From contig MHHQ01000005.1 of the NCBI GenBank assembly GCA_001817065.1, forward strand, positions 18,651 through 82,650: DNA of 64,000 nt. Reading direction: 5' to 3'. The translations under genes and the position numbers were made by a program. This document shows positions 1 through 64,000 of the stretch, piece by piece. How positions within the stretch are numbered: position 1 is the stretch's first letter; each line of letters opens with the position of its first letter. The notes beneath the pieces are model-generated. The model was given only the letters and a program-made list of their open reading frames with translations. It did not search any database and was not told the origin of the DNA. This stretch comes from Candidatus Andersenbacteria bacterium RIFCSPHIGHO2_02_FULL_46_16 (GTDB taxonomy: Bacteria; Patescibacteriota; Andersenbacteria; UBA10190).

Positions 1-1
1 G

Positions 2-874
2 GACTGGCGCAATAAATCCATCAGCAGCGCTGGACCGTCTACGCCGGTGACGATAATTGGTTTAAGCGACGTACCCAGCGCAGGGGATGTCGTACAGGTG
101 GTGGAGGAAACAAGTGAGGCCAGAACTAAAGTAGCTTCACGCCGGGCACCGGTAAAGAAATTGACTAGCGGAGAGGATGACGGGCGACAGGTCTTGGCCT
201 TAGTGATAATTGCAGATGCGCACGGATCATTAGAAGCGATCACTCAAACGGTGGAGGCAATGATGCCGCCGGATGTAAAATTATCGATTGTCAGGGCTGA
301 CGTGGGTACGGTCACCGATTCTGACGTGCTGACTGCGGCCGCGGGTGATGCCATTGTTTATGCATTTAATACCACGGTCAGCGGGATGTCACGAAAACTG
401 GCGGACAAAGAGGGCGTGGAGATAAAAATGTTTGATGTGATTTATCATTTGTCGGAGGATGTGCGTTTAGAGATTGAAAAGCGGCTGCCGGTTGATATCG
501 TGAGAAATGATTTAGGTAAACTCAAAGTGTTACGAGTATTTTTCTCGACACCAAAAAAGAAGATAGTGGGGGGCGAAGTCACGCAAGGAAAAGTCAAAGT
601 AGGAGCGAGGGCAATTATTCGGCGTCCATCGCTGAGCAATAAAAAATCCCTCGTGGCCGCGAGAGGGAAAGATGAGAGCTTGATTGGCGAGGGGGAAATC
701 AAGGAAATGCAGCGTGAGAAAACGGCGATTACAGCAGCGCAGCAGGGCGATCAAATCGGATTGACGATTGAAGGAAAAGGTAAGATTAAAGAAGGTGATA
801 TTTTGGATATCTACATAGAGGAGAAAGTCAGACGCCAGATGGAAGCGGACAAGCCTAAAAGACAAACTACTTAA
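2..874 (+). CDS. infB: Translation initiation factor IF-2, C-terminal part (5' end truncated by window edge)
   Basis: Reading frame is open from the window start. C-terminal IF-2 domain residues (…IIADAHGSLEAI…VGTVTDSDV…). Followed directly by rbfA, the canonical infB-rbfA order. Confidence 0.85.
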   Translation, partial: DWRNKSISSAGPSTPVTIIGLSDVPSAGDVVQVVEETSEARTKVASRRAPVKKLTSGEDDGRQVLALVIIADAHGSLEAITQTVEAMMPPDVKLSIVRADVGTVTDSDVLTAAAGDAIVYAFNTTVSGMSRKLADKEGVEIKMFDVIYHLSEDVRLEIEKRLPVDIVRNDLGKLKVLRVFFSTPKKKIVGGEVTQGKVKVGARAIIRRPSLSNKKSLVAARGKDESLIGEGEIKEMQREKTAITAAQQGDQIGLTIEGKGKIKEGDILDIYIEEKVRRQMEADKPKRQTT

Positions 875-891
875 TATTCATTAATGAAGCT

Positions 892-1284
892 ATGAATAGC
901 CGAGGAAGACTAGACCAGTCACAACTCATCGGTGGCCTGCCGTTAGCTAAACCTTCTCATCGTATGGATCAGGTGAATGCCAACATCAAGAAACTGTTTG
1001 GGGAGATTCTCCTGACAGAGGCGGATTTGCCGGAGGGTGTGTTGGTCACAGTGACAGATGTGGACACAACCCCTAATTTGCGTTCGACACAAGTTTGGCT
1101 GTCAGTTTTGCCATCTAGCAGGGCAGTCGAAATAAAAAAAAAGATAAAACCGCAAATGTACGATTTACAGGGATCATTGAACCGGGCACTTGATATGCAC
1201 CCGTTACCAAGAATTAAATTATTAATTGACCATGGAGCAGAACACGCAGAAAAGATTCAGCGCAAGCTGGACGAACTTAGTTAA
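892..1284 (+). CDS. rbfA: Ribosome-binding factor A
   Basis: 130 aa. N-terminal 'RMDQVNANIKKLFGEIL' is typical of RbfA. Sits immediately downstream of infB. Confidence 0.85.
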   Translation: MNSRGRLDQSQLIGGLPLAKPSHRMDQVNANIKKLFGEILLTEADLPEGVLVTVTDVDTTPNLRSTQVWLSVLPSSRAVEIKKKIKPQMYDLQGSLNRALDMHPLPRIKLLIDHGAEHAEKIQRKLDELS

Positions 1285-1366
1285 ACGACGAGAAGACTGG
1301 GAGGGGCAGTCTGGCTTGCTGGGAAATTTGGACCTAGTGGTGCATGACATTCATGTGAGCCTAAAA

Positions 1367-2287
1367 ATGGCCAGGAGTGTTTTAATTGGCACTCACGAAC
1401 ATCCGGATGGGGATGCGTTAGGTTCAGCCTTGGCGCTAATGCATGTTTTACGGTTGCAGGGGAAGGAAGTGGCAGTATTTGCTCCTGATCCAGCACCAGA
1501 GATGTTTAAGTTTCTACCCGGGATTGAGCAGGTGGTGTATGGGGTACCGCCTGATCCGAGCCTATTTGACGTGGTGGTGCTACTGGATTCAACAACCACG
1601 GAGAGAGTGCGCCTGGACGGCTTGATTGAATCTCATCCGCTGACTATTTGTATCGATCATCACGTACACGATGCTTATCAATGCAAGCTGAATTTAATTG
1701 TGCCTGAGGCAGCGGCCACGGCGCATATCCTGACAGAATTTTTTAATAAAACAAATACACCGATTACGAAGGACGTAGCCACATGTTTGTTAACGGGGAT
1801 ATTTACGGACACCGGTTCCTTTATGCATGATTCAACCTCACCGGAGATTTTGAAATTAGCCGCAGCATTGATGGGTAAAGGGGCAAGGCTTTCCCATATT
1901 GCTCACGAAACTTACCAGAAGAAAGAGTTGCCGGGACTAAAGATATGGGGGAGGGCTTTGTCGCGCATAATGATGAATGAGAAGACTGGCGCTACTGTTT
2001 CAATAATTACCGCAGATGATCTGGCGGAATGCGGTGCAACGCTGGATGATTTATCAGGGGTAGTTAATATGCTGAACACACTGCCGGAAACAAAGTTTGC
2101 CTTATTGTTAACAGAATATGAAAAGGGAAAGATTAAAGGCAGTTTAAGATCTGAGCCGCATAAGGGCGTTGATGTGAGCGCCATAGCCAAGAAATTCGGC
2201 GGGGGAGGCCATAAACTAGCAGCCGGGTTTGAAGTAGTCGGTCATTTAGTAGAGAGTGATGGCCAGTGGCGAGTGGTCGCGCCATAA
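1367..2287 (+). CDS. nrnA: DHH/DHHA1 phosphoesterase, NrnA-like nanoRNase/pAp phosphatase
   Basis: DHH motifs 'HEHPDGDALGSALAL' and 'DHH'. C-terminal 'GGGGH' DHHA1 motif. The track ORF begins at a TTG at 1226 and overlaps rbfA; in-frame ATGs at 1232 and 1367, so the start is uncertain. Confidence 0.75.
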   Translation: MARSVLIGTHEHPDGDALGSALALMHVLRLQGKEVAVFAPDPAPEMFKFLPGIEQVVYGVPPDPSLFDVVVLLDSTTTERVRLDGLIESHPLTICIDHHVHDAYQCKLNLIVPEAAATAHILTEFFNKTNTPITKDVATCLLTGIFTDTGSFMHDSTSPEILKLAAALMGKGARLSHIAHETYQKKELPGLKIWGRALSRIMMNEKTGATVSIITADDLAECGATLDDLSGVVNMLNTLPETKFALLLTEYEKGKIKGSLRSEPHKGVDVSAIAKKFGGGGHKLAAGFEVVGHLVESDGQWRVVAP

Positions 2288-2318
2288 ATAAAGCTTAATT
2301 AACAGAAAGAAAAATAAT

Positions 2319-3161
2319 ATGCCTAAGGCAGCAGTGAAGGATAAACCGGCAAACACACTACGCTTTTTAGTGTTTGGTGACGTGGTGGGTCGGCCGGGGA
2401 GAGAAGCTTTGAATTACACCCTCCCGTTACTGCGCGATGAGTTCCAACCTGACGCTGTGATAATAAATATCGAAAATATTGCGCACGGAGCCGGTTTTTC
2501 TCCGGAGACTTGGTTAGAGGCGAAAAAATGGCAGGCGAATGTTTATACATTAGGCGACCATGCGTGGGACAATGAAGCGAGCATACCTTTGTTAGAGAAT
2601 AAGAAATTACCGATTGTGCGACCGGCCAATTACCCGGGACAAGTGCCAGGCAGCGGTTATTATCTTTTTACGCTGGGAGCTTTTGAGGTAGCAGTTATTA
2701 ATCTGCAAGGTCAAGTCTTTTTCAAGAATCATCCTAAGAATCCTTTCCATGCGCTGGACGAATTATTGGTTTTACCAGACATAAAGCGAGCCAATATTGT
2801 GTTGATTGATTTTCACGCGGAAGCTACTTCTGAAGCGCGCGGATTTGGATGGTATGCAGACGGACGAGTGTCAGCGGTGTGGGGCAGCCATACCCACGTT
2901 CCCACTGCAGACGAGCAAATATTAGCGGCTGGCACTGGTTACATTACAGATGTAGGGATGGTAGGAAATCATAATTCGATTATTGGGGCAGATAAAGCCG
3001 GGCCCTTGAAGACATTCCTGAACCAAACAAAAGAGCGCTTCACATACCTAGATGAGGGGGTGTATGAGATTGGCGCGTTGCTACTTGATATCGATCCGAA
3101 AACTGGCCAGACAAGTCGTATTGCGCAGATTAGGAAAATAATGAATGATACAGACAGATAA
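2319..3161 (+). CDS. YmdB-like metallophosphoesterase (TIGR00282 family, 2',3'-cyclic nucleotide phosphodiesterase-like)
   Basis: 'LRFLVFGDVVGRPGR', 'GDHAWDNE', 'DFHAEATSE', 'GSHTHVPTADEQ' metallophosphoesterase motifs. About 280 aa. Confidence 0.7.
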   Translation: MPKAAVKDKPANTLRFLVFGDVVGRPGREALNYTLPLLRDEFQPDAVIINIENIAHGAGFSPETWLEAKKWQANVYTLGDHAWDNEASIPLLENKKLPIVRPANYPGQVPGSGYYLFTLGAFEVAVINLQGQVFFKNHPKNPFHALDELLVLPDIKRANIVLIDFHAEATSEARGFGWYADGRVSAVWGSHTHVPTADEQILAAGTGYITDVGMVGNHNSIIGADKAGPLKTFLNQTKERFTYLDEGVYEIGALLLDIDPKTGQTSRIAQIRKIMNDTDR

Positions 3162-3200
3162 TAGCTTATTTGAGCTATTTATATGAGGAGGTGAGGTTAG

Positions 3201-3476
3201 ATGGTAAATAAAGACGACCTAATTGAGAAGGTAACTAACAGAACCCGCTTAACACACAAAGATGTGGAAGAAGTGGTGAATGCTTTGTTGGAACAAATTA
3301 TAGAGATTTTGTCGATGGGGGAGAAGGTAAATTTAACTGGTTTTGGTGCATTCGAGGTTAAAGACAGGAAAGGCAGAAAAGGGGTAGACCCGAGATCATT
3401 GCAACCGATGGAGATACCGACGGTTCGTGTGGCTAAGTTTCGAGCTGGCAAGACATTAAAGGAAAGCGTGAAATAA
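3201..3476 (+). CDS. hup: DNA-binding protein HU
   Basis: 91 aa. 'KDDLIEKV…LTGFGAFEVKDRKGRKGVDPRSLQPMEIPTVRVAKFRAGKTLKE' is a HU/IHF fold. Strong GAGGAGG Shine-Dalgarno upstream. Confidence 0.85.
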   Translation: MVNKDDLIEKVTNRTRLTHKDVEEVVNALLEQIIEILSMGEKVNLTGFGAFEVKDRKGRKGVDPRSLQPMEIPTVRVAKFRAGKTLKESVK

Positions 3477-3565
3477 ACGAAAAGCGAAAAAATCAAAACG
3501 TAAAATAGTAAACCGACCAAACTTATTTACATTAGCACTGATCTGCGATACTTTGTTTATCCAGT

Positions 3566-3594
3566 TTGTAAAAGTTTGTTATTTCTGGTAAATT
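3566..3594 (+). promoter_or_regulatory. Putative sigma70-type promoter for tRNA-Pro (TTGTAA, 17-nt spacer, TAAATT)
   Basis: -35-like TTGTAA at 3566-3571 and -10-like TAAATT at 3589-3594, about 20 nt before the tRNA 5' end. Confidence 0.3.
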
Positions 3595-3614
3595 TCTGCA
3601 ACGCAGGTGCAGCG

Positions 3615-3685
3615 CGGGGTGTAGTGTAACGGTAGCACGAGTCCTTTGGGAGGATTTAGTCCGAGTTCAAATCTCGGCACCCCGA
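3615..3685 (+). tRNA. tRNA-Pro (anticodon UGG)
   Basis: Hand-folded cloverleaf: acceptor CGGGGTG/CACCCCG, D-arm GTGT-AACGGTA-GCAC, anticodon arm AGTCC-TTTGGGA-GGATT (anticodon TGG), T-arm CCGAG-TTCAAAT-CTCGG, discriminator A. CCA not encoded. 71 nt. Confidence 0.75.
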
Positions 3686-3688
3686 CAC

Positions 3689-3733
3689 TTCTTCGCTCTT
3701 CACTATTGCTTCGAGCTTCGAAGTGCAAGCACT
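3689..3733. repeat. Direct repeat copy 1 (core GCTTCGAGCTTCGAAGTGCAAGCACT)
   Basis: A 26-bp exact core at 3708-3733 (about 45 bp imperfect) recurs at 3971-4015. Copy 1 immediately follows the tRNA-Pro 3' end and is followed by a T-run. Confidence 0.8.
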
Positions 3734-3970
3734 TTTTTTGGAGAGCAAACATTAATTCGGCAGACCAGATACGAAGAAATGCCCTGCGAAGCCCGATGGG
3801 GCGAAGTGTTGGCTAGTCAGGGACAACGCATCTTAATTTGACTTAACTAAGTGAAGATAAAAAACAGCTCATCGTTTTGAAGAACAATTACTTCATTCTC
3901 CAGAGTCCTGCAAAAAATCCTGTCTGCTCTATAGAGGCTAAATTAGATGCGTTGACCCTGGTTGGCTAGT

Positions 3971-4015
3971 GACTTCTCTTTTCGCTTACGCTTCGAGCTT
4001 CGAAGTGCAAGCACT
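3971..4015. repeat. Direct repeat copy 2 (core GCTTCGAGCTTCGAAGTGCAAGCACT)
   Basis: Exact 26-bp copy at 3990-4015. Together with copy 1 it brackets an inverted-repeat-bounded segment about 250 bp long. Confidence 0.8.
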
Positions 4016-4150
4016 GCTTGAAAGCGTGACCCCATCTTTACCCACCGGGATCTAATCTTTGTTTACCTGGTGCATTAAGATGGGAATAAGAAAAAAGGGA
4101 AAGGCAAATCCCCGGCTGGATGCCGGGGATTATTTATTAATGAGAATTGA

Positions 4151-6805
4151 TTATGTAGGAGGTGGAGCATAACCGCCATCACCGCCGCCGTCAGGCGCTG
4201 GAGCAGGTTCACCGCCACCACCGTCACCACCAGGGGGTGGGGCGAAATCACCACCACCGCCATCACCTTCACCACTATCAGCAGGCGGGGGAGGTGGATT
4301 GCCTTCACCATCATTCGGTGGCGGGGCAAAATTACCACCATTATCGGGAGGGGGTGGGGCTTGTTGGCCAGCTGGCGGGGGATTATATACGTCTCCACCG
4401 GGTGCTTCGTTGGTCGGGGGGGTGTAATAAGATCCAGTGCCGCTGTTAGGTGGGGGCTGGTTCATGGGTTGTGTGTAGGAAGGGTAATACGGTCCTGACG
4501 AATTTTGAGTCGGCATGGACTGGTAGACGCCAGGATTATAAACACCACCGGTGGATGATGGGGGACGATAACCGGAATCCATAGCGCCATCGGGGCGGTA
4601 CGGGGCTCCCGGCATGTAAGCGCCAGGTTGTCCTGTACTGTAATTATTTTGATTGGGTATATAAGACGAGGCACGGAAATTCGTGTTAAAAGAACCGTCT
4701 GGATTATACATGGCGCCGGGACCGGGCACAGGCTGTCCTTGAGGATTTACCGGTACAGCATTACCTTGGAATATTTTGGGGGTGCCGTCAGAATTTATCT
4801 CACCGCGCTGCAGGGCTGCTTCATATTCTTTTTTCTCTTCACCAGTCATCTTGGCAGGATCAAAGCGACGCTCAACCGCCAGTCCTGGCGGTGGTGCTTG
4901 GAAGAGAAAGAAGTTGCTAGCCCTTTCGGCGGGTGGGATTTCGCGGAAGGCTTTTAAGCAGTCGGCAGGGTTGGTACAACCGTTGTGCCCAACATACTGG
5001 GCGGGTGTCTGGGGCAAAATATTATACACAGGCACCGGCGGACGGAAGGAAGTCATACCTGGAAAAACTGGCGGCCGTCCCTTTTCTTCGGGTTTAAAGC
5101 CCACGTTGACGGGTGGCTTGAGAGCATAACCGCTGGGTGAAGTATAGTTACTGCAATCATTGGAACTGCAATATTTTTCAATGGCATTAATGTCCCGAAG
5201 TCCCCCCGGGCCAGCGAACGGCAGTTCCTTTAGGCCTTCAGGCTTTTGCCAGCCTTCAGGATCTTTTAAGCCGAATCGTTCGTGAAAACCGGCAATGCGC
5301 TGCATTTGCGGTGGTAAGTAGTTATCGATATTGGCTAAGGCCGTGGCATCGTCCTTGAATTGGTCGCGCAGTTGGGCTTTGTATTGCTCAAGCGCAGCAA
5401 TGTCATTAGGCGAAGGCTTAAAACGATATTCTAATTCTTTATACTTCGCGAACGCATTGGGACGATGTTGCTCCATAGCGCTTAATGTTTCGGGCGGAAT
5501 GTAATCAGGCCGCATGGTTTGTTGCAGACGGTCTAGATTGACGGTGGCAACCCAATAGGGCAGCAAGTCAGGAGGGACCATGGTGACACCAGGGACAAAG
5601 GTAGCGCTGAATGATTCTAGTTTGGCTAATGTGGCATCATCTGGCCTGACCCCTTCAAAGCGGCTAAGCGAATTAACTTTGTCTAATTCAATAATGGATC
5701 TGATTTGCTGCGGATAAATAGTGGCGGCTGTTTCATCAAGGGCGCCTTTGATATCGGCTGGAGTGATATAGCCATTGGCCGCAAACTCTTCAAAAACATC
5801 TCGAACAGCTTGCCGGGTGTCTAGGCTGTAAATGTGGTCGGCCTGTTCCTGCTGCAGCACACCGATGCTTTTGAGGGATTGCAAGCCCTGTACGACACCG
5901 GCAGTAACGGCTGGTTTATCAAGTTTGTCGGCGGCTTGATCGACGCCGCTGGCTGCGGCTTGGCTTAAGGCGTTAAAATCAGTTTCGGCGTCTTCTGGAA
6001 TAGTGGCGCTGTTTTGATCGATAGTGATCTGCAGGCCGGCGATTTGTTCTTCAAACTGGCGGGTGACTTCCTCATCTAGGTCGCGGTCAAATAGTTCATG
6101 CAGTGTATCCTCCACGCGCTGCACCGCCGCATTAGCAGCAGGGTGCTGGTCCTGGATTAATTGTTGGGCTTCAGCGGCGCGTTCGGTAACCCGGCGATAA
6201 GTACGTTCCGGTGCCCGACCGGGAGTAATGAGATTGAGAGAGCCGTCCCATATGTTCTCACCGAAAATTTCCAGACTATGAAGAAAACCACGACTGGTGC
6301 CTGGAGATGGCAAAGGGGGGGGCTGAACGTCAGCGGAAGAGTCGGAGGCTTTTTGCTGTAAGGCAGCGTCGGTTGGAGGAGGGACGGGGGCTAGAATCCG
6401 CTCGTCTTCGACAGTACCCAAAGCGGTGTATTGACCGACGAGCTGGCTAATGTCTAGACCAGTAGGGATTTGATCCGGTCCTATTTCCACTAATCCTTGT
6501 CCTTCAACGCCGATGAAATACTGCGTTTGGGTGGGCGCGTCGGGGTTGGGATATGCTTCGATCCAGCCGGTGATGACCAGGTCTGGATTTACTTCCTCGG
6601 CAGTAGTGGTCGCTTGTAAAACTTTTCCAGCGCCAGGAATGGCTGTAGGAAGGTTGTTATAATAAGGTCCCCAGTCGTAATAATTGGTTAATTGCGAATA
6701 GCTGGCGCTAACCGGCTGATATAAAAGCAGCCCAGTTATAATAACCGTGGCTGAAATAAAAAACGTGTGCCAAGAAAATCCCTTGGAAAGGTAGTGATAC
6801 TTCAT
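4151..6805 (-). CDS. Large secreted protein with extreme C-terminal Pro/Gly/Tyr/Asn-rich low-complexity tail
   Basis: 884 aa. N-terminal signal/TM segment 'WHTFFISATVIITGLLLYQPVSA'. C-terminal third is P/G/Y/N/Q-rich ('…PPPPADSGEGDGGGGDFAPPPGG…'). No catalytic motif recognised. Confidence 0.6.
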   Translation of the reverse strand: MKYHYLSKGFSWHTFFISATVIITGLLLYQPVSASYSQLTNYYDWGPYYNNLPTAIPGAGKVLQATTTAEEVNPDLVITGWIEAYPNPDAPTQTQYFIGVEGQGLVEIGPDQIPTGLDISQLVGQYTALGTVEDERILAPVPPPTDAALQQKASDSSADVQPPPLPSPGTSRGFLHSLEIFGENIWDGSLNLITPGRAPERTYRRVTERAAEAQQLIQDQHPAANAAVQRVEDTLHELFDRDLDEEVTRQFEEQIAGLQITIDQNSATIPEDAETDFNALSQAAASGVDQAADKLDKPAVTAGVVQGLQSLKSIGVLQQEQADHIYSLDTRQAVRDVFEEFAANGYITPADIKGALDETAATIYPQQIRSIIELDKVNSLSRFEGVRPDDATLAKLESFSATFVPGVTMVPPDLLPYWVATVNLDRLQQTMRPDYIPPETLSAMEQHRPNAFAKYKELEYRFKPSPNDIAALEQYKAQLRDQFKDDATALANIDNYLPPQMQRIAGFHERFGLKDPEGWQKPEGLKELPFAGPGGLRDINAIEKYCSSNDCSNYTSPSGYALKPPVNVGFKPEEKGRPPVFPGMTSFRPPVPVYNILPQTPAQYVGHNGCTNPADCLKAFREIPPAERASNFFLFQAPPPGLAVERRFDPAKMTGEEKKEYEAALQRGEINSDGTPKIFQGNAVPVNPQGQPVPGPGAMYNPDGSFNTNFRASSYIPNQNNYSTGQPGAYMPGAPYRPDGAMDSGYRPPSSTGGVYNPGVYQSMPTQNSSGPYYPSYTQPMNQPPPNSGTGSYYTPPTNEAPGGDVYNPPPAGQQAPPPPDNGGNFAPPPNDGEGNPPPPPADSGEGDGGGGDFAPPPGGDGGGGEPAPAPDGGGDGGYAPPPT

Positions 6806-6853
6806 AGGATGAGTTAAATTGGTTAATTTACATGGTTATTATACGCTTGATCT

Positions 6854-7258
6854 ATGATGACCTCAACGATGGCATTGGCGTTGATTTTATTAGCGGTGCT
6901 GATAGGTAGTTTTTATTATATTGTGCAGGCCGAAGGAGGATGGGGCGAGCTGCCAAGACTGATGGAAAGAGTAGGAATAAAGATTGATCAAATCCAAATG
7001 CCAAAATCCAAATTACCAATAGACGACGGTGCCAAGCTGCCATCAAGCCTACCTGAGGACTATGTTTCGGGTAAGTCTAGGTTTAGCCGGGGAATATGCG
7101 TGAAAGACAGCGACTGTTATGTTGGTGGATGCTCGGGAGAAGTATGCGGAAATGAAGAGGGGATGGGAACGACCTGTGAATATAGTGAGGATTTTCCAAG
7201 CGAAATAAAGTTTGAGTGTGCGTGTGTGGCCAAGGCGTGTGGATGGAGAACTAAATGA
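6854..7258 (+). CDS. Small secreted cysteine-rich protein
   Basis: 134 aa. N-terminal hydrophobic segment, then a Cys-rich C-terminus 'CVKDSDCYVGGCSGEVCGNEEGMGTTCEYSEDFPSEIKFECACVAKACGW' with 9 Cys. Confidence 0.5.
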   Translation: MMTSTMALALILLAVLIGSFYYIVQAEGGWGELPRLMERVGIKIDQIQMPKSKLPIDDGAKLPSSLPEDYVSGKSRFSRGICVKDSDCYVGGCSGEVCGNEEGMGTTCEYSEDFPSEIKFECACVAKACGWRTK

Positions 7259-7282
7259 CCAATGCTCAATGACCAATAACCA

Positions 7283-9034
7283 ATGAATGCCCAAGCCCCA
7301 ATTTCCAAATACGTTGCCTTATTGTTGTTTTTAGGAATTTTATACCTCGGCGCTGTAAACAGTAAAGAAGTTTTTGCGAGTGAGAAGATTGATAATTTTA
7401 CAGTTAATATAGCGATTAATGAAGATGCGACGATTGATGTGGAAGAAACGATCCGGTATGACTTTGGCACTGACGAAAGACACGGAATTTACCGGGAGAT
7501 TCCATATAAATACCAGGCGAGGGGAGGAAATTATTCGTTGGATATATCTGATCTTGATGTAACGATTGGTGACGAACAGGATTATGTGCCATTCGAGGTG
7601 TCCCGGGCTGGAGGAAATCTGGTAATCAAGATCGGCGATCCCGACGCTTATGTAACGGGAGTGAATACTTACACCATAAACTACAAGGTGGCAGGAGCGA
7701 TGAACTTTTTTGAAAGCCATGACGAGTTGTACTGGAACGTCACAGGCAACGGCTGGGTGGTACCGATGCAAAACATAATAGCCCGCATCAAATTACCAGC
7801 CGAGGTGAGCCAGGATAATCTGCGGCTGGCGTGCTTTGCCGGAACGGTAGGCTCCACTGCATCGTGTAACGATTTATTTTATGCGGAGGATAACGTTAGG
7901 TCGGGCGAGGCTTTATTTTCGCAGGATAGTCTTAGCCAAGGAGAGGGATTGACGATAGTCGTAGGTGTGCCAAAAGGGTTGATAATTGCACCGACCTGGG
8001 CGGATAAGATGGTTAAAGTAACACGTGATAATTGGATAGTTGTTCTGCCCTTTATTTCGCTGGGAATTTTGTACTCGATTTGGCGTAAATACGGCCGTGA
8101 TCCGAAAGGGCGCGGGGCTATCCCGGCGCAATATGATCCGCCAGAAGGTCTTTCACCGGCCCAGGCAGGAACAATTCTAGATGAACGAACCGATCAGACA
8201 GACCTAACCGCTGATATTGTCCATATGGCAGTGAATGGATATTTAAAGATCAGGCGAATAGAAGTAGACAAATTGTTCGGCAAGAATATTGATTATGAGT
8301 TAATCAAGGTGAAAGAAGCAGATAGGCTTTTGACTTCACCGGAGAAGGAGTTATATAAAAGTTTATTCGGGGAAAATAAGGAGCGGGTAAAAGTTTCTGA
8401 CTTAAAAAATAAGTTTTATAAGGATTGGGAGAAGGTAAAAAAAGTGACATATGAATCGGTGGTGGAGCTGGGTTATTTCCCCCGTAATCCGAACACAGTC
8501 CGGGCAATTTATATATTGATAGGTATTGTGCTGGGCGGGGGAGTTAGCTTTTTGAGCGCATCATTGCTGGGATCGATCGGTGTCGTCAGTGCAATAATAT
8601 CTGGTTTGGTAATAGTGATTTTTGGATTGCTGATGCCAGTTAAAACTATCAAAGGGGTATTAACTAAGGAATATATTTTAGGATTGAAGCGCTACATCTC
8701 TATTGCAGAGAAGGAAAGGATAAAATTCCATAACGCGCCGGAGAAAAATCCGGAGCTGTTCGATAGACTATTGCCCTTCGCCATGATGCTGGGCGTGGAG
8801 AAGGAATGGGCGAAACAGTTTGCCGATATTTATAAGCAATCGCCCAGCTGGTACGAAGGTCTGGCGGGTACACATTTTAATGCGGCGATATTAGCCTCCA
8901 GTTTGGGTGATTTTTCAACGACGGCGCAAAGCACGCTCACGAGCAGACCATCTTCCGCATCAGGTGGGGGCAGCGGCTTTTCCGGCGGGGGATCGGGAGG
9001 AGGGTTTGGAGGCGGGGGAGGAGGGAGCTGGTGA
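7283..9034 (+). CDS. DUF2207-family membrane protein
   Basis: Signal peptide, extracellular domain, two TM segments and a C-terminal glycine-rich tail 'GGGSGFSGGGSGGGFGGGGGGSW' typical of DUF2207 proteins. Confidence 0.6.
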   Translation: MNAQAPISKYVALLLFLGILYLGAVNSKEVFASEKIDNFTVNIAINEDATIDVEETIRYDFGTDERHGIYREIPYKYQARGGNYSLDISDLDVTIGDEQDYVPFEVSRAGGNLVIKIGDPDAYVTGVNTYTINYKVAGAMNFFESHDELYWNVTGNGWVVPMQNIIARIKLPAEVSQDNLRLACFAGTVGSTASCNDLFYAEDNVRSGEALFSQDSLSQGEGLTIVVGVPKGLIIAPTWADKMVKVTRDNWIVVLPFISLGILYSIWRKYGRDPKGRGAIPAQYDPPEGLSPAQAGTILDERTDQTDLTADIVHMAVNGYLKIRRIEVDKLFGKNIDYELIKVKEADRLLTSPEKELYKSLFGENKERVKVSDLKNKFYKDWEKVKKVTYESVVELGYFPRNPNTVRAIYILIGIVLGGGVSFLSASLLGSIGVVSAIISGLVIVIFGLLMPVKTIKGVLTKEYILGLKRYISIAEKERIKFHNAPEKNPELFDRLLPFAMMLGVEKEWAKQFADIYKQSPSWYEGLAGTHFNAAILASSLGDFSTTAQSTLTSRPSSASGGGSGFSGGGSGGGFGGGGGGSW

Positions 9035-9378
9035 TTATTAATTTTCAAAGGTCAATTTTCAAGGCTCAAATAATAACCAATCACGGACAAAATCCAAATG
9101 TTAAAGTTTAGAAATCCTAAATCCTAAACTGGAGAAATTCTAAATAAATTCGAAATTCTAAACTGACGAAATTTGAAACTGATTTAACTAAATAAGGAAG
9201 ATTGGGTAATAAGGAATGCTCAAGAACTAAGCCGTTGCTTCCGCCTCCGCCAGTTGGCGGATGGCGGAGCTATGTAGGGCGAGGACAGAAATGTTATTTT
9301 ATCAACAATAATGATTGCGGATCGTTACATTTGAAACAGTTGACGGCATGCTGCAAATTGTTTAAACAGTACGTACAA

Positions 9379-9453
9379 GCGGGTATCGTATAATGGCTAT
9401 TACAACAGATTTCCAATCTGTGAACACGGGTTCGACTCCCGTTACCCGCTCCA
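9379..9453 (+). tRNA. tRNA-Gly (anticodon UCC), CCA encoded
   Basis: Acceptor GCGGGTA/TACCCGC, anticodon arm ACAGA-TTTCCAA-TCTGT (anticodon TCC), T-arm ACGGG-TTCGACT-CCCGT, discriminator T, then CCA. The track ORF 9202..9393 overlaps it and is spurious. Confidence 0.8.
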
Positions 9454-9498
9454 CGAAATTATTCTGTGTATGCTTGTGCTGGCATCTTCGGCTATCTT

Positions 9499-9870
9499 TC
9501 AGATATTTTGATTAGGAAAATGCAGCATCGCCTTTTTTAAATATGCCCAATTGCACAAAAAGGGGAGTAATAAGGTTAGGCTATTTATAACAAGTTGTAC
9601 GTAGAGTGGAGTCCTGAAAGTATCAGGAATTTTTGAAGAAGCCGTTGGCAGTGCCGTAATTACCGCTAGGATGCTTAGAGGAAAGACAACGAACCAGAAC
9701 AATCTACGCGGAATCCTTCCTGCCAAAATGATTGATCCTATGATTAAATAAATAACTCCGACCAACGCGTGAACAATAAAACCAAACTGGCTTATAAGAG
9801 CCAATATAGATAGAAGAAAGAAAAGAAAGATATCGAACATCCCCAGAAGGTAGCGCCACAGTGGATTCAT
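9499..9870 (-). CDS. Small integral membrane protein (3-4 TM), hypothetical
   Basis: 123 aa, almost entirely hydrophobic segments. No recognisable motif. Confidence 0.4.
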   Translation of the reverse strand: MNPLWRYLLGMFDIFLFFLLSILALISQFGFIVHALVGVIYLIIGSIILAGRIPRRLFWFVVFPLSILAVITALPTASSKIPDTFRTPLYVQLVINSLTLLLPFLCNWAYLKKAMLHFPNQNI

Positions 9871-10273
9871 GACACAATTGTACTACATAAAATAAAACAT
9901 TTTTCCGGAGGAAATACAAACCAGCACAACAATGTATCTCTGCTTCCTTCGCCGTAGTTAATCCTCCTGTCTGACCTCACTTAAATTCAATTCTGGTATC
10001 CCGCTCCATTCTACACCCTCAGACGAAGAATGGCTCTGCATAGCTTTAGAGCGAAGCATGGGCTGTTCACAAACTTGCGTTCGTTTAACTATGACGGGCT
10101 ACGAAGGGCAAGCCACTTCTTCGGAGCTACGAAGGGCAAGTAATTTCACCCAGCCAAAGGCGGTAGCAGATGGAGCGAGGCTCGATCAGCAGGTCGAGGT
10201 TCCCCCCGAAGTGCGATTTGCCCTGGGCGGCCCGCTCACGTAATAAACAACCCTGACGAAAGTCCAGGGTTAT

Positions 10274-11209
10274 TTATTGTATACTCTTTTCCAATTGTTC
10301 AAGCTTTTTGCGTAAATTAGTGTTCACGGCAATATAGCCTCGTTTCTTTTTTTCCTTCTTAGTTTCCAAAACTTTTTCTGCATCAGTGAGACAATTTTTA
10401 AACCAATCAATCTTTTGTTTTACAAGTTCGAGCGCGTTTATATTTTTAGCGCATTCTCTTAAAGTTTCCAAAAATCTACCCATAACTTCTTCGTAACCCT
10501 CGACTGAATGTGTTTCTGGTGATGGTGTGCGGCCATAATATTCGTCGGTGACATGATACTCCCAATCAAATTCTAAATTTTCAAGACGTAAGTACTCTCT
10601 TAGATATTTCCCCTGTATAGCTTCGGAATAGGCTGCGAAGGCTTCGGCATCCACTTGTAATTGATGGTTTCCCGTTGCTTGGGAAAATTTTTCCAATTCT
10701 TCGGCCATTGTTTTTATGACGGGGATTACCCCTAAAAAATCATCGTCGGATTCATGCACTTTATAAAAACGTTGTATCTGGAGACGTATCATATTTGCAA
10801 CGTCTGATAATCCTTCTATCCTGTTTTTATCTAGTGCAGAATCCTCAAATCCCTTTAACAACCCAATGAATTTTTCACTGTCTACTATATTAAGAATTAT
10901 GTGCTTGCTGGTATCTTTCTCCCTTTCTTCCTCTGGTAGGGGCACAAATAGAGTTTCCCTTAAATCGAGTTCTAATCCAGTCTTTGCCAGAAAATCAGTA
11001 TATTTTTCAGAAAGTGCTTCCATTTTTTTACTCACTGAGCTAAGAGCCTCAAAATCGTCATTACCATTCTCTCCTATCCGTTCCCATACATTAGCGTTGT
11101 CGTTCGCATTTTCAATATCGATAATGAAATCAGACAGTTGATCTTGAGGGAGGTTAACTTCATTTTCCTCGGGATTTCCGTAGTTAGATGGATTGAATCT
11201 TTCTCGCAT
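10274..11209 (-). CDS. Hypothetical acidic cytoplasmic protein, AT-rich orphan gene
   Basis: 311 aa and no recognisable domain. Markedly more AT-rich than its neighbours. Flanked by GAGCTTCGAAGNGCAAG-type repeats. A stem-loop terminator lies just past its stop, at roughly 10246-10272. Confidence 0.55.
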   Translation of the reverse strand: MRERFNPSNYGNPEENEVNLPQDQLSDFIIDIENANDNANVWERIGENGNDDFEALSSVSKKMEALSEKYTDFLAKTGLELDLRETLFVPLPEEEREKDTSKHIILNIVDSEKFIGLLKGFEDSALDKNRIEGLSDVANMIRLQIQRFYKVHESDDDFLGVIPVIKTMAEELEKFSQATGNHQLQVDAEAFAAYSEAIQGKYLREYLRLENLEFDWEYHVTDEYYGRTPSPETHSVEGYEEVMGRFLETLRECAKNINALELVKQKIDWFKNCLTDAEKVLETKKEKKKRGYIAVNTNLRKKLEQLEKSIQ

Positions 11210-11502
11210 TTTTTAACATTATTACAGACACGTTGGGAAATCAAAGTAAACCATTGGGAACAATATTTCCTCTATTTGCTAAAATCAGGCACAAAGAAAG
11301 TCGCCTGCATATTCATAACCGCAGTTCGGACGTCACTTAAGAAGGAGCTCCCTTTTTCGTTCCTCGCTACGCGCGGAGCTTCGAAGAGCAAGCCAATCTT
11401 TAGGTGCAGTAGTTTATCTTCTGTTAAGTTTTAGCGAAGAAATTTTTAGTGGAGAAAAAGTGGCTAGATTAATGTTGCGCAGTCTATTACCTGGTCCTAT
11501 AA

Positions 11503-11844
11503 TTGACGCGTATGAAGCGAAGTAAAACAACGAAAAAACGAGACGAGTACACGGTTGTATTGGAAGATATAAGGGATAACTTCCGTGCTTTTGGCGAAGC
11601 CTTGCAATTAGTAATTGATAAGGTGCAACAAATTGAAGCATTGCAACAAGGAACCGAAAACAAACTGCAGAAAATTGAAGCGTCACAACATGGAACAGAA
11701 ACCAGGCTGGAAAAAATTGAGACGAGCGTTGATGTCATTAAAACAGAAGTGCGTCTGATCCGCCGTGATCAAGTCAGCCGGGATGAATTTGATTTACTAG
11801 AAAAACGGGTGTCGCGAATTGAGAAGAGGATGAGTGTACGGTAG
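11503..11844 (+). CDS. Small coiled-coil protein with internal repeat, hypothetical
   Basis: 113 aa. Heptad-rich, with duplicated 'QQGTENKLQKIEA / SQHGTETRLEKIET'. Divergent from the orphan gene. Confidence 0.45.
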   Translation: MTRMKRSKTTKKRDEYTVVLEDIRDNFRAFGEALQLVIDKVQQIEALQQGTENKLQKIEASQHGTETRLEKIETSVDVIKTEVRLIRRDQVSRDEFDLLEKRVSRIEKRMSVR

Positions 11845-12043
11845 TTTTCATGCCAGAGAATTTTGAGAGAATACGTAACTATAGTCTAACTTATACTGAC
11901 TTGGAGGACAGGGTTGAAGCGATTGGGAGGAAGTCGGAAAAACTACAAAAGTGGTAAAAATATTAAAAAGTGATGCTAATGGTTTATTATTGCGGTTGAG
12001 CAATAAGCTGGTTAATTAATTAAGCTGTGAATTACGAAACTAA

Positions 12044-12595
12044 ACCTACCCGTATTTTCCAGCCACGACTAAAACCATGCTGCTGATCCACGATCTCGGC
12101 AAAACTTTCTTCTGTCCCCTCAAGAGCAACCGCCTGGTTGACGATAGTGGCGGCATTAGACCATACAACAACGTCAGTGAGCTCAAGTGGTCAGAACATG
12201 AGCTTGAACATGGCAAGTTGGTCAAAGTCAAAGGTTTTCCCGGCTCTTTCAAGCTGATGCTGTTCCGCATCATGGTCTCTACCAACCGGACGGAATACAT
12301 CGTTACCAACAACCTAACTCAAAACTCCCTGGCTGATGCTCAACAAGCGAGCGCCACCAGGTGGAAGATTGAGCAGCTTCATCGCGAGGAGAAACAGCTG
12401 ACCGGTATTGAAAAGTGTCAGGCCAGAATTAACCGCTCTCAGCGTAATCATATTTGCCTGGCAATGTTGGCTTGGAGCGTGCTCACCCAAGCCGCCCACG
12501 CTGCCGGCAAAACCATCTACCAGCAGAAATTGTCGCCGTTGCAACGATTCGTGGTCAATCAGTGGCGGAATCCGGCGACAACATTTGTGTTGTAA
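12044..12595 (+). pseudogene. C-terminal fragment of a DDE transposase (IS701/IS4-like), N-terminally truncated IS remnant
   Basis: 'ATRWKIEQLHREEKQLTGIEKCQARINRSQRNHICLAMLAWSVL' matches the C-terminal catalytic-E signature of IS701/IS4 transposases (RWxIE…K…G…Q.R…H…L.ML). Only about 170 aa are present, and the frame opens abruptly after AT-rich DNA with no N-terminal DDE region. Confidence 0.6.
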
Positions 12596-12884
12596 CGGGA
12601 TTCTACAACTGAATATGTGGAGTGGTATGCGAAAGTCCTACTGGAAATAAGTCCGAACCCTGTCCACGAAGGAGCTCAATATATGAAGGAAGAAAGGTAT
12701 CCATTTTCTCATCGTTCGCTAATGCTAGCTGCTCCTATCCCACAAAGTGACTTCAGTTGGCGGGCAACTTTTATAAGTTTGGTTTGTTCGAATGATCATT
12801 TTGACTTGTCCGTGATTTTACTTTTTTTGTGCACAGAAGACAATTTTTTATGCTATCATTAGCAACAAAGGAATTAATTGATTA

Positions 12885-14516
12885 TTGATGATGCAGGATT
12901 TGATGAAGTGGGGGACAACTAATAATAAAAACCAGAGGTTCTTTAGGTTGGTTTGGGTGATTCTAGGAGCAGTGATGCTTTATGAGGTCTTTATTTATTC
13001 GGGTTTGGGATATTATCAATATCCTTATGTTCGCAGTGTGCCCCTGTGGTTAATGAAGCACGTATTGATCGTGGCGGGGGTAATCGGCTGGCTAGTACTG
13101 GTGGCGAAGGTGAATGTGGCGACAAGCGGCCGACGTTTAAGGAAGATACTGGCTAGCATTTTACTATTTATTGTAGGTGGAGCGATTTTTGCGTGGGTGG
13201 TTGAGATCGGTAAACCGGCTGGAGGATTTTTCTATAGTCCGCTTGATGAATCGTATACAGCGCCTTTTGCGTTTGTTTTGCTCTACATGCCGGTTGTACT
13301 AGTTTTTTTAACCGGCTTGCGGTTAATTACTAAGAAGGCTTCTGACAAAACGCTGACATTACTAGCAATTTTAGGCGGGATCGTCGCGGCAACATTGATC
13401 GCGCACGTCCTTTTCACCCAATGGATCTTGTCTGACATACCCCTAGACAAAGAATTTCTACGCGGTAAAGAAACGAGGGTAATTGGTAAGGGCTGGAAGG
13501 AAGCACCCGAGCAGTATGGCACACGCCTTTCCCCGCGGTTTGTTAGAACCGAACAGTTTCCCCAAGGTGACCGAGAGATAGAGTCCCTTCATCGAGCAGC
13601 GGAAAAATTGACAATTGATCAGTGGGGTGCGGTTTGCCAAAAAGTAAAGTGGGCGTCGTTAGGCCAAGGAATTTTGGGCAGCAAAGCAGCGAGTTCTTGC
13701 TGGTATGTCGGAGCAATAATCTATGAGGAACCTTTGTTTTGTGAAAAAACCACCGAGATGGTGGATGTTTGCCGGGCTGACTTGGCGTTACTGCTTGGGG
13801 ATATTGCCGTGTGTAAGGGAGAGAAGGATTGTATGGGCAGAAATCCTGGTCTATTGAACCAAGAAGGCATGTCGTGCGAAAGCCTAATAACAGAAGAAGA
13901 TAAGCAGGTGCCATTTTACACGGCGCTTGGTTTAACACCTTATGCGGAATGCCAACGTCGCACGCTGCAGGAGCAGCAGAAAACAATGACGTGGAGTGAA
14001 AATACATATAGGCTGGCGATGACAAAGCTAATTATTAATGAGTGGTATGCGGATACAGATAATCCCGACCAGTCATACGTTGAATTAAAAAACATCAGCA
14101 ACAACACGATAGTGTTAAAAGATGTGGAGATTAATCGAATACCCCTGCCCGCGATGACGATGGCCCCAAATGAGATTGTTGTATTTTACGGCAGTGATCT
14201 GCGAAAACTAACTGTTGACTTGAGCCGTTTATTTCTGCCGATAGCTAATGAAATGAAACCATTATTAAGTCGCGAATTAGATCTATCAATTTTTGGAGGG
14301 CAAGGTTCTTATACTGATGTACCGGCCAACATGTCTACAGGGGCGGTAAATTTGCAGCCGTTAAGGGAAGGAAAGTATTACGATCACTGGCAAGAAGTGT
14401 ACCAGCTAATGCCACCCACACCGGGGGAGGAGAATAATGTGATAAAGGCAATACCGCCGAGTCCAAGACCTAAGTCTACCCCCGGCGGCGTGGATATTCT
14501 TTTCCAGGGTATATAA
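12885..14516 (+). CDS. Membrane protein with multi-TM N-terminal region and Cys-containing extracytoplasmic C-terminal domain, hypothetical
   Basis: 543 aa, with about 5 TM segments in the first 180 aa, then a soluble domain. No motif recognised. Confidence 0.5.
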   Translation: MMMQDLMKWGTTNNKNQRFFRLVWVILGAVMLYEVFIYSGLGYYQYPYVRSVPLWLMKHVLIVAGVIGWLVLVAKVNVATSGRRLRKILASILLFIVGGAIFAWVVEIGKPAGGFFYSPLDESYTAPFAFVLLYMPVVLVFLTGLRLITKKASDKTLTLLAILGGIVAATLIAHVLFTQWILSDIPLDKEFLRGKETRVIGKGWKEAPEQYGTRLSPRFVRTEQFPQGDREIESLHRAAEKLTIDQWGAVCQKVKWASLGQGILGSKAASSCWYVGAIIYEEPLFCEKTTEMVDVCRADLALLLGDIAVCKGEKDCMGRNPGLLNQEGMSCESLITEEDKQVPFYTALGLTPYAECQRRTLQEQQKTMTWSENTYRLAMTKLIINEWYADTDNPDQSYVELKNISNNTIVLKDVEINRIPLPAMTMAPNEIVVFYGSDLRKLTVDLSRLFLPIANEMKPLLSRELDLSIFGGQGSYTDVPANMSTGAVNLQPLREGKYYDHWQEVYQLMPPTPGEENNVIKAIPPSPRPKSTPGGVDILFQGI

Positions 14517-14682
14517 AAAAGATACCGAAATTGACGCTGATATCGATCGAAGGGAATATCTTGGTGAGGATAACTGCAATCCCTGAGGTTTATAGGATCG
14601 GGTGCCGGAGAGGGTGAACGAAAAAGAAGCCACTGCGCAGTCACCCATGATGAAGCTCTAAACCCGTCCTAGCGATGCTGTT

Positions 14683-15144
14683 CTAGAAGGCTTGAGTAGT
14701 TAACAATTCTTGTTTAGTTATGCCCAATTTCGCGATTAGCTCTTGCATGCAAACTAATTTCTGGCGATGGATTTCTTCTCTTTTTAAACATGCTTGATAA
14801 ACACTCTCGGGACCAAAGTCACAGCTGCCCGACACAATCTCGGGCATGAGCTGCTGCTCGACCAATTCTTCATACAAAGTCACAAGCTCCGCGGGATCAG
14901 ACCTTTTTATTTGACGGAGTTCGGTTTGGCAGGCACTGCTGAGCTGTCCCGGTACAGGTTCTTGTGTTTCCTCAATAACGCCTTCACCCATGATCGGCTG
15001 CGGGGCGGCAAGCCTTTGAGAACGAATCAATACTAGCACCAGCACTAACAATGCCAGAGTGATAATGATTAAGGCCAGCAATAGAGGAGACTTTTGACTT
15101 GGGTTCTTCATGGATGGGAATATATTAATCATAACACTTGGCAA
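14683..15144 (-). CDS. Small membrane-anchored protein, hypothetical
   Basis: 153 aa. One TM segment 'LLLALIIITLALLVLVLVLI', then a soluble domain with 4 Cys. Confidence 0.45.
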   Translation of the reverse strand: MPSVMINIFPSMKNPSQKSPLLLALIIITLALLVLVLVLIRSQRLAAPQPIMGEGVIEETQEPVPGQLSSACQTELRQIKRSDPAELVTLYEELVEQQLMPEIVSGSCDFGPESVYQACLKREEIHRQKLVCMQELIAKLGITKQELLTTQAF

Positions 15145-15226
15145 TAAAAAGTTAAAAAGTACATAATCGGAGGATTACCCAGGTTAGCCAGGAAGAGCGT
15201 GTGATGGACACAGGGTTAGGTATATT

Positions 15227-16249
15227 ATGGAAATAAGGTTAAATTTTAAATCTTTGTATATGGTAAATTGGCAACAAAATAAAAAAATCATTATTACGGG
15301 GATAATACTGGTAATAGCGGTAGGGTGGTATTTATATAAAACAAGTAACCCGCCGGTAATTCCGTTTATGCAGTCCCAAAGCTTCCAGGAAGACATGGTG
15401 GGCAGCGCAGAGGTGCCAGCTGTCGCCAGGAAGGGAAGTGCGGCTATGCCGGGGGCAGCGGGTAATAGTTTGACAGCACCACTGGCATATGATGCCGCTG
15501 GTGTCCCGGAGAGTTTGAGTGAGGTACCGACGGCCGATGCCCGGAAAGTCGTGCAATCCGGTACGCTTGATCTAGTGGTTAATAAGGCAGAGGAGGCGGC
15601 TACGCAAGCACAAGCGCTGGCCCAGCAGGCGGGCGGTTTCGTGGAGAGTTTGCAGATTTATGAAGTGGTAGATGGCCAAAAGAGCGGGTCGGTCATTATC
15701 CGAGTGCCGGCAAATAAATTCCGGGAAACGATGGATAGCCTGAAAGCTTTGGCGATCAATACCGAGAATGAAGTAGTAAATACACAGGACGTGACAGCAC
15801 AATACGTGGATATTGAAGCCCGCTTAAAGAATATGCGAGCAGAAGAAGTGCAGTACTTGAGTATCATGGAAAGGGCAGTGAAGATTGAAGACGTTTTGAA
15901 TGTTACGCAACGACTAAGCGACGTGAGGGGTAGAATTGAACAACTAGAAGCTCAGCTGAAGTTATTAAAGGCTGAGGTGGAGATGTCATCAATAGTGGTC
16001 AATCTGACAGCCGAAGGGGACATTGAAGTGTTTGGGATACACTGGCGGCCGTTGGTGGTAATACGTCAGGCATTTAGAGACATGCTGAAGTCCTTAGCTG
16101 CGTACGCCGACCAAATTATAAAGTTCGTGTTTGCCTTACCGGTAATATTATTATGGATCGCCACCTGGGGAGTTGGTCTGCTGATAGCATGGAAGGTGGG
16201 AAACAGGATTAAACAGCGCTGGTTTGATAAGGATACGAATATTCATTAG
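15227..16249 (+). CDS. Membrane-anchored coiled-coil protein, DUF4349-like architecture
   Basis: N-terminal anchor, long coiled-coil, C-terminal TM segment. The DUF4349 assignment is from memory only. An alternative start lies at 15260. Confidence 0.4.
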   Translation: MEIRLNFKSLYMVNWQQNKKIIITGIILVIAVGWYLYKTSNPPVIPFMQSQSFQEDMVGSAEVPAVARKGSAAMPGAAGNSLTAPLAYDAAGVPESLSEVPTADARKVVQSGTLDLVVNKAEEAATQAQALAQQAGGFVESLQIYEVVDGQKSGSVIIRVPANKFRETMDSLKALAINTENEVVNTQDVTAQYVDIEARLKNMRAEEVQYLSIMERAVKIEDVLNVTQRLSDVRGRIEQLEAQLKLLKAEVEMSSIVVNLTAEGDIEVFGIHWRPLVVIRQAFRDMLKSLAAYADQIIKFVFALPVILLWIATWGVGLLIAWKVGNRIKQRWFDKDTNIH

Positions 16250-16277
16250 TCGACAGCGGGGCTACTAAAGAAGAAAA

Positions 16278-16305
16278 AAGCCCGGCATTGATAATAGCAG
16301 GGCTT
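16278..16305. terminator. Possible bidirectional stem-loop between convergent genes
   Basis: AAGCCC…GGGCTT 6-bp stem with a 16-nt loop, flanked by A-run and T-rich sequence. Weak. Confidence 0.25.
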
Positions 16306-16313
16306 GGTTAAAA

Positions 16314-16985
16314 TCAGTAAGGATTGTGAGGGTTTTGCATGTTGTAGGGAATAGTGGTGCGTTCGCCACGAAAATTAATCATTAGATGAGGCGATTCCCG
16401 TTGACGCAGAGCGACTATGTAAATTGGCTCAGCACATTTTACAGGGTCAGTAACAGAAAAGTCGCAAGAGAATGGGCGATCGATCAGATGGCAAAGGGTT
16501 TCCACGTGGGAGACTAATACATAGCAAATCGGCTGCGCTGAGTTGATGTGCCGGTTCATCAATGCCGTAAGGAGCTGAAAGATACGTGCTCGAACATGCG
16601 CGCGTGTCTCAAAGATTTCAGGATCATCAAATTCCGCTGCCTTCCAGTAAGCTTTTTCAATAGCCAAGGGGTCAGTGAGTGAACGATACCCAGCGAAAAT
16701 GCGTTGAGCGCGCTCTGGCTGATACTGCTGGACTGCAGCTAAGGCCGGTTCTTCTCCCAGTTTTGTTCCCATTAAAAAGGTATTTATGTATTGTCCTGAC
16801 CCGACGGCTCGTACTTTAGGAGAGGTGTACAAATGGATGGGATACCCGGCAGAAAAATTTTGGATAGGATATGAGCTGCGATAGAGAGCGGCCTTGCCTT
16901 GAAAAGTGATGTCAGGCGGTATGTCAGTATATTCGGTATGACCGTGACGCAGGAAAACAGCGCGGAACAATTCTTGGTCTGGCAT
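16314..16985 (-). CDS. Histidine phosphatase superfamily protein (phosphoglycerate-mutase-like)
   Basis: N-terminal 'FLRHGHTEYT' RHG motif of branch-1 histidine phosphatases. Confidence 0.6.
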   Translation of the reverse strand: MPDQELFRAVFLRHGHTEYTDIPPDITFQGKAALYRSSYPIQNFSAGYPIHLYTSPKVRAVGSGQYINTFLMGTKLGEEPALAAVQQYQPERAQRIFAGYRSLTDPLAIEKAYWKAAEFDDPEIFETRAHVRARIFQLLTALMNRHINSAQPICYVLVSHVETLCHLIDRPFSCDFSVTDPVKCAEPIYIVALRQRESPHLMINFRGERTTIPYNMQNPHNPY

Positions 16986-17165
16986 GGTAGGCCTTTCTCG
17001 AATAAGAGGTGGATTGGTAAGGTACTGAACAGAAAAGAGTACAGTGTTTTTAGCACGAAGTCAATAATAAATGGCGGAGTGTTTAGGCGGAGCTGAGAGG
17101 TGATGAGAGGGGAGACTAGATGGGCAGGTAAACAAATTTCGGGCAGACCGTGATATAATTAAGTT

Positions 17166-17579
17166 ATGAAATACGGACGATACGGATGGCCCTATTTGTT
17201 TTTACGAGTAGGGTTAGGGTTAACTTTCTTATTTATCGGGGTTGATATTTTGCGTCATCCGACGGTGTGGATTGGTTATGTGCCGCGCGAGACAATGCTT
17301 GGGTTGGACAGCGAAACAATGTTACGAATCGGCGGATTTTTTGATATGATCGTTGGAACTCTATTAATAATAAAGGCTTGGCCTAGAGTAGCCGGTGCGT
17401 TGGCAACGCTTCATTTAATAGGGATATTTTCTTTGAATGGGATTGATGGTGTGCTGGCTAGGAATATTGGATTATTGGGGGCGGCTATAGCAGTACTGGT
17501 GTGGCCGAATAGTTATCGCCGTAGGCGATGGTGGTGGAGTAAGCGCAGGAGATGGCGAGGGACGGAAGATGAGGTTTAA
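17166..17579 (+). CDS. DoxX-like small membrane protein
   Basis: 137 aa, 4 predicted TM segments, 'LRVGLGLTFLFIGVDIL' DoxX-like N-terminus, Arg/Trp-rich C-terminal tail. Confidence 0.5.
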   Translation: MKYGRYGWPYLFLRVGLGLTFLFIGVDILRHPTVWIGYVPRETMLGLDSETMLRIGGFFDMIVGTLLIIKAWPRVAGALATLHLIGIFSLNGIDGVLARNIGLLGAAIAVLVWPNSYRRRRWWWSKRRRWRGTEDEV

Positions 17580-17667
17580 TTGGAGTGATAGAGGTAGCCT
17601 AACAACTAGCGCAGGACACAAACAAAGCCAAAAATGCATTAACTGCAACGGCCGAAATAAAAATTAA

Positions 17668-17690
17668 AACAGCCCCTCGGGGCTGTTTTT
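17668..17690. terminator. Rho-independent bidirectional terminator
   Basis: AACAGCCCC-TC-GGGGCTGTT perfect 9-bp stem, with an A-run upstream and TTTTT downstream. Lies between convergent genes. Confidence 0.65.
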
Positions 17691-18840
17691 AGTACATGCT
17701 GAGAGGGTTAATGGGACGGCCCTGCTGACGAACTTCGAAGTGAAGATGAGGACCAGTCGATCGGCCGGTTGATCCAACCTTAGCGATAGTTTGACCTTGG
17801 TTGACGGACGCACCTTTAGAAACATAGATAGCTGAATTGTGAGCGTAGTAAGTGACTAATCCGCCACCATGGTTAATAATTACGAGGTTGCCATAACCGC
17901 CCAAGAAGCCAGTGAACTCAACCGTACCGGCGGCAGCGGCATAAATGGGCGGCAGTGATCGGTTGTCGATATCGATGCCAGTATGTCCCCAACGGAAATA
18001 CTGGGAAATGTGCTTGGAAGAGGTAGGCCAGATGAATCCAGCAGAGGTGTCGCTGGAAGCGGGAGGTACAGGACCATCAGCCACATGCGTCTCGTCGGCG
18101 ACGATACGAGGCGCAGAACGAGGAGCGATATAGCCGTCAGGGACGATTAGTTTTTGACCAACTGATAATTTACTAGTATCAGAGAGATCGTTGTATTGCG
18201 CGACATCTTTGGCATCCACATCATACTTATCGGCGATAGCCAGGAGCGTGTCACCAGAGTTAACAGTATGCAGGACGCCGGTTGTAGGTAAGATCGTCAG
18301 GTGGTCGCCGACATTAATAGTGTCTGAGCTAGACAATCCGTTAGCCCAGAGAATAGTGTTAGTACTGACATTGAATTGAGCAGCTATGCCAGCGATAGTG
18401 TCGCCAGGTTGGATGGTATAAATCTGTGATTTCTTGATGGCAACGGAGGTAGGCGGTGCTTCACTAGCCGGTTCTGGTACCACTGGATTTAATGGGGCAA
18501 CTAAAACATTGCCGCCCAGAGTTTGGGAAAAAGTAACTTCCGGATCCTCACCGGTGATTAGATCAATGCCCGTATTAACATCTAAAGCTGCTAATCTAGC
18601 CCCCCCAATGCCGGGAGAGTCAGTACTGGCATAAGCAGAGGGATCAAGAGGTCCTTCGATGACTTCTTCGCCAGCGATGACGTTATATAACAAAGAGTTG
18701 CGGTCTGTAACCGCAGCCTGATTACTGTGCCACGCTGCGCCAATGATAAGCGCGAGAAACGACGCGTGGATGATATATTTCTTAATAAGAGGAACTGAGT
18801 CCTGGCCGCTCGATAGGGTTGGAGGCGGTTCCTCCGACAC
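17689..18840 (-). CDS. M23 family metallopeptidase with two LysM domains
   Basis: LysM repeats ('YTIQPGDTIAGIAAQFNV', 'HTVNSGDTLLAIADKYDV') and M23 motifs 'HTGIDID…', 'GSTGRSTGPHLHFEV'. Confidence 0.8.
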   Translation of the reverse strand: MSEEPPPTLSSGQDSVPLIKKYIIHASFLALIIGAAWHSNQAAVTDRNSLLYNVIAGEEVIEGPLDPSAYASTDSPGIGGARLAALDVNTGIDLITGEDPEVTFSQTLGGNVLVAPLNPVVPEPASEAPPTSVAIKKSQIYTIQPGDTIAGIAAQFNVSTNTILWANGLSSSDTINVGDHLTILPTTGVLHTVNSGDTLLAIADKYDVDAKDVAQYNDLSDTSKLSVGQKLIVPDGYIAPRSAPRIVADETHVADGPVPPASSDTSAGFIWPTSSKHISQYFRWGHTGIDIDNRSLPPIYAAAAGTVEFTGFLGGYGNLVIINHGGGLVTYYAHNSAIYVSKGASVNQGQTIAKVGSTGRSTGPHLHFEVRQQGRPINPLSMY

Positions 18841-19224
18841 CTCTGTGAGGGACAGGTTAGATGGGGCGGGAGAAGATGTCTGGTCCCTAGTTCTCTTTGA
18901 TTGTTGATGATTTAAAATGCCGGTTGCTTAAAAAGCCAAATTGTATGTCCGGCGTGTTTGTTTTACTACCCTGCTAGCAGGGATAAGATGGTATTGTAGT
19001 TAGAGTAATGCATGAGTCAACATTGACATTGTTAAATTAATATCATGTTATATACAGAGTAGCAGCAGTATGCCCCGGGAGTTGCTTGAACGGGCAAAGT
19101 GTCAGATTTTTTTGACATTCGTTCGTGTGGATAAATAGAAGAGAAGAGAGTGCGAAAGGTTAAGAAATAAGCAAATCATCAGAATAAATTTCACTTATAT
19201 GATTAGATTAGAATAAAGAAATAT

Positions 19225-20079
19225 ATGAACATCTACGGTAATTTAACCGATATCAACTATTTAAAAAGCCGTTTAAAGCGAGCCGGTATTAAACCGCAAC
19301 GATCTGCCGGACAAAACTTCTTAATTTGCCCGGAGGTAGTGGAGGCGACGGTGATGGCAATAACAGGCGGACCCAAAAAGATTACAGAATTAGGAGCTGG
19401 CGTGGGGACTTTGACCGTCGCCTTGTTAGCAGCTGGCTTTGCAGTGAAGGCAATTGAAAGAGAGCAACAATTGGCTAAGGCAATAACAAAAGAAGTTCCT
19501 AGCCCAGGCCGGGCTAATTTAAAATTAGAGACAGGTGATTTGCGAAAGGTTGATTGGCGCTGGAGTGAGGACGGATCAATAGAGCAAAAATTTCAATTGG
19601 TGGGAAACATTCCATATAATTTATCCGGCTTGATAATTCGTCGTCTCGTGCAATTGGAGCCACAACCGGAAAGGGTGGTGTTAATGGTGCAGTGGGAAGT
19701 AGGGGAGCGCATCGTTGCCCAACCGCCCAAGATGGGACTGCTTGGTTTAGCAGTTAGTTTATGGGGTAAGTCGGATATTATTGTTAGGGTTCCAGCGGAT
19801 TGCTTCTGGCCTAAACCTAAAGTAGGGTCGTGCTTGATCATGCTATCTCCACATGGGGAGAGTAGGATAAAGACAGAGGAAAGAGAAAAGGTTATGGCAG
19901 TAGCTAAACCGTTTTTCATGGCTAAGCGGAAACAAATGGCTGGAGTATTAAAACAGAACTATAAACTGATGACTCGAGAGGAGGCAGAAATGACGCTTAA
20001 AAAAGCAAATATAAAAGGAACACAGAGACCGCAGGAAGTTGCTGTAGAGCAATGGCGAGCATTGGCGAGTGTGTTATGA
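19225..20079 (+). CDS. rsmA: 16S rRNA (adenine1518/1519-N6)-dimethyltransferase
   Basis: 'GQNFLI', SAM motif 'ELGAGVGTLT', 'VGNIPYNLS'. Confidence 0.85.
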   Translation: MNIYGNLTDINYLKSRLKRAGIKPQRSAGQNFLICPEVVEATVMAITGGPKKITELGAGVGTLTVALLAAGFAVKAIEREQQLAKAITKEVPSPGRANLKLETGDLRKVDWRWSEDGSIEQKFQLVGNIPYNLSGLIIRRLVQLEPQPERVVLMVQWEVGERIVAQPPKMGLLGLAVSLWGKSDIIVRVPADCFWPKPKVGSCLIMLSPHGESRIKTEEREKVMAVAKPFFMAKRKQMAGVLKQNYKLMTREEAEMTLKKANIKGTQRPQEVAVEQWRALASVL

Positions 20080-20142
20080 TTAGGAAGTAACAATATGATC
20101 GTTAAATTGTTTTAAGAACACTGGGGTGATGACGGACTAAAT

Positions 20143-21135
20143 ATGCCAAAGGTTATAATTATCATAATATTTGCAGTTTTGGTACTGGGCATTATATTGG
20201 GTGGGTCTTTTTTAGTGTGGCAACAATTTGGTGGATCTAATACGGCAGGAGAAACGCCGATCCAGGATAACACCGGCGCTTTGTTTGGCACATTACCGTC
20301 CGCGGAACAGACCCAGAACCAACCGACCGATGGAGCCTTACTTGATACGGGAGATAACGATCAAGACGGTTTAACAAATAGCGAGGAGCAGGTTTGGGGG
20401 ACGGACATTAATAATCCCGATACCGATGGGGACGGTTATTTAGACGGAGAGGAAGTAGTGGCAAACCATGATCCAAATAAACCCGCACCGGATGATTTAT
20501 TGGCGCCAACCCAGACTACCCAACTTACCGCAAACCAAGTACCAGCACCGCTGACTAATTTGACGACTGCCAGTATTGAACGATTCTTTGCAGACGATGT
20601 GGATTTATCCGGAGAACCAATAAATTTAACTACCGAGTATAACAACCAATACGCGGAGACTGATCGTTCCCCGGCAACCATGAGCGAATTTGCGGCAAGA
20701 CAAGTCGTCATTACAAAATTACCCAGACCGCAGGATAGCGCGCTGCCTGAGACCAAAGAAACAACGCCGGCATTGGTTGAGCAATACCTAACAATTGCCA
20801 ACAACCCCTCAGCGTTAGCTAATTCCAGTATTTATTCGGACGCACAGTTTGAGCTTTATCGAAACAACAACGCTGGCGCGATGAGCAATATTGCCAATAC
20901 AGTAAGATCGTATCGAACAGGTTTACAAAATGCGTCGGTGCCGGCGATAGCAGCACCCGTCCATATTTTGCTATTAGGATATACAGAGCTGCTGACGAAT
21001 ACTTTTGAGAAAATAGCTTTATGGAACGAGGATCCGGTGACGTCGATGGTTGCATCAAGACAATTAGAGGCGATAGACAGAACATATTATCCAATTATTC
21101 AAAATGAACTGCAGCGCCTGGAGGCTTTGCAGTAG
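20143..21135 (+). CDS. N-terminally membrane-anchored protein with thrombospondin type-3-like Ca-binding repeats
   Basis: TM anchor 'IIIIIFAVLVLGIILGG', then 'DTGDNDQDGLTNSEE…DTDGDGYLDGEE' (DxDxDGxxDxxE repeats). Confidence 0.55.
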   Translation: MPKVIIIIIFAVLVLGIILGGSFLVWQQFGGSNTAGETPIQDNTGALFGTLPSAEQTQNQPTDGALLDTGDNDQDGLTNSEEQVWGTDINNPDTDGDGYLDGEEVVANHDPNKPAPDDLLAPTQTTQLTANQVPAPLTNLTTASIERFFADDVDLSGEPINLTTEYNNQYAETDRSPATMSEFAARQVVITKLPRPQDSALPETKETTPALVEQYLTIANNPSALANSSIYSDAQFELYRNNNAGAMSNIANTVRSYRTGLQNASVPAIAAPVHILLLGYTELLTNTFEKIALWNEDPVTSMVASRQLEAIDRTYYPIIQNELQRLEALQ

Positions 21136-21144
21136 TGATAAGCT

Positions 21145-24100
21145 ATGACAATTCCAGTTTGGGGGCTGCTCGGTGTTTTTACTTCGACATTTGTGGCGCC
21201 ATTTGTAAGTGCTGTGGCACCAATCCCGCTCGCCCTACCGCAAACGGTTCGCTATGACGAATATATAGCCAATCAAATTGCCCGGGCGGAATTTTCTAGT
21301 GATCCACAACATTTATTATCAATATATAAGACAGCGGGTCAGGCGGAAGGACGGAAAGGAGAGCAAGGGCCCTTCATCACAGCTTTTATTTATAGCGGCA
21401 GTACTTGCAGCACTATTGGAGACGAGCAAAGTTATCGGATTGTACTACACAATATCGGCAATGAAACAGCTCAATCGATATCGGTGCAGAATTTGTACCC
21501 GGAATACACTAGCTTACTGAGGGCTGAACCAGAAGCCGAACATGACTCTACACAAAGATTGTTGACGTGGGGGGGGCAAGAATTAGCTAGCGGCGGCACG
21601 CTTACTTTCTACTTCAGCGTTAAAACAGAACAAGCAGCCGCGGGTTATCTCGATAACCTAACAGTCTATTACGGAGGAGGGGATAACGGTATGAAAGTTA
21701 CTATTGGCGAGCGGGCATTGTCGGGTGTTTGTACGGTAACAGACAGTATTAGAAGTTTTATAGCTGGCCGAGCGGCCCCTAAACCAGCGATTCTTTGTGA
21801 TCCAGCAGAACAAGGATGCTCCTCGAATTATCAAGGAGTAGGGCTGGGCCCTAATTACCGACGAGCCTTGCAACCGGGGAATCAACCTACCATCTGCTCG
21901 CTACATGACAAACAACTACGGCAAGGCCAAGTGATACCGTGTAGAGATAATCTGCCGCAATTAGGCCCCATGTTTGCTGAGGCGATGGCTGATATTCTAC
22001 CGGGGGAGTGCCGAACGTTAGAAGATAATCGTGTGGTTCAACCGGGTATGAACGATGCTTTGAATCGTCGAAGTAAACCGGCGGCTTATTACATGGGCCC
22101 ATTAAATGGTGTCGCTGTATATGAGAGCGGCAATGACTTTAAAAGAGTGGTGCATGAGAATTCTTTACTAGGCATCAAGAATCTGGACGGGGTTCGTGAT
22201 GTTTTAATGCCAGTGCATATAAGTAACTGGGGAGAATTTGTGAAGATAGCCCGTAATGTTTACTCGGGCAGCATGGATCCCGATGCAGCCGTGGCGGACA
22301 TGCAAGGGAGAAAGGCTACATGGGAAAGTAATGTTCAGTCACAGCATTCCTCACTTAATACCGCCTATGCCGTAGTGCAGAACGCACGAAAAAATAATTT
22401 TAAAAGCATTCTGTGCGGTGGATCCAATTTGTCTGATGTAAATACATGTAAACTGCTGTCCAATGCGCAGAGTACCATTCGCGCTGCCTGTTGTGGTTTA
22501 GAGATTTTGCTGCAAACACGGGCAGATCTGGCTAAGGGTATTATCCCAGCTATACCTTATGACTGTCCCAAGGCCAGAGCGTTTGGAACCGGGGGTTTGG
22601 AAACCGGGTTACCGCAAGTATATGCGGCCTATGAAGAAAGCCTGAACAGCAGCTCTTTCCCGGCAGCTCAAAACAAGAGCTTGAATGATTATTCCCTAAT
22701 GCTAGATAGCTGGGAAAGCAGATTCGTCCCGGCAATTGATAAATATAAGTCAGGCGACAAAGAAGCAATGGTTCAATTTATCAATAAGATGCAAGAAGAT
22801 CAGGTGACAGTATTCGCGAATAGTCTAATGAAGGCTTATCGAGAACAGATGTTGGTTGATATTAATAATGACAATAAAATTCGTTTGGGTATCTATGAGG
22901 ACAAATTAAATAAACCAAAGGAAATCGCTACTTCTTGCGCTAAAGAACTGCCCAACGAATATGATACACCGGACATCCGGTCGGTGGAATTAACGATGTG
23001 CGAAAACGGCACGCCATCACAACCAGTGGTCGCTGAGGTAAACTTGCGGGAAGAAACAAATGAAATTTATTCTCGCCAGCCGATTGCCCCGCCGCTGATT
23101 ACTCAGGTACAGGTTACTATAGACCAACGGATGACTTTTGGTTCATCATGTTCCGGCCGGCCAGGGGACCCTTGGTGGGCAGCGGATTGTTCGTGTGATT
23201 GCGGTCAGGTTGTCCCGGTTTCCGAAGGCAGCTTACAGTTTTGCATGGCCGGACAGGGGTATTATACGGTGGGCGGTTTACCGCCACCGCCGGGATGGCC
23301 AAGACCAGATTACTTACCTCCCGGAATTCCAGAACCATACGTCTATAACAATGTGCCTAATAGCTTGGCAGGCTGGTGGCAAGCGATTAAATATTCAAGC
23401 CGACAGGGGCTGGTGGAATTTAGTATTAATAGAGTCGAAACGAAAAGCTTATCGCTGAAAAAGGCAACTGTGCTTTCATGGATTGGTGAAAAATTTGTAC
23501 AACCCGTTATGGCTCAAGTGGGGATAACTTCTCCGTTGTCTTCACCGCCGATGCCACCCGATCCACCGCCACTAGATCCCCTAGAAACTTTGCCAGCCGG
23601 CACATGCGGTGACGGAACAATAGACGCAAATGAGAGTTGTGACGCAGCAGCAGTACCAAACGGATGTCCTGCAGATAGCATTTGCAGTCTTTGTATATGT
23701 ACGATGGGTGCACCGTCAGTAACTCCTGTGTTTATTCCGACACAAGGAGTGTCTCCGGCGATGTCTCCAGTTAGTCCAGTACCTTCGGTCTCGCCAGCAG
23801 CATCAGCTTCTATACAGCCGACTATCACACCCAGTCCGTCTCCGCTGATTCCACCGACGGTCCCAATTGATCCAACACCGCCGATTACTCCGACAATCCC
23901 GCCCACTGTAACCCCAATGGTAACGTTAGAGCCACCCAGCTTAGCTCCGTCGACAGAAGCCTCTCCAGCTAGTCCGGCACCTACATTATCTCCGGCTGTT
24001 ACACCAACAATAGCTATATCGCCAAGTCCGTCTCCACTGATTACACCGACGGTCCCAATTGATCCAACACCGCCGATTCCTCCGACAGTGCTGCCCACGG

Positions 24101-24567
24101 TAAGTCCAATGGCATCTAGGTCACCTTCACCACTAATTAGCCAGTCACCGTCGCCGAGCCCATCTTCTTTGATGTCTCCATCGCCATCTTTGCCCCCCTG
24201 CCCCTCCGCGAGCCCGCAACCTAGTGTCAACCCGTCACCCAATATTAGCCCCTCTCCCTCCTCATTGCCTTTACCATCCACCAGCATCCAATCACCATCT
24301 CCGGAAATTGTTAATCCAATTGTCTGGCATGATATCTGGGTAACTTCGAAGGCAGAATGCTTAGCTAATTTCCAAGGCTGTCATCATTTCAATCCGAGCG
24401 GTAGTTGTGTAGAAGAGCCGTCACCACCGCCACCTCCACCTCCCTCGCCGGAGATTTCTCCCTCATCACCACCTCCCTCGCCGTCAACAAAACAGAGCCC
24501 GCAGCCATCCCCTGTGGTTTCGCCAAAGCTGTGCGTGAACCCCGACGGAACAGTTGTTTATTATTAA
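21145..24567 (+). CDS. Giant secreted surface protein with Myxococcus-type Cys-rich motif and C-terminal Pro/Thr/Ser-rich tandem repeats
   Basis: 1140 aa with a signal peptide. 'CGDGTIDANESCDAAAVPNGCPADSICSLCIC' motif. Duplicated block 'SPSPSPLI(P/T)PTVPIDPTPPI(T/P)PT…'. Poly-Pro C-terminus. Confidence 0.6.
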   Translation: MTIPVWGLLGVFTSTFVAPFVSAVAPIPLALPQTVRYDEYIANQIARAEFSSDPQHLLSIYKTAGQAEGRKGEQGPFITAFIYSGSTCSTIGDEQSYRIVLHNIGNETAQSISVQNLYPEYTSLLRAEPEAEHDSTQRLLTWGGQELASGGTLTFYFSVKTEQAAAGYLDNLTVYYGGGDNGMKVTIGERALSGVCTVTDSIRSFIAGRAAPKPAILCDPAEQGCSSNYQGVGLGPNYRRALQPGNQPTICSLHDKQLRQGQVIPCRDNLPQLGPMFAEAMADILPGECRTLEDNRVVQPGMNDALNRRSKPAAYYMGPLNGVAVYESGNDFKRVVHENSLLGIKNLDGVRDVLMPVHISNWGEFVKIARNVYSGSMDPDAAVADMQGRKATWESNVQSQHSSLNTAYAVVQNARKNNFKSILCGGSNLSDVNTCKLLSNAQSTIRAACCGLEILLQTRADLAKGIIPAIPYDCPKARAFGTGGLETGLPQVYAAYEESLNSSSFPAAQNKSLNDYSLMLDSWESRFVPAIDKYKSGDKEAMVQFINKMQEDQVTVFANSLMKAYREQMLVDINNDNKIRLGIYEDKLNKPKEIATSCAKELPNEYDTPDIRSVELTMCENGTPSQPVVAEVNLREETNEIYSRQPIAPPLITQVQVTIDQRMTFGSSCSGRPGDPWWAADCSCDCGQVVPVSEGSLQFCMAGQGYYTVGGLPPPPGWPRPDYLPPGIPEPYVYNNVPNSLAGWWQAIKYSSRQGLVEFSINRVETKSLSLKKATVLSWIGEKFVQPVMAQVGITSPLSSPPMPPDPPPLDPLETLPAGTCGDGTIDANESCDAAAVPNGCPADSICSLCICTMGAPSVTPVFIPTQGVSPAMSPVSPVPSVSPAASASIQPTITPSPSPLIPPTVPIDPTPPITPTIPPTVTPMVTLEPPSLAPSTEASPASPAPTLSPAVTPTIAISPSPSPLITPTVPIDPTPPIPPTVLPTVSPMASRSPSPLISQSPSPSPSSLMSPSPSLPPCPSASPQPSVNPSPNISPSPSSLPLPSTSIQSPSPEIVNPIVWHDIWVTSKAECLANFQGCHHFNPSGSCVEEPSPPPPPPPSPEISPSSPPPSPSTKQSPQPSPVVSPKLCVNPDGTVVYY

Positions 24568-24626
24568 TTTTTCTGAGGTCACCTTGTTAGTTAAATAATA
24601 TAAGATATAATAATTAAATAATCATT

Positions 24627-25367
24627 ATGAATGAAACAACAGAAGGAAATAACCCGTATCAATCACCGGTAGGAGATCCATTAGACCAGCGTTCGCCGCT
24701 GGGGGAGGAGGTAGAGCGAACGGGTCTTCGAATAGCGGTGGTAGTAGCGGTAGTTATATTAGTACTATTTGGGTTGTATTGGGGTGGTAAATTGCTGTTA
24801 ATGCCAGGAGAAAAGGAGACTCCTGGGGGGCAAGGTGGCGTAGAGGTTTCGGTGGGATCGAAATGCAGTGATCCAACTGTTTATACGGACATTAATGTGG
24901 CATTAAGTAACGCGGGAGCAGTGTGCAAGATAGATTTGAGCGGACAAAATTTACCGTCACTGCCTATTTCGATTGGCTATTTTTCAAACTTAGTAGAACT
25001 AGATGTAAGTAATAATGAAATCTCTTGGCTGCCATCGGAGATAGGGTGGCTACAAAAGTTAGAGAAATTTGATACCAGTAATAATAAACTGCCTTCTTTA
25101 GCGCTAGAAATAGGGTGGCTTCGCAAGTTGAAGGAATGGAATTTATCGAACAACCAACTCACTTGGTTACCAAGTGAAATTGGCTGGTTAGTAGAGATGG
25201 AGAATTTGAACTTGTCTAATAACCAACTTAGTGCTGTTCCAATAGATTTAGGTTGGATGGCTAAGATGCAAAAATTAGATTTGTCTGGCAACCCTCCGGA
25301 AGTGGCAGCGTCTGCCGACAGACTGAGGCCTTATATGGCCGGTGCAAATATTGTTTTACCGCAGTAG
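24627..25367 (+). CDS. Membrane-anchored leucine-rich repeat (LRR) protein
   Basis: Anchor 'VVILVLFGLYWGG', then about 8 LRRs ('LDVSNNEISWLPSEIGWLQKLEKFDTSNNKL…'). Confidence 0.7.
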   Translation: MNETTEGNNPYQSPVGDPLDQRSPLGEEVERTGLRIAVVVAVVILVLFGLYWGGKLLLMPGEKETPGGQGGVEVSVGSKCSDPTVYTDINVALSNAGAVCKIDLSGQNLPSLPISIGYFSNLVELDVSNNEISWLPSEIGWLQKLEKFDTSNNKLPSLALEIGWLRKLKEWNLSNNQLTWLPSEIGWLVEMENLNLSNNQLSAVPIDLGWMAKMQKLDLSGNPPEVAASADRLRPYMAGANIVLPQ

Positions 25368-25382
25368 TTGTAAACCCCCACA

Positions 25383-25408
25383 CCCTAGCCTAAAGGCCAG
25401 GGCTTTTT
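25383..25408 (+). terminator. Rho-independent terminator after the LRR gene
   Basis: CCCTAGCC-TAAA-GGCCAGGG stem-loop followed by CTTTTT. Nested inside a larger inverted repeat, 25375-25385 against 25463-25473. Confidence 0.55.
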
Positions 25409-25613
25409 AGCGGAGCTAATATAAAAACCGTTCATCACCGGCCTTAAAGGCCGGCGCTTCTTGGGTGTGGGGGTAAAATTTGGCTGGCTCAATGTTCAAC
25501 CTGGTGCATGTCAGGCGGTGTTGATTTAGCGATGGCTGGACAGTGAACAGATAGTCTTTGATTGCCATGCGCGATAGATTATACTGGAGCTTATTGATGG
25601 ATAATCTTGTACT

Positions 25614-26498
25614 ATGAATCCGATAAATAAAATGGGGTGGCGAGTAGTGGGGATGACGACAGTGGTTGTATTAGTTATAGCTGGGTTATATTGGGGAGGA
25701 CAGAAATGGCTTAAAGGAGACGGTGATCAAACAACGACACCAGGCGGGTCTTTGTCTTTGGCCGATAAAACGCGAGATAGCGATGGCGATGGGATGGCCG
25801 ATTTGTACGAAACAGCTTTCTATAGTACTAATCCCAATAGTGCTGATACAGACGGTGATGGAACGGGTGATCGGGACGAGGTGGTGGCTGGCCGAGATCC
25901 GCTGATTCCAGGTCCAAACGATGTCAGTAAGCCGGCAACGGGTGAGCAAATCACTCAAGTGGACACCTTTACCAAAAAATATTTGGCATCGTTGCCAGAG
26001 GATGTGCCGCGCGAACAGATTCTGGATCAAGTAAGAATAGAAGCGTTCGTCAATGCGAATAAGGGAGCATTGCTGCCACCGGTCACTATAACTACTTCAT
26101 CGAATGAGGGAAAAGAGGCAGTGCAGGCTTACTTGGATGCCGTATCCAGCACACATAATAAAGAGTTGCGTATTGTTACGAGCGCAGATGTTGAGGCGGC
26201 ATTCCGGCTGCTGATTAATACCCAAGACAAGCAGCCAATGCAGGGGATTGTTGATGTTTTACGAAAGAATGTAGTGATACTGCAAAAAGTCACAGCACCG
26301 AACGAGGTAGCAGGCTTGCACGAAAAGATGATCGCAGCGACAACCGCGCTCCAAATCAACAGCGAGGGATTACTTAATATTGACCAGGATTTTGTCGGCG
26401 GTTTGATTGCGGCGAAAAAAATCGAGGAACTAGGTGGGGTGTTTCAGGAGATGGCGACATCGGTTAAGGAATTGGAGACTAAGTATGGATTGGAATAA
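25614..26498 (+). CDS. N-terminally membrane-anchored protein with TSP3-like Ca-binding repeats (paralog of 20143..21135)
   Basis: Anchor 'VVLVIAGLYWGG', then 'DSDGDGMADLYE…DTDGDGTGDRDE'. Same architecture as the 20143 gene. Confidence 0.55.
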   Translation: MNPINKMGWRVVGMTTVVVLVIAGLYWGGQKWLKGDGDQTTTPGGSLSLADKTRDSDGDGMADLYETAFYSTNPNSADTDGDGTGDRDEVVAGRDPLIPGPNDVSKPATGEQITQVDTFTKKYLASLPEDVPREQILDQVRIEAFVNANKGALLPPVTITTSSNEGKEAVQAYLDAVSSTHNKELRIVTSADVEAAFRLLINTQDKQPMQGIVDVLRKNVVILQKVTAPNEVAGLHEKMIAATTALQINSEGLLNIDQDFVGGLIAAKKIEELGGVFQEMATSVKELETKYGLE

Positions 26499-26590
26499 AC
26501 GAAACATGCATAAAACACAGGGGACGAAACATGCACAAAGCACAGAACACAAAACCCAAACAAAGCACAAAACTAACAGACCAAACAAAT
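26499..26590 (+). repeat. A+C-rich strand-biased intergenic repeat (family core CACAAAGC(C/A)CAAACAAA(A/G)CACA)
   Basis: 'gaaacatgcacaaagcacagaacacaaaacccaaacaaagcacaaaac'. The plus strand is almost devoid of G and T. Same family as 30798-31075, 32013-32180 and 33240-33300. Confidence 0.75.
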
Positions 26591-26620
26591 ATACCGGTAA
26601 TTTTTAAGGAAGAATGGAAA

Positions 26621-28360
26621 ATGGAAATAAGGAAACAAGAAAAAGAATATCGGAAAAAACTAAGCGTCGGGGCGCTAGTTTTGGGTTTAGTGGCTTTAAG
26701 CATGACGGCGGACGTACGTGATGCCTGGGCCGATCCGCATGGGATATTTTATACAGCAATCGGGCAACAACAATTGTTTTTTAACGTGTTAGCGGCACTG
26801 GATCAGGCCGACTATGTGGAAACAGCCTTTGATCGAGAAGCGCGCCGAAAAGCCCGGGAAGCAGTATCTGCCGAGCAGCCTTTTGCCAAAGAGACTGAGT
26901 CGGGCGGACGCTTTACAAAAGAAACAGAGGTGGCCAGCGATAGCGGATACTTAACACAGCCCGGCACACCGACATTGCTTAACCGAGCAGTGACTTTGGA
27001 TGGAGCAGACCTGTACACTGATCAGCTAGTGCGGGAATTCGGGGCGGAATCGGCGAGGCGTAACGCGGCAGCGGAGCTGCTGCAGACACTGTGCGCATAT
27101 GGGTTTGGTATTAAGGAATGTGATAATGAAATTAAACCAGGGCTAACACCTGAGCAGAGACAGGCCGAGGTCTTGGCTATGGAGCAGCGCCGGCGTGAAG
27201 CAGTAGTGGTAGATCCGTTGGAGTGGCAAGCTATGCCTGTTTTAAATGGTGTTTTAGCCGCATTGAATTCGGGAACAGAGGAGGATGAGACTGAACGAGC
27301 TTTAAGATGGGTATTTCAGATTAATGAACCATATGCTTTTTCAAACGAAGTGGCGTTATGGCGTCAGCAAATAAACCAACTACCCGAGTTGGAAAGACCA
27401 GCGCATCTGGCAACGCTGCAAGGGATGATTGATGAAGTGGCAACGCAATATATGCCAGATAAATCAGTGTCTTGGCCGTTTTTAGAAATTAAAACCGAGG
27501 CGGACGGAAGTGGCTCTTATAGACATCTTATATGGAACCCTATTAGCGCTTCTGATTGTTGGCCTAATAATAGGCGCACTGTCCCTTGTTTGGAATACAA
27601 CTACGGCGAAGCATTGTCTCAGGCTGGTTTGCCCACAGACGTAGCGTCTTATGTGAAAAGAGTTAATGATGCCATTTTTAGCGATTCGTCAAGACTAAGC
27701 AATGTAGCTTCAGAAGCATTTAAAAGAGTGGAATATCAACAAGGTTTGATAGAAAATGAGGGTTTGTTGGCGGACGCGAACCTAAAAAGCAATCCACCTC
27801 CTTCTCCGTCGCCGGACGTAACGCCGTTATCAAGTTACGGGGAATTATCGTTGCTGATTAATAATCCGGTAGCAGCGCGGAAAGCTAGCGTTTATGGCAT
27901 ACCAAACGTACTGGGGCAACTAGCGACCAGCCAGCAAGCCAGTTCGTTAACAGGCTTGGATAATCCGGGAGGCGTGCAATTAGTGAAAAGAAGCGGCAGC
28001 AGCGGTACGCCGGGGAGCGGAGAGCCGGAATGCAGTAATGGAGTAAATGACGACGGTGATAATTATATTGATTACCCGCTGGATCCGGAATGTGCTAGTG
28101 CAACCGACACTTCAGAAAGCCAGTCGGGACCGCAAGCCGCGGCGAGCAACACCGGCCCGCAGGTGGCTGGAGCGCTGGATTTATTATTTAAGCCCAGTGA
28201 GAATTTCTTTGATAAAGATAAGGATCCGACCTCTCCGTCGGCTAATATAATTTCACCAATACTGGAGTTTGGCGCACGCCATGCCTTGCGGGTAATGACC
28301 GCTGGCAAGTGGCGGCCGGGGACAACTGCTGGTGTTACGTGCGGATTTACGTGTGATTAA
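26621..28360 (+). CDS. Secreted protein with a Cys/Asp-rich 'ECSNGVNDDGDNYIDYPLDPEC' motif, hypothetical
   Basis: The track ORF starts at 26531 inside the CA-rich repeat. The probable true start is ATG 26621, preceded by AAGGAAG, followed by a signal peptide 'LSVGALVLGLVALSMTA'. Confidence 0.55.
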   Translation: MEIRKQEKEYRKKLSVGALVLGLVALSMTADVRDAWADPHGIFYTAIGQQQLFFNVLAALDQADYVETAFDREARRKAREAVSAEQPFAKETESGGRFTKETEVASDSGYLTQPGTPTLLNRAVTLDGADLYTDQLVREFGAESARRNAAAELLQTLCAYGFGIKECDNEIKPGLTPEQRQAEVLAMEQRRREAVVVDPLEWQAMPVLNGVLAALNSGTEEDETERALRWVFQINEPYAFSNEVALWRQQINQLPELERPAHLATLQGMIDEVATQYMPDKSVSWPFLEIKTEADGSGSYRHLIWNPISASDCWPNNRRTVPCLEYNYGEALSQAGLPTDVASYVKRVNDAIFSDSSRLSNVASEAFKRVEYQQGLIENEGLLADANLKSNPPPSPSPDVTPLSSYGELSLLINNPVAARKASVYGIPNVLGQLATSQQASSLTGLDNPGGVQLVKRSGSSGTPGSGEPECSNGVNDDGDNYIDYPLDPECASATDTSESQSGPQAAASNTGPQVAGALDLLFKPSENFFDKDKDPTSPSANIISPILEFGARHALRVMTAGKWRPGTTAGVTCGFTCD

Positions 28361-30297
28361 TGATTATGAGGATTATTAGAAACAATATTGCTCTACCCCC
28401 ATACCAGACAATTTCATCAGTCAGGGCAGTGATGGGTGATGGGCTCTTTCATTCCTATAAGAAAGCCTCGTTTTTTAGCCTGTGGTATGGTGGTTTAATT
28501 GTTTTGATACTGGTTTGTTTGGTTGGTTTAAGACCAGCGTTAGCGCAGGAATTAGCACCGGTTGATCTTGATGTGCCTAGGTTGGCGCATGAGACGCAGA
28601 GTGAGCTTATTGCTCTGGGTTGCGAAGAAGTGGATCTTACAAACAAACAGGCTTTGCTAGCGGCCAGAGCGCAGAGCTGGCAACTAATAATACCGGTTGA
28701 TGCTAATGGGAATAGCATGACGTTCTGTTCTATACAGGCAGTAGAAAAATTGCAGCCGTTGAGAGGAGGACAAGTTAAACAAGCCGCGACTGGTTGGCGT
28801 GAAGTATTAGGAAGAATTGGTCTTTTTGGTTTTGATGCCACTTCTTTTCTTCTAACGGGCTCGATTGGTTGGCTTTTTACTTTAGGTGCTCAAATAGGTG
28901 GTTCCGTGTTTAGTTACACTATTTTGCTTTTAACACCGTTGTTTCTTGTTTCTGAGCATATAACAAACAGTACTGTGAGAAGCCTCTGGCCGATAGTTCT
29001 GGGCATAGTTAATCTTGGATTTATGTTAGCTTTGGTTTTTATTGCACTGACAACAGTCTTACGGTTAGAGGTTGGCGGTGGAGTAAGGCGGTCACTGCCA
29101 CGCTTGTTGCTAGCAGCGCTGTTAGTAAATTTTAGTTTAGTGATAGCCGGCGTAGTAATTGATTTTACACGATTGTTAATAAGGGTCTTGGCGGTTGTTT
29201 TCTCGGTGCCTGATCTTACTAGTGACTTGCCTGGTCTTTTAGAGCCAGCTGGTAATTTCGGTCCCATATATGAGGCATTGAAAACCGTGGGGCCGACGTG
29301 GTCATCATCAACTAATGCTCTTAGGGCTTTTATTGGTATGTTAATTGTCTGGATGGTGGCTAGCTCGGGGTTGGTGCTTTTGTTCAATTTGGCAATGCGG
29401 TACATAATGTTGCTTGGTTTGTTGATAGTTTCCCCGTTCGCCTATTTGTTTGTGGCTCTGCCAAATACAGCTAAATTGGCTGGTTTATGGTGGTCATCGT
29501 TTTTTAAATATGTTTTTTATGCGCCAGCAGCACTGTTGATATTGCTGCTAGTTGGGAAGATGAGTCAGATGTCTCTCCCCGGAATCACCGATGGGGTTGC
29601 AAGTGGTTTGGTAAGTGTAATGTTTTTGACCGTCGGTTTTATCGCGGCAGCTCGTGCCGGTAAGTATGCGGGCATTGCGGGATCAGCGGCGATGATTAGT
29701 TTTGCACAAAAAACGGGGCAAAAAGGGAGAAATTTGATGTATAGGGGAGCAAGGGGAATGGGTAGGGGATACATGGCAGCCACAGGGGCTCGAGCTGCCA
29801 CTAAGTATGCTGGTGCGCAGATTGGTTTATTTGGCCGGACGGCCGGTAAAAACCTGTTGTCTTACATTCCTGGTGCGGGCAAAGCAGCAAAGACAAAGGG
29901 TGGCCCGATGGCCGATCGCTTGTTACCAAGTAAAGGTGAACGACAAGCTCGGGCTGCGGCAGTTACGGCGGCCAGGGCTGGTAATTATAATGACCCGTCT
30001 TTGGGATCATCTAGATTGGCAAACAGCGTTGTTGGCGCTCATTTAGCTAGGCAGGCAGGACCTCAGCTTGCAAATATGGGCGCAGTGGGTACCGCAAGCC
30101 AAATTAATGCGGCAGTTAAGAATAAAGAATTAGTTAGAAATTTGGACGATACACAAAGGGCTAATTTAGAAGCTCAAATATTAGTTAATACGTCTTTCAG
30201 TGTTGCCCCAGAAGAAAATGAGAAAGTACGGCAGAGGTTGATCAATGAGTTGAATAACACAATAAGAGACGTTGAATCAAAAGACTATAAAGCCTAA
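28360..30297 (+). CDS. Polytopic membrane protein, VirB6/TrbL-like (putative T4SS channel component)
   Basis: 645 aa, at least 8 TM segments, then a Gly/Ala/Arg-rich hydrophilic tail. Start ATG overlaps the upstream stop (TAATG). Assignment is by architecture and context only. Confidence 0.4.
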   Translation: MIMRIIRNNIALPPYQTISSVRAVMGDGLFHSYKKASFFSLWYGGLIVLILVCLVGLRPALAQELAPVDLDVPRLAHETQSELIALGCEEVDLTNKQALLAARAQSWQLIIPVDANGNSMTFCSIQAVEKLQPLRGGQVKQAATGWREVLGRIGLFGFDATSFLLTGSIGWLFTLGAQIGGSVFSYTILLLTPLFLVSEHITNSTVRSLWPIVLGIVNLGFMLALVFIALTTVLRLEVGGGVRRSLPRLLLAALLVNFSLVIAGVVIDFTRLLIRVLAVVFSVPDLTSDLPGLLEPAGNFGPIYEALKTVGPTWSSSTNALRAFIGMLIVWMVASSGLVLLFNLAMRYIMLLGLLIVSPFAYLFVALPNTAKLAGLWWSSFFKYVFYAPAALLILLLVGKMSQMSLPGITDGVASGLVSVMFLTVGFIAAARAGKYAGIAGSAAMISFAQKTGQKGRNLMYRGARGMGRGYMAATGARAATKYAGAQIGLFGRTAGKNLLSYIPGAGKAAKTKGGPMADRLLPSKGERQARAAAVTAARAGNYNDPSLGSSRLANSVVGAHLARQAGPQLANMGAVGTASQINAAVKNKELVRNLDDTQRANLEAQILVNTSFSVAPEENEKVRQRLINELNNTIRDVESKDYKA

Positions 30298-30299
30298 TC

Positions 30300-30797
30300 T
30301 TGTGCAGATTGTTTAATATGGGTCTTGATTATAATAGTATACCGTCGGGATCGGTGGTAACCGTGTCGCAAGCCGAAGGAGAGCAATATGTGGCGGGATT
30401 GTTTGAATTGCCCCAGATAGCTCGACAAGCCATGGTGTCGACGCGAACAGGGGCGTTTGTGAGAGGCCTGACTAAGGCTTATGGGCTGGAACAGATTAAA
30501 GCGCCGATAATTGCATTGTCAATATTAAAAACAGGGATTGGCAAGATACCGCTTAGTGGGTTGGGGGCTTATTTATCTGGCCAACTAAGGCTTCCTAACG
30601 ATAAAGCGCAAAGGATGGCGCGCGAGATAGAACAAGATTTATTTGAACCAGTTCGGCAGGAGCTGGAGGCGCATTGGGCGAAGCAGAAAAAAGAGGAACC
30701 GGGAAGGCAAGCACAGACGAAAGCGACAGAAGGAGGAGCAAGGAATGTGCTGAATCTTAAGATGGACAAAGCTCCGCCTAAGCCACCGTGGAGATAG
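30300..30797 (+). CDS. Hypothetical protein of the T4SS-like cluster
   Basis: 165 aa, no motif. An alternative start lies at 30318. Confidence 0.4.
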   Translation: MCRLFNMGLDYNSIPSGSVVTVSQAEGEQYVAGLFELPQIARQAMVSTRTGAFVRGLTKAYGLEQIKAPIIALSILKTGIGKIPLSGLGAYLSGQLRLPNDKAQRMAREIEQDLFEPVRQELEAHWAKQKKEEPGRQAQTKATEGGARNVLNLKMDKAPPKPPWR

Positions 30798-31075
30798 TAC
30801 ACAAAACATTCACAAAACACAGTGCACAAAGCCCAAACAAAACACAAAAGACAAACTGATACAAACACGACGCACTTATCCTACCGTTACGGTTGAGAAG
30901 GGGAATGAAACATTCACAAAACACAGTGCACAAAGCCCAAACAAAACACAAAAGACAAACTGATACAAACACGACGCACTTATACTGCTATTACTTTTGA
31001 GAGTAAGGGCGAAACATTCCCAAAACATAGTACACAAAGCCCAAACAAAACACAGTACACAAACACGAATAAACA
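30798..31075 (+). repeat. Tandem array (about 2.7 copies, 104-bp period) of the A+C-rich repeat
   Basis: Unit 'cattcacaaaacacagtgcacaaagcccaaacaaaacacaaaagacaaactgatacaaacacgacgcacttat…' starts at 30807, 30911 and 31015. Copies 1 and 2 are nearly identical; copy 3 is diverged. Confidence 0.85.
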
Positions 31076-31102
31076 GCGCGGACAGACTCTAAATGAGATT
31101 TA

Positions 31103-31483
31103 ATGACACGACATACAAGTCCATATCGTGATCTGGAGGAACGAACATTATTGTTTGCCAAAGAGGTATTAAGAATGTGTCAGTCTTTACCTAAAAGTAC
31201 TATTAATAATAGGTTGATTGATCAACTGATTAGATCGGCCGGGTCAGTAGGGGCGAATTACCGAGAGGCAAACGACGCTATAAGCAAGAAGGATTTTGTT
31301 CATCGTTTACGTATTGCACGAAAGGAAGCAAAGGAAACGAGCTATTGGCTTGATTTGTTACGGGAGGTTAATGTGGAACTGGTGGATAAAATTTCAGTAT
31401 TACAACAAGAGGCAATAGAGCTGAGAAATATCTTGTCTGCTATAATTCAGAAATGTGAGGTTAAGTCCCGTGAACGTGTTTGA
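31103..31483 (+). CDS. Four-helix-bundle protein (TIGR02436 family, '23S rRNA intervening-sequence protein'-like)
   Basis: 126 aa. 'SAGSVGANYREA…KDFVHRLRIARKEAKETSYWLDL' matches the family signature. Confidence 0.65.
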   Translation: MTRHTSPYRDLEERTLLFAKEVLRMCQSLPKSTINNRLIDQLIRSAGSVGANYREANDAISKKDFVHRLRIARKEAKETSYWLDLLREVNVELVDKISVLQQEAIELRNILSAIIQKCEVKSRERV

Positions 31484-31545
31484 TAGGTTTGTAATATTGG
31501 ATTTTGTTTGGGCTTTGTGTTTTGAGTTTTTATATAGTTTATAAT

Positions 31546-31992
31546 ATGCGATTTCAAGTTCCCCAATTCGTCGACATTGAAGATCGGATTATTGGTCCGC
31601 TGACGCTAAAGCAATTTGCTTTTTATCTGATTGCGGCCATGATCATTGGCATTTTATATGTCATGGTAAGTTTAGGCGTGCTGATCGTGTTGGCATTGCC
31701 GATTGCGGGGACAGCTTTGCTGTTTGCTCATGCGAGGTTTTATGGGCAGCCGTTCGGTCAGGTGCTGATTAATGGCATTAGCTATGCTATGGGGTCGAAG
31801 TTGTATTTATGGCGAAGAACTGACAAGGATAACAAGATAAAAATCAGCGGGTCGGAGTTTAGCGATGAAGCGGAAGTATATGGGGTTTCATCTATTGACT
31901 TGATGAGCCAAACTTTAAACACAGAAGGAAATGTCGTGGGAGCAGATTTAGAGGACCCGTTGCTCGAAGAACCGGAGGGGAGCAAGGATTGA
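31546..31992 (+). CDS. PrgI-family protein (VirB3-like T4SS component)
   Basis: 'MRFQVPQFVDIEDRIIGPLTLKQFAFYL' matches the PrgI N-terminal signature, followed by two TM segments. The track ORF starts at TTG 31504. ATG 31546 is directly abutted by TATAAT. Confidence 0.6.
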   Translation: MRFQVPQFVDIEDRIIGPLTLKQFAFYLIAAMIIGILYVMVSLGVLIVLALPIAGTALLFAHARFYGQPFGQVLINGISYAMGSKLYLWRRTDKDNKIKISGSEFSDEAEVYGVSSIDLMSQTLNTEGNVVGADLEDPLLEEPEGSKD

Positions 31993-32012
31993 TTTTATAC
32001 AAAGGGCAGGTT

Positions 32013-32180
32013 AGAAACATTCCCAAAGCACAGTGCACAAAACCCAAACAAAACACAACAACCTAAACCTTACAAACAATCGACGAAACTTATCCAAAAC
32101 ACAGTCTTTGCAAACTTAACAAACCATAACAAAGCGGTGACAAAATTTTACGAACAACGATAAAAACAGATAAAAACACA
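32013..32180 (+). repeat. A+C-rich strand-biased intergenic repeat copy
   Basis: 'gaaacattcccaaagcacagtgcacaaaacccaaacaaaacacaaca…cgacgaaacttatccaaaacacag…'. Confidence 0.75.
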
Positions 32181-32188
32181 GGGTATGG

Positions 32189-32350
32189 AAGTCACATTAT
32201 GAAATGCCACAAATATAGTGACGGGCCCTGTCGGCGCTGCACCCCCACCCGACGGCTTCGGTCTGCCAGGCGGGCAGCCTGCAGGCGCTCGGTGGGGGTC
32301 CCCCGCGCCGCCACCCGTTTATTTAAGAGTGGCATTTCATAATGTGACAT
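32189..32350. repeat. Palindromic element: perfect 20-bp inverted repeats flanking a 118-bp GC-rich core
   Basis: GTCACATTATGAAATGCCAC at 32191-32210 and its exact reverse complement at 32329-32348. The core is about 75% GC and internally self-complementary (GCGCtgcaCCCCCACC / GGTGGGGGtcccccGCGC). Confidence 0.75.
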
Positions 32351-32507
32351 CTATACAAACTTAATTCCAAAATATCCTCTTAAGGACCAATGAATGAACG
32401 AGATGGGGACCGTGGGAAGGAAAGGGAAGAAGTAGAAATACGGAGAAGGGGAGGCTTGCAACAAAAAGAATAGAAAGGGGCAGGGCGATAAGGTAAACTA
32501 TTAAGTG

Positions 32508-33239
32508 ATGTTAGAGAAGGACCAAAAAGGCAAATCCAGTCAGGAACTAGTGCAGATTACGGCGGTACGCGACGGAGTGGTGGTATTGGGGAATAATACC
32601 TTGCGGGCGACTTTGATCGTGTCTTCATTAAACTTCGCCTTAAAGTCTGAAGAGGAGCAAGATGCAATAATTTATGCCTTTCAAGGTTTTCTAAACTCAC
32701 TGGATTTCCCGGTACAGATTTTAGTGATGTCGAGAAAGCTGGATATTACATCCTATTTAGAGGAGCTGGATTCTCGTAAAGAACGGCAAAAAAATGAACT
32801 GCTGCGCTTGCAGATGGCCGAATATATTAATTTTATTTCAGAATTGGTCAAGGGTGGTAATATTATGACCAAGACTTTTTTTGTCTCCGTTTCGTTTGCG
32901 ATGGCGCAGAGCCGACAGTTGAACACGTTGGAAAAACTGGCCAAGACATGGCAAGGCATTGGAAAAGGCAATAAGCCATTTACTGACGTAGAGTTTGAGC
33001 ATTACAAGAAGCAATTAATGCAACGGGTGGAGCAAGTAGCTGTTGGTTTAAGAGGAGTGGGTTTACGTGTGGCACCGCTACAGACGCAAGAAGTGCTGGA
33101 ATTGTTTTACAGCATCCTAAATCCTGTTACGTCACGCAATTTACGTTTGCACAATGTAGCCAAACTGAGCGTAGAGGAAACCGGGGCACCAGACTTAGTG
33201 TCTAGCAACAGATCAGAGCAGCCGTGGGTGAGCAGGTAG
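32508..33239 (+). CDS. VirB4/TrbE-family N-terminal domain (CagE_TrbE_VirB-like), a separate ORF
   Basis: 'ITAVRDGVVVLGNNTLRATLIVSSLNFALKSEEEQDAIIYAFQGFLNSLDFPVQILVMSRKLD' resembles the conserved N-terminal region of VirB4 ATPases. No Walker motifs. The ORF ends at TAG 33237-33239. Confidence 0.5.
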   Translation: MLEKDQKGKSSQELVQITAVRDGVVVLGNNTLRATLIVSSLNFALKSEEEQDAIIYAFQGFLNSLDFPVQILVMSRKLDITSYLEELDSRKERQKNELLRLQMAEYINFISELVKGGNIMTKTFFVSVSFAMAQSRQLNTLEKLAKTWQGIGKGNKPFTDVEFEHYKKQLMQRVEQVAVGLRGVGLRVAPLQTQEVLELFYSILNPVTSRNLRLHNVAKLSVEETGAPDLVSSNRSEQPWVSR

Positions 33240-33300
33240 AGTACAAAACGTAGACAAAGCACAGACAGGCACAAAGTCCAAACAAAGCACAAGCCGTACA
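33240..33300 (+). repeat. A+C-rich strand-biased repeat copy, located between the two VirB4 pieces
   Basis: 'gtacaaaacgtagacaaagcacagacaggcacaaagtccaaacaaagcacaagccgtaca'. Confidence 0.7.
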
Positions 33301-33468
33301 TGTTTTATAAACTGCCATTAATCGGTAAAACCGTACAAACGGGATAGATTAGGCATTAGAAAATAGAAATATAGTAACCAGTAATCCGTAACTTGAAAAT
33401 GAGAATAAATAGGGTAGAGAGGGATGTTTATGGCTCGCTAGGGCTGGTTTTAATATATCTGTTATACT

Positions 33469-35298
33469 GTGGATATGCTGGGATTTAAAATTAAGAGGCA
33501 AACTAAGCAACAAAAGAAACCCGAGAAAGCCTTGCCTGAAGACCAGGCTAAGTTAAAGCAATGGCAGGAGGGAGTGGTGCGTTTGAAGGACATTCTAGCC
33601 CCAGCGGCTTTTTCAGTGTCCACTAAATATGTTGAGATAGACGGCAAGTTTGCCACGACGTTATTTGTGACGGCTTATCCGCGCTATCTGGAAACTAATT
33701 GGCTGTCACCAATAGTGAATTTTGATGTGGAGTTCGATATGGGGATGTTCGTTTATCCACAAGACTCCGCCACGATTTTAAGGCAATTGAAAAAACAGAT
33801 CACCCAAGTGTCCGCTTCGATAATCATGCGGACGGAGAAAGGTAAAGTGAGGGATCCACAGTTAGAAACTGCCTACCGAGACATTGAAGAACTGCGGGAC
33901 AGACTGGTGCAGGGAACGGAACGATTTTTTCAATTAAGTTTGTATCTGACGCTATATGCCGACAGTCAAGAAGAGTTAGAGGAAACTGTCGGACAGATTG
34001 AAGTGTTGTTAGAAGGCCGCCTGGTCTATATTAAGCCGGCTATATTCCAAATGAAGGAAGGATTCTTTTCGACCATTCCGCTGGGGCAGGACAAGCTGGC
34101 GAGAACTACCAACATGAGCTCATCGTCGCTATCAACAACCTTCCCTTTCGTGAGCTCCGACCTTTCTAGCAGTAATGGAATTTTGTTCGGTATTAATTTG
34201 CACAACAACAGCTTAATATTGTTTGATCGATTTAGTTTGGGCAATGCTAATATGGTGATCTTCGCTAAGTCTGGCGCGGGTAAATCGTACGCGGTTAAAC
34301 TTGAGATATTGCGGCAATTGATGTTTGATACGGAAGTGATTGTAATTGATCCGGAAAAGGAATACCGTTATTTGTCTGACTCGGTGGGCGGGGCTTATCT
34401 GCGGATAGCCACAGCGTCCGACCACAGGATCAACCCATTTGATTTGCCGGAGTTGGGAGAGGAAGACGAGCCAGAAACGGTGCTGCGGGAGAATATAACT
34501 CGTTTAATTGGTTTGGTTTCGCTGATGGCCGGGGGGTTTTCGCCAGAGGAAAACTCGGTGGTAGATAAGGCTTTGTGGGAAACATATGCGCTGAAAGATA
34601 TTACTAAAGGCATTAGATGGACAAAGCCTGAGGTGCCGACTTTGCAGGATTTTTATAATATTGTTGGCGACATGGAAGGCGGCGCTAATATTGCCTTGCG
34701 GATTGAGCGGTTTGTGGAAGGGACTTTTGCTGGGGTTTTTAACCGACCAACCAACATCGACTTGGATAATCAACTAGTAGTGTTCAATGTGCGTGATATG
34801 GAGGAGGAGCTGCGGCCGCTAGCTATGTATGTCGTCTTGGGGTTCATTTGGAACAAAGTACGTAGCTCGTTAAAGAAAAGAATACTGGTAGTGGACGAGG
34901 CGTGGGTGATGATGCAACACGAGGAGTCGGCTAAGTTTATGTTCTCCATCGCAAAACGGGCACGCAAATATTACTTAGGTGTAACGACGATTACGCAGGA
35001 TATACAGGATTTTCTGGATTCTAAGTACGGTAAACCGATTGTCACAAACTCTTCTTTGCAGCTGCTACTGCGCCAGTCGCCAGCGGCGATCGATTTGTTG
35101 GCGGATGTGTTTTATCTGACCGACCACGAGAAGTTTAGATTATTGGAAAGTGATGTGGGAGAAGGTATTTTATTTGCCGGGCTGAAACATGTAGCGATTA
35201 AAGTAGTGGCCAGTTATGCGGAGGACCAGGTAATAACCAGCGATCCACAGCAGGTGCTGGCGATTGAGGCGGCGAAGAGAGAGATGGCGGCTAATTGA
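33469..35298 (+). CDS. virB4: VirB4/TraE-family type IV secretion ATPase (C-terminal two-thirds)
   Basis: Walker A 'FAKSGAGKSY', Walker B 'ILVVDEAWVMM', 'YYLGVTTITQDIQDF'. N-terminal region 'YVEIDGKFATTLFVTAYPRYL' is VirB4-like. Track start is GTG 33469; first ATG at 33475. Confidence 0.8.
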   Translation: MDMLGFKIKRQTKQQKKPEKALPEDQAKLKQWQEGVVRLKDILAPAAFSVSTKYVEIDGKFATTLFVTAYPRYLETNWLSPIVNFDVEFDMGMFVYPQDSATILRQLKKQITQVSASIIMRTEKGKVRDPQLETAYRDIEELRDRLVQGTERFFQLSLYLTLYADSQEELEETVGQIEVLLEGRLVYIKPAIFQMKEGFFSTIPLGQDKLARTTNMSSSSLSTTFPFVSSDLSSSNGILFGINLHNNSLILFDRFSLGNANMVIFAKSGAGKSYAVKLEILRQLMFDTEVIVIDPEKEYRYLSDSVGGAYLRIATASDHRINPFDLPELGEEDEPETVLRENITRLIGLVSLMAGGFSPEENSVVDKALWETYALKDITKGIRWTKPEVPTLQDFYNIVGDMEGGANIALRIERFVEGTFAGVFNRPTNIDLDNQLVVFNVRDMEEELRPLAMYVVLGFIWNKVRSSLKKRILVVDEAWVMMQHEESAKFMFSIAKRARKYYLGVTTITQDIQDFLDSKYGKPIVTNSSLQLLLRQSPAAIDLLADVFYLTDHEKFRLLESDVGEGILFAGLKHVAIKVVASYAEDQVITSDPQQVLAIEAAKREMAAN

Positions 35299-35320
35299 TA
35301 ATAGAGTAAGTACGTGTTAT

Positions 35321-35983
35321 ATGGTGTTTGACGCTGGCCAAGATGGAGGTAGGCAAGAAGAAAAACAAGGTTTACGTAATCAAGTCTCAGACACGAGAAG
35401 GAAAGTGCTGCAAAGAAAAGCTGAATTAGCTGCGCTTAAAACCGCAGAAAAGGTTTCGAGTAAAGCAACTGGGGTAGTGGGGAAACAAGCGGGTCGCGCA
35501 GGGGGAAAAGTAGCCGCTAAGACGGCAGGTGTTCCGGTCCAAGTTGGTGAAAAGGCATTAGCAGCGACAGGTGTCGGCGCGCCTGTTGCTGCCGCAATAA
35601 TGGCTGCTCGACTAGTGGCGGAAAAAGGGGTAAGTGAAGCGACAGGGCAAATTGCTAAGCAGGCTTCCCGCCAATTGAGCAAAGCGCCGTTTAAACCATT
35701 AATAGCCGCACAAAAAAGACGCGTAAAAAAGGCCCAACAAAACGCGGGGGAAGCTGAAGAGGCTTTAGCGGAGTTTGGTGAAGATAGCGTAATGGACATT
35801 GTGGATGGAAAAATAAGGAAGGTTGTAGGAAAATTTGTTAGTATACCGGTGGAGGTCGCGTTTGGGTTGTTGTTGACGGTTTTTATGTTCCCATTTGTTA
35901 TTTTGGCAGTGGGTATAGTATTAGCAATAGTTAATATAGAAAGGTTGATACCAATAATTAGGCTGATGTCGTCAATTATTTAA
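35321..35983 (+). CDS. Ala/Lys-rich protein with C-terminal TM segments, hypothetical T4SS-cluster component
   Basis: The track ORF starts at TTG 35264 and overlaps virB4. ATG 35321 lies after the virB4 stop. The C-terminus has two hydrophobic helices. Confidence 0.4.
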   Translation: MVFDAGQDGGRQEEKQGLRNQVSDTRRKVLQRKAELAALKTAEKVSSKATGVVGKQAGRAGGKVAAKTAGVPVQVGEKALAATGVGAPVAAAIMAARLVAEKGVSEATGQIAKQASRQLSKAPFKPLIAAQKRRVKKAQQNAGEAEEALAEFGEDSVMDIVDGKIRKVVGKFVSIPVEVAFGLLLTVFMFPFVILAVGIVLAIVNIERLIPIIRLMSSII

Positions 35984-36007
35984 CTTTTTGAGTAGTGAGC
36001 TAACCCA

Positions 36008-36436
36008 ATGAAATATTTTTTACATAGCAAAATAAGAAGTGGAAAGGTTTTAATTATAACGTTTATACTATTCTATGGTTTAGGGTTGCCACATTCAGTT
36101 AAAGCACAGGCCGCGGTCCCTTGCCCTTGGGGCTTTTTGGAAGTGCTTGATGTAGACGGCGTTAGAGATATTTGCAGTATTATTGGTGGCAGCGGTGCTA
36201 CGGCTACAACGGCAATTGGAAGATTGTTGAGTTGGGTGACGTTAAGCTTGACAGCGCTAGTGATGATGGCAGCAGCGGTTGGCATTGTGATAGGCGGTTA
36301 TATATATATGACGGCGGGGGGCAGCGCGGATCGGGTGCAGCTGGCAAAAACTTGGATAATTGCTGCTTTACTGGGGATTACGATCGCTTTAACGGCTTTT
36401 GTGCTGCTGAATACAATTAGCACAACACTGGTTTGA
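36008..36436 (+). CDS. VirB2/TrbC-like pilin (putative)
   Basis: 142 aa. Signal peptide ending 'VKAQA', then two hydrophobic helices separated by a short loop ('VTLSLTALVMMAAAVGIVIGGYIYMTAGGSADRVQLAKTWIIAALLGITIALTAFVLL'), the classic T4SS pilin topology. Confidence 0.5.
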   Translation: MKYFLHSKIRSGKVLIITFILFYGLGLPHSVKAQAAVPCPWGFLEVLDVDGVRDICSIIGGSGATATTAIGRLLSWVTLSLTALVMMAAAVGIVIGGYIYMTAGGSADRVQLAKTWIIAALLGITIALTAFVLLNTISTTLV

Positions 36437-36441
36437 TTTCA

Positions 36442-37995
36442 TTAAAGATGAATTTTTCTAGAGGGATGATTAGAAGTCTGGTTTTTTGTTATAGTAAGCA
36501 GGAGATGACTGAAGGTTTGCGCGATTAGACAAGTAACTATTGTCCAATGGAGAGCAGCGAGATCGTTTTTCCAGTAAATGGTATCGGCTAGGCCGAAGAT
36601 AAGAATAGACAATAGGGCGAGGGTAAGGGTTTGTGTTTGGTAAGTGATCAAAAAATGATTGGTTTGTATTGGTGTGATTGAGTGTTGATTATGCCCACCG
36701 GTGATTTTTAGTACGCTACGCCAAGCATGAACGAGAATATAGGCATTGAGCAGGATAAAGCTGACTAAGCCCAACAAGCCGGTGTTAAGCCAGAAAGAGA
36801 GAAGCCAGTTGTGGGGATCTCGAAAGACAAATTCTGGTAGCGGGGATTCACATTTTTTTGTTGAAAGCTGACAGTTAGCGAATTGTGTAAAGCGTTCGTG
36901 CAGTTGGTTTTGGTAGGCCGGTTCGAAAGTACCCAGCCCGACGCCGAGAAGGGGGTGATCCTTTATCAGATCCACGCTGATGCTCCAAAGCTGTTGGCGA
37001 ACAGACAATGAATTATGAGTATCCGAGGAGGAAAGGGGCTGCAGGAGATAGGTTAAGCGTCCCGTGGACGATAGATAACCAAGGGAGATAAACACGAGAG
37101 TAAGAACAGCCCCCCAGCGAAGGTAAAGAGGTCGACGAGTGGCGGTAGATGTTGAGGTTGGTTGAAAAAGGATTAAGCCGATAGAGACGGAAATAAAAGC
37201 GGCAGAAATACCAGCGACTGACTGCGTAGCGAGCAGGGCGGCAGCGAGGATGAGCGAAGAGGGGAGATAGAAAAGTCGTTGATGGCGGTTAAAGAACAAC
37301 CAGACGGAGATAACAAGTAGCGGGACTAAATATAGTGCTAAAGAGTTTGGTACGTCATAAACACTCTTGATACGAGCAAGGTGATTTATTTGCGACAACC
37401 CAAGCAACGCGACAATATTACCGGACAGAACAAGTGATTGAATAATCAAGAAATAATAATTAGGTGAGAAAGTTTTGGCAGGAAGAGTTTTTGTTTCGGC
37501 AAAGGGGCTTCGAAGAGGTTCTGGGGCAGAGTCAGATGAAGGGAAGAAAGACTGGGCGGATATTATCAGCCAACCCAGCAGAAGGGGAACAATGATCCAT
37601 CCTTTTAGTATGCCCAGACTGGTAAGGATGTGTGGCGAGATAATCGTGCTAACGATGGCCGAAAGGACAAAAAGAGCAATCAGCAGATGGAGGAATGACG
37701 GTAGGGCGCGCCAGATTATTGGCCACTGTCTGCGAATAGAAGGTTGAATAAAGGTAAAAAAGAAAACAGTTACAATAGACGCTTCCAGTAAATTGGTGGG
37801 AAGACTGAAGAAAGAAAACTGAATAAGATAGGTGGGCAATAAGGCTGTGAGTAAAACCAGCGCGCTGGACGGGCGAGACAAAGTTAACAGGGACAGCAGA
37901 AGAAGAGCAGGGACGATAAGAAAAACGATCATGGACGGGGGATGATTAAGGAAATAATAATTGCCACGGTGATCAGAAGGTGGGAGTACAGCCAA
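36442..37995 (-). CDS. O-antigen ligase (Wzy_C) family polytopic membrane protein
   Basis: 'HPLLGVGLGTFEPAYQ…HNWLLSFWLNTGLLGL' Wzy_C-like motif. At least 10 TM segments. Confidence 0.6.
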   Translation of the reverse strand: MAVLPPSDHRGNYYFLNHPPSMIVFLIVPALLLLSLLTLSRPSSALVLLTALLPTYLIQFSFFSLPTNLLEASIVTVFFFTFIQPSIRRQWPIIWRALPSFLHLLIALFVLSAIVSTIISPHILTSLGILKGWIIVPLLLGWLIISAQSFFPSSDSAPEPLRSPFAETKTLPAKTFSPNYYFLIIQSLVLSGNIVALLGLSQINHLARIKSVYDVPNSLALYLVPLLVISVWLFFNRHQRLFYLPSSLILAAALLATQSVAGISAAFISVSIGLILFQPTSTSTATRRPLYLRWGAVLTLVFISLGYLSSTGRLTYLLQPLSSSDTHNSLSVRQQLWSISVDLIKDHPLLGVGLGTFEPAYQNQLHERFTQFANCQLSTKKCESPLPEFVFRDPHNWLLSFWLNTGLLGLVSFILLNAYILVHAWRSVLKITGGHNQHSITPIQTNHFLITYQTQTLTLALLSILIFGLADTIYWKNDLAALHWTIVTCLIAQTFSHLLLTITKNQTSNHPSRKIHL

Positions 37996-39374
37996 CTATT
38001 GATAAATTGGGAGTGGATGAAGAGGGCTGTAAGACTATACAGTCCGGCCAGGGCGCGGGGATCGCGGTAAAGGAGTGAGCGCGTAATAAATAAACGAAGC
38101 AAATAAGACCAGGGCAGAAGGAAAAGGGAAAGACCGATCAGGCCGGTGGTGGCCCAGATAGTTAGTAAGCTGTTATCAGCTCCCGCGCGGGAGTGAATAG
38201 AGTAATTGGCCACAGTTTGCGCCTCGCCCGGGGCAAATTGATAGGCATTGTAACCAACCCCCAATAATGGATTATCCCGGACAATTTGCCAACCGTTGGC
38301 CAAGCTGGCGAGACGAAGCTCGACGGTGGGGTCGATGGTGAGAAGGCCAGACAAACGGGGACCAAGGGCAAAAATCATGATTGTACTGATAATTATTGCT
38401 AAACCAAGAACAGCGCTGATAGTGACGAGGCGGCGCCGGTTAGACTTAACTTCTTGCTGATAAAGAAACAGGGGGGAGAGGAGAATGGCCGCTGCGCCAG
38501 CAGCCACTTGGGTGCTGCGAGATTGGGTGGTAATAAGAGCTATTATTACTAGAATAAAACCCGGTAGGCGCCATGTTTTATTCTGCCAAAGAAGAATCAT
38601 AGGGAGAGCCAGCACAAGAAATAAGCCAATAAAGTTGGGGTCTAGCCAGGTAGAAACTAAACGAAATTGATGCGGATCCCAACCCGCCCGGGCTAACAAA
38701 GAAAGGTCTGGGAAAAACGCCAGCTGCGCTAAACCGGTAGATACTAACAACAAAACAGTGAGGTTTAAACCATACCAGACAAAATGGTGGAGGGCGGGGC
38801 TCTTAAGCAAATAGATAAGGGCGGGTAAAAGCAATAAATTAGCGGATAAACGAAGCCAGTAGGAAAAGGCAACTAAAACGTTACTTAAACCAAGGTTGGG
38901 CGCGTGAAGGATAAGAGTAAAAAGTGACCAGATGATAAAGGGCGTGATCAGCCAGAGGATTACTCGGTTGAGTTGAGCTGACTGACTGCTTATTTTTTGT
39001 GCTGCCCGTTCGTCCAAGCGAGAGGTTGTGTTAGTAATTGATTGATGGTGGAGCTCGATGCTTGGAGGAAGTTTTCGGAATAGGCATGGTGGGCGGGAGA
39101 TGTTAAGGTGAATGTTTTGATCAGCGGATCGAATATAAGTTTTTTTTATACCGACGATGAGCAAGAGAATAGCGACGGCCAAGTCACTGGGTAACAGTCC
39201 GCCACCTTGGCCCGGTAAGGGGAGACGAACCAACTGACCGGTTAAAAGAGAGAAGAATAACAAACCGATAGCTAAACGCGGTAACCGAATTAACCAAACA
39301 GCAAGAAGGGCCCCTAGTCCACCAATGGCGACAACAAGCGGTAAAGCCAACGAAGATAACGCTGAAAAAGCCAT
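37929..39374 (-). CDS. O-antigen ligase (Wzy_C) family polytopic membrane protein (second copy)
   Basis: 'LLGVGYNAYQF…HSRAGADNSLLTIWATTGLIGL' Wzy_C-like motif. The maximal ORF overlaps the downstream ligase gene by 67 nt, so the real start is probably internal. Confidence 0.55.
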   Translation of the reverse strand: MAFSALSSLALPLVVAIGGLGALLAVWLIRLPRLAIGLLFFSLLTGQLVRLPLPGQGGGLLPSDLAVAILLLIVGIKKTYIRSADQNIHLNISRPPCLFRKLPPSIELHHQSITNTTSRLDERAAQKISSQSAQLNRVILWLITPFIIWSLFTLILHAPNLGLSNVLVAFSYWLRLSANLLLLPALIYLLKSPALHHFVWYGLNLTVLLLVSTGLAQLAFFPDLSLLARAGWDPHQFRLVSTWLDPNFIGLFLVLALPMILLWQNKTWRLPGFILVIIALITTQSRSTQVAAGAAAILLSPLFLYQQEVKSNRRRLVTISAVLGLAIIISTIMIFALGPRLSGLLTIDPTVELRLASLANGWQIVRDNPLLGVGYNAYQFAPGEAQTVANYSIHSRAGADNSLLTIWATTGLIGLSLFLLPWSYLLRLFITRSLLYRDPRALAGLYSLTALFIHSQFINSWLYSHLLITVAIIISLIIPRP

Positions 39375-40030
39375 ATCGGTTTAGAGTAGTGCTTGTGAAA
39401 GTAGTTGTCAGCTGATTTGTCGTAGAGATGTGTCTTGGCTGCTTGGTCGGACAGACTTGCACCTCGCTGATGAAGGACGCGCCAGGAGGGCAATAGATGA
39501 ACTGACCAGCCGGCTAGCCAAGCGCGGCGGCATAGGTCAACGTCCTCCCAGTAAAGGAAAAAACTCGGATCAAATCCGGATAATTCCTCAAAGACAGAGC
39601 GTCGAATGAGCATGGCACCACCGCTAACCCAGCCGACAGCTTGTGGGTTGGAGGGCAAAGAAATAGGTGTAAGACGGCGGCTAAAGAGCGACCAAAGATT
39701 GACTGACTGGCCATAACACTTTGTTTCATAAACTTTGTTATGGTTATAGAGGAGGGGACCAACAACGCCTACTTTAGGATGGTTAGATAAGTAGCCCAAC
39801 GGGAGTGTGAGAGAATTGGGGAGAAGAGCTGCGTCGGGATTAAGGAACAGGATAAACTCATTGGTTAGTTGTCTTGCGCCAACATTGGCAGCGGCGGCAA
39901 AACCAATATTATTCTTATTATTGTTTATAACCTGCTGATTGGTGACACCGTTTTGCTGCAAGCTGGCCAGGCACGCCTGCAACTGCGCGGCTGAGGTTTG
40001 AAAGGTTACCACGACAGCGCCGATGGACAT
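39314..40030 (-). CDS. Family 2 glycosyltransferase
   Basis: 'IGAVVVTFQT' GT2 N-terminal strand, 'NPDA', 'GGAMLIRRSVFEELSGFDPSFFLYWEDVDLCRR'. Confidence 0.7.
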   Translation of the reverse strand: MSIGAVVVTFQTSAAQLQACLASLQQNGVTNQQVINNNKNNIGFAAAANVGARQLTNEFILFLNPDAALLPNSLTLPLGYLSNHPKVGVVGPLLYNHNKVYETKCYGQSVNLWSLFSRRLTPISLPSNPQAVGWVSGGAMLIRRSVFEELSGFDPSFFLYWEDVDLCRRAWLAGWSVHLLPSWRVLHQRGASLSDQAAKTHLYDKSADNYFHKHYSKPIWLFQRYLRWLYRLLSPLVD

Positions 40031-40063
40031 AAGGTTGAGAAAATAGAAATTAAGAAACGATAA

Positions 40064-40951
40064 TCAGTAATTAGAAAGCGGCATTGGAGCAGGACCAGTT
40101 GTTCGATTGATAGCGTCGCGAAGCGCCTGGATGACAACCGGATGTCGGCGACGCAGGCGGTGATAAGCATAGCGCAGACGGTTGGCAATCCACCAATAAC
40201 ACCGCCATGGCCAAAACGTTTCTCGCTCCAAGAACAAAGCGCCATTGCGAACAAGATAATAGGTTTTTTTTGTTGAGGCGGCGGAATCCGAGGACTCTTC
40301 GTCATGAATGACGGTAATATTAGAGGCAGTCCTGAGTGGCAGATGACGCCGCATGGTCTGCTGGCTAAACAAAACATCTTCCCAGTACATAAAATATTCA
40401 GAGGGTAAGCCATGATTGAGGAGTAATAGATTAAGGGGGGCGGAGAAACAGGCGCCATGAATGTAGGGGAGAGTAAAGAGATGCCGGTTTTGATGGGTCG
40501 GTAGGGCAATATTAGTCAAACGACACCGACCAGTGAGCAAGTTGACTTGTCCGCTTAATTGGGGCGGTTGGTTGGGCTGGTGGACAGTTAACCCGAGCAA
40601 AATGTTGTCTGGGTAGTCGCTCCACCACTGACGCAGCTTGGTAAAAGTATCCCTAGGAACAATAACGTCATTGTTTAAACAGGTAATGATGTCGGAGGGG
40701 GAAGCTTGGAGGGTAGAGATAACGCCCAGCCCCATATTTATTCCAGCAGCGTAACCGGCATTATTGGGCGGATTTAGTTGGACCAGCCGAGGATTAGTCT
40801 TGAGGGAAAGCCCGGTGGGGCCATGGTTAATAACTATAATAAAATCAGGCGGGTCGTTATTTTGTAAAAGCGACTGGACGGTCCGGTTAGTAGGGGCCGG
40901 GTCACCGTAGTGGACAGTAATTGCAAAATGTTTTTTTATTTGTGGATTCAT
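40064..40951 (-). CDS. Family 2 glycosyltransferase
   Basis: 'FAITVHYG', 'NAGYAAGINMG', 'GACFSAPLNLL…YFMYWEDVLFSQ'. The track start 41008 overlaps the upstream gene, so internal ATG 40951 is preferred. Confidence 0.6.
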   Translation of the reverse strand: MNPQIKKHFAITVHYGDPAPTNRTVQSLLQNNDPPDFIIVINHGPTGLSLKTNPRLVQLNPPNNAGYAAGINMGLGVISTLQASPSDIITCLNNDVIVPRDTFTKLRQWWSDYPDNILLGLTVHQPNQPPQLSGQVNLLTGRCRLTNIALPTHQNRHLFTLPYIHGACFSAPLNLLLLNHGLPSEYFMYWEDVLFSQQTMRRHLPLRTASNITVIHDEESSDSAASTKKTYYLVRNGALFLERETFWPWRCYWWIANRLRYAYHRLRRRHPVVIQALRDAINRTTGPAPMPLSNY

Positions 40952-40976
40952 TGTGGATAAATATGTGGAAAGGGCT

Positions 40977-41915
40977 CTATTTTTGTGGATAAGTATGGTA
41001 AAAACCATACCAAAAATGGCTATTTATAGCTATTTTGTATATTAATGGGAGACTATATTTGGGGCTGATTATTTTGGTTATTTGACGAATTATAAACAGT
41101 AGTCCGCTGTAGTAGATAAGCGCGTGCTTAAACCAATGTGAAAGTGAGTTCGTCTTGGGGACGGCAACAGAAGGGTGCTGGGACTGGAAAAGACGAAAAC
41201 CATGCCCCGCGGCTTGCTGGCGATCCAATACACGCTGAGTTGAGTAGTAGTGGTAGTGGTGTCCGATAGCTTCTGGCAGCACGGATAGTTGCAAGTTTTT
41301 TTGGGCGGCCAAACGGCGGCCTAGATCAATATCTTCCCAACCATAGGAATTATATTGAGGACGGAAGGGAGGAGAGGGCAGGACTGATCGCTTGAGAGAC
41401 AAATGGGAACCGTAAAAGTAATGGTTAGGATCAGCGACTGCTTGACCCAGCAAGGCATCAAAGTTGTTTTGACTGCCACCATGCGTCATCCATTCCATGA
41501 GCGGAGTAGGGTGAAGACGAGGATCCCACACCACAAATCCTAAGGCGGCAATCTGAGCGTCGGGATAATGGGAGTGGAAATTTAAGTGGGCCATTAGTGA
41601 ACCTGGGCGCAAAACAATGTCAGCCCCGAGAAACAGCAAGAGACTTGAGCTACTTTGGGCTATGGCATGATTACGAGCAGTGCCGGCGCCGGCATGCGGA
41701 GAGGAAATGATTTGATAAGGCCAAGAGCTTGCGTGGCATAGACGACGAGCGGTTATTAATGATTCGTCGGTGGAGCCGTCATCTGACAAGACTGCGCTTA
41801 TTTGCCAATGGCTGGGGATGGACTGGCCAAAGAGTGCAGGCAGGGTGAGGGGGAGCTGCTGGGCATTATTGAAGACGGGAATAATAACAGCGCAGTGTTG
41901 GTTTTGGTTATTCAT
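40977..41915 (-). CDS. Family 2 glycosyltransferase
   Basis: 'CAVIIPVFNNAQQL', 'SDDGSTDES', 'GADIVL' GT2 motifs. Confidence 0.7.
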   Translation of the reverse strand: MNNQNQHCAVIIPVFNNAQQLPLTLPALFGQSIPSHWQISAVLSDDGSTDESLITARRLCHASSWPYQIISSPHAGAGTARNHAIAQSSSSLLLFLGADIVLRPGSLMAHLNFHSHYPDAQIAALGFVVWDPRLHPTPLMEWMTHGGSQNNFDALLGQAVADPNHYFYGSHLSLKRSVLPSPPFRPQYNSYGWEDIDLGRRLAAQKNLQLSVLPEAIGHHYHYYSTQRVLDRQQAAGHGFRLFQSQHPSVAVPKTNSLSHWFKHALIYYSGLLFIIRQITKIISPKYSLPLIYKIAINSHFWYGFYHTYPQK

Positions 41916-41933
41916 TGCTAAATATTATAACAG

Positions 41934-42116
41934 CCTAAGTCACCGTAAATAAATAACTTAACCATCTCTCGCCCACTATGCACCAATCTGCGACTTTTTT
42001 TCAATCGCGAAACATTCAACGTAGTACTGCGCTTCGTATTTCGCTCAATCGAAAAAGTCGTATCTCGGCGCAGATTGAACGAGATCTGGCCAAGTTATTT
42101 ATTTACGGCGCCTAAG
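41934..42116. mobile_element. MITE-like element copy A: about 25-bp terminal inverted repeats, 183 bp, non-coding
   Basis: Left end CCTAAGTCACCGTAAATAAATAACTT, right end AAGTTATTTATTTACGGCGCCTAAG, an imperfect reverse complement. Internal sequence is shared with copy B at 59347-59618. Confidence 0.55.
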
Positions 42117-42120
42117 AGGG

Positions 42121-43560
42121 TCAGCCTAATGGGGGTGGGACAGGATCAGTGGTACCCGCACGCAATAGACGAAAATGGGCGGGCGAGACGATATTGGCAC
42201 TAAAAACTGCTACACCGTACACACCGGTGAGAAGAATAGCCCTAACTGCTACCGGTACAGTTGACGGCAAAAGATACAAAAAGACGCTGCAGCCAATAAA
42301 TGTAAATAAGATTTTAAAGACCAGGCTGTAGGGTAGCGATAAACCAGTAGTGCGATGCACATACCAGGCAGCACTACCAGCGGCAATTAATTCAGTGGCG
42401 ACAGTAGTCCACGCGGCGGCGGCGGCGCCATAGCGCGGTATTAGGAGCAGGTTGGCACAGGTATTAAAGACCGCTAGTGCTAAGTATAGCCGAAGGAGGA
42501 AGGATTGCCGTCCCAAGGCGACCAAAGCGAAACCAAACAGATTGCCAAAAAACATAATAACGAGAGCGAGGCTGAGGATTTGCAGAAGGGGTGCCGCAGC
42601 GATAAAAGTTGGCCCGGCAATTAATAATAGAATTGGCTGACTAAAATACAGCAGGACAAGCAAGGAATATAAGGAGAGGACGAGTAAAACTCGAAGGCCT
42701 TCGATGAGATATTGGTTGACATGGGGGAGGTCTTGCTGAGACAGTGCCGCAGTGATACGGGGCAACAATAAACCGCCGAACATAGCGGGGAAAAAGAGAG
42801 CACTTTCAATAATGCGATAAGCGGCGCCATACCAACCAATTTCCCAGGCGGGACGAAAAAAAGACAGGATCAGCATATCGATACGAAAATAAACAGCATT
42901 AACTAACAACATTGCTCCCAGTGGCCAAGATACGATGATGATTTTTTTCCACGCCGACCAGGCAAAAACAAGCCGCCAGGGCGTAACTGGAAGCAGCCAG
43001 TGGTGCAGCAGATAGGCTAAGGCGGTGCCAATAGTAAAGGCCATTATCATCGAACTGATGTTGGCGGCGGATGTGCTAAGCAAAAAAATACTGGCTATCT
43101 GAGCAAGCCGCCCGACCAGATCGCCTAAGGTAGCGCGCCATACTACCTGACGATGTTGATAAATTCCCAGCAATAACTGACTGAATGATTGGCAGGACAG
43201 GCCAAACGACATAATAATAAAGGGCAAGGCGTAGGGACGCAGGTTGGGGATAATAAGGGTAATGACGGTGGCAAGCAGAAAGACTGCACCAAGCAGCAGA
43301 AGGCGCAAGGAAAAGACTTGAGACAGGAGGACGGGGGATTGATGGGGTTGCTCGGCGACGGTTCTGGTGAGGGTTAGATAGAGGCCAAAGTCGGCGGCCA
43401 GCTGCACGAGAGCACCAATAGAGAGAAGAAGTACATATGAACCAAACTGGCTTGGTCCAAGCAGGCGAGTAATTAAAGCAGTAACAACAATACCGAGGAG
43501 TATGTTGATGAGTCGCCCGATAGTTGCGATGGTGGTATTAGTAAGAATAGATTGGGCCAT
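42121..43560 (-). CDS. Wzx-type polysaccharide/oligosaccharide flippase (MOP superfamily)
   Basis: 479 aa, about 12-14 TM segments, 'polysaccharide biosynthesis protein'-type N-terminus. Confidence 0.65.
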   Translation of the reverse strand: MAQSILTNTTIATIGRLINILLGIVVTALITRLLGPSQFGSYVLLLSIGALVQLAADFGLYLTLTRTVAEQPHQSPVLLSQVFSLRLLLLGAVFLLATVITLIIPNLRPYALPFIIMSFGLSCQSFSQLLLGIYQHRQVVWRATLGDLVGRLAQIASIFLLSTSAANISSMIMAFTIGTALAYLLHHWLLPVTPWRLVFAWSAWKKIIIVSWPLGAMLLVNAVYFRIDMLILSFFRPAWEIGWYGAAYRIIESALFFPAMFGGLLLPRITAALSQQDLPHVNQYLIEGLRVLLVLSLYSLLVLLYFSQPILLLIAGPTFIAAAPLLQILSLALVIMFFGNLFGFALVALGRQSFLLRLYLALAVFNTCANLLLIPRYGAAAAAWTTVATELIAAGSAAWYVHRTTGLSLPYSLVFKILFTFIGCSVFLYLLPSTVPVAVRAILLTGVYGVAVFSANIVSPAHFRLLRAGTTDPVPPPLG

Positions 43561-43634
43561 GTCGCTGAGGGCGGAGATAGAGAATAGTAAGCCTTGAACA
43601 AGAGTTACTAAAGTCTATGCCGGGTCCGGGTGGT

Positions 43635-44159
43635 TTAGATGAAAACTGGCCGAACAACAACGCGTCTATTAGGCTCGTCACCCAAACTAGCGGTGGTAAC
43701 GTCGGGACGAACAGACAGAGCTGTGTGAACAACGTGGCGATCGGTCGCGTTCATCGGCGGCAGAACGACGGCGCGACCAGTGCGTCCAGCTTTCTGCGCT
43801 GATTCCTCGGCCAGGCTCTGGATGCTTAATTCGTGAGAAGCTAAATAACCATTAACATCAACGGTGACATAAACTGGCTGGCGTAATTGACGGCGCATAA
43901 TGGAGCGCAAAATATATGACAAGGCGTTTAAGTGGGCGCCTTTTAGCCCGATCAACAGACGACCCGACTGTTTGGCTTCGATATTGATATGAATTTGTTG
44001 ACGAGGCAGACCGGCTTTGTCTTTAGTGAGTTTGCTGGCACAAGAAACCCGGGAGCCGGAAAAACTCATAACATCAAGTAGGTGCCTGACGTCTTCTTCA
44101 ATTAAGGCGATGGTTTCGGGGTTGAGGTTGGTTTGAGTGGCAGTTGTGGGCATAAACAT
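43635..44159 (-). CDS. jag: Jag-like protein (KH/R3H RNA-binding, SpoIIIJ-associated)
   Basis: Follows yidC, the canonical yidC-jag order. Start ATG overlaps the yidC stop (TAATG). C-terminal R3H-like 'GEPNRRVVV'. Confidence 0.65.
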   Translation of the reverse strand: MFMPTTATQTNLNPETIALIEEDVRHLLDVMSFSGSRVSCASKLTKDKAGLPRQQIHINIEAKQSGRLLIGLKGAHLNALSYILRSIMRRQLRQPVYVTVDVNGYLASHELSIQSLAEESAQKAGRTGRAVVLPPMNATDRHVVHTALSVRPDVTTASLGDEPNRRVVVRPVFI

Positions 44160-44908
44160 TACATTGCAACAGAGCTGGTTATATGTAAACGTTTTTTAAA
44201 TACGTACTGCTGCACTATACCAAAAATTGTCGTGGCTACCCAGTATAGCGCTAAAGCGGCCGGTAGTTTCATAGAAATAAATACCGTCATGACCGGAAAC
44301 ATAAAGGCCATATTCTTTTGCATAGAGGCCATCATGGCCGCGCTTTGGTCGTCATTAGGGGCGGGGGGTGGGGTGGTGGGCGAGACAGACTTCATGAGGA
44401 TAAACTGGCTGACTCCCGCGACGATGGCTAATAATAAACTGCTTTGGGCCAGGTTAATGGTCAGAAAATTAAAGTTAACACTCGATGGCGCAGGAACAAA
44501 AGCATAGAGGTATTGAAAAGTGTCGGGACTGATGCCAATAAGAAAAACCCGATAGAGCGCAATTAAGATAGGCAGCTGAATTAAAAGGGGTAAACAACCG
44601 CTGGCTGGGTTAATGCCGGCTTTCTTATAGAGCTGCATGGTGGCCTCGGCTTTTTTGGTCTGGTCGTGCGCGTGGTCCTTTTGTATTTTCTTTAGTTCCT
44701 TTTTAAGGTCAGCCATTTTAGTTTGGTTTTTTTGCATCTGCTTGGCCTGGTGAAGGGAGGGGGGGATAAGGATTAACCGCACAATAATAGTGACAATTAG
44801 AATACTGATACCAATCCCATGACCAGGCACCAGATCCGTAATGATCACTAACAAATTGAAGAGGGGGCGAAACAGCAGTTCTTGATAGACGAAAAAAAGA
44901 GGATTCAT
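44159..44908 (-). CDS. yidC: Membrane protein insertase YidC (short form)
   Basis: 249 aa. Conserved YidC/Oxa1 core with 'IRLILIP' and 5 TM segments. Sits within rnpA-yidD-yidC-jag synteny. Confidence 0.8.
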   Translation of the reverse strand: MNPLFFVYQELLFRPLFNLLVIITDLVPGHGIGISILIVTIIVRLILIPPSLHQAKQMQKNQTKMADLKKELKKIQKDHAHDQTKKAEATMQLYKKAGINPASGCLPLLIQLPILIALYRVFLIGISPDTFQYLYAFVPAPSSVNFNFLTINLAQSSLLLAIVAGVSQFILMKSVSPTTPPPAPNDDQSAAMMASMQKNMAFMFPVMTVFISMKLPAALALYWVATTIFGIVQQYVFKKRLHITSSVAM

Positions 44909-44926
44909 ATATAGAGCTAATAAAGA

Positions 44927-45190
44927 CTACGGTTTTACTTGAGGAACAGGGTCAGGGCCACCAGCGGTGAAGGGATGACAGCGAACGACGCGGCGGAGGG
45001 CTAACAATAGACCGGGCCAGCCGTGTTGATTGATAGCTTGGACTGCATACTCGGAGCAAGTAGGTGTGAAGCGGCATATGCCGTGCGGAAAAATTAGTTT
45101 AGTAAGGCTATGATCAGGAGAAACAGTGATTTGGTATAAACGAATAAGTCGTCCGATGAAGTATAGGACGAGGTTTGGCTTAGTGGACAT
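44927..45190 (-). CDS. yidD: Membrane protein insertion efficiency factor YidD
   Basis: 87 aa. 'YQITVSP……CRFTPTCSEYA' YidD signature. Confidence 0.75.
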   Translation of the reverse strand: MSTKPNLVLYFIGRLIRLYQITVSPDHSLTKLIFPHGICRFTPTCSEYAVQAINQHGWPGLLLALRRVVRCHPFTAGGPDPVPQVKP

Positions 45191-45253
45191 AGAATAAGAG
45201 TATCGGTTATTGATGAAAGAGAAAACTAAGAGGGCGGGTACTCTAAAGTAAGG

Positions 45254-45583
45254 TCAGATGGAGGACTGAGACTGGCTATTTAACGATGCAACCAGGCTGT
45301 CTTTTAGCGGCGAAATAGAGCTGAGCTGACCAATGGCCGGCTTAGCAATTAACACAAGATTGGTTCCCGCCGGAAAGTCCGCTGTCAGCGGCCGAATTAT
45401 CTCGCGTAGCCAGCGCTGGTATTTGTGCCGACGAACGGCAGACGGACTAATTTTTTTACTAACAACGCAAGCAAATTGAACTTGGGGAGATGGGTTAGGT
45501 GGGAGATATATATGGATCCTAACGTAAGGAGTGTGCAGGGCTTGGCCGTGGCAGATGGTTTGCTTAATGTCTTTTTCCTTCAT
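45254..45583 (-). CDS. rnpA: Ribonuclease P protein component
   Basis: 109 aa, basic protein, between rpmH and yidD. Confidence 0.8.
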   Translation of the reverse strand: MKEKDIKQTICHGQALHTPYVRIHIYLPPNPSPQVQFACVVSKKISPSAVRRHKYQRWLREIIRPLTADFPAGTNLVLIAKPAIGQLSSISPLKDSLVASLNSQSQSSI

Positions 45584-45726
45584 TACTGACGAGGAGTGAC
45601 GCGATGGCGCTTTTTCCGTCGGCGGCTAGCCACAACACCGGTGCGTTTTTTCCGTTTTTTTGCGGCCAGAAAACCGAATCGACGAGAGCGTCTGCGTTTG
45701 GATGGCTGATAAGTTCTTTTAGGCAT
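45583..45726 (-). CDS. rpmH: 50S ribosomal protein L34
   Basis: Hand translation gives MPKRTYQPSKRRRSRRFGFLAAKKRKKRTGVVASRRRKKRHRVTPRQ (47 aa), with L34 hallmarks. Its TAA stop overlaps the rnpA ATG. Not in the ORF track (below 60 aa); the track ORF 45564..45755 is a wrong-frame artefact. Confidence 0.85.
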   Translation of the reverse strand: MPKRTYQPSKRRRSRRFGFLAAKKRKKRTGVVASRRRKKRHRVTPRQ

Positions 45727-45807
45727 AATAAGTAAATACAATTATTTAGTAACAATACATACCTAGCGCTCGTTGGTCAAATGGTATGCGATAGAATTGT
45801 CTATGCA

Positions 45808-45880
45808 ATGTTATCAACAGATTGTCCACACTATTTCCACAAATAGATGATTTTGTGCTTTACAGCTCTGTGGATAACTA
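45808..45880. promoter_or_regulatory. DnaA-box cluster in the rpmH-dnaA intergenic region (dnaA promoter / oriC part)
   Basis: TTATCAACA (45811), TTGTCCACA (45822), TTTCCACAA (45834) and perfect TGTGGATAA (45869, reverse complement of TTATCCACA), all within 90 bp before the dnaA ATG. Confidence 0.55.
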
Positions 45881-45895
45881 TGTTATTATTCATCG

Positions 45896-47302
45896 ATGAC
45901 TGATGAACAGCTATGGAAGGCAGCGTTGGGTCAGTTGGAGCTTAAAGTAAGTCAGGGAAACTTCTTAACCTGGTTTAAGTCTACTAAGATCCAACACCGA
46001 CAAGGAGGAAAAGTGGTTATTGAAACACCCTCTGCGTTTACGTTCGAGTGGTTATCTAAGAAATATAAAATGCCGATCCTGGAAACCTTACAAGGGCTTG
46101 ACGCGAGTATTATCAACATCGACTTTACGATAAGCTCAGCAACTGCCCGACAAAGAGTACTCAAAAAAAACTTTCGGGTGATGGCTCACAAAGTGGCGAA
46201 AAAAGCACCAACGGAAATAATAGGGGAGGGCAACAAACCAGCAGTAGCGCCAATCGCGGATAGTCAGGCGCAGCGATTAGCTAAAACCCTTAACCCAAAA
46301 TATGTTTTTGATACCTATGTGGTCGGCCCCAGCAACGAAATGGCTCACGCCGCTTGCCGCGCGGTAGCGTCTAAGCCAGGGGAAGCGTATAACCCGCTAT
46401 TTATTTATGGCGGCGTTGGTTTAGGAAAAACCCATTTATTGCAGGCGGTGGGTAATGAGATACTGAAGAACACTCCGTCAGCGAGAGTGTTGTACGCATC
46501 TTCAGAAAAGTTTATTAATGAGTTTGTCCAGTCAATCAAAGAAAGAAGAACCCAGGCCTTTAAACAATATTACCGGGAAGTTGATGTACTAATCATAGAC
46601 GATGTGCAGTTTATGGCGGGTAAAGGGAAGACGCAGGAAGAGCTTTTCCATACATTCAACGCCCTCCATAGTCAGAACATTCAAGTGATCCTGAGTAGCG
46701 ACCGATCACCGCGGGCCATACCTACCCTAGAAGAAAGACTGCGCTCACGATTGTCCGGAGGAATGATTGCCGATATAAAACAACCAGACTACGAAACACG
46801 TTTGGCAATTATCTCAAGTAAAGCAGAGAAGCTTGGCAGCACGATTGACGATGAGTCACTCGCGTACATCGCTAAGAACATTCAAAAGAACGTGCGCGAG
46901 TTGGAAGGAGCCTTAAACCGGGTTATTGCCCACTGTGAGCTAAGTAACAGTAAGGCAAGTTTGGAATACACTAAAAAGATATTGGAGGGGATATTAGAGC
47001 AGTCAAACCAAAAAACGATCGACTCTAAAAGTGTGCTGGAAGTAGTTAGTTTGTACTACAACATGTCGCTTGACGACCTGTGCGGCAAGTCTAGAAAGAA
47101 AGAGATTGTCCGGCCGCGCCAGATTGCGATGTACCTGCTGCGCAAAGAAAATCGCGTTTCTTTTCCAACTATCGGTGATTATTTTGGCGGCCGAGACCAC
47201 ACCACAGCGATGCATGCCTGTGAAAAAATTGAGAAGTTACTCGAACACGACGAAGAGTTATTGCAGGAACTTAACTTTATCAGGGAGCGTCTCTATGCAT
47301 AA
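45896..47302 (+). CDS. dnaA: Chromosomal replication initiator DnaA
   Basis: Walker A 'GGVGLGKTHLLQAVG', 'VDVLIIDDVQF', C-terminal DNA-binding helix. 468 aa. Confidence 0.95.
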   Translation: MTDEQLWKAALGQLELKVSQGNFLTWFKSTKIQHRQGGKVVIETPSAFTFEWLSKKYKMPILETLQGLDASIINIDFTISSATARQRVLKKNFRVMAHKVAKKAPTEIIGEGNKPAVAPIADSQAQRLAKTLNPKYVFDTYVVGPSNEMAHAACRAVASKPGEAYNPLFIYGGVGLGKTHLLQAVGNEILKNTPSARVLYASSEKFINEFVQSIKERRTQAFKQYYREVDVLIIDDVQFMAGKGKTQEELFHTFNALHSQNIQVILSSDRSPRAIPTLEERLRSRLSGGMIADIKQPDYETRLAIISSKAEKLGSTIDDESLAYIAKNIQKNVRELEGALNRVIAHCELSNSKASLEYTKKILEGILEQSNQKTIDSKSVLEVVSLYYNMSLDDLCGKSRKKEIVRPRQIAMYLLRKENRVSFPTIGDYFGGRDHTTAMHACEKIEKLLEHDEELLQELNFIRERLYA

Positions 47303-47604
47303 CGTCAATACCTCAGTAGTTTTATTTCCTGTGGATAGACTGTTAAAAGAAAGGAGAAAAGATGTTGAAAGAGCTAGGGGTAAATATTTAATACACACTG
47401 TTTATGCCCGATTTATTAGTAAAAACCGCCATTTTATCCACGTTTTATCTACTATAAATATTGCTTTACAAGGCTTTATAGCACCGATATCCACATATTT
47501 CCCCTGCTCTACTACTACTACTATATTAATTAACTAGACGTACGTAGAAGCACTGCCTTGTGGGGATAAAGGAAAAGGTTAAATAAAAAACAGATAAAAT
47601 ACCT
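47303..47604. promoter_or_regulatory. Candidate oriC (dnaA-dnaN intergenic): DnaA boxes plus AT-rich unwinding element
   Basis: DnaA-box-like 9-mers CTATCCACA (reverse complement of 47330-47338), TTATCCACG (47434-47442) and ATATCCACA (47487-47495). AT-rich 'tactactactactatattaattaa' block at 47510-47540. Confidence 0.55.
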
Positions 47605-48708
47605 ATGAGATTTATTGGAACACAAAAGAATTTAGTAGAGGGGGTAAGTGCGGTGTCGGCTCTGGCTGGCCGTAATCCACAGCTGCCTATTTTGCAGAAC
47701 GTGCTATTAGAAGTGCGTGATGGAGTTTTGAATTTAACATGTACTGATTTAGAGGTGGGGGCACACGTGACAGTGGTTGGTAAAGCGGAAAAGGAGGGTA
47801 GTGGCGCAGTGTCGGCAAGGCAGTTGTTGGAGTACATACAACAATTGCCTGGTCTGGAGCCGGTGATATTGGAGTTAAAAAAGACTAGCTTAATGGTCTC
47901 AACGAAAAATTTCAGTGCCCAATTTCCAGTTATGGCAGTGGATGATTTTCCGATCCTCCCAATACCGCAAGACAAGGACAGGGTAGTGGTTGATAGCCGC
48001 CTGTTTTGTCAGAGTATTTCTAATACTTTATTTGCCGCAGCAAAGGACGAAACAAGACCTGAGATACATAGCGTGATGGTAAGCGGCGGAGAAGATGAGA
48101 TAAGGGTGGTGGCGACGGACAGTTTTAGGTTGGCGGAGCAGGTTTTGCCTTGGAGTAAGAAGAACAAGGAATTTAGTTTTTTGTTACCAGTAAATGCGGC
48201 GCAGGAGACAGTGAGGTTATTCGGGGGAAAGGATGAATTGGGACTGTTAATTGAACATAATTACATTGCTTTTCAGTCGGAGGGATGTAATCTTTCAGCC
48301 AGACTGATTGATGGTACTTATCCGAATTATCAACAAATAATCCCAAACAAGTTCAACTCTAACTGCGTGGTTGATGTGGAGGAGTTTTTGCGAGCACTGA
48401 AAGTTTTGTCGGTTTTCATTCCGAGGGAGTCTCGGCGGGTGTCTTTAAAGGTGAAACCGGAAAAGGAAACAATAAATATAAAAGTGGAGGGAGGGGAGAG
48501 TGGTTCAGGCGAGGTGGACGTAGGAATAGAAGGAACAGGCAAAGAAGTTGACGTGCTCTTTAATATTCAATATTTATTGGAAGGATTCCAGCACATGGCT
48601 AGCGATCGGTGCGAGATGTCCTTTGGAGGGGCAAGCGATCCCTTGTTGATAAAACCGCACAACAGCTCGGTTAAACAGCTGTACGTAATAATGCCGATAC
48701 AGGCATAG
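47605..48708 (+). CDS. dnaN: DNA polymerase III beta sliding clamp
   Basis: 367 aa, three-domain clamp, follows dnaA. Confidence 0.9.
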   Translation: MRFIGTQKNLVEGVSAVSALAGRNPQLPILQNVLLEVRDGVLNLTCTDLEVGAHVTVVGKAEKEGSGAVSARQLLEYIQQLPGLEPVILELKKTSLMVSTKNFSAQFPVMAVDDFPILPIPQDKDRVVVDSRLFCQSISNTLFAAAKDETRPEIHSVMVSGGEDEIRVVATDSFRLAEQVLPWSKKNKEFSFLLPVNAAQETVRLFGGKDELGLLIEHNYIAFQSEGCNLSARLIDGTYPNYQQIIPNKFNSNCVVDVEEFLRALKVLSVFIPRESRRVSLKVKPEKETINIKVEGGESGSGEVDVGIEGTGKEVDVLFNIQYLLEGFQHMASDRCEMSFGGASDPLLIKPHNSSVKQLYVIMPIQA

Positions 48709-48710
48709 GT

Positions 48711-49901
48711 ATGGATTTAGTTAGAATAAACTTAACGAACTTTAGAAACTTTAGTCCAAAAACTGAAATTGAACTACCGCGGGCTGGTTTGTTAGTGGCG
48801 GCAGCGCCGAACGCGGTGGGAAAAACAAATTTTTTGGAGAGTATTATGGTTTTGCTGAGAGGGAAGACCTGGCGGGCAAGAATTCAGGAATGCGTTAAGT
48901 GGGGCGAAGATAGTTTTTTGTTGGAAGGGGAGATTGAGCGCCAACAGGACAATGATAGCCGGGTGGCGATTCGCTACCATAAACCATCACGTAAAATAAG
49001 GATTGAAGAGGATGGCTTGCCGGCTTCGGTGGTGGCTTTTTATGCCCACTATCCCTTTGTGATGTTTGTGCCAGAGGATACGTTTTTGTTATCGCGCGGT
49101 CCCGCACAACGAAGAAATTTTATCAATCATGTTCTGGTATGTCAGCCTAACTATATAGCTGCTCTGGTGCAGTACTATCGGGTACTGCGGCAGCGTAATG
49201 AAGCATTGAAGAAGGCGCGTAGCGCGGCTGATATTTCGACGTGGACTGACTTACTGGTGGAGTATGCTACTAGCGTGTGGCGCCATCGGGATAATCTGGT
49301 GACTTATTGGAACGACAAAATTAACGAGATGTACCATAGTTTATCTGGTGAAGAGAAGGAGTTTAGTATTAGCTTGGCTTTTGGTACGCGAGACCGCGAA
49401 AGACTGGTGGATGAACTTAATCAGGCTTTTCGCCTAGAGCATCGATATGGCTACACGCTATATGGGCCACACCGGGATGATTTGGTTGTATTAACTAAAC
49501 AAAAGCGAGTGGCAACGGCTTTGTCGGGCGGGCAAATGAAAAGCTTGGTAGTGGCGTTAAAGATATTGTCCCACCGCTATGTGCGGCAGGTGACGAAGGA
49601 AGAGCCGCTGCTTTTGCTGGATGATGTGTTTAGCGAGCTGGACGAGAATAGACAGGTGGCCTTAGTGGAAAATCTACCCAATACCCAGACGATAATAACC
49701 TGTACTGTTTTGCCGGAAGCGTTACGTCGGCGCGAGGGCGTTTATTTATTGGACTTGCGTTCAATTATTCAAGAGAAGGGTCGGGAGAAGAAGTATGTGG
49801 GAACGGGCGTGGCGGGAGAGGCGGCGGTGAGTCCTTTATTGGATGGAGGGGGGAGAGTCAAACAATATCAAACAGAACCGGAAAAAGTGGCGGTAAATTG
49901 A
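48711..49901 (+). CDS. recF: DNA replication and repair protein RecF
   Basis: Walker A 'AAPNAVGKTNFLESI', ABC signature 'LSGGQMKSL', Walker B 'LLLDDVFSELD'. 396 aa, which is C-terminally extended. Confidence 0.85.
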   Translation: MDLVRINLTNFRNFSPKTEIELPRAGLLVAAAPNAVGKTNFLESIMVLLRGKTWRARIQECVKWGEDSFLLEGEIERQQDNDSRVAIRYHKPSRKIRIEEDGLPASVVAFYAHYPFVMFVPEDTFLLSRGPAQRRNFINHVLVCQPNYIAALVQYYRVLRQRNEALKKARSAADISTWTDLLVEYATSVWRHRDNLVTYWNDKINEMYHSLSGEEKEFSISLAFGTRDRERLVDELNQAFRLEHRYGYTLYGPHRDDLVVLTKQKRVATALSGGQMKSLVVALKILSHRYVRQVTKEEPLLLLDDVFSELDENRQVALVENLPNTQTIITCTVLPEALRRREGVYLLDLRSIIQEKGREKKYVGTGVAGEAAVSPLLDGGGRVKQYQTEPEKVAVN

Positions 49902-49902
49902 T

Positions 49903-50166
49903 ATGACAAAGAGCCTAGCCGAGATAATGAAACTGTCCCGGGTGGGGATTGATGAGTTTGATGTGCGGTACTGGGTGCAGCGGTATGTGGAGGGTTTGTT
50001 GGGGGGAGGGGTGCGTTGCAGGGAAGTAAAGGGTGGACGAATGGTGTTGGTGGCTGAGTCGGCCTGTTTGCGCCAAGAGCTTTATTTGTTGAAGGAAGAT
50101 CTGCGGGTAGCGGTACAGCAAAACACGGGATATGAAGCAAGAGAGATCGAGGTTGGGTATCTATAG
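49903..50166 (+). CDS. DUF721/DciA-like small protein (recF-downstream)
   Basis: 87 aa in the position occupied by DUF721 (YaaB/DciA-like) genes in dnaA-dnaN-recF operons. The motif match is weak. Confidence 0.45.
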   Translation: MTKSLAEIMKLSRVGIDEFDVRYWVQRYVEGLLGGGVRCREVKGGRMVLVAESACLRQELYLLKEDLRVAVQQNTGYEAREIEVGYL

Positions 50167-50171
50167 AAGGG

Positions 50172-53039
50172 TTAGTCGATTGTGACGGTGTGTTTGGCGG
50201 ATTCGGTGGTGTTGCCTGTTTTGTCATAAGCAATGGCGAAGACCGTATAAGTGCCTGGTCCAGGTGAGTCAGGCCAGATGATTTCGTAGCGGTTGGGGAT
50301 GGTGGAATGTGGGTTAGTAGTGCGTCCGATTCGTTTAGTTCCAGGGTCTCCTTCTTTGGTATAGAGGACGTCGATGATATCAATGCCGCTGCTGTCGTTG
50401 GCGGTTACCTTGGCGGTAAGAGGGAAGTTGGTGGCCTTAAGGGTGGAGCCGTTGGTAGGAGTATGTAAGGTAACAGACGGGGGGCTGTCGTCCGGGTTAA
50501 TAATAAAGGTCCGATGGGCGCGGCCAATCAAATTGTCTTCAGTGATAGCCATAATTAACACTGTTTTGCGACCAGAGAAGGAGGACTCGAAAGTCAGGTC
50601 AGCAGTAAGGGGATCGTCAGGTTTTCTGACGGCTACCTCTCGACCATCAATCAGGAAGCGTACTTCCTTGATCTTTTTAGGAGAATCCACTTCGGCCTTA
50701 ATGGTGGTGGGACTATCGGTCAATACAGTGGTATTAGGTTCGGTGATAGAAACTTTAGGCAAATCCTCGGCATTATGAGTGCCGCATTCTAGGATAGGCA
50801 GGGAGTCGGTATACTGGGGTTCTTCTGGTTTGTCCTTACTTTCCGCATTGTGCTTCAGGCGCCACCTGGTGACGCTTTCCTCCCAGCGGTTGAATTGCCC
50901 GTCGTTTTCAGCGTTAGACGGGGCGGCGCCTAGGGGGTGAGCACGAGAAATATAAAACAATATACTATGAATCTCCTTGAAGGTGGTTGGCCGGCCAATG
51001 GCCACAGGACAGTCTAAAGAATAAACCACATTACTGTCAGGGTCCCATTTGCCTTTAACTTCCGGGATCTCTCCACGCAAAATGGCGTGCGGGACATTTT
51101 TGGTCGGTTCAGGTGGCACAAAGGTTTCGATCGGAGTGCCTTCGAGGGCTTGTTTGAAGAAGGTGTTCCAAATGGGGGCGGCGGTGAGAGAGCCGTCGGA
51201 ACGTTTACCCATAGGTGAGTTGTCGTTGTTGCCCGTCCAAACACCGGCGACTAGGCTGGGCGTATAACCAAGCGTCCATCCGTCGCGAAAGTCTTGGGTG
51301 GTGCCAGTTTTAGCGGCGACCGGTCGGCTACCTAAATTAAGATAATTATTGGGACCGAAGGTGGCGGATCGAGTGAAATTGTCCGACAAGACATTAGAGA
51401 CGGTTCTGGCCAATTGGGCAGTGATGACTTGTTGTCCCACGAGTTCTTCTTGGGTGGCATCAAAGAGGGTTTCTTCGTGGTCGGCTGTTTTGAGAATGGA
51501 GCGAAGGGGCTGGCGAACGCCGTCATTGGCGAAGACACCATAAGCGGAAACCTCGTCTAGTAAAGTAACTTCACCGCCACCTAGAACTAACGACAAACCG
51601 TATCGGTCCGGATCATTTAGTGATGACATCCCCATGGCTTGGGCAAGGTCGGTAGCTTCTTTGACCCCGGCCAAGTACAGGGTTTTTACGGCGGGGATGT
51701 TCAGTGAGTTAGATAGGGCGAACCGCATAGAAACAGGCCCGCGTTCCGAGAGGTTGTAGTTTTTGGGTTGGTAGCCTTGGCCAAAGTCGGTTTCAGCATC
51801 TATCAAAATAGTTTCTGGGGTATAGCCTTTTTTCCAGGCAGCGGCATAAACAAATGGTTTTATAGAGGAACCAGGTGAGCGATGGCGAATAGCTACGTTA
51901 ACATTTCCGTCGATTTCTTCATTAAAATAATCAACCGAACCAGCCATGGCGAGAATGTCACCGTTTTTGGGGTCGATGGCAACCAAGGCGGCGTTTGAGG
52001 CGCCTTGCCCTCGGAGTTTTTCCTGCTGCTTTTTGAGGGTGTCCTCGGCGATTGTCTGCAGCCGCATGTCGAGAGTGGTCGTAACTACCAGGCCGCCTTG
52101 CTCAACAACTCGTTCGCCATATTCCTGATCAAGTTGTTGTTTGACGTAGAAGACAAAATGAGGCGCCGAAATAGCTTCAGCCCGCGGTCGAAAATCTAGC
52201 GGCTCTTGTTTGGCCTGCTCAGCTTCCTGTTCGTTGATAAATTTTAAGTTGACCATGCGGTTTAAGATAGATTCCTGGCGGCTTTTCAAGTCTTCAAAGT
52301 GAGACCCGTACGGAGAGTAGTAGGTGGGTGCTTTAGGGAGAGCAGCGACAATAGTGGCTTGAGCTAAGGTGAGGTCTGCAGCAGAGCGGCCAAACAAAGT
52401 TTGTGAGGCAGCTTCTACTCCATAAGATTGGCTGCCGTAAGGAATCTCATTGAGGTACATGGCCAATATTTCCTCTTTACTGAGACGTTGCTCTAGCTCC
52501 ATAGCCAGAACGGCCTCTTTAACTTTGCGGCGGATGGTTCTTTCGGGGGTTAAGATAGAATTTTTAATTAGTTGCTGGGTGATAGTGGAGCCACCTTGAG
52601 CGCGTGAACCACTTAAGGGCTTGAGGATTACACCACGAGCGATGCCTTTTAAATCAATACCGTGGTGTTCAAAAAACTGATCATCTTCAGCGGTGACTGT
52701 CGCATTAATGAGGTGTTTAGCAATACGGTCTAGCGAGACGGTCGTGCGGCGTACCTCACCGATCTCATAAAGAAGGTGGGTGCCAGTGCGGTCATAGATT
52801 TTGGTGGATTGAACAACTTGTCGTGAATTTATTTTTTGGGGGTCGGGTAAGTCGCGGCTCCACCATAAAACAATTGTGGCAAAGGCAAGTAAGCCAAGGC
52901 CAAGCAACCCCAGAGTAATTGGCACAAGCCGAAAACGTAGGCGACGCAAGGAGGAGGGCACAATTAATTTACCGGGGCGGCGGGTGCGCCGCTCGTGATA
53001 TTTATCAGGCGTTCGATTGGTTAGGCGGCGAATAGCCAT
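50172..53039 (-). CDS. Class A penicillin-binding protein (PBP1A: glycosyltransferase + transpeptidase) with C-terminal beta-rich extension
   Basis: GT51 motifs 'TAEDDQFFEHHGID', 'GGSTITQQLIKN'. Transpeptidase 'SPGSSIKPF' (SxxK) and 'KTGTT'. About 250-aa C-terminal Ig-like extension. Confidence 0.85.
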   Translation of the reverse strand: MAIRRLTNRTPDKYHERRTRRPGKLIVPSSLRRLRFRLVPITLGLLGLGLLAFATIVLWWSRDLPDPQKINSRQVVQSTKIYDRTGTHLLYEIGEVRRTTVSLDRIAKHLINATVTAEDDQFFEHHGIDLKGIARGVILKPLSGSRAQGGSTITQQLIKNSILTPERTIRRKVKEAVLAMELEQRLSKEEILAMYLNEIPYGSQSYGVEAASQTLFGRSAADLTLAQATIVAALPKAPTYYSPYGSHFEDLKSRQESILNRMVNLKFINEQEAEQAKQEPLDFRPRAEAISAPHFVFYVKQQLDQEYGERVVEQGGLVVTTTLDMRLQTIAEDTLKKQQEKLRGQGASNAALVAIDPKNGDILAMAGSVDYFNEEIDGNVNVAIRHRSPGSSIKPFVYAAAWKKGYTPETILIDAETDFGQGYQPKNYNLSERGPVSMRFALSNSLNIPAVKTLYLAGVKEATDLAQAMGMSSLNDPDRYGLSLVLGGGEVTLLDEVSAYGVFANDGVRQPLRSILKTADHEETLFDATQEELVGQQVITAQLARTVSNVLSDNFTRSATFGPNNYLNLGSRPVAAKTGTTQDFRDGWTLGYTPSLVAGVWTGNNDNSPMGKRSDGSLTAAPIWNTFFKQALEGTPIETFVPPEPTKNVPHAILRGEIPEVKGKWDPDSNVVYSLDCPVAIGRPTTFKEIHSILFYISRAHPLGAAPSNAENDGQFNRWEESVTRWRLKHNAESKDKPEEPQYTDSLPILECGTHNAEDLPKVSITEPNTTVLTDSPTTIKAEVDSPKKIKEVRFLIDGREVAVRKPDDPLTADLTFESSFSGRKTVLIMAITEDNLIGRAHRTFIINPDDSPPSVTLHTPTNGSTLKATNFPLTAKVTANDSSGIDIIDVLYTKEGDPGTKRIGRTTNPHSTIPNRYEIIWPDSPGPGTYTVFAIAYDKTGNTTESAKHTVTID

Positions 53040-53136
53040 AAGGATTAGTTAATGGATAATCCGGTGTAACAATGCTCAACAAGAGACAAGAAAGCAAGTT
53101 TAGATAATTGGCAGAAGAAATTCAAGGGAGGTGTTG

Positions 53137-54513
53137 TTATAGCCTTTTGGTTGGATCGACGAGAAAGCCTTTAAGGTCACGGCGGCCAATAATCATGTTG
53201 TATTTCATATGCGAACGATCGGCAATGAAAGCCTTAGTCTTGATTTGGCGGTCTCGTAGACGAAGGGTGAGTTCAATAACGGGGCGTTTTTCTTTACCAA
53301 GTGCACCTCGGACGGGAACTTTTTTGTCTTGGACTAGGCGGGTGTGCAGGTGGTGTTTTCGGGCCAGCAGTTCATCTATAGTTGTACGCCAGGCACCAGT
53401 GTCTACTTTGGCAGCGATAGTGTGGGAATGACCGTCGGCGTCTAAGATTTCTACGGTTTCATGCACACCTAGAATTAGATGACCGGAGACATCCTCGATT
53501 TCTTGCTCAACTTCTCCCCCAAAAAGATTTTGACCGAGACGAACGCCACGCTCAGGGGTAGACACCGTCAAGTCTTCCACGCGTTTAAGGCGAGAGAGTA
53601 GGGGGGCCATATTGGCGAGCTGGATTTCTAGGCCGGGCTTGGCGTTAATCTCCAGGACGGTGGGACCATCGTCACGGTCGAGGGCGATATCGACACCGGA
53701 GTAGGCTAAGCCAAGGGCTTGGGCGGATTTGGTGGCGAGGAGTAGTGATTGCTTCCAGTGCGGTATGTGAAGGCCCGACAGGTTGAGTCGTGAACCAGGG
53801 AGGTTTTCAATAACATGTCCGCGGTGGATGGCGGTGGTGGTAATGCCACAGGCAAGGTCAATGCCAATCCCGATGCCGCCTGCATGTAAATTGGCTTTGC
53901 CGTGAGACTCCAAGGTAGGCAGACGAAGCATCGCCATAATCGGCACGTGGTTGTAAACAACAATACGTAAATCCGCCACGCCTTGTTTGGAGTAAGGTTT
54001 AAGGTCGGGGTGGTTTTTTATCCGCTGCTCAAAAAGAGCAACATCGGGGATGTTGGACGGGGAGAAATTTCCATCGAGCGTATCAAGGACGTGTTTGCGA
54101 AGCTGGGGGATAAATATTTCGGTTTTATCGGCTTTAACCCAGTTACCTTTTTTGTTGCGACCAAAAATGACGATGATGCCTTCGCCGCCATAAGAAGAAC
54201 GGGGCTTAATAACGAAGGAGGCGGGAAGTTTAGTCCAACGGAAGCGCGCGAGCTCCTGCCGATTTTTAATGGCGGCATAGAGCCGTGGGGTGGGTAGGCC
54301 AGAGCGCTGCAGCAACTTTTTGGTAGCAAGTTTATCCTGAGCAATTTTTGAACCGGTTGAGATGAGGCTGTGTCCAGTATAGCGGAGGGAACGTGCATTA
54401 AGGCCAAGAAGTTGGCGGGAGGTTTTACGGAAGGCGTTTGGCATGGCGAAGTAGTTCGCGGAAGCGGAAATATTCCGTAATGCGTAAGCCGCCCCATTGT
54501 CCGAGAGCGACAT
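53137..54513 (-). CDS. RimK-like ATP-grasp ligase fused to a C-terminal retropepsin-like ('putative ATP-dependent zinc protease', DTGA) domain
   Basis: ATP-grasp motifs 'VIKPRSSYGGEGI', 'ADLRIVVY', 'GKANLHAGGIG'. C-terminal 'AAKVDTGAWRTTI…GRRDLKGFLVDP' has the aspartyl-protease DTGA motif. The track start overlaps the upstream gene by 89 nt; an internal ATG at 54444 reduces this to 20 nt. Confidence 0.65.
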   Translation of the reverse strand: MSLSDNGAAYALRNISASANYFAMPNAFRKTSRQLLGLNARSLRYTGHSLISTGSKIAQDKLATKKLLQRSGLPTPRLYAAIKNRQELARFRWTKLPASFVIKPRSSYGGEGIIVIFGRNKKGNWVKADKTEIFIPQLRKHVLDTLDGNFSPSNIPDVALFEQRIKNHPDLKPYSKQGVADLRIVVYNHVPIMAMLRLPTLESHGKANLHAGGIGIGIDLACGITTTAIHRGHVIENLPGSRLNLSGLHIPHWKQSLLLATKSAQALGLAYSGVDIALDRDDGPTVLEINAKPGLEIQLANMAPLLSRLKRVEDLTVSTPERGVRLGQNLFGGEVEQEIEDVSGHLILGVHETVEILDADGHSHTIAAKVDTGAWRTTIDELLARKHHLHTRLVQDKKVPVRGALGKEKRPVIELTLRLRDRQIKTKAFIADRSHMKYNMIIGRRDLKGFLVDPTKRL

Positions 54514-55978
54514 TAATTGGAACGGTCAGTAAGATTATTTCTGGATAAGACAGGATCAGGGTGCGGAATAATTCTGAGCTAACAATAAAGTAACAGATAG
54601 TAGAAAGGACGAGTGTCCAGGCGGTGATGGTTAAAGCAGAGCGGACGCCTAGTTTGAATTGAGCAGCAATAAACTCCTCAGCCAAAATAGTGAGAATGAG
54701 AGCAGGAAAGATGGAAAAGGAGAGAATAGAGTTCTGATTATTAGCTACGCCAAACCCGAGAAGGAGCAATAAGCTCAAGCTGACGCTGGTGAGGACTAAA
54801 GCCATACGAGGGAGATACAACAGCCGCAGACGACGAAGCACTGATCGGGTGAGGGTGCCAGAGATGACAATGACAACAAAGACAATCAGGCCGTAAGTTA
54901 GACCCATAACTAAGAAGGAGAGAGTCGTCATAGCGGGAGTGATTAGACCAAACGATTTAATGCCAACAACCTGTCGGGCAAAAGCCAAGATGGTAGCAAT
55001 TACTGGTAACATCAAGATGAGGACAATACTATTAATAGGAATGCCGCGGTTGATCAGGAAGTTGATACCAAAAGACATGAAATTAGTCAGACCTAAGTCA
55101 GACACCGTACGAGCACTAAACTGACCTAAGAGCCGATGTTCGGTGGCAGAGGAGAGAACGACTGTCTTGGCTTCCTCGGGGGTGGTGGTGGTAGAAAGGG
55201 CATCAAGTAGCAGAGGACGAGTAAGCAGGATATAGTTAGGTTGGAGTTGGTCGAAGGCGGACTGAGCGGTGGGGGTAAGAACGCCAAACGGAGTTTCAGA
55301 TAAAAGAACAATACCTTTGTCAGTAAAAGAGGCAGAGTCCTGCGGCAGGTTCTCGGTTGGTTTAATATGTTGGGCAAACTTGGTCAGCACATTTGCGCCC
55401 ACACCACCGGAGGTCCACATGATGATCAAGTGAGACTGGTTAAGAGAGGGGCGCAGATCGAGCAGCTGGCTAGTTAAGTCCTCTTCGATGAGAACTTCTG
55501 GTTGCCCGCTTTTGGCGTGAACTGTGAGTAGTAACACGCCAGCGTCCGCAGCGTGCTGGCGGCTTGTTTCTATCTGGTCGTCTGAGGCGTTATTGTCTAA
55601 AACAAGAACGATCAAGTGATGGAAGACGCGGATTTCTTTGGTGTCTTCATAGATGTTTTGATCAGTGGTGACTTTAAGCTTGACTAAGTAGGAGGCTTGT
55701 TTGCTGTATGCGTGATTTACTTTGCTGCCAGTAGCGCTGGTACCATCACCAAAATCCCAAACAATTCCTTCAACGGTTTCAGAGCCGAGGCTGCTTACTT
55801 GGCTATCAAAACTAAGTGGCTGACCGACAATAGCGTCGCGGGCTGTGCCAGCGCTAATATTAAGCGAGGGTTCATTGGTTGTGTCGGCGTCCTGGTTGTT
55901 TGCTTGGGCAAAGACTAAACCTGGCAATATAAACAAAAGCGGCAGGGACAGGAATAGTAAGATAAGTTTTTTTGGCAT
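54425..55978 (-). CDS. Secreted PKD-domain protein fused to a C-terminal multi-TM domain (7TM 'inactive-transglutaminase-associated' type inferred from context)
   Basis: Signal peptide. PKD motif 'WDFGDGTSATGSKVNHAYSKQASYLVKLKV'. Central soluble domain and a C-terminal region with about 7 TM helices. Confidence 0.5.
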   Translation of the reverse strand: MPKKLILLFLSLPLLFILPGLVFAQANNQDADTTNEPSLNISAGTARDAIVGQPLSFDSQVSSLGSETVEGIVWDFGDGTSATGSKVNHAYSKQASYLVKLKVTTDQNIYEDTKEIRVFHHLIVLVLDNNASDDQIETSRQHAADAGVLLLTVHAKSGQPEVLIEEDLTSQLLDLRPSLNQSHLIIMWTSGGVGANVLTKFAQHIKPTENLPQDSASFTDKGIVLLSETPFGVLTPTAQSAFDQLQPNYILLTRPLLLDALSTTTTPEEAKTVVLSSATEHRLLGQFSARTVSDLGLTNFMSFGINFLINRGIPINSIVLILMLPVIATILAFARQVVGIKSFGLITPAMTTLSFLVMGLTYGLIVFVVIVISGTLTRSVLRRLRLLYLPRMALVLTSVSLSLLLLLGFGVANNQNSILSFSIFPALILTILAEEFIAAQFKLGVRSALTITAWTLVLSTICYFIVSSELFRTLILSYPEIILLTVPINVALGQWGGLRITEYFRFRELLRHAKRLP

Positions 55979-55999
55979 AGTTATAAGGATATCTTTATT

Positions 56000-56488
56000 T
56001 TACGCTGAAATGTTATGTAATTGGTATTTATTGTCAACAAGACAAAGTGCGGCGGCTAAAGCATCAGCCGCATCGTCCGGTTGGGGTAGGTTATTTAAAT
56101 GGAGGCGGCCTTGGATGGCTTGTTGCACTTGTTTTTTGTCAGCATGACCGAAACCAGTAATTTGCGACTTGATTTGCAGAGGGGTGAGTGAATAAACTGG
56201 GACGTGATGAAAGCGCAGCAGATAAGAAAACACCCCGCGGGCCTGGGCGGTTAGCATGGCAGTGCTGGTGTTAGTATTAAAGAATATTTGTTCAATGACG
56301 GCCACATCGGGGCGGTATTGTTTAATGAGGACGGATAAGTCCTGACCTAATTGCAGTAAACGGTCGGCGGTGGAAAGGATGGGCTTTGTGGTCAGGCAAC
56401 CACAACTAACAAAAATTTGCGACTGCTTGGTGTTGAGCAGGCCATAGCCGGTGCGTGCTAAGCCGGGATCGAGGCCGAGGATGATCAT
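56000..56488 (-). CDS. ruvC: Holliday junction resolvase RuvC
   Basis: 'IILGLDPGLARTGYGL' and catalytic acidic residues. 162 aa. Confidence 0.85.
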   Translation of the reverse strand: MIILGLDPGLARTGYGLLNTKQSQIFVSCGCLTTKPILSTADRLLQLGQDLSVLIKQYRPDVAVIEQIFFNTNTSTAMLTAQARGVFSYLLRFHHVPVYSLTPLQIKSQITGFGHADKKQVQQAIQGRLHLNNLPQPDDAADALAAALCLVDNKYQLHNISA

Positions 56489-56537
56489 AAGAATAGGCGG
56501 TCTAGGAAGTAAGCTGATGCAAGGAAATGATTGGTAG

Positions 56538-57065
56538 TTAAATTGTTACGTCGGTAAAAACTGACCTAACGTCAGGATGGTCTTGGAGGTTTTTAATGAG
56601 GTTGGTTAGCGGTTGTTGGTAAGCGGGATTGCTGGGCTGGATAAACTGGGGAGCAAATTGGCCGAGAGCAGTTTGCTTGAATTTCCATAAAACACTATGC
56701 GGTTCACTGAGAGTGGCTTCGTGTTGGTTGAGCAGATGGCGGATTTCAGCTACGGTGCGTTTGGTGTTGTTGGTATCGACAATAATCAGCAAGGCAGCGC
56801 CACCGGGACCAAAGGCTTCATAAGTCGCCGATTGCAGGGTAGTGGAGGATGTTTTTTGGAGAAGGTTATCAATGTTGTCCTGGGGCATGTTGGCTTGCTT
56901 GGCTTTAGCAATTGCTTCACGGAGCGACGGGTTTTGGTCGGGGTTGGGGTTAGACCGAGTGGCAGCACTGATTTGTTTAGCCAAGCGGGTAAATTGTTCA
57001 CCGCGCTTGCTGTCAGTGACTGATTTTTTATGTTTAATTTGATGCCACTTAGAATGTCCAGACAT
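56538..57065 (-). CDS. yebC: YebC/PmpR-family transcriptional regulator (compact 175-aa form)
   Basis: 'MSGHSKWHQIKHKKSVTDSKRGEQFTRLAKQI' is the canonical YebC N-terminus. Shorter than the usual 240 aa or so. Confidence 0.8.
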   Translation of the reverse strand: MSGHSKWHQIKHKKSVTDSKRGEQFTRLAKQISAATRSNPNPDQNPSLREAIAKAKQANMPQDNIDNLLQKTSSTTLQSATYEAFGPGGAALLIIVDTNNTKRTVAEIRHLLNQHEATLSEPHSVLWKFKQTALGQFAPQFIQPSNPAYQQPLTNLIKNLQDHPDVRSVFTDVTI

Positions 57066-57104
57066 GCCTCAAGTTTAAGATGCGAAAGTAAAAGAGCAAG
57101 CAGG

Positions 57105-57797
57105 TTAATTAGTCGGCGCGGACGATGTGATAATCTCTGCTTGCTGGGCAATAATCAGGCTGTTGATAACTTGGGGGACAGTATTGATGGAGACGAGCCC
57201 AATGGTTGGTCCGTTAATGAAACTGTCGGTGAGACGACATGGTGTCTGGGACTGGAATAAACCGACGGACCCTCGATAGATTTTAGTTTGGCTGATGGCG
57301 ACGTGACTATTGGGCAGGCAACTGATGGCCGGGGAGGCATCGTTGATGGAAACGTGTTGCAGATCAATACTGGCTTGTGGTTGGGCCATGAGGCCAAGCC
57401 AGGTTTGGTTGAGGGGATGTTTTTCGTTGGACTGGAAAGTGATCGGAAGGGTGCTGGTTCCTTGGGCAAATAAACGACCATCAACAACTAGGGCGGTGTT
57501 TTCGGCGGCAAATATTTTAACACCCGGCTCAACGGTAACCGTAACTAAAGGATTAATGCGGGTGGTATTAACTAAGAGATACGGATTATGGCTAGCAGTG
57601 AGAGTTATGTTTTCCCGAATCACCGAAGGCAAGAAGATGCCGGTGGTAAAGAGAGGGGTGTGATAGTCGGGCTGGACAATAAATTCTGGTAAATAGAGAC
57701 GACTTTGCCAGTCGGTAGGAAATTTGTGTTCAATAGCGACAGCGAGCGGGAGTAAAAATAAGGCAAGAGTAATTAAGAGAGTGGGCAGGTGACGCAT
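57105..57797 (-). CDS. Secreted hypothetical protein
   Basis: Signal peptide 'LLITLALFLLPLAVA'. Beta-rich, no motif. Confidence 0.45.
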   Translation of the reverse strand: MRHLPTLLITLALFLLPLAVAIEHKFPTDWQSRLYLPEFIVQPDYHTPLFTTGIFLPSVIRENITLTASHNPYLLVNTTRINPLVTVTVEPGVKIFAAENTALVVDGRLFAQGTSTLPITFQSNEKHPLNQTWLGLMAQPQASIDLQHVSINDASPAISCLPNSHVAISQTKIYRGSVGLFQSQTPCRLTDSFINGPTIGLVSINTVPQVINSLIIAQQAEIITSSAPTN

Positions 57798-58184
57798 AGT
57801 ATAGACATATATATATTACACCAATACAAATTTTTACTGGTGATTTAAGCAGCTGTAAATGGCATGGGTTAAAGGGAGAAGTGAGGAAAATAAGGATATC
57901 CTCGGCTGATAACTGTAGACAGTAGAAGATAAGTATCGAGGCGTTTAGTCGCTGCGTCGGAGACGAAGCCACTGAACCCAACTGGATGCAGATCCCCCTA
58001 ATGATTGCCTACAGTTATCAACAGGGAACTACTAATAATAACGCAAAGGAAGGGTGATGGTCAAATGCGGGGGCGTGACTGACTGGTTGGCGATGGAGAA
58101 GATGGTAAACTGGTCTTTCGGGCTGGAGGTTTGTCACGGAAGAGACTTAGTGTTAGAGGGTTTAGTTATTGTTATACTTAGAAG

Positions 58185-59213
58185 ATGGCTATTGAAACAA
58201 CAAATACGTCTGTGACGGTGACAGCGACTCGCAGCAGTGAAGATGTGTCATTGGACATGGCGCTTCGTCCCAAGAGTTTGGCAGAGTTTATTGGACAAGC
58301 CAAATTGAAACAGTCCTTGCAGGTGTTTTTACAAGCTGCGAAAGATCGTGGGGAGGCGATGGATCATGTGTTGTTGGCTGGACCACCCGGCTTGGGCAAG
58401 ACAAGCTTGGCGCATATTATTGCTCACGAATTGGGTAGCAATATCAAGGTGACGGCTGGGCCGGCCTTAACTAAGGTGGCTGATTTGGCGGGCGTTTTAA
58501 CAAACCTGGAGGAAGGAGATGTTTTGTTTATTGATGAGGTGCATCGGTTACAGCGATCAATTGAAGAGGTGCTATATCCAGCGATGGAGGATTATTCTTT
58601 GGACTTAGTGGTAGGACAGGGTCCGGGAGCGAGAACGTTGCGGTTGGAATTACCGCGGTTTACTTTAGTGGGGGCCACGACGCGGGTGGGTATGTTGGGA
58701 TCGCCTTTGCGTGACCGGTTTGGCATGACTTACCGGCTGGACTTTTATGAAGAGGATGAGGTGGTAAAAATTCTAAGGAGGTCGGCAAAATTATTGGGAG
58801 TGGCTATTGATAAAGAGTCGTTAGTGGAGGTGTCCCGACGATGTCGACGAACACCGCGGGTGGCAAATAGATTATTAAAGAGAATCCGTGATTTTGCCCA
58901 AGTTAAAAAGCACAAGATGGTGGAGAAGGACGTCGTGGAAATGGCGTTAGAAATGCTGGAGATTGATGAGGTGGGGCTTGACTCGGTGGACCGGTTAGCC
59001 ATGAGGGTACTGGCGGAACAGTTCAAGGGTGGTCCAGTAGGCTTACAAACACTAGCAGCGGTCATGGCGGAAGAAGAAAGAACTTTGGAAGAAGTTATTG
59101 AACCATATTTATTGCAGTGCGGTTTTATACAAAGAACGCCAAGAGGCAGATTGTTAACAGAGAGCGGGATGAGACATATTGGGCTAAATGATGAGCAAGG
59201 CAAGTTGGTTTAG
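58185..59213 (+). CDS. ruvB: Holliday junction branch-migration helicase RuvB
   Basis: 'LLAGPPGLGKTSLA' Walker A, 'VLFIDEVHRL' Walker B, sensor motifs. 342 aa. Confidence 0.9.
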   Translation: MAIETTNTSVTVTATRSSEDVSLDMALRPKSLAEFIGQAKLKQSLQVFLQAAKDRGEAMDHVLLAGPPGLGKTSLAHIIAHELGSNIKVTAGPALTKVADLAGVLTNLEEGDVLFIDEVHRLQRSIEEVLYPAMEDYSLDLVVGQGPGARTLRLELPRFTLVGATTRVGMLGSPLRDRFGMTYRLDFYEEDEVVKILRRSAKLLGVAIDKESLVEVSRRCRRTPRVANRLLKRIRDFAQVKKHKMVEKDVVEMALEMLEIDEVGLDSVDRLAMRVLAEQFKGGPVGLQTLAAVMAEEERTLEEVIEPYLLQCGFIQRTPRGRLLTESGMRHIGLNDEQGKLV

Positions 59214-59346
59214 AGAGATTTAGCACAACAACTTATCCCAAAGGATCCTTTTAGGGCAAACAATAATGATTCGGCTAAAAACTTAACTAACCCACGGCGA
59301 GTTACTAGGAAGCAAGAGGAGGGTCTTGTTTTTTGACTCTGGGTGA

Positions 59347-59618
59347 GCTAAGTCACCGTCTCAAAATAACTTAACCGTCTCTCGCCCACTATGCAATCTA
59401 CGACTTTTTCTCCAGCCTTCGCCAAGGCTACGGCCGGCAGGTAATCGCGAAACACTTACCGTAGTACTGCGCTTCGTATTTCGCTCCAGCTGTCGCTACC
59501 ACCTTCGCTAAAGCTACGGTGGTCAAGAAAGCTATGGCCGGCAGGCAATCGAAAAAGCTGTATCTCGGCGCAGATTGAACGAGAGATCTGACCAAGTTAT
59601 TTATTTACGGTGCATAAG
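59347..59618. mobile_element. MITE-like element copy B (272 bp; two internal duplications of about 35 and 75 bp relative to copy A)
   Basis: Ends GCTAAGTCACCGTCTCAAAATAACTT … AAGTTATTTATTTACGGTGCATAAG. Shares 'ctctcgcccactatgca', 'gtagtactgcgcttcgtatttcgctc' and 'gtatctcggcgcagattgaacgag' with copy A. Confidence 0.55.
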
Positions 59619-59670
59619 TCGTATTGAATGTTTGTTTTTGGAAGTTTGGTAAGCTAGTGTTTAAAAAGGT

Positions 59671-60198
59671 ATGAGCATCGCTAATGTTATTACGGGTAGC
59701 CGCTTGATATGGTTTGTGGTTTTTATTTGGGCGGTCGAGACTGACCGGTTGGGTTGGGCGGCCTTAATGTTTTTGGCGGCATGGGGGTTGGATGCGGCGG
59801 ACGGTTGGATGGCGCGTCGGTTGGGGCAAGTGACTGAGTTTGGTTATGTTTTTGACAAAGCGGTAGATAGAACTGTTTTAATAGTTGGCTTGATGGTTTT
59901 ATTAATGAACCAAGTAGTGCCGGATTATGCTTTCTTGATTTTAGCGAAAGACGTTGCTGCTTTGCCAAGCGTTACGGTACAATTCAAGTCGATGCGGGTA
60001 ATCCCTAGTATGGGGAAAGGAGGAAAACTGGTGGTAGTGGGACAGGGGTTGGCGGTGTTTTGGGTATGGGCTAACTTACCGGGTGGTTGGTGGGTAGTGT
60101 TGGGAGTGGCAATGCTTGGGGTGGTGGTGGGCGGGCAGTATGTTTGGCGGGTTTATAGCAATAGTGGGAGGAGCACCCCTGAGGCTGTGGAAAACTAA
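59671..60198 (+). CDS. CDP-alcohol phosphatidyltransferase family protein
   Basis: 'DAADGWMARRLGQVTEFGYVFDKAVDR' matches D-G-x2-A-R…G-x3-D-x3-D. Multi-TM. Confidence 0.7.
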   Translation: MSIANVITGSRLIWFVVFIWAVETDRLGWAALMFLAAWGLDAADGWMARRLGQVTEFGYVFDKAVDRTVLIVGLMVLLMNQVVPDYAFLILAKDVAALPSVTVQFKSMRVIPSMGKGGKLVVVGQGLAVFWVWANLPGGWWVVLGVAMLGVVVGGQYVWRVYSNSGRSTPEAVEN

Positions 60199-60266
60199 TA
60201 ATAGTGAATTTAGTGCGAGTGTTATAATATAAAGATAGAAAATAAACAGACGAAATAAACAAAAGT

Positions 60267-62261
60267 ATGGAGGGGAATCTACAACCAGATTTTTTTAGCG
60301 TAGGAGCGCGAGTAACTTCAGCGGCAGCATTGGCTGTTTTTTTGTTGTTAGGATTACCGCTGTTGGTGTCGGCTAGCGAGGCAGACGTGGTGATTAACGA
60401 ATTGATGTGGGACGGTGAAGAATATGTTGAGCTGTTCAATCAAACAGGGCAGGAGATTAGTTTGGCAGGGTGGACTTTAACTCGGCAACAGGCAGGCGGC
60501 GAGGTAAAGGAACTTGTGGAATGGGAGGAGGAAGACGAGCTAGGGGCTGGTGAATATTATTTACTGGAAAGCAAGGAAGAAGCGACAACGGTGATAGCGG
60601 ATAAGGTGGACTCGAGTGTCATGCTGGTTAATACAGGAGAGCTGATTACTTTGTGGGATGCGCAGAAGAATATGGTGGACCAGGCCAACCGGCTTGGTGG
60701 GTGGTTTGCCGGAGACGGTAAGACAGAGAAAGCGATGGAGAGGACGGCGGCGGGGAGCGACGGTCTAATAGCTAGCAGCTGGCATACGTCAACCGGCGAG
60801 ACGGGTGGGCGACTCGGAACGCCAAAACAGATAAATAGTCAGCCTCATATTAACGAGGCGCCGGAGGCGGCAATGACTGCGCCGAGCAGCGGATTGGTAG
60901 GGGAGCAATTAATTTTCACAGCGGAGGATGCGAGCGATGCAGAGGATGACGATTTAACATATGAGTGGACAATGGGTGACGATACTGTCCTGAGTGGAGT
61001 GGAGGTAGCGCATAGCTATAATCGAGCGGGAACGTTTGCGGTAGAAGTAACCGTGTCGGATGGGCAGGCAGAAGATAAGGTGGTGAGTGAAGTCGTCATA
61101 AAAGAGCCAGAATATTCAGACGAAATCATTGTTAATGAGTGGCTGCCTGACCCGGTAGGGAATGATGCCGAGGGAGAGTTTATTGAATTAAAAAATAAAG
61201 GGAATAAGCTGGTTGATTTAGCAGGTTGGCAGCTGGATGACGGGGAAGGAGGAAGTGCTGAGTATGTTATTCCGGCGGGAGTAAAAATTGCGGCAGGGGA
61301 AATTAAATTATTTAAGCGGGAAGAGACTGGGCTTGCATTAAATAATAGCAGTGACAGTGTGCGGCTGAAGGATCCGTTAGGACGGATCAAAGCAGAGCAA
61401 GGTTATGAAACAACTAAAGAAGGGTACTCTTTTAACTGGAAGGTGGACGGTAGTCCATTACTTAGCACGACGCCAACACCCGGGTTGGCAAATAATATAA
61501 CAGTGCCGGTTAACGAAGAAGAAGTTGATGAGGAGGAAGACGAGAGGGCCCTGGCAGTTAAAGGTGTGGTGGCAGGGAGTAAAATAACTAAAATCGTTTT
61601 AGCGCAGGTGAGGCAAGAGGAAAAAGGGGCGATGGTGGAGGTAGTTGGTGTGGTGAGCGTACCGCCCGGGGTGTTGGGGGACAGAGTAATTTATTTGTCT
61701 GGTTCTGGGGTGCAGGTATATTTATCTAAGGCAGATTGGCCAAAAATTAACCTGGGTGACACGATTAGGCTAACGGGAGAAGTATCGGCAAGCAGCGGAG
61801 AGACAAGGCTTAAGTTGGCACAAGCGAGCGATATCACAATTACCAGCAAAGGGGCTGCGCCACAACCGCATCGTCTGGAGACGGGTGAGGTGGGGGAGGA
61901 AACGGAAGGATGGCTGGTAACGATACAAGGAAAGGTAACAGAGACTAGCGGGGATACTTTTTATATGGATGATGGCAGCGGTGAGACAAGGGTATACATT
62001 AAGTCTTCAACCAAGATAGATAAGCCGCAAATGAAAAAGGGGGCTGTGGTAACGGTGACCGGAGTTGTTTCAGAAACGAGTAGCGGCTATCGGGTGTTGC
62101 CGAGATGGCAGGAAGATGTGCGGCTAGGGTTGGTGGCTGGCATGACAAGTTTTCCGGCGACGGGTGGAGAAAGCAGTTGGCTGATGATTGCAGTGGGGAT
62201 GGCGGTGTGGCTGTTAAAGGGAGCGCGGCAAAAAGGGGAGCCGCTGGTTAGGAATTGGTAA
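60267..62261 (+). CDS. Secreted protein with two lamin-tail domains (LTD) and a PKD domain, C-terminal membrane anchor
   Basis: LTD signatures 'VVINELMWDGEEYVELFNQTGQEISLAGWTL' and 'IIVNEWLPDPVGNDAEGEFIELKNKGNKLVDLAGWQL'. PKD-like 'TYEWTMGDDTVLSGVEVAHSYNRAGTFAVEVTVSDG'. C-terminal TM segment. Confidence 0.65.
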   Translation: MEGNLQPDFFSVGARVTSAAALAVFLLLGLPLLVSASEADVVINELMWDGEEYVELFNQTGQEISLAGWTLTRQQAGGEVKELVEWEEEDELGAGEYYLLESKEEATTVIADKVDSSVMLVNTGELITLWDAQKNMVDQANRLGGWFAGDGKTEKAMERTAAGSDGLIASSWHTSTGETGGRLGTPKQINSQPHINEAPEAAMTAPSSGLVGEQLIFTAEDASDAEDDDLTYEWTMGDDTVLSGVEVAHSYNRAGTFAVEVTVSDGQAEDKVVSEVVIKEPEYSDEIIVNEWLPDPVGNDAEGEFIELKNKGNKLVDLAGWQLDDGEGGSAEYVIPAGVKIAAGEIKLFKREETGLALNNSSDSVRLKDPLGRIKAEQGYETTKEGYSFNWKVDGSPLLSTTPTPGLANNITVPVNEEEVDEEEDERALAVKGVVAGSKITKIVLAQVRQEEKGAMVEVVGVVSVPPGVLGDRVIYLSGSGVQVYLSKADWPKINLGDTIRLTGEVSASSGETRLKLAQASDITITSKGAAPQPHRLETGEVGEETEGWLVTIQGKVTETSGDTFYMDDGSGETRVYIKSSTKIDKPQMKKGAVVTVTGVVSETSSGYRVLPRWQEDVRLGLVAGMTSFPATGGESSWLMIAVGMAVWLLKGARQKGEPLVRNW

Positions 62262-62578
62262 CTAGGCAAACAATTTACAAACCGAGAACAAATTTTCCAA
62301 ACCATAACAAATTGGTAACAAACTTTACAAACAAACTTATTCCAACGGGACCCCTTTGGGGCAAACCATAACGAACCCCAAGCTTGCTAGTGTAATTTAC
62401 GGTCAATTTAAAAACGGTAACAAGCAAGCAAAAAAAGTGAGAGTTTTGTGTCTAGGCTTGGTCAGGGATAAAAAGTAATAGCGCATTGATTGTTTTGGGG
62501 TATCTTTATGATTGATGTCGTTAAATGGTTTAGGAATTAGCGGCATTTTTAGTTATATTGATTGAACTGAAGTAAATT

Positions 62579-63649
62579 ATGAAAAACAAAAATAAAGCTA
62601 GAATTGTAATTTTAGGCGGAGGCAATGGAACTTCGCGGCTTTTAATTGCGCTCTTGCCTTTATTGATCAAGGAAGAGATTGCCTCGCTACATGCTATAGT
62701 GCATATGTCAGATGATGGAGGTTCAACCGGTCGGTTACGTGATCAATATGGTGTATCGGCAGTGGGGGATCTGACTAAGTCGCTGATGGCGTTAAGTCCG
62801 ATGAGGGGCGATTTGCGTGGGAATGAATTTTTAGCAGCCTTGGAATATAGATTTAGCGAAGGGGATTTTCAGGGACATACGGTGCGTAATATTTTGTTGG
62901 TGGCATTAGAGAAGACACAACCAGCAGCTGAGGCGGTGGATGAGGGTGACGCACCGATTGATCGAGCGCTGGCTGTACTAGCTCGGGTTTTACGGGTGCC
63001 GAAGCATGCCGGGGTGGTGCCGACAACGACTACTTCGTTGACGGAGCAGGCGGTGATTCTTTTTAATGGCGACAGTAATTTATTGGGAGAGGGGCAGCAC
63101 TCTATTTCTCATCGGGTAAATATGCAGGCGGATCCTCGCTGGCAACCCGGTGATGTCAAGGTTCGGTTTGCCGAAGGGGATGTCCCATTAAACAAGAGAG
63201 CGGAGAAAATTTTAGAACAGGCCACGCATATTATTGTGGCACCGGGGCACACTTATGGGACAATTTTACCGACACTGGCACTGCCTGATTTACAGCGGGT
63301 GATAAAGCGAACGCATGCAAAACTATTAACTGTGATGACGTTGTTAACAACACCGCATCAGACAGCGGGCTGGGACGGGGAGGATTTTGTTAGTGTTTAT
63401 GAATCATATTTAGGCAGAGGAATGGATGTGGTAATAGCGAACAAGCAGGAGGCGACTATTGAGATGGTAGAGGGACAGGACTGGGTACGGTTTAAAGGAC
63501 GGAAAGTATCGTATCGGTTGATCGAGGATAATTTGGTAAGCGGGTCTTTGCAAACAGCGCAGCGGGGAGATGTGGTGCCGCGAGCGGTGGTAGTGCATGA
63601 CAGCGCTAGATTACAGAAACTGATTGGGAACTTGTTAGGGCTGGTTTAA
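62579..63649 (+). CDS. YvcK/CofD (UPF0052) family protein
   Basis: 'IVILGGGNGTSRLL…MSDDGGSTGRLR' signature. Confidence 0.75.
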   Translation: MKNKNKARIVILGGGNGTSRLLIALLPLLIKEEIASLHAIVHMSDDGGSTGRLRDQYGVSAVGDLTKSLMALSPMRGDLRGNEFLAALEYRFSEGDFQGHTVRNILLVALEKTQPAAEAVDEGDAPIDRALAVLARVLRVPKHAGVVPTTTTSLTEQAVILFNGDSNLLGEGQHSISHRVNMQADPRWQPGDVKVRFAEGDVPLNKRAEKILEQATHIIVAPGHTYGTILPTLALPDLQRVIKRTHAKLLTVMTLLTTPHQTAGWDGEDFVSVYESYLGRGMDVVIANKQEATIEMVEGQDWVRFKGRKVSYRLIEDNLVSGSLQTAQRGDVVPRAVVVHDSARLQKLIGNLLGLV

Positions 63650-63705
63650 CAGGTATGTTGGTGAGGGGCTAACTAACAGGTAATTAGACAGTGTATAATC
63701 AATCC

Positions 63706-64000
63706 ATGGACGGTGATCAGTCGAGAGCTTATGGGACAGTGGAGGCCAGATTGGATGCTCTGAATGTGCAGCAGGAGGAGCGGCTGGCGCGACGGCGAGC
63801 GCGGTTATTGCAGTTGCCGTATGTTGATCTGTTCGCTTTTCCTTTTGAGCCCAGTATTCTTGAGATGGTACCCAAAACTGAAGCGCAAGTGGTCGGGGCG
63901 GTGCTGTTTTATAAACGGGGGAATGACATAAAGATTGGCGCGGTTAATCCGCAAATCGAAGGGTTTGTTGAGTTATTGGACAGACTTAAAGTGCGGTTTG
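63706..64000 (+). CDS. GspE/PilB-type secretion ATPase, N-terminal (T2SSE_N-like) domain; 3' end beyond window
   Basis: Frame open to the window end. 'LLQLPYVDLFAFPFEPSILEMVPKTEAQVVGAVLFYKRGNDIKIGAVNP' resembles the GspE N-terminal domain. TGTGTATAAT extended -10 lies 7 nt upstream of the ATG. Confidence 0.45.
   Translation, partial: MDGDQSRAYGTVEARLDALNVQQEERLARRRARLLQLPYVDLFAFPFEPSILEMVPKTEAQVVGAVLFYKRGNDIKIGAVNPQIEGFVELLDRLKVRF

Follow-up and report, generated by a model that had tools for sequence, protein, structure and literature searches.

A+C-rich intergenic repeats in an Andersenbacteria genome are arms of a palindromic element family resembling rRNA intervening sequences

The stretch of DNA analysed here (64,000 nt of Candidatus Andersenbacteria bacterium RIFCSPHIGHO2_02_FULL_46_16, referred to hereafter as the window) carries a set of A+C-rich repeats between 26.5 and 33.3 kb. 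These repeats are real and are the 5′ arms of a family of palindromic elements that resemble rRNA intervening sequences (IVSs). They are most probably the arms of an IVS-type selfish element, represented in the window by one complete cassette and a number of decayed solo arms. A complete element consists of an A+C-rich 5′ arm, then a loop or open reading frame (ORF), then a G+T-rich 3′ arm, and therefore reads A+C-first on both DNA strands. It comes in two forms, either as ORF-less hairpins of 110–170 nt or as cassettes carrying a PF05635 gene for an intervening-sequence protein (IVP).

The repeats share a 22-nt core, CACAAARYCCAAACAAARCACA, which was matched seven times at up to three mismatches in the 26.5–33.3 kb region, as compared with 0.00 matches expected by chance. 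A common core had been reported in the initial annotation of this DNA and is confirmed by these counts, as is a second shared motif, ACTTATCC, which gave six exact matches against 1.9 expected, three of the six within arm tails. The segments are 76–83% A+C, with 5–14% T and 8–18% G, and start 0–21 nt past the stop codons at 26498, 30797, 31992 and 33239. Two further stops to which such segments had been assigned, at 59213 and 62261, gave no match in an nhmmer search with the arm profile; a marginal A+C segment is present at 59214–59245. Nor do the repeats follow five consecutive genes, as had been stated, since junctions at 28360 and 30297, which have neither spacer nor repeat, intervene. The reported strand bias holds for six core copies on the plus strand and fails for one on the minus strand, an inverted copy at 31497–31530 that had been overlooked. 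Rfam searches at the gathering threshold and at E ≤ 1 assigned neither the arms nor the hairpins, nor the GC-rich hairpin, to any family.

The coordinates of the features are collected in Table 1. A tandem array lies at 30798–31100 (TRF period 104, 2.4 copies, 89% matches, score 391). A separate repeat search gave copy spacings of 104 and 104, with copies at 100, 88 and 66% identity, in agreement with the exact 104-bp period first noted. The 104-bp units abut without spacers and the other copies are 1–4 kb apart, which bears out the earlier view that these are not CRISPR repeats. The IVP gene, which lies between the array and the inverted copy, had been missed in the initial annotation. Its product matches Pfam PF05635 (E 6.8e-21), TIGR02436 (E 1.3e-26) and PDB entry 2RLD (E 2e-14). 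Comparison with the gene of another cassette-bearing locus, L104, gave a dN/dS of 0.11, showing that the IVP gene is under purifying selection.

Table 1. Arms, fragments and cassette components in the window
Feature	Start	End	Strand	Remarks
Solo A+C arm	26499	26600	+	Core at 26548; nhmmer 26530–26584, E 4e-8
Tandem units 1 and 2	30798	31005	+	104 bp each: A+C arm plus 35-nt tail with ACTTATCC or ACTTATAC
Tandem unit 3 = 5′ arm of IVP cassette	31006	31102	+	Unit closest to the L104 5′ arm; pairs with 31484–31535
IVP gene (126-aa four-helix-bundle protein)	31103	31483	+	PF05635/TIGR02436, '23S rRNA intervening-sequence protein'
3′ arm of cassette	31484	31546	+	78% G+T, 2% C; reverse complement of core
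Long solo arm	32009	32180	+	Core 32036–32057; ACTTATCC at 32088; inner block AAACCATAACAAAGCGGTGACAAA 32121–32144
Solo arm	33240	33310	+	Core 33270; nhmmer 33251–33308
A+C-rich inner-block fragment	62262	62345	+	Follows stop 62261; core-less; repeat family D19

In both MFE and centroid folds, 31022–31075 of the third tandem unit pairs with 31484–31535, and inverted repeats I5–I7 agree. The minus-strand core match (31498–31519) lies inside the 3′ arm and is supported by inverted repeats I4–I7; this arm ends immediately before the probable start of prgI (ATG 31547). The transcribed repeats had been expected to be unstructured, which remains true of the solo copies and not of the third tandem unit, whose partner is the inverted copy on the far side of the IVP ORF. 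On the best reading, the complete cassette is 31006–31546, and units 1 and 2 are extra copies, ahead of the cassette's own 5′ arm, that amplify its 5′ arm region. A single arm is present at the array site in L104, and a unit 96.7% identical to tandem unit 2 is found in a different spacer of L085.

The A+C arms are nearly devoid of G and T and cannot self-pair. The solo arms that start at 26499, 32009 and 33240, together with the fragment at 62262, cannot fold because they have no partner arm. The first of these directly follows the stop of a TSP3-repeat gene (25614–26498), upstream of the probable true start of the next gene (ATG 26621); it contains a short internal 25-nt duplication (26501–26550), and the sequence that follows it holds no G+T partner. 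An ortholog, L045, has a weaker arm at the same site. The long arm at 32009 was taken to be without a partner because its duplex energy with downstream sequence is only −21 kcal/mol; its arrangement of core plus inner block is also seen in L065 and L069. The arm at 33240 sits between a TraC-like gene (32505–33239) and a VirB4-type ATPase gene (33469–35298), while the fragment at 62262 matches only the inner block of the long arms, AAACCATAACAAANNGGTRACAAA (62299–62322), which also occurs at 32121. All solo copies in the window (n = 3–5) have their A+C strand as the sense strand, which could be chance or a hint of selection. Elsewhere solo arms are found in either orientation relative to neighbouring genes.

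The exact core was found in 111 further loci, 43 of them from genomes and 68 from metagenomes. Judged by record titles, almost all of the genome loci are in assemblies of candidate-phyla-radiation (CPR) bacteria, or Patescibacteria; a scan of viral contigs for the core gave no matches. Among 116 unique arms, 63 are the 5′ halves of compact hairpins and 11 pair across long inserts, the others being solo (30) or at contig edges (12). The hairpins measure 110–170 nt and run in the order A+C arm, loop, G+T arm, and the median arm duplex energy was −37.7 kcal/mol with downstream sequence as compared with −19.4 kcal/mol with the upstream control. An IVP gene lies between the arms in the window and in L104, L022, L021 and L011, and IVP genes associated with other arm sequences are likewise flanked by inverted repeats. 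A crude ORF-based tally of spacer types gave 9 convergent, 7 co-directional and 3 divergent. In other CPR contigs the core lies in frame inside SecA, KsgA, Fmt, a MiaB-like protein and an LTD protein. These in-frame copies are short solo cores and not whole palindromes, and stop codons are depleted to 3.7 per 100 nt as compared with 13.4 in shuffles. Among the roles originally put forward, that of a small mobile or structural RNA family is the nearest to these findings, in that the repeats are members of a palindromic element family with a wide distribution. The literature that we covered, which was incomplete, yielded no account of palindromic repeats or MITEs in CPR bacteria or of inverted repeats around four-helix-bundle genes, and no description of the element outside rRNA.

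When a core helix of 22 pairs was specified by hand, 83.8% of its cells paired; shuffles do equally well and no covariation above shuffles was seen in this helix, so the pairing can be put down to conserved sequence in the two arms and does not demonstrate structural selection. For 39 hairpins aligned with MAFFT, RNAalifold recovered only six pairs because the hairpin loops vary in length. Folding of the hairpins is about as good on one strand as on the other, the antisense strand being slightly better for rRNA copies, and a G·U versus A·C strand-asymmetry test revealed no consistent strand preference.

Members of the family also reside in rRNA. One Parcubacteria genome has hairpins within both 16S and 23S rRNA, and on LCPL01000023 all four rRNA insertions are A+C-first/G+U-second hairpins, two of the four carrying the core. 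Relatives of the window arms are rRNA-resident at L018 and L025, and one rRNA-resident relative lies at RF02541 position 1218, by position approximately helix 45. The window itself contains no rRNA, its copies lying between protein-coding genes, and an Rfam scan of 40 genome loci placed at least 38 of them outside rRNA. IVSs are selfish elements excised by RNase III and bounded by inverted repeats, and where they and their S23p/IVP ORFs come from, how they move and what they do have been questions since the 1990s (PMC4990558). Insertions in CPR rRNA, surveyed in 2024, include 23S_rRNA_IVP ORFs and short, probably IVS-type insertions, of which those lacking an ORF were not characterised in the survey (PMC11270868). 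The window cassette shares with the IVSs of Leptospira and Coxiella, which have an S23p/23S_rRNA_IVP ORF, and with the ORF-less IVSs of Salmonella, terminal inverted repeats that give a long stem. Its loop holds a PF05635 ORF, as that of an IVS may. The solo window arms, in contrast, lack stem-forming inverted repeats, and the window copies occupy protein-gene spacers whereas an IVS sits in an rRNA helix (classically 23S H9, H25 or H45). The window family differs further in that its arms are strongly strand-asymmetric (A+C versus G+T) and in that solo and tandem arms exist.

By analogy with classical IVSs, which RNase III excises from the transcript without religation, the cassette transcript would form a stem of ∼45 bp that may be cut by RNase III, and such a cut would separate upstream from downstream cistrons. 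The solo arms would be largely inert products of decay or recombination. The element might spread by IVP-assisted movement, through a trans-acting enzyme or by ectopic recombination. A broader proposal, which we consider doubtful, is that PF05635/TIGR02436 genes and strand-asymmetric arms constitute an unrecognised class of mobile cassette, in which IVP would recognise the arms to mobilise or maintain them in a REPIN–RAYT-like manner with a different protein. Such cassettes would have colonised rRNA helices, operon spacers and ORFs, with classical rRNA IVSs as their rRNA-resident subset, and would span CPR bacteria and, with different arms, cyanobacteria. Sequence-specific binding of IVP to CACAAAGCCCAAACAAAACACA, if true, would favour this proposal.

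Alternatively, the arms might be ordinary MITEs, derived from a transposase-encoding IS, non-autonomous and mobilised in trans; IVP would then be either carried as a passenger or an insertion target unrelated to the element. In favour of this are the intergenic sites, the long terminal inverted repeats, presence/absence polymorphism, the occurrence of ORF-less and ORF-bearing forms, and a weak DDE transposase fragment at 12077–12595. However, no transposase was found between the arms at any locus, IVP being the sole recurrent cargo, and the elements occupy rRNA helices in the manner of IVSs. Moreover, sharing a genome does not make copies more similar (median 0.69 within a genome versus 0.66 between genomes), a pattern unlike that of a recent transposition burst; this counts against the IVS-type reading as well. 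We regard a MITE origin as unlikely. The initial annotation would have given up its reading had the copies been the ends of a known IS or MITE; this applies in part, as they are the ends (arms) of an inverted-repeat element.

Among orthologous type IV secretion system (T4SS) operons, those of L047/L048 have no arms, and those of L045, L104 and L085 have an arm or a cassette in the same spacer or in one next to it. Because arm-free T4SS operons exist, the arms are dispensable insertions. At the site of the 33240–33310 arm, the orthologs have arm-free spacers of 76–81 nt. This bears on the possibility that the sense-strand A+C tracts are mRNA elements, serving either as rut sites, C-rich and G-poor, for the loading of Rho or as CA-rich enhancers of translation of the next cistron. 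The solo copies in the window are all sense-strand, G-poor and predicted to be unstructured, and they start just past stop codons, as such elements might. Nevertheless, they are missing from orthologous operons with spacers of 3–76 nt, and at other loci this sequence forms a hairpin arm or an rRNA insertion or runs antisense to its neighbours. The downstream genes also have signals of their own (AAGGAAG before ATG 26621, and a TGnTATACT box 6–9 nt before the ATPase ATG), and consensus promoter and terminator scans of 26–34 kb revealed no enrichment. An mRNA function of this kind is very improbable; the CA-rich leader or S1-binding enhancer that had been suggested is not supported, given the arm-free operons and the mixed orientation of solo arms.

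One repeat copy had been placed at a break in VirB4. However, the N-terminal part (244 aa) is encoded by a gene of its own at all orthologous loci examined and in over 100 homologues; the homologues listed, at least 120, are stand-alone proteins of 218–262 aa. The boundary is thus conserved. A split or disrupted VirB4 was rejected on these grounds and because the two-gene arrangement recurs in L044, L045/46 and L047/48.

Local low-complexity drift or replication slippage limited to this operon is extremely improbable: the 104-bp array and the 25-nt duplication do show local slippage or unequal crossing-over, but drift or slippage as the sole explanation is refuted by an exact 22-nt core common to 111 loci in many CPR lineages. 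There is next to no likelihood that the repeats are the template/variable repeats of a diversity-generating retroelement, with IVP as an Avd-like accessory; they are adenine-rich, and IVP and Avd fall within one four-helix-bundle superfamily of homologous fold, but the scanned ORFs of the 64-kb window contain no reverse transcriptase domain, template/variable repeat logic is lacking, the copies are non-coding and their differences are not confined to adenines, which effectively refutes this reading in the window.

The IVS-type element has parallels among other bacterial repeats. Like REP/REPIN–RAYT, Correia/NEMIS, ERIC and BIME sequences, it forms dispersed intergenic hairpin doublets and decaying singlets, and it shares with them a preference for gene 3′ ends and convergent spacers. 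A REP is a short palindrome, and inverted REPs flank the gene for the Y1 (HUH) RAYT transposase. The present family likewise has one protein gene bracketed by inverted copies, but this gene encodes a small four-helix bundle instead of a Y1 transposase, a single A+C arm is not itself a palindrome and there is no GTAG-type tag. Rickettsia palindromic elements are likewise tolerated in frame inside housekeeping ORFs, although their sequences are unrelated, their hosts belong to a different phylum and the in-frame copies here are only short solo cores.

For genome analysis, the arms matter in several ways: they break assemblies (an N-run in L044, a contig end in L065), lengthen ORF calls, for example at 26531, and can make conserved gene boundaries look disrupted. 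For the biology of the family, a single hairpin family with a 22-nt core is conserved across CPR lineages and lies also between and inside ordinary genes, and IVP genes travel in such hairpins outside rRNA. IVSs thereby cease to be a peculiarity of rRNA and become a family of dispersed elements open to comparative genomics.

A+C content in 50-nt windows averages 47% (sd 9.6%) across the window, and the plus strand reaches at least 84% only at 26522-26600, 30796-30876, 30904-30980, 31012-31075 and 32012-32092. The core of the initial annotation, searched with up to three mismatches allowed, matched seven times as compared with 0.00 expected, confirming that the A+C-rich repeats (arms) are real; an arm profile (nhmmer) found all seven copies again. 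The strong strand bias claimed for them holds for six copies, the seventh being inverted. The exact 104-bp tandem period was upheld by two methods: TRF reported 2.4 copies at 30804-31054 (89% matches, score 391), and a repeat search gave three units spaced at exactly 104/104, with identities of 100/88/66%. The arms do not follow 'five consecutive' genes, as junctions 28360 and 30297 have no spacer. As for the weaker copies placed after 59213 and 62261, the profile matched neither; 62262-62345 is indeed A+C-rich, but has only the inner block AAACCATAACAAANNGGTRACAAA in common with 32121-32144. The solo arms of the window, which lack a partner arm, cannot fold, and no consensus promoter or terminator was found in them. 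All have A+C on the sense strand, which is not significant at n = 3-5.

An ORF overlooked in the initial annotation (31103-31483) separates the tandem array from the inverted copy. It encodes a 126-aa 23S_rRNA_IVP/four-helix-bundle protein (IVP), matching PF05635 (E 6.8e-21), TIGR02436 (E 1.3e-26) and PDB 2RLD (E 2e-14). Unit 3 of the array (~31022-31075) is complementary to the G+T-rich segment 31484-31535 (inverted repeats I5-I7), and this pairing spans the IVP ORF in the predicted MFE and centroid folds. Thus, 31006-31546 is organised like an intervening sequence (IVS) that carries an ORF: 5' arm, IVP ORF, 3' arm. The IVP is under purifying selection, with a dN/dS of 0.11 against its relative in locus L104, and is more conserved than the 165-aa host gene next to it.

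When the core motif was sought beyond the window, exact matches to CACAAARYCCAAACAAARCACA were found in 43 stretches of GTDB representative genomes and 68 further stretches of metagenomes, with no match in viral contigs. By record title, the genome matches are almost all from the candidate phyla radiation (CPR: Moranbacteria, Taylorbacteria, Kaiserbacteria, Campbellbacteria, Saccharibacteria, Parcubacteria); some are TPA MAGs titled 'Bdellovibrionales', and a single Parachlamydiales match looks like chance. The flanks have a regular design: blocks AAAACACAG, core and CAAAACACAAAC, then a short loop, then their G+T-rich complement. Among 116 non-redundant arms, 63 formed the 5' side of a compact hairpin, 11 paired across 270-840 nt, 30 had no partner and 12 lay at a contig edge. 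Median duplex energy was -37.7 kcal/mol with downstream sequence as compared with -19.4 with the upstream control. Such a hairpin reads A+C-first on either strand, so strand has a meaning for solo arms alone, and outside the window these were found in both orientations. IVP genes also lie between arms in L104, L022/L075, L021/L077 and L011/L094, and adjoin an arm at the contig end in L095 and L066. In four further loci (L012, L078, L084, L070), IVP genes lie between inverted repeats whose arms have other low-complexity sequences.

On three cyanobacterial plasmids (L117, L118, L119), inverted heptamer arrays (TAATTCG/AATTACG, AAAGTAA/TTACTTT, and GATTTAC with AATCCCC) enclose TIGR02436 four-helix-bundle genes. 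These genes are wedged into operons, between cas2 and cas1 and between drmD and an MmeI-type enzyme, and one adjoins a helicase gene. The three cases, which have no control, suggest that the gene-in-hairpin design is general.

In an alignment of 39 hairpins with 22 core pairs, 83.8% of core pairs were paired as compared with 33–55% when the partner columns were slid. Shuffles matched the 83.8%, and compensatory changes in the core helix were no commoner than in shuffles. Core position 8 is mostly unpaired, at positions 7 and 18 the two arms vary independently of each other, and the hairpins fold about equally on either strand. Copies from the same genome are no more alike than copies from different genomes. 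Both arms are therefore conserved as sequence, these comparisons giving no support for selection on RNA pairing, and a recent transposition burst is unlikely.

Neither A+C-only nor G+T-only sequence can encode a stop codon, as the former lacks T and the latter lacks A. The hairpins had 3.7 stops per 100 nt (both strands) and 2.6 of 6 frames open, as compared with 13.4 and 0.25, respectively, in composition-matched shuffles. The core occurs in frame, mostly translated QNPNKTQ, inside SecA, KsgA/RsmA, Fmt, a MiaB-like radical-SAM enzyme and an LTD protein (CPR contigs L034, L116, L101, L055 and L071). Stop-free arms are thus tolerated as peptide insertions, a likeness to Rickettsia palindromic elements (RPE). 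In the window, the mechanical ORF 26531-28360 begins within an arm because the arm is stop-free; its true start is likely ATG 26621, given ortholog lengths of 581–587 aa and a preceding AAGGAAG box.

Core-bearing hairpins also interrupt the rRNA genes of Parcubacteria GW2011_GWC2_48_17. The insertions at LSU 1218 and SSU ~80 are more divergent hairpins, A+C-first/G+U-second, and LSU 1218 presumably corresponds, by position, to helix 45, a classical IVS site. Rfam scans of 40 genome loci placed the hairpins in rRNA in only two, both on contig LCPL01000023. CPR rRNA has been reported (Tsurumaki et al. 2024, PMC11270868) to contain numerous short insertions at classical IVS sites that are uncharacterised and lack an ORF, as well as 23S_rRNA_IVP ORFs within 16S and 23S insertions. 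That text uses neither 'hairpin' nor 'inverted repeat', and no mention of copies outside rRNA was found in it.

Core copies, rRNA insertions, promoter-like boxes and orthologous loci of the window
Feature	Position	Strand	Sequence or detail
Core matches	26548, 30825, 30929, 31033, 32036, 33270	+	Window; ≤3 mismatches
Core match, inverted	31498-31519	-	Window; ≤3 mismatches
Core-bearing hairpin insertion, 252 nt	Near 990, Rfam bacterial LSU model		LCPL01000023
Core-bearing hairpin insertion, 161 nt	Near 188, SSU model		LCPL01000023
Further insertions	LSU 1218; SSU ~80		LCPL01000023
TGnTATACT box	33455-33471		Window
TGnTATACT box	8660-8680		L044
TGnTATACT box	11400-11420		L045
TGnTATACT box	10795-10816		L047
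No arm	Orthologous spacers, 3-76 nt		L047/L048; TraC-like protein 71% to window
Weak solo arm	After TSP3 gene, site of 26499		L045/L046; TraC-like protein 77% to window
IVP cassette, arms of another subtype	Same 165-aa/prgI site as window		L045/L046
Same cassette as window, one 5' arm			L104; IVP 78% aa identity to window
104-nt unit, 96.7% identical to unit 2	prgI/traC spacer instead		L085; ~88% nt to window
N-run	2629-2727, exactly in TSP3/next-gene spacer		L044; TraC-like protein 87% to window

The window is chromosomal (dnaA-dnaN-recF, yidC, ruvA/B/C-region genes, IF-2), and no reverse transcriptase was found in it. Its arms lie in a T4SS-like cluster encoding a TSP3-repeat protein, two large unknown proteins, a 165-aa protein, PrgI, a TraC-like N-domain protein, a VirB4-type ATPase and a pilin. 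Comparison of orthologous loci revealed presence/absence differences: L047/L048 lack arms, while L045/L046, L104 and L085 carry arms or the cassette. The spacer contents indicate that the arms are dispensable, polymorphic insertions, which move or recombine from one spacer to its neighbours; the 104-bp array arose by local amplification. One metagenome contig, L073, is 100% identical to window 24382-27114 over 2733 nt; its last 366 nt had no megablast match in the window. The switch, which falls inside the 579-aa gene, reflects either strain variation or a chimeric assembly.

One copy had been placed at a break in VirB4. VirB4 is divided between two genes at 32505-35298, whose products are a 244-aa TraC-like N-domain protein (PF26593) and a 609-aa ATPase. 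All orthologous loci keep this split, and the N-terminal part stands alone (218–262 aa) in 120/120 homologues among the matches listed; it is therefore a lineage trait with a conserved gene boundary, not a pseudogene. An extended -10-like box, TGnTATACT, lies 6–9 nt 5' of the ATPase start codon in four orthologs, a sequence pattern that suggests a leaderless transcript beginning inside the operon.

The long A+C arm is followed directly, at 32183-32356, by a G+C-rich hairpin of 174 nt, whose arms measure 43 nt (MFE -102.8 kcal/mol, z = -9.7 against shuffles) and which has no Rfam match. Since its first 72 nt are found again, with 98.6% identity, at the end of contig L065, it is another repeated element. 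That contig ends inside the hairpin, and the N-run of the public L044 assembly falls where the window and L045 have an A+C arm; these repeats appear to break short-read assemblies. A ~195-nt element with terminal inverted repeats of ~37 nt (CTAAGTCACCGTAAATAAATAACTT...) lies at 41920-42116. A second copy, broken up by extra G+C-rich inserts, is at 59348-59633, and relatives occur in the prgI/traC spacer of L045/L046 and in L063. It looks like a separate MITE-like family in the same kind of spacer as the arms. Copies of a short repeat family (GAGCTTCGAAGTGCAAGCACT with variants) occur close to the tRNA-Pro and tRNA-Gly genes (3691-4023, 10096-10147, 11376-11404), and there is a 42-nt tandem repeat of 2.3 copies at 11624-11720. 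The 172-aa ORF 12077-12595, with a weak DDE_Tnp_1 transposase match (E 5e-5), adjoins no arm and is probably an IS fragment.

A palindromic family that extends across CPR is represented in the window by a single complete IVS-type cassette and several half-elements; the simplest reading of the solo arms is that they arose by decay or recombination. Among known kinds, the nearest is the rRNA IVS that carries an S23p/IVP ORF, but the copies in the window lie outside rRNA, the defining location, and are therefore IVS-like rather than IVSs. They work like the dispersed palindromic repeats REPIN/RAYT, Correia, ERIC and RPE, but show none of their defining features. The literature, of which coverage was incomplete, yielded no account of these CPR hairpins at sites other than rRNA. 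IVSs are excised by RNase III without religation (PMC4990558). By analogy, a transcript through 31006-31546 would fold into a long stem of A-U, C-G and G-U pairs and be cut there by RNase III, which would part the upstream cistrons from prgI onwards and release the IVP message. As 'selfish repeats' the element is ordinary, yet it connects an element and a protein family that have long gone unexplained with a genomic pattern that is tractable.

Follow-up and report, generated by a model that had tools for sequence, protein, structure and literature searches.

A palindrome among secretion-system-like genes of a Candidatus Andersenbacteria genome is probably a TA-targeting non-autonomous DNA transposon (MITE)

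When a long, GC-rich palindrome turns up within a cluster of secretion-system-like genes, the obvious question is whether it belongs to that system or has arrived there from elsewhere. The question is raised here by a locus of Candidatus Andersenbacteria bacterium RIFCSPHIGHO2_02_FULL_46_16, a representative of the CPR/Patescibacteria, whose genomes of ~1 Mb are commonly described as poor in mobile DNA. The analysed stretch of 64,000 nucleotides, from GenBank contig MHHQ01000005.1, is referred to below as the window. The palindrome occupies the spacer between a PrgI-like gene (31504-31992) and a TraC-like/VirB4 N-terminal gene (PF26593; 32505-33239), followed by the gene of a VirB4-type ATPase (33469-35298). 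The original prediction, which had correctly described the flanking genes as PrgI-like and VirB4-N, gave preference to an oriT or nick-site hairpin of the adjacent T4SS-like system and listed as alternatives a MITE with terminal inverted repeats, a small RNA or ribozyme, and a recombination site. Below we argue that the palindrome is a non-autonomous DNA transposon (MITE) of the Correia/RUP-like kind, moved in trans, in a Parcubacteria clade related to GW2011_GWA2_45_14, a reading to which we would assign a probability of about 0.8.

The left arm of the palindrome, GTCACATTATGAAATGCCAC (32191-32210), is the exact reverse complement of the right arm, GTGGCATTTCATAATGTGAC (32329-32348), so that the perfect 20-nt inverted repeat reported originally is real; none of 100 dinucleotide shuffles of the window yielded an inverted-repeat match, even when up to 3 mismatches were allowed. 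The 118 nt between the arms are GC-rich, as had been stated, but the figure of 75% given for them does not hold: their GC content is 68.6%, and 81% is attained only in an inner block of 96 nt (32222-32317), which holds the top 80-nt GC value in the 64-kb window. The remainder of the spacer contains 38.5% GC as compared to 46.9% for the window, and the respective values for the whole element, its core and the host genome are 58%, 81% and 47%. Each strand is predicted to form one long hairpin with interruptions (folding energies of -98.1 and -96.8 kcal/mol, z scores of -9.95 and -8.3), whereas none of 200 shuffles folds as stably.

Weaker pairing continues outward to 32183-32356, past the coordinates originally assigned to the palindrome. 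The true ends of the element, 32184 and 32355, are set by the points at which the flanks of its copies diverge: since the flanks of independent copies are unrelated directly outside TATGGAAG...CATCTATA, the unit in the window corresponds to 32184-32355. An nhmmer search with the family alignment matched this same interval at E = 1e-55 and found no second copy in the window. The ends are sharp (TA/TGGAAG...CATCTA/TA, with slashes at the borders), and the termini, written together with the target dinucleotides, read TA-TGGAAGTCACATTATG...CATAATGTGACATCTA-TA. The features of the locus are as follows.

31993-32504, + strand: enlarged spacer between the PrgI-like and TraC-like genes, 512 nt, which hosts the element; 29 nt in relatives
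32184-32355, + strand: whole insertion unit at the filled site, TA + 168-nt element + TA (172 nt), from flank divergence and nhmmer
32184-32185, no strand assigned: left TA of the target-site duplication, from the left ends of the copies (12/12 start with TA) and the virtual empty site of contig L013
32186-32210, + strand: left terminal inverted repeat TGGAAGTCACATTATGAAATGCCAC, which includes the 20-nt arm; 23/25 complementary to the right end
32237-32260, + strand: left GC-rich block CTGCACCCCCACCCGACGGCTTCG, conserved without change in nearly all copies of subfamilies A and B
32261-32278, + strand: apical stem-loop GTCTGCC-AGGCG-GGCAGC; the apex is replaced or 2-44 nt longer in subfamily B
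32279-32305, + strand: right conserved GC-rich block CTGCAGGCGCTCGGTGGGGGTCCCCCG, invariant save for one Y and one K position
32329-32353, + strand: right terminal inverted repeat GTGGCATTTCATAATGTGACATCTA; 23/25 complementary to the left end
32354-32355, no strand assigned: right TA of the target-site duplication, from the right ends (most are TA) and the L013 excision test

The dispersal of the element became apparent when metagenomes were scanned with the 25-nt core pattern CTGCAGGCGCTCGGYGGGGKTCCCC, which is part of the right block and matches the right half only, so that left-half remnants would escape it. The scan yielded 20 loci, which, upon removal of overlaps, fell into two groups. 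Subfamily A (172 nt) is represented by 11 distinct flanks, the window included, with 0-2 substitutions relative to the window copy, the sole private change of the latter being T32262, a position at which the rest of subfamily A has C. Subfamily B (174-216 nt) is found at 7 loci. Altogether, 18 loci in assemblies of closely related Parcubacteria (CPR) contain a copy, and their neighbouring genes are unrelated, which demonstrates both the multicopy dispersal of the element and, through the divergence of the flanks, its exact ends. As to the hosts, UW94_C0018G0018 of 'Parcubacteria group bacterium GW2011_GWA2_45_14' matches, at 100% identity, a protein encoded next to one of the other copies, and CPR bacteria are the source of the homologues of the TraC-like protein, the named ones (~57-60% identity) being from Candidatus Andersenbacteria or Parcubacteria. 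Beyond these assemblies, blastn found no match to the element in plasmid and phage collections, and scans of viral contigs with the arm consensus, the core and the end consensus, checked by blastn and nhmmer, returned nothing or chance matches only. Among GTDB species representatives, a 19-nt core word did not retrieve the element: the 15 matches, all in GC-rich genomes, were 18-39 nt long (most about 19-25), and nhmmer with the family alignment detected no copy in those 15 genomes.

All 12 left ends carry TA, as do most right ends, apart from those of L002 (AA) and L022 (TT). In contig L013, the element splits a gene with the domains PF23988 (DUF7309) and PF22007 (DUF6930) into two co-directional open reading frames. 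Removal of 170 nt, which leaves one TA, restores an ORF of 352 aa, whereas removal of 172 or 169 nt results in a frameshift and an early stop. The restored protein has over 100 full-length homologues of 335-390 aa with the same PF23988 + PF22007 architecture, and its alignment with six of these full-length homologues is ungapped over the junction (WHD/TWQ, as compared to WHNSWQ in the closest one). Since it is the 170-nt removal that restores the conserved frame, the element inserts at TA and duplicates it; judging from this one virtual empty site at the protein level and from the TA termini, the dinucleotide was present once before the insertion and twice thereafter. The other eight full copies lie between genes, in both orientations relative to their neighbours; the excision tests performed on them restored no ORF, as expected of intergenic insertions. 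With several near-identical copies and a TA duplication, the evidence is that which the original prediction itself had named as indicative of a MITE, so that an interpretation listed there as secondary now takes first place.

The class of MITEs described by Delihas (2008) comprises non-coding elements of less than 200 bp that have terminal inverted repeats, 5'-TA-3' termini and a target duplication and form a long stem-loop (PMC2229807). The palindrome shares these traits: it is small and non-coding, its terminal inverted repeats match at 23 of 25 positions (with the inner 20 nt perfect), it is present in several dispersed, near-identical copies with unrelated flanks, a long stem-loop is predicted for its transcript, and the target-site duplication with 5'-TA-3' termini is seen, with the empty site at the protein level only. 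The one usual trait that it lacks is A+T-richness, which is not strictly defining. TA-specific insertion with a 2-bp TA duplication is, furthermore, the property expected of MITEs that depend on IS630/Tc1-mariner enzymes; a mobilisation at TA by IS630-Spn1 has been proposed for the RUP element (PMC2229807).

The following sequence of events can, hence, be envisaged. An element of 168 nt, with 25-nt terminal inverted repeats and nearly all of its length paired as one hairpin, inserts at a TA dinucleotide, which is duplicated. As the element encodes nothing, its transposase must come from elsewhere, and, from the TA specificity and the 2-bp duplication, we infer that it is of the IS630/Tc1-mariner type: such a DDE enzyme would bind the 16-18 conserved outermost nt at either end, and it would cut and paste the element. 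The window copy would then be carried as a passenger by the T4SS-like operon, in a spacer that tolerates it, and any influence on the operon, for instance, by an RNA hairpin within the polycistronic transcript, would be a side effect. An autonomous partner was sought by its ends: neither the rest of the window nor the other CPR loci retrieved contain motifs with up to 2 mismatches to those of the element, and no IS630-type transposase domain was found among the scanned ORFs of the window. Two properties of the element are unusual for a MITE, namely, that the central GC-rich block, and not the ends alone, is the most conserved part, and that the composition is not A+T-rich. Against the scheme count, furthermore, the two right ends that read AA and TT and the consistently higher stability of the + strand hairpin, which a purely double-stranded mechanism does not predict.

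The only trace of a transposase in the window is the C-terminal half of an IS701-family protein (12077-12595; NF049921, profile positions 160-316 of 318), which lacks the N-terminal part and appears to be a decayed insertion sequence. It was considered as a partner and rejected, there being no similar ends next to it, and is unlikely to be the mover of the MITE. IS701 is not known to be a TA-duplicating family.

Comparison of the two subfamilies reveals what has been maintained in the element. The outer 16-18 nt of each end are conserved, along with the left and right core blocks, whereas the inner arms, the adjoining stem and the apex differ, mostly by two-sided changes that preserve pairing, such as GCCAC/GTGGC to GTCAT/ATGAC and GGCGC/GCGCC to GCTTC/GAAGC; the apex also differs by indels of 2, 24 and 44 nt. 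The long stem-loop is predicted in both subfamilies. In an alignment of six sequences, pairing is kept in 97.3% of the cells, with double changes in 10 of the 63 pairs, as compared to 35-49% of paired cells in slid controls, and the covariation score of 0.195 exceeds those of all 500 shuffles (mean 0.112). The six sequences amount to two or three lineages, so that the constraint on pairing is supported but the statistics are not strong. The element does not code for protein: in subfamily B, stops or frameshifts interrupt the ORFs of 47-52 aa seen in the window copy, and a coding function was rejected. The 52-aa ORF, taken as a candidate protein, matched only its own locus in another assembly.

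The conservation of the centre could mean that the element, while mobile, carries a GC-rich core that works as structured RNA or as a protein-binding hairpin, for instance, as an RNase III or stability site, as an attenuator in operons, or as a small RNA with its own promoter. Blocks of 24 and 27 nt that are invariant between subfamilies with diverged stems would agree with such a function, and so would the GGC-TTCG-GCC (UUCG-type) motif in the core and two weak promoter-like sites, with hexamers in both arms. The promoter/terminator scan, in turn, revealed no terminator-like site. The consensus structure includes 10 G.U columns versus 1 A.C column, in line with the more stable + strand, but the structure obtained with RNAalifold is biased to counting G.U on the strand that is folded. 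A search of the whole window against Rfam at the gathering score produced no match besides two tRNAs, and a permissive search of 31500-33000, with E values up to 10, produced only chance-level matches (E >= 2.9). Moreover, the copies are oriented both ways relative to the neighbouring genes, and one of them destroys a gene, as a selfish element does. A function of the core in addition to mobility appears, therefore, improbable, and the small RNA or ribozyme listed in the original prediction draws no support from Rfam or from the mixed orientation of the copies, even though the slight strand asymmetry leaves some room for a single-strand role.

This asymmetry bears on the mechanism of transposition as well. 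In five of five sequences, the hairpin of the + strand exceeds that of the - strand in stability, by 0.4-11.9 kcal/mol, and wobble-type mismatches (G.T) favour the + strand in ratios from 4:1 to 9:5, counts that are not independent; together, these values hint weakly at a role for one particular single strand. The main mechanistic rival of the cut-and-paste scheme is a hairpin transposon that moves as a single strand, like REPIN/RAYT or IS200/IS605 elements; its Y1 (HUH) transposase would excise the folded strand and insert it 3' of TA, without a true duplication, the right-hand TA being the element's own cleavage site. The excision test does not discriminate here: the filled site has two TA dinucleotides and the restored gene one, and a fixed TA target combined with an element-borne terminal TA would look identical to a duplication. 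The compensatory changes, which keep the pairing over the full length of the element, well beyond the ends, and the preference of both folding stability and wobble mismatches for the + strand would also fit a folded single-stranded intermediate. The structure of the ends, however, argues otherwise. They are true inverted repeats (23/25), unlike those of IS200/IS605 elements, and the arm GTCACATTATGAAATGCCAC is not self-complementary, so that there is no palindromic REP unit; thus, neither ends devoid of inverted repeats nor palindromic REP arms, the hallmarks of the two kinds, were found. No Y1 transposase domain was detected among the scanned ORFs of the window, and the strand asymmetry is, after all, small. 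We consider a single-strand mechanism to be quite unlikely and prefer a TA-targeting MITE that moves as double-stranded DNA.

The genomic setting permits one to judge whether the palindrome is a part of the secretion-like cluster. In three relatives that retain the cluster (contigs L003, L004 and L005, with TraC-like proteins 87% identical to that of the window), the distance from the PrgI stop to the TraC-like start is 29 nt, with no copy of the element, as compared to 512 nt in the window, so that the element is missing from the orthologous spacer. In L004/L005, a 76%-identical copy of the palindrome resides in the next spacer, 11 nt past the TraC-like stop, whereas L002, a 93% relative, carries a diverged copy upstream of the TraC-like gene; contigs L002 and L001 (JGI, 100% identical) begin in or near the hairpin centre. 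The TraC-like/VirB4 spacers of the four relatives were too diverged to align and provided no empty site at the nucleotide level. The PrgI/TraC-like spacer is, then, an insertion hot spot, and the element is no part of the conserved cluster. The window itself is chromosomal, with genes for IF-2, RbfA, RuvB, RuvC and YidC and with dnaA-dnaN-recF, dnaA being located at 45896, 13 kb from the element, and no relaxase domain was found among its scanned ORFs.

These data leave very little of the leading idea of the original prediction. An oriT or nick-site hairpin could appeal only to the placement between the PrgI-like and VirB4-like genes and to the strength of the hairpin; against it stand the 18 dispersed loci with unrelated neighbours (at least 11 of them in the subfamily of the window copy), the spacer that is empty in relatives at 87% identity, the insertion that splits an unrelated gene, and the chromosomal location without a relaxase in the window. 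Neither a linked relaxase nor conservation of the palindrome at this place was found, and we regard the idea as scarcely tenable. Nothing was found in support of a recombination site either. The secretion cluster of the window thus loses one candidate functional element, and hairpins in the T4SS-like clusters of CPR bacteria should not, by default, be taken for oriT.

Several other properties of the cluster and its surroundings deserve a record. VirB4 is split into two genes, those for the TraC-like protein (PF26593) and for the ATPase, in the window and in all relatives examined (L002-L005). The two are separated by a spacer of 81 to 356 nt, which is the site of the MITE in L004/L005. A gene for a four-helix-bundle protein (PF05635/TIGR02436, '23S rRNA intervening sequence protein', Avd-like) is found at 31103-31483 of the window and at 677-985 of L004 but is missing from L003 (between 3314 and 3468), so that, at the same place in the cluster, its presence varies among close relatives. 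In the window, this gene is preceded by three tandem units of a CA-rich repeat of about 95-105 nt (GAAACATTCMCAAARCACAGTGCACAAARCCCAAACAAAACACA...), an arrangement that suggests a small mobile cassette. Single CA-rich repeats are scattered over several other spacers of the T4SS-like cluster, including one just left of the MITE (32014-32093); the repeats of the window are located at 30804-30898, 30900-31004, 31011-31064, 32014-32093, 26498-26572 and 33246-33292, and L004 has one at 509-585. This is a family of intergenic repeats distinct from the MITE. Farther along the window, a spacer of ~1 kb (44909-45895), which follows yidC and jag-like genes and precedes dnaA, dnaN and recF (45896-49901), is likely to be the chromosomal replication origin; the GC skew is positive on the + strand throughout the window and does not change sign at 44909-45895.

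The behaviour of the element in assemblies requires separate consideration. Eight public contigs (L001, L002, L012, L015, L019, L022, L023 and L027) end inside the element, several of them at or near the hairpin centre, as would be expected of a repeat, and the element is, indeed, a recurrent breakpoint in CPR metagenome assemblies. It is almost inconceivable that the palindrome as such arose artificially, by misassembly or chimera formation, for instance, when contigs were joined by fold-back: although contigs L001, L002, L015, L022 and L027 break at the hairpin centre and one assembly holds half copies only, the complete element is identical in the window, in L046 and at other loci in at least four JGI assemblies. 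Contig L046 of an ENA assembly is 100% identical to 28160-38350 of the window, the complete element included, which speaks against an artefact of one assembly, provided that L046 was assembled separately from the source of the window.

The assembly with half copies is Ga0075963 (GW2011_GWA2_45_14), where all six copies (L016, L020, L021, L026, L027 and L029) are right halves only. Three of these (L026, L021 and L029) have a full counterpart elsewhere, in comparison with which each lacks 126-141 nt; the deletions take the left half of the element together with 51-67 nt of flank. All three end at the foot of the apical stem, no more than 2 nt from GGCTT/CGGCCTGCC, and the microhomology amounts to 0-2 nt. 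The break in L020 runs through the T arm of a tRNA-Pro(CGG)-like sequence. Since full copies with identical flanks are present in other assemblies, the half copies probably reflect misassembly at the hairpin, which is the simplest reading, but they may also be real deletions triggered there. The latter option would gain weight if the element were more than a selfish MITE, that is, if its invariant, asymmetric core (24 + 27 nt) were a functional single-stranded module of the + strand, either RNA or DNA folded for transposition, in which case the half copies would be real deletions at the hairpin tip. We deem this combination improbable; if true, however, the half copies would illustrate the way in which cruciform-forming repeats are disarmed in a minimal CPR genome.

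If the palindrome is, as we believe, a TA-targeting MITE, then at least 11 near-identical copies, with one of the insertions disrupting a conserved gene, point to ongoing transposition in reduced CPR genomes. The full-text literature that was searched contains no description of MITEs in CPR/Patescibacteria, which shows their absence from that literature and not their non-existence. The main value of the element is practical and concerns the assembly and annotation of CPR genomes: it accounts for contig breaks and probable misassemblies in public CPR bins and can be used as a strain-level marker.

Among the known systems, the closest resemblance is to the Correia/NEMIS elements of Neisseria, which are likewise non-coding, about 100-160 bp long, with terminal repeats of roughly 25 nt, TA termini and a TA duplication, lie mostly between genes and sometimes within operons, and form a long hairpin in transcripts, with no transposase known for either family (PMC2229807). 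There is, however, no sequence similarity past the terminal TATAG; Correia elements are A+T-rich, with an IHF site, and are hosted by a proteobacterium, whereas the element described here, hosted by a CPR bacterium, has an invariant core of 81% GC and is paired over nearly its full length. With RUP of Streptococcus pneumoniae and other Stowaway-like MITEs of the IS630/Tc1-mariner group, it shares the small size, the TA target with its duplication, and the pattern of dozens of near-identical intergenic copies with presumed mobilisation in trans (PMC2229807). RUP, however, has ends that correspond to those of a resident IS630-family element; in the sequence searched here, neither an element with such matching ends nor a transposase of the IS630 type was found.

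Two further families are similar in appearance. REPINs, the RAYT-mobilised doublets of REP sequences, are also dispersed hairpins of ~100-170 nt with co-evolving halves, but they consist of two palindromic REP units, cause no target duplication and have a RAYT gene in the genome, whereas in the present case the arms are non-palindromic, filled sites have two TA dinucleotides, and no Y1 transposase was found among the scanned ORFs. Rickettsia palindromic elements (RPE) are mobile palindromes of 100-150 nt that, like the element in L013, can enter protein-coding genes; RPEs, however, remain in frame and are translated, whereas the 170 nt brought in by the CPR element include stop codons, and the gene is split. 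What distinguishes the present element from these systems is, besides the lack of a detectable partner IS, the combination of a CPR host, an invariant GC-rich core in a genome of 47% GC, and pairing over nearly the full length of the element.

What the first reader, a model, noticed from the sequence alone, without database searches (positions are those of the whole stretch)
41934..42116. MITE-like non-autonomous element present in two copies, one expanded by internal duplications
Two intergenic segments share about 25-bp terminal inverted repeats (…TAAGTCACCGT(A/C)(A/T)…AAATAACTT) and conserved internal blocks. The first is 41934-42116, between a GT2 gene start and the flippase stop. The second is 59347-59618, between ruvB and the CDP-alcohol transferase gene. 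Copy B carries two extra internal segments that each end in GGCCGGCAGG(T/C)AATCG, which indicates internal duplication. A degenerate partial end also lies at 59275-59310. Neither copy encodes a transposase, so they depend on a transposase encoded elsewhere. Their position at gene boundaries could give them terminator or promoter function.
Basis: seen in the sequence. Interest (0 to 1): 0.6.

Follow-up and report, generated by a model that had tools for sequence, protein, structure and literature searches.

The report
ISAzo13-type MITE in a CPR bacterium
The two look-alike intergenic segments are copies of a small parasitic DNA element (a MITE) with no transposase gene of its own, which inserts at TAA sites in an uncultivated groundwater bacterium and has the end sequences of ISAzo13-type insertion sequences: a well-documented but ordinary find.

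Summary
Window 41939-42112 (174 nt) and 59352-59614 (263 nt) are two same-orientation copies of one repeat, each flanked by a 3-bp TAA direct repeat. A TIR-pattern scan of JGI metagenomes found eight more insertion sites with unrelated flanks, so there are ten in all. Close relatives give precise empty sites for both window copies: a single TAA stands where the window has TAA-element-TAA. The 26-bp termini and the 3-bp duplication match one clade of ISAzo13-family insertion sequences (Pfam PF07592 transposase). These IS have the ends TAA/TAG-G-N5-GTAAAT/GAAATAACTTG. No transposase was found in the window or in any related locus.

The MITE reading is therefore strongly supported, and I can name the partner family. 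Three corrections apply:
- The two extra segments in copy B define a long-form subfamily found at three or more loci. They are not a private duplication.
- The "degenerate end" at 59275-59310 is ancestral spacer.
- Simple scans find no promoter or terminator signal.

The whole element is one ~85-bp imperfect hairpin, with no Rfam match, no covariation and no orientation bias. It is a new member of a known kind, of modest interest.

The parts
41936..41938 (.). Left target-site duplication (TAA) of copy A
   Evidence: TAA flanks both ends. The relative L065 has a single TTA (window minus-strand reading) at the exact position, with matching flanks on both sides.
41939..42112 (+). MITE copy A, short form (174 nt), one long imperfect hairpin
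   Evidence: The family profile hit covers exactly 41939-42112. It is absent from the orthologous flippase-GT2 junction in L065 and L066 and present in L067.
41939..41964 (+). Left terminal inverted repeat of copy A (GTCACCGTAAATAAATAACTTAACCA)
   Evidence: It is the inverted match to 42087-42112. It has the same architecture as the ends of ISAzo13-clade IS.
42087..42112 (-). Right terminal inverted repeat of copy A (reverse complement GGCGCCGTAAATAAATAACTTGGCCA)
   Evidence: Positions 5-27 of the terminus (CCGTAAATAAATAACTTGGCCAG) match the left IR of the L039 ISAzo13-family IS at 22 of 23 bases, at the same distance from the duplication.
42113..42115 (.). Right target-site duplication (TAA) of copy A
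59349..59351 (.). Left target-site duplication (TAA) of copy B
   Evidence: With the element and one TAA removed, the spacer aligns collinearly with the MITE-free spacer of L058. Window GAGC-TAA-GTCG corresponds to L058 CCGAC-TAA-GGCC.
59352..59614 (+). MITE copy B, long form (263 nt)
   Evidence: Alignment to A is. The profile hit is 59352-59613. It is absent in relatives L058 (RuvB 94% identical) and L054-L057 (90%).
59352..59377 (+). Left TIR of copy B, degenerate (GTCACCGTCTCAAAATAACTTAACCG)
59413..59442 (+). Module 1: 30-nt GC-rich insert in the left arm at CTC^AATCG
   Evidence: It is absent from short-form copies. It is present in L031/L037 and L033/L034, and in a variant form in L029. 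A similar 30-mer lies inside an unrelated palindromic repeat at L001 20367-20397.
59487..59546 (+). Module 2: 60-nt GC-rich insert in the right arm at CTC^AATCG
   Evidence: It shares the core CCTTCGCYAARGCTACGG and the tail GGCCGGCAGGY with module 1. It is present in L031/L037, L033/L034 and L032. A related sequence stands alone at L038 9340-9392.
59589..59614 (-). Right TIR of copy B (reverse complement TGCACCGTAAATAAATAACTTGGTCA)
59615..59617 (.). Right target-site duplication (TAA) of copy B

Best explanation
Both segments are copies of a MITE, a non-autonomous cut-down DNA transposon. It lives in a Candidate Phyla Radiation bacterium related to Candidatus Andersenbacteria.

The element consists of two ~26-bp terminal inverted repeats (G-N5-GTAAATAAATAACTT-RRCC) around a non-coding core, and the whole folds back on itself as an ~85-bp imperfect hairpin.

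It is, or recently was, mobilised in trans by a DDE transposase of the ISAzo13 family (Pfam PF07592). That enzyme recognises these ends and inserts at TAA, preferably C-TAA-G, duplicating the 3 bp. Because the target is TAA, copies land in intergenic DNA and often exactly on a stop codon, which the duplication regenerates.

Two size classes have transposed as units: a short form of ~177 nt like copy A, and a long form of ~265 nt like copy B with two GC-rich modules at symmetrical points of the arms.

What is shown: multicopy dispersal, the TIRs, the 3-bp duplication with empty sites, and the match of the ends to ISAzo13-clade IS. What is inferred: that such a transposase does the moving, and that it is or was present in this genome. 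Any effect on neighbouring genes is unproven. One example would be a very stable hairpin in the flippase-GT2 operon transcript.
For: **Dispersed family.** A metagenome scan with the TIR pattern returned 13 loci. These loci add eight insertion sites with unrelated flanks; with the two window copies that makes ten sites, at 92-97% identity. Contigs from several independent assemblies end inside the element, as expected of a repeat.

**Target-site duplication.** TAA/TAA flanks 6 of 10 sites and TTA/TTA flanks L035, so 7 of 10 are perfect.

**Empty sites.**
- Copy A: window (reverse complement) GGCTGACCCTC-TTA-[element]-TTA-GGCTGTTATAAT, against L065 GGCTGACGCTT-TTA-GGCTGTTATAAT. The flippase-GT2 spacer is 205 nt in the window, 28 nt in L065 and 21 nt in L066.
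- Copy B: the ruvB to CDP-OH-transferase spacer is 457 nt in the window, 196 nt in L058 and 86 nt in L054-L057. The alignment with L058 is collinear once the element and one TAA are removed.

**Autonomous relatives.**
- The TIR pattern also hit the left end of a ~1.29-kb IS in L039. Its 408-aa ORF matches PF07592 at E=5e-141, its ends are TAG-GAGCCCGTAAATAAATAACTTGACCAG and (reverse complement) GAGTCTGTAATGAAATTACTTGACTAG-CTA, and it is flanked by TAG/TAG.
- Transposases 74-77% identical to that one were found by protein search, independently of the DNA pattern. They sit in IS with the same end architecture and TAA/TAA duplications. L059-L063 have TAA-GGAATTGTAATGAAATAACTTGAC. L064 has TAA-GAAATCGTAAATAAATAACTTCCC ... 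ACGATGCC-TAA.
- More distant plasmid-borne ISAzo13 members also show C-TAA-GG...CC-TAA-G junctions.

**No coding capacity and no known RNA family.**
Against: - No ISAzo13-type transposase was found in the 64-kb window or in any CPR-lineage locus retrieved. A resident autonomous partner is therefore not demonstrated, and the family may now be immobile.
- The matching IS lie either in a 63% GC organism or on short contigs of unknown host.
- Similarity between the MITE and these IS is confined to the terminal ~27 bp.
- Three of the ten sites have imperfect duplications: L029 TAA/TTA, L031/L037 TAA/TAT and L038 ATA/TAA.
- The marked strand asymmetry of the hairpin is not explained by a purely DNA-level parasite. 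The minus-strand RNA folds at -88 to -105 kcal/mol, against -61 to -67 for the plus strand.
Confidence: 0.9

Rival explanations
1. The element is a MITE that has been co-opted. The transcribed hairpin would act at the RNA level as an RNase III processing site, an mRNA stabiliser or attenuator between cistrons, or a small RNA. Selection would act on the minus-strand RNA structure. This adds to the MITE origin and does not replace it.
For: - In every copy the minus-strand RNA folds 25-40 kcal/mol better than the plus strand. About 8-10 arm oppositions are A.C on plus, which is G.U on minus, against 0-3 the other way.
- Copy A sits inside a flippase-GT2 operon transcribed from the minus strand, so that mRNA would carry the stable version. 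The junction is only 21-28 nt in relatives.
- In L031/L037 the apical stem has a double change that keeps pairing: GTAGT/ACTAC becomes GTAGC/GCTAC.
Against: - The asymmetry is inherited from one master copy, so it counts as about one observation. Roughly 9 against 2 gives a two-sided p of about 0.07.
- Among the short-form copies, 0 of 68 pairs show compensatory change. Pair-breaking single changes are about as common as pair-keeping ones.
- Orientation relative to flanking genes is mixed. Copy B would be transcribed as the weaker plus version.
- There is no Rfam match and no terminator- or promoter-like site beyond chance.
Confidence: 0.1
2. The element is a MITE, but it is mobilised by a different transposase family that also makes 3-bp TWA duplications, such as IS5-family subgroups or PIF/Harbinger-like enzymes. 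Alternatively it is an IS630/Tc1-type element with a TA duplication.
For: The TWA duplication alone does not identify a family; that such duplications occur in IS5 subgroups and Harbinger elements is my own knowledge, not tested here. No resident ISAzo13 transposase was found.
Against: - The termini match ISAzo13-clade IS in sequence (up to 22 of 23 bases), in register (duplication + G + 5 nt + GTAAAT/GAAATAACTTG) and in the duplication itself. This was seen in IS found by two independent routes.
- A TA-only duplication does not fit L035 (TTA/TTA) or the two empty sites, which carry one full TAA/TTA.
Confidence: 0.04
3. The segments are a family of structured non-coding RNA genes, or conserved regulatory leaders, and are not mobile DNA.
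For: Folding energies are very low relative to shuffles, with z = -8 to -12.6. The segments lie in intergenic DNA.
Against: - Precise presence/absence with a 3-bp duplication in close relatives.
- Unrelated flanks and both orientations relative to genes.
- Ends homologous to IS ends.
- No covariation and no Rfam family.
Confidence: 0.02
4. A segmental duplication of an intergenic segment within this genome.
For: Only two copies lie in the 64-kb window.
Against: The flanks of A and B are unrelated, and similarity stops at the TAA repeats. Eight further sites exist in other contexts, and empty sites exist for both copies.
Confidence: 0.01

Closest known systems
ISAzo13-family insertion sequences (DDE transposase, Pfam PF07592), specifically the clade of the IS in L039, L059-L063 and L064
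   Same: The terminal architecture is the same: a 3-bp duplication (TAA or TAG), then G, 5 variable bases, then GTAA(A/T)(T/G)AAAT(A/T)ACTTG. Up to 22 of 23 bases are identical to the L039 left IR. The right end ACGGTGCC-TAA compares with L064 ACGATGCC-TAA. The C-TAA-G target preference is also shared.
   Different: The element is 174-263 nt, against about 1.3 kb for the IS, and has no transposase ORF. Its interior is unrelated to the IS interior. It is palindromic over its whole length. No autonomous member has been found in the same lineage.
ERIC/IRU elements of enterobacteria and Correia (NEMIS) elements of Neisseria: whole-length or TIR-bounded palindromic MITE-like repeats (comparison from my own knowledge of the literature, not tested here)
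   Same: They are small, non-coding, intergenic repeats that fold into a long imperfect hairpin when transcribed. They exist as size classes that differ by internal insertions or deletions at fixed points, insert at short A/T targets, and are often co-transcribed with neighbouring genes.
   Different: There is no sequence relationship. The duplication here is 3 bp (TAA), whereas it is TA in those elements. The host is a CPR bacterium. The partner family (ISAzo13) differs from those proposed for those elements. RNase III processing and IHF binding, shown for Correia, are untested here.
REP/BIME elements mobilised by RAYT (TnpA-REP) transposases (considered only for the two GC-rich modules)
   Same: The modules are short (30-60 nt) GC-rich hairpin-forming units. 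Their reverse complement contains GTAG next to a palindrome. A module-1-like unit also occurs inside an unrelated repeat.
   Different: In the window the module core occurs only inside copy B. No RAYT gene was seen. There is no evidence that the modules move on their own, and the resemblance is a lead only.

Membership tests
MITE (miniature inverted-repeat transposable element) | Small size with no transposase ORF | tested here: met
   The elements are 174 and 263 nt, and the longest internal ORF is 55 aa. tblastn with the ISAzo13 transposase finds nothing in the window.
MITE (miniature inverted-repeat transposable element) | Terminal inverted repeats | tested here: met
   The TIRs are about 26 bp, conserved in all ten copies.
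MITE (miniature inverted-repeat transposable element) | Target-site duplication, verified against an unoccupied site | tested here: met
   The duplication is 3 bp, TAA or TTA. Precise empty sites exist for copy A (L065, L066) and copy B (L058, L054-L057).
MITE (miniature inverted-repeat transposable element) | Multiple dispersed copies in unrelated contexts | tested here: met
   Ten distinct insertion sites were found, and assemblies break inside the element.
MITE (miniature inverted-repeat transposable element) | TIRs shared with an autonomous IS | tested here: met
   The ends match the ISAzo13-clade IS in L039, L059-L063 and L064.
MITE (miniature inverted-repeat transposable element) | Autonomous partner present in the same genome | not testable with these tools
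   None was found in the window or in the retrieved CPR loci. The rest of the MAG (GCA_003501005.1) could not be read, and the genome-contig scan did not recover it.
ISAzo13-family derivative | End sequence in register with family IRs | tested here: met
   The core GTAAATAAATAACTT starts at position 7 from the terminus in both the MITE and the IS. Identity to the L039 IRL is 22 of 23.
ISAzo13-family derivative | Same duplication length and target as the family | tested here: met
   IS copies are flanked by TAG/TAG (L039) or TAA/TAA (L052, L053, L059-L061, L064), and the MITE by TAA/TAA.
ISAzo13-family derivative | Mobilisation by a PF07592 transposase | not testable with these tools
   This needs a binding or transposition assay.
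Structured non-coding RNA family | Covariation supporting the structure, constant orientation to a promoter, or an Rfam match | tested here: not met
   0 of 68 pairs are compensatory, orientation is mixed, and Rfam gives nothing at E<=1.
REP/BIME (RAYT-mobilised) | Abundant 20-40-nt GTAG-headed palindromes plus a RAYT gene | tested here: not met
   The main element is 174-263 nt with TIRs and a duplication. The module core occurs only inside copy B in the window. No RAYT gene was looked for beyond this.

The most novel reading that the evidence does not exclude
The element may be more than a passive parasite. Its hairpin is strongly strand-asymmetric: the minus-strand RNA is almost fully paired through about 9 G.U pairs. 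This could reflect selection on a transcribed RNA, for example an RNase III-cut dsRNA that uncouples or tunes cistrons such as flippase-GT2 in a genome with few regulators.

A second reading is also not excluded. The lineage may lack its own transposase. Its TIR is nearly identical to that of an IS in a 63% GC bacterium, so the transposase may have been supplied by horizontal transfer from a co-resident, possibly host, organism.
Probability: 0.1. Interest if true: 0.5.

Novelty: new member of a known kind. Interest (0 to 1): 0.3.

Why it matters
CPR (Patescibacteria) genomes are small and are usually described as poor in mobile DNA. A full-text search found no paper on MITEs in CPR bacteria and none on ISAzo13-derived MITEs.

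This family gives four useful things:
- It shows recent transposition, as presence/absence between relatives whose flanking proteins are 85-94% identical.
- It explains why assemblies of this lineage break at these points.
- It yields a usable profile and TIR pattern for masking or strain typing.
- It documents the 3-bp TAA target and end consensus of one ISAzo13 clade.

It does not change how MITEs are understood.

Tried and rejected
- **Genome-contig scan.** I used the central 18-mer GTAGTACTGCGCTTCGTA. It returned 18 hits, all chance, with matches no longer than 18-23 nt and none in a CPR bacterium. That used the only scan of that collection.
- **Viral-contig scans.** Two scans with internal blocks found nothing.
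- **blastn of the TIR against PLSDB plasmids.** No match.
- **Rfam.** Nothing at gathering thresholds or at E<=1.
- **L035 as an empty-site comparison.** L035 is syntenic with window 15214-19030 at 76-80% identity. I rejected the comparison because L035 carries an extra 323-aa gene next to its copy.
- **Contigs with identical RuvB or GT2 proteins.** All of them carry the element, so they say nothing about polymorphism within the population.
- **Search for the resident transposase.** I picked low-GC-looking homologues using an amino-acid composition proxy. This gave IS on 1.6-4-kb contigs of unknown host.
- **Covariation analysis.** No compensatory pairs.
- **Modules as an abundant REP-like family.** Not supported in the window.

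Full report
**Observation**

Reading the two regions and aligning them confirms two same-orientation copies of one sequence. The shared blocks are 92-97% identical, and within-window BLAST E-values reach 1e-19. Similarity stops at a TAA on each side.

- Copy A is 41939-42112 (174 nt), flanked by TAA at 41936-41938 and 42113-42115.
- Copy B is 59352-59614 (263 nt), flanked by TAA at 59349-59351 and 59615-59617.

B differs from A mainly by two extra segments, 59413-59442 (30 nt) and 59487-59546 (60 nt). Both follow CTC, and both end in GGCCGGCAGG(T/C) before AATCG.

Copy A lies between a GT2 glycosyltransferase gene and a Wzx-type flippase gene, both on the minus strand. Copy B lies between ruvB and a CDP-alcohol phosphatidyltransferase gene, both on the plus strand.

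Neither copy has an ORF longer than 55 aa. A family profile search finds exactly these two copies in the window and nothing at 59275-59310.

**Anatomy**

The inverted repeat is not limited to about 25 bp. The left arm and the reverse complement of the right arm match at about 62 of 88 positions, so the whole element is one long imperfect hairpin. It folds far better than shuffled sequence, with z = -8.1 on the plus strand and -12.6 on the minus strand.

In every copy the minus-strand RNA is 25-40 kcal/mol more stable than the plus strand. About 8-10 oppositions are A.C on plus, which read as G.U on minus, against 0-3 the other way.

**A dispersed family**

- Contigs from several independent assemblies that carry the identical RuvB or GT2 protein end inside the element. 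This is typical of a repeat.
- A scan of JGI metagenome contigs with the pattern CCGTAAATAAATAACTTRRYC gave 13 loci.
- Ten of those loci carry full or truncated elements, at eight further insertion sites with unrelated flanks: L029, L030, L031=L037, L032, L033=L034, L035, L038 and L040.
- Most of these loci are tied to the window's lineage by other shared sequence. L035 is syntenic with window 15214-19030 at 76-80% identity.
- RuvB and flippase homologues at 43-70% identity are labelled Candidatus Andersenbacteria, which places the source in the CPR.

**Termini and duplication**

Across the ten sites the conserved sequence begins G(T/G)C(A/G)CCGTAAATAAATAACTT and ends AAGTTATTTATTTACGG(C/T)GCC. 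The 3 nt outside are:

- TAA/TAA at six sites;
- TTA/TTA at L035;
- imperfect at three sites: L029 TAA/TTA, L031/L037 TAA/TAT and L038 ATA/TAA.

A C usually precedes the duplication and a G often follows it, which suggests a C-TAA-G target. At L029, L032 and L033/L034 the duplicated TAA is the stop codon of the adjacent ORF.

**Empty sites**

Homologues of RuvB and of the flippase led to syntenic contigs of close relatives.

- *Copy A.* The flippase-GT2 spacer is 205 nt in the window, 208 nt in L067 (flippase 94% identical, element present), 28 nt in L065 (85%) and 21 nt in L066 (78%). The alignment reads, for the window (reverse complement), GGCTGACCCTC-TTA-[element]-TTA-GGCTGTTATAAT, and for L065, GGCTGACGCTT-TTA-GGCTGTTATAAT.
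- *Copy B.* The ruvB to transferase spacer is 457 nt in the window, 196 nt in L058 (RuvB 94% identical) and 86 nt in L054-L057 (90%). With the element and one TAA removed, the window spacer aligns collinearly with L058. The single TAA of L058 (CCGAC-TAA-GGCC) lies at the junction.

**The partner family**

Three of the 13 loci (L036, L039 and L041, one sequence, 63% GC) matched the pattern only once. The match is the left end of a ~1.29-kb IS. Its 408-aa ORF hits Pfam PF07592 (DDE_Tnp_ISAZ013) at E=5e-141. Its ends are GAGCCCGTAAATAAATAACTTGACCAG and, in reverse complement, GAGTCTGTAATGAAATTACTTGACTAG. It is flanked by TAG on both sides.

The chance expectation for this pattern across the metagenome collection is unknown, so a single hit is weak evidence. 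I therefore looked for independent confirmation.

- Protein homologues of this transposase at 74-77% identity, chosen for low-GC composition, sit in IS with the same architecture.
  - L059-L063 (42-45% GC): C-TAA-GGAATTGTAATGAAATAACTTGAC ... GCAAGTTATTTCATTACAGACCC-TAA-G.
  - L064 (45% GC): TAA-GAAATCGTAAATAAATAACTTCCC ... GGGAAGTTATTTCTTTACGATGCC-TAA.
- In all of them the conserved block starts at position 7 from the terminus, as in the MITE, and the duplication is 3 bp.
- More distant ISAzo13 members on Mesorhizobium and Skermanella plasmids also show TAA-GG...CC-TAA-G junctions, in Mesorhizobium preceded by C.
- No ISAzo13 transposase is encoded in the window or in any CPR-lineage locus retrieved. 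MITE-IS similarity is limited to the termini.

**The size variants**

- The short form (174-177 nt) occurs at A, L030, L035, L038, L040 and L067.
- The long form, with both modules, occurs at B, L031/L037 and L033/L034.
- L029 has only a diverged module 1.
- L032 is an internally deleted copy that retains module 2.

The long form has therefore transposed as a unit, and B was not privately expanded.

The modules share an 18-nt core, CCTTCGCYAARGCTACGG, and the tail GGCCGGCAGGY. They sit at the same heptamer context, CTC^AATCG, in opposite arms. In the window the core occurs only inside B. A module-1-like 30-mer is inserted in an unrelated palindromic repeat in L001, and a module-2-like sequence stands alone in L038. 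Their origin is unresolved.

**Tests of an RNA-level role**

- Rfam gives nothing at gathering thresholds or at E<=1.
- On the short-form alignment, 0 of 68 predicted pairs show compensatory change. Single changes that keep pairing are about as frequent as those that break it, as expected for neutral transitions.
- Orientation relative to neighbouring genes is mixed.
- Consensus scans find no promoter- or terminator-like sites beyond chance.
- The strand asymmetry is inherited from the master copy, so it amounts to roughly one observation (about 9 against 2, two-sided p about 0.07). I record it as unexplained and not as evidence of function.

**Verdict**

The element meets every testable criterion for a MITE, and its ends place it with one clade of the ISAzo13 family. 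The most likely mechanism is trans-mobilisation by a PF07592 DDE transposase, with insertion at TAA and a 3-bp duplication. The mobilisation step is inferred, and the resident transposase has not been found.

Architecturally it resembles ERIC and Correia elements: a whole-length palindrome, size classes from internal modules, and intergenic, co-transcribed positions. That comparison rests on my knowledge of the literature.

A full-text search found no report of MITEs in CPR bacteria or of ISAzo13-derived MITEs. It is a new member of a known kind, useful for annotating and assembling this lineage, and of modest general interest.

Noticed in passing
window 32190-32350: This is a second, unrelated whole-length palindromic repeat. 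Its 20-bp TIRs are GTCACATTATGAAATGCCAC and GTGGCATTTCATAATGTGAC, around a GC-rich interior. The RNA MFE is -96.9 kcal/mol (z = -9.3). Copies at about 98% identity lie in L031 1-81, L033 1-146, L037 3602-3697 and L038 7737-7838, and one at 80% in L001 20330-20550. It is probably another MITE family. Rfam gave only a chance-level hit.
   Followed up: partly
L001 20367-20397; L038 9340-9392: Sequences like the two GC-rich modules of copy B occur outside the MITE. A module-1-like 30-mer is inserted in the other palindromic repeat. A module-2-like 50-mer stands alone. This hints that the modules are small insertional units in their own right.
   Followed up: partly
window 42020-42035 (apex of copy A) versus L044, L067, L068: Copy A has two alleles in the population. 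The window allele has the apex CGTAGT---ACTGCG, identical to copy B. L044, L067 and L068 have CGTAGTTCGACTACG at the same locus. Gene conversion between copies A and B is possible.
   Followed up: no
window 26494-26590, 30785-31096, 32007-32078, 33238-33292: A/C-rich repeats with the motif CACAAA(A/G)C lie in intergenic spacers upstream of plus-strand genes. They include three tandem 104-nt units at 30785-31096.
   Followed up: no
window 3691-4015 and 10098-11399: Short repeats of the type GCTTCGAGCTTCGAAGTGCAAGCACT and GCTACGAAGGGCAAGCC are present. They resemble the GC-rich hairpin motifs common in CPR genomes.
   Followed up: no
L029 297-299, L032 3735-3737, L033 5780-5782: At three insertion sites the duplicated TAA of the MITE serves as the stop codon of the adjacent ORF. 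The element's target preference therefore places it exactly at gene ends.
   Followed up: partly
L054 17311-18336: The relative that lacks the MITE carries a gene with HTH_38/HTH_32 domains at its contig end. It may be the N-terminal part of an IS30- or IS630-like transposase. It is unrelated to ISAzo13.
   Followed up: no
L001 8513-9479 versus window 57105-57981: Strains with identical RuvB differ upstream of it. L001 and L007 have three small ORFs where the window, L002 and L003 have a YebC-family gene plus a beta-helix gene. This is a small strain-variable island.
   Followed up: no
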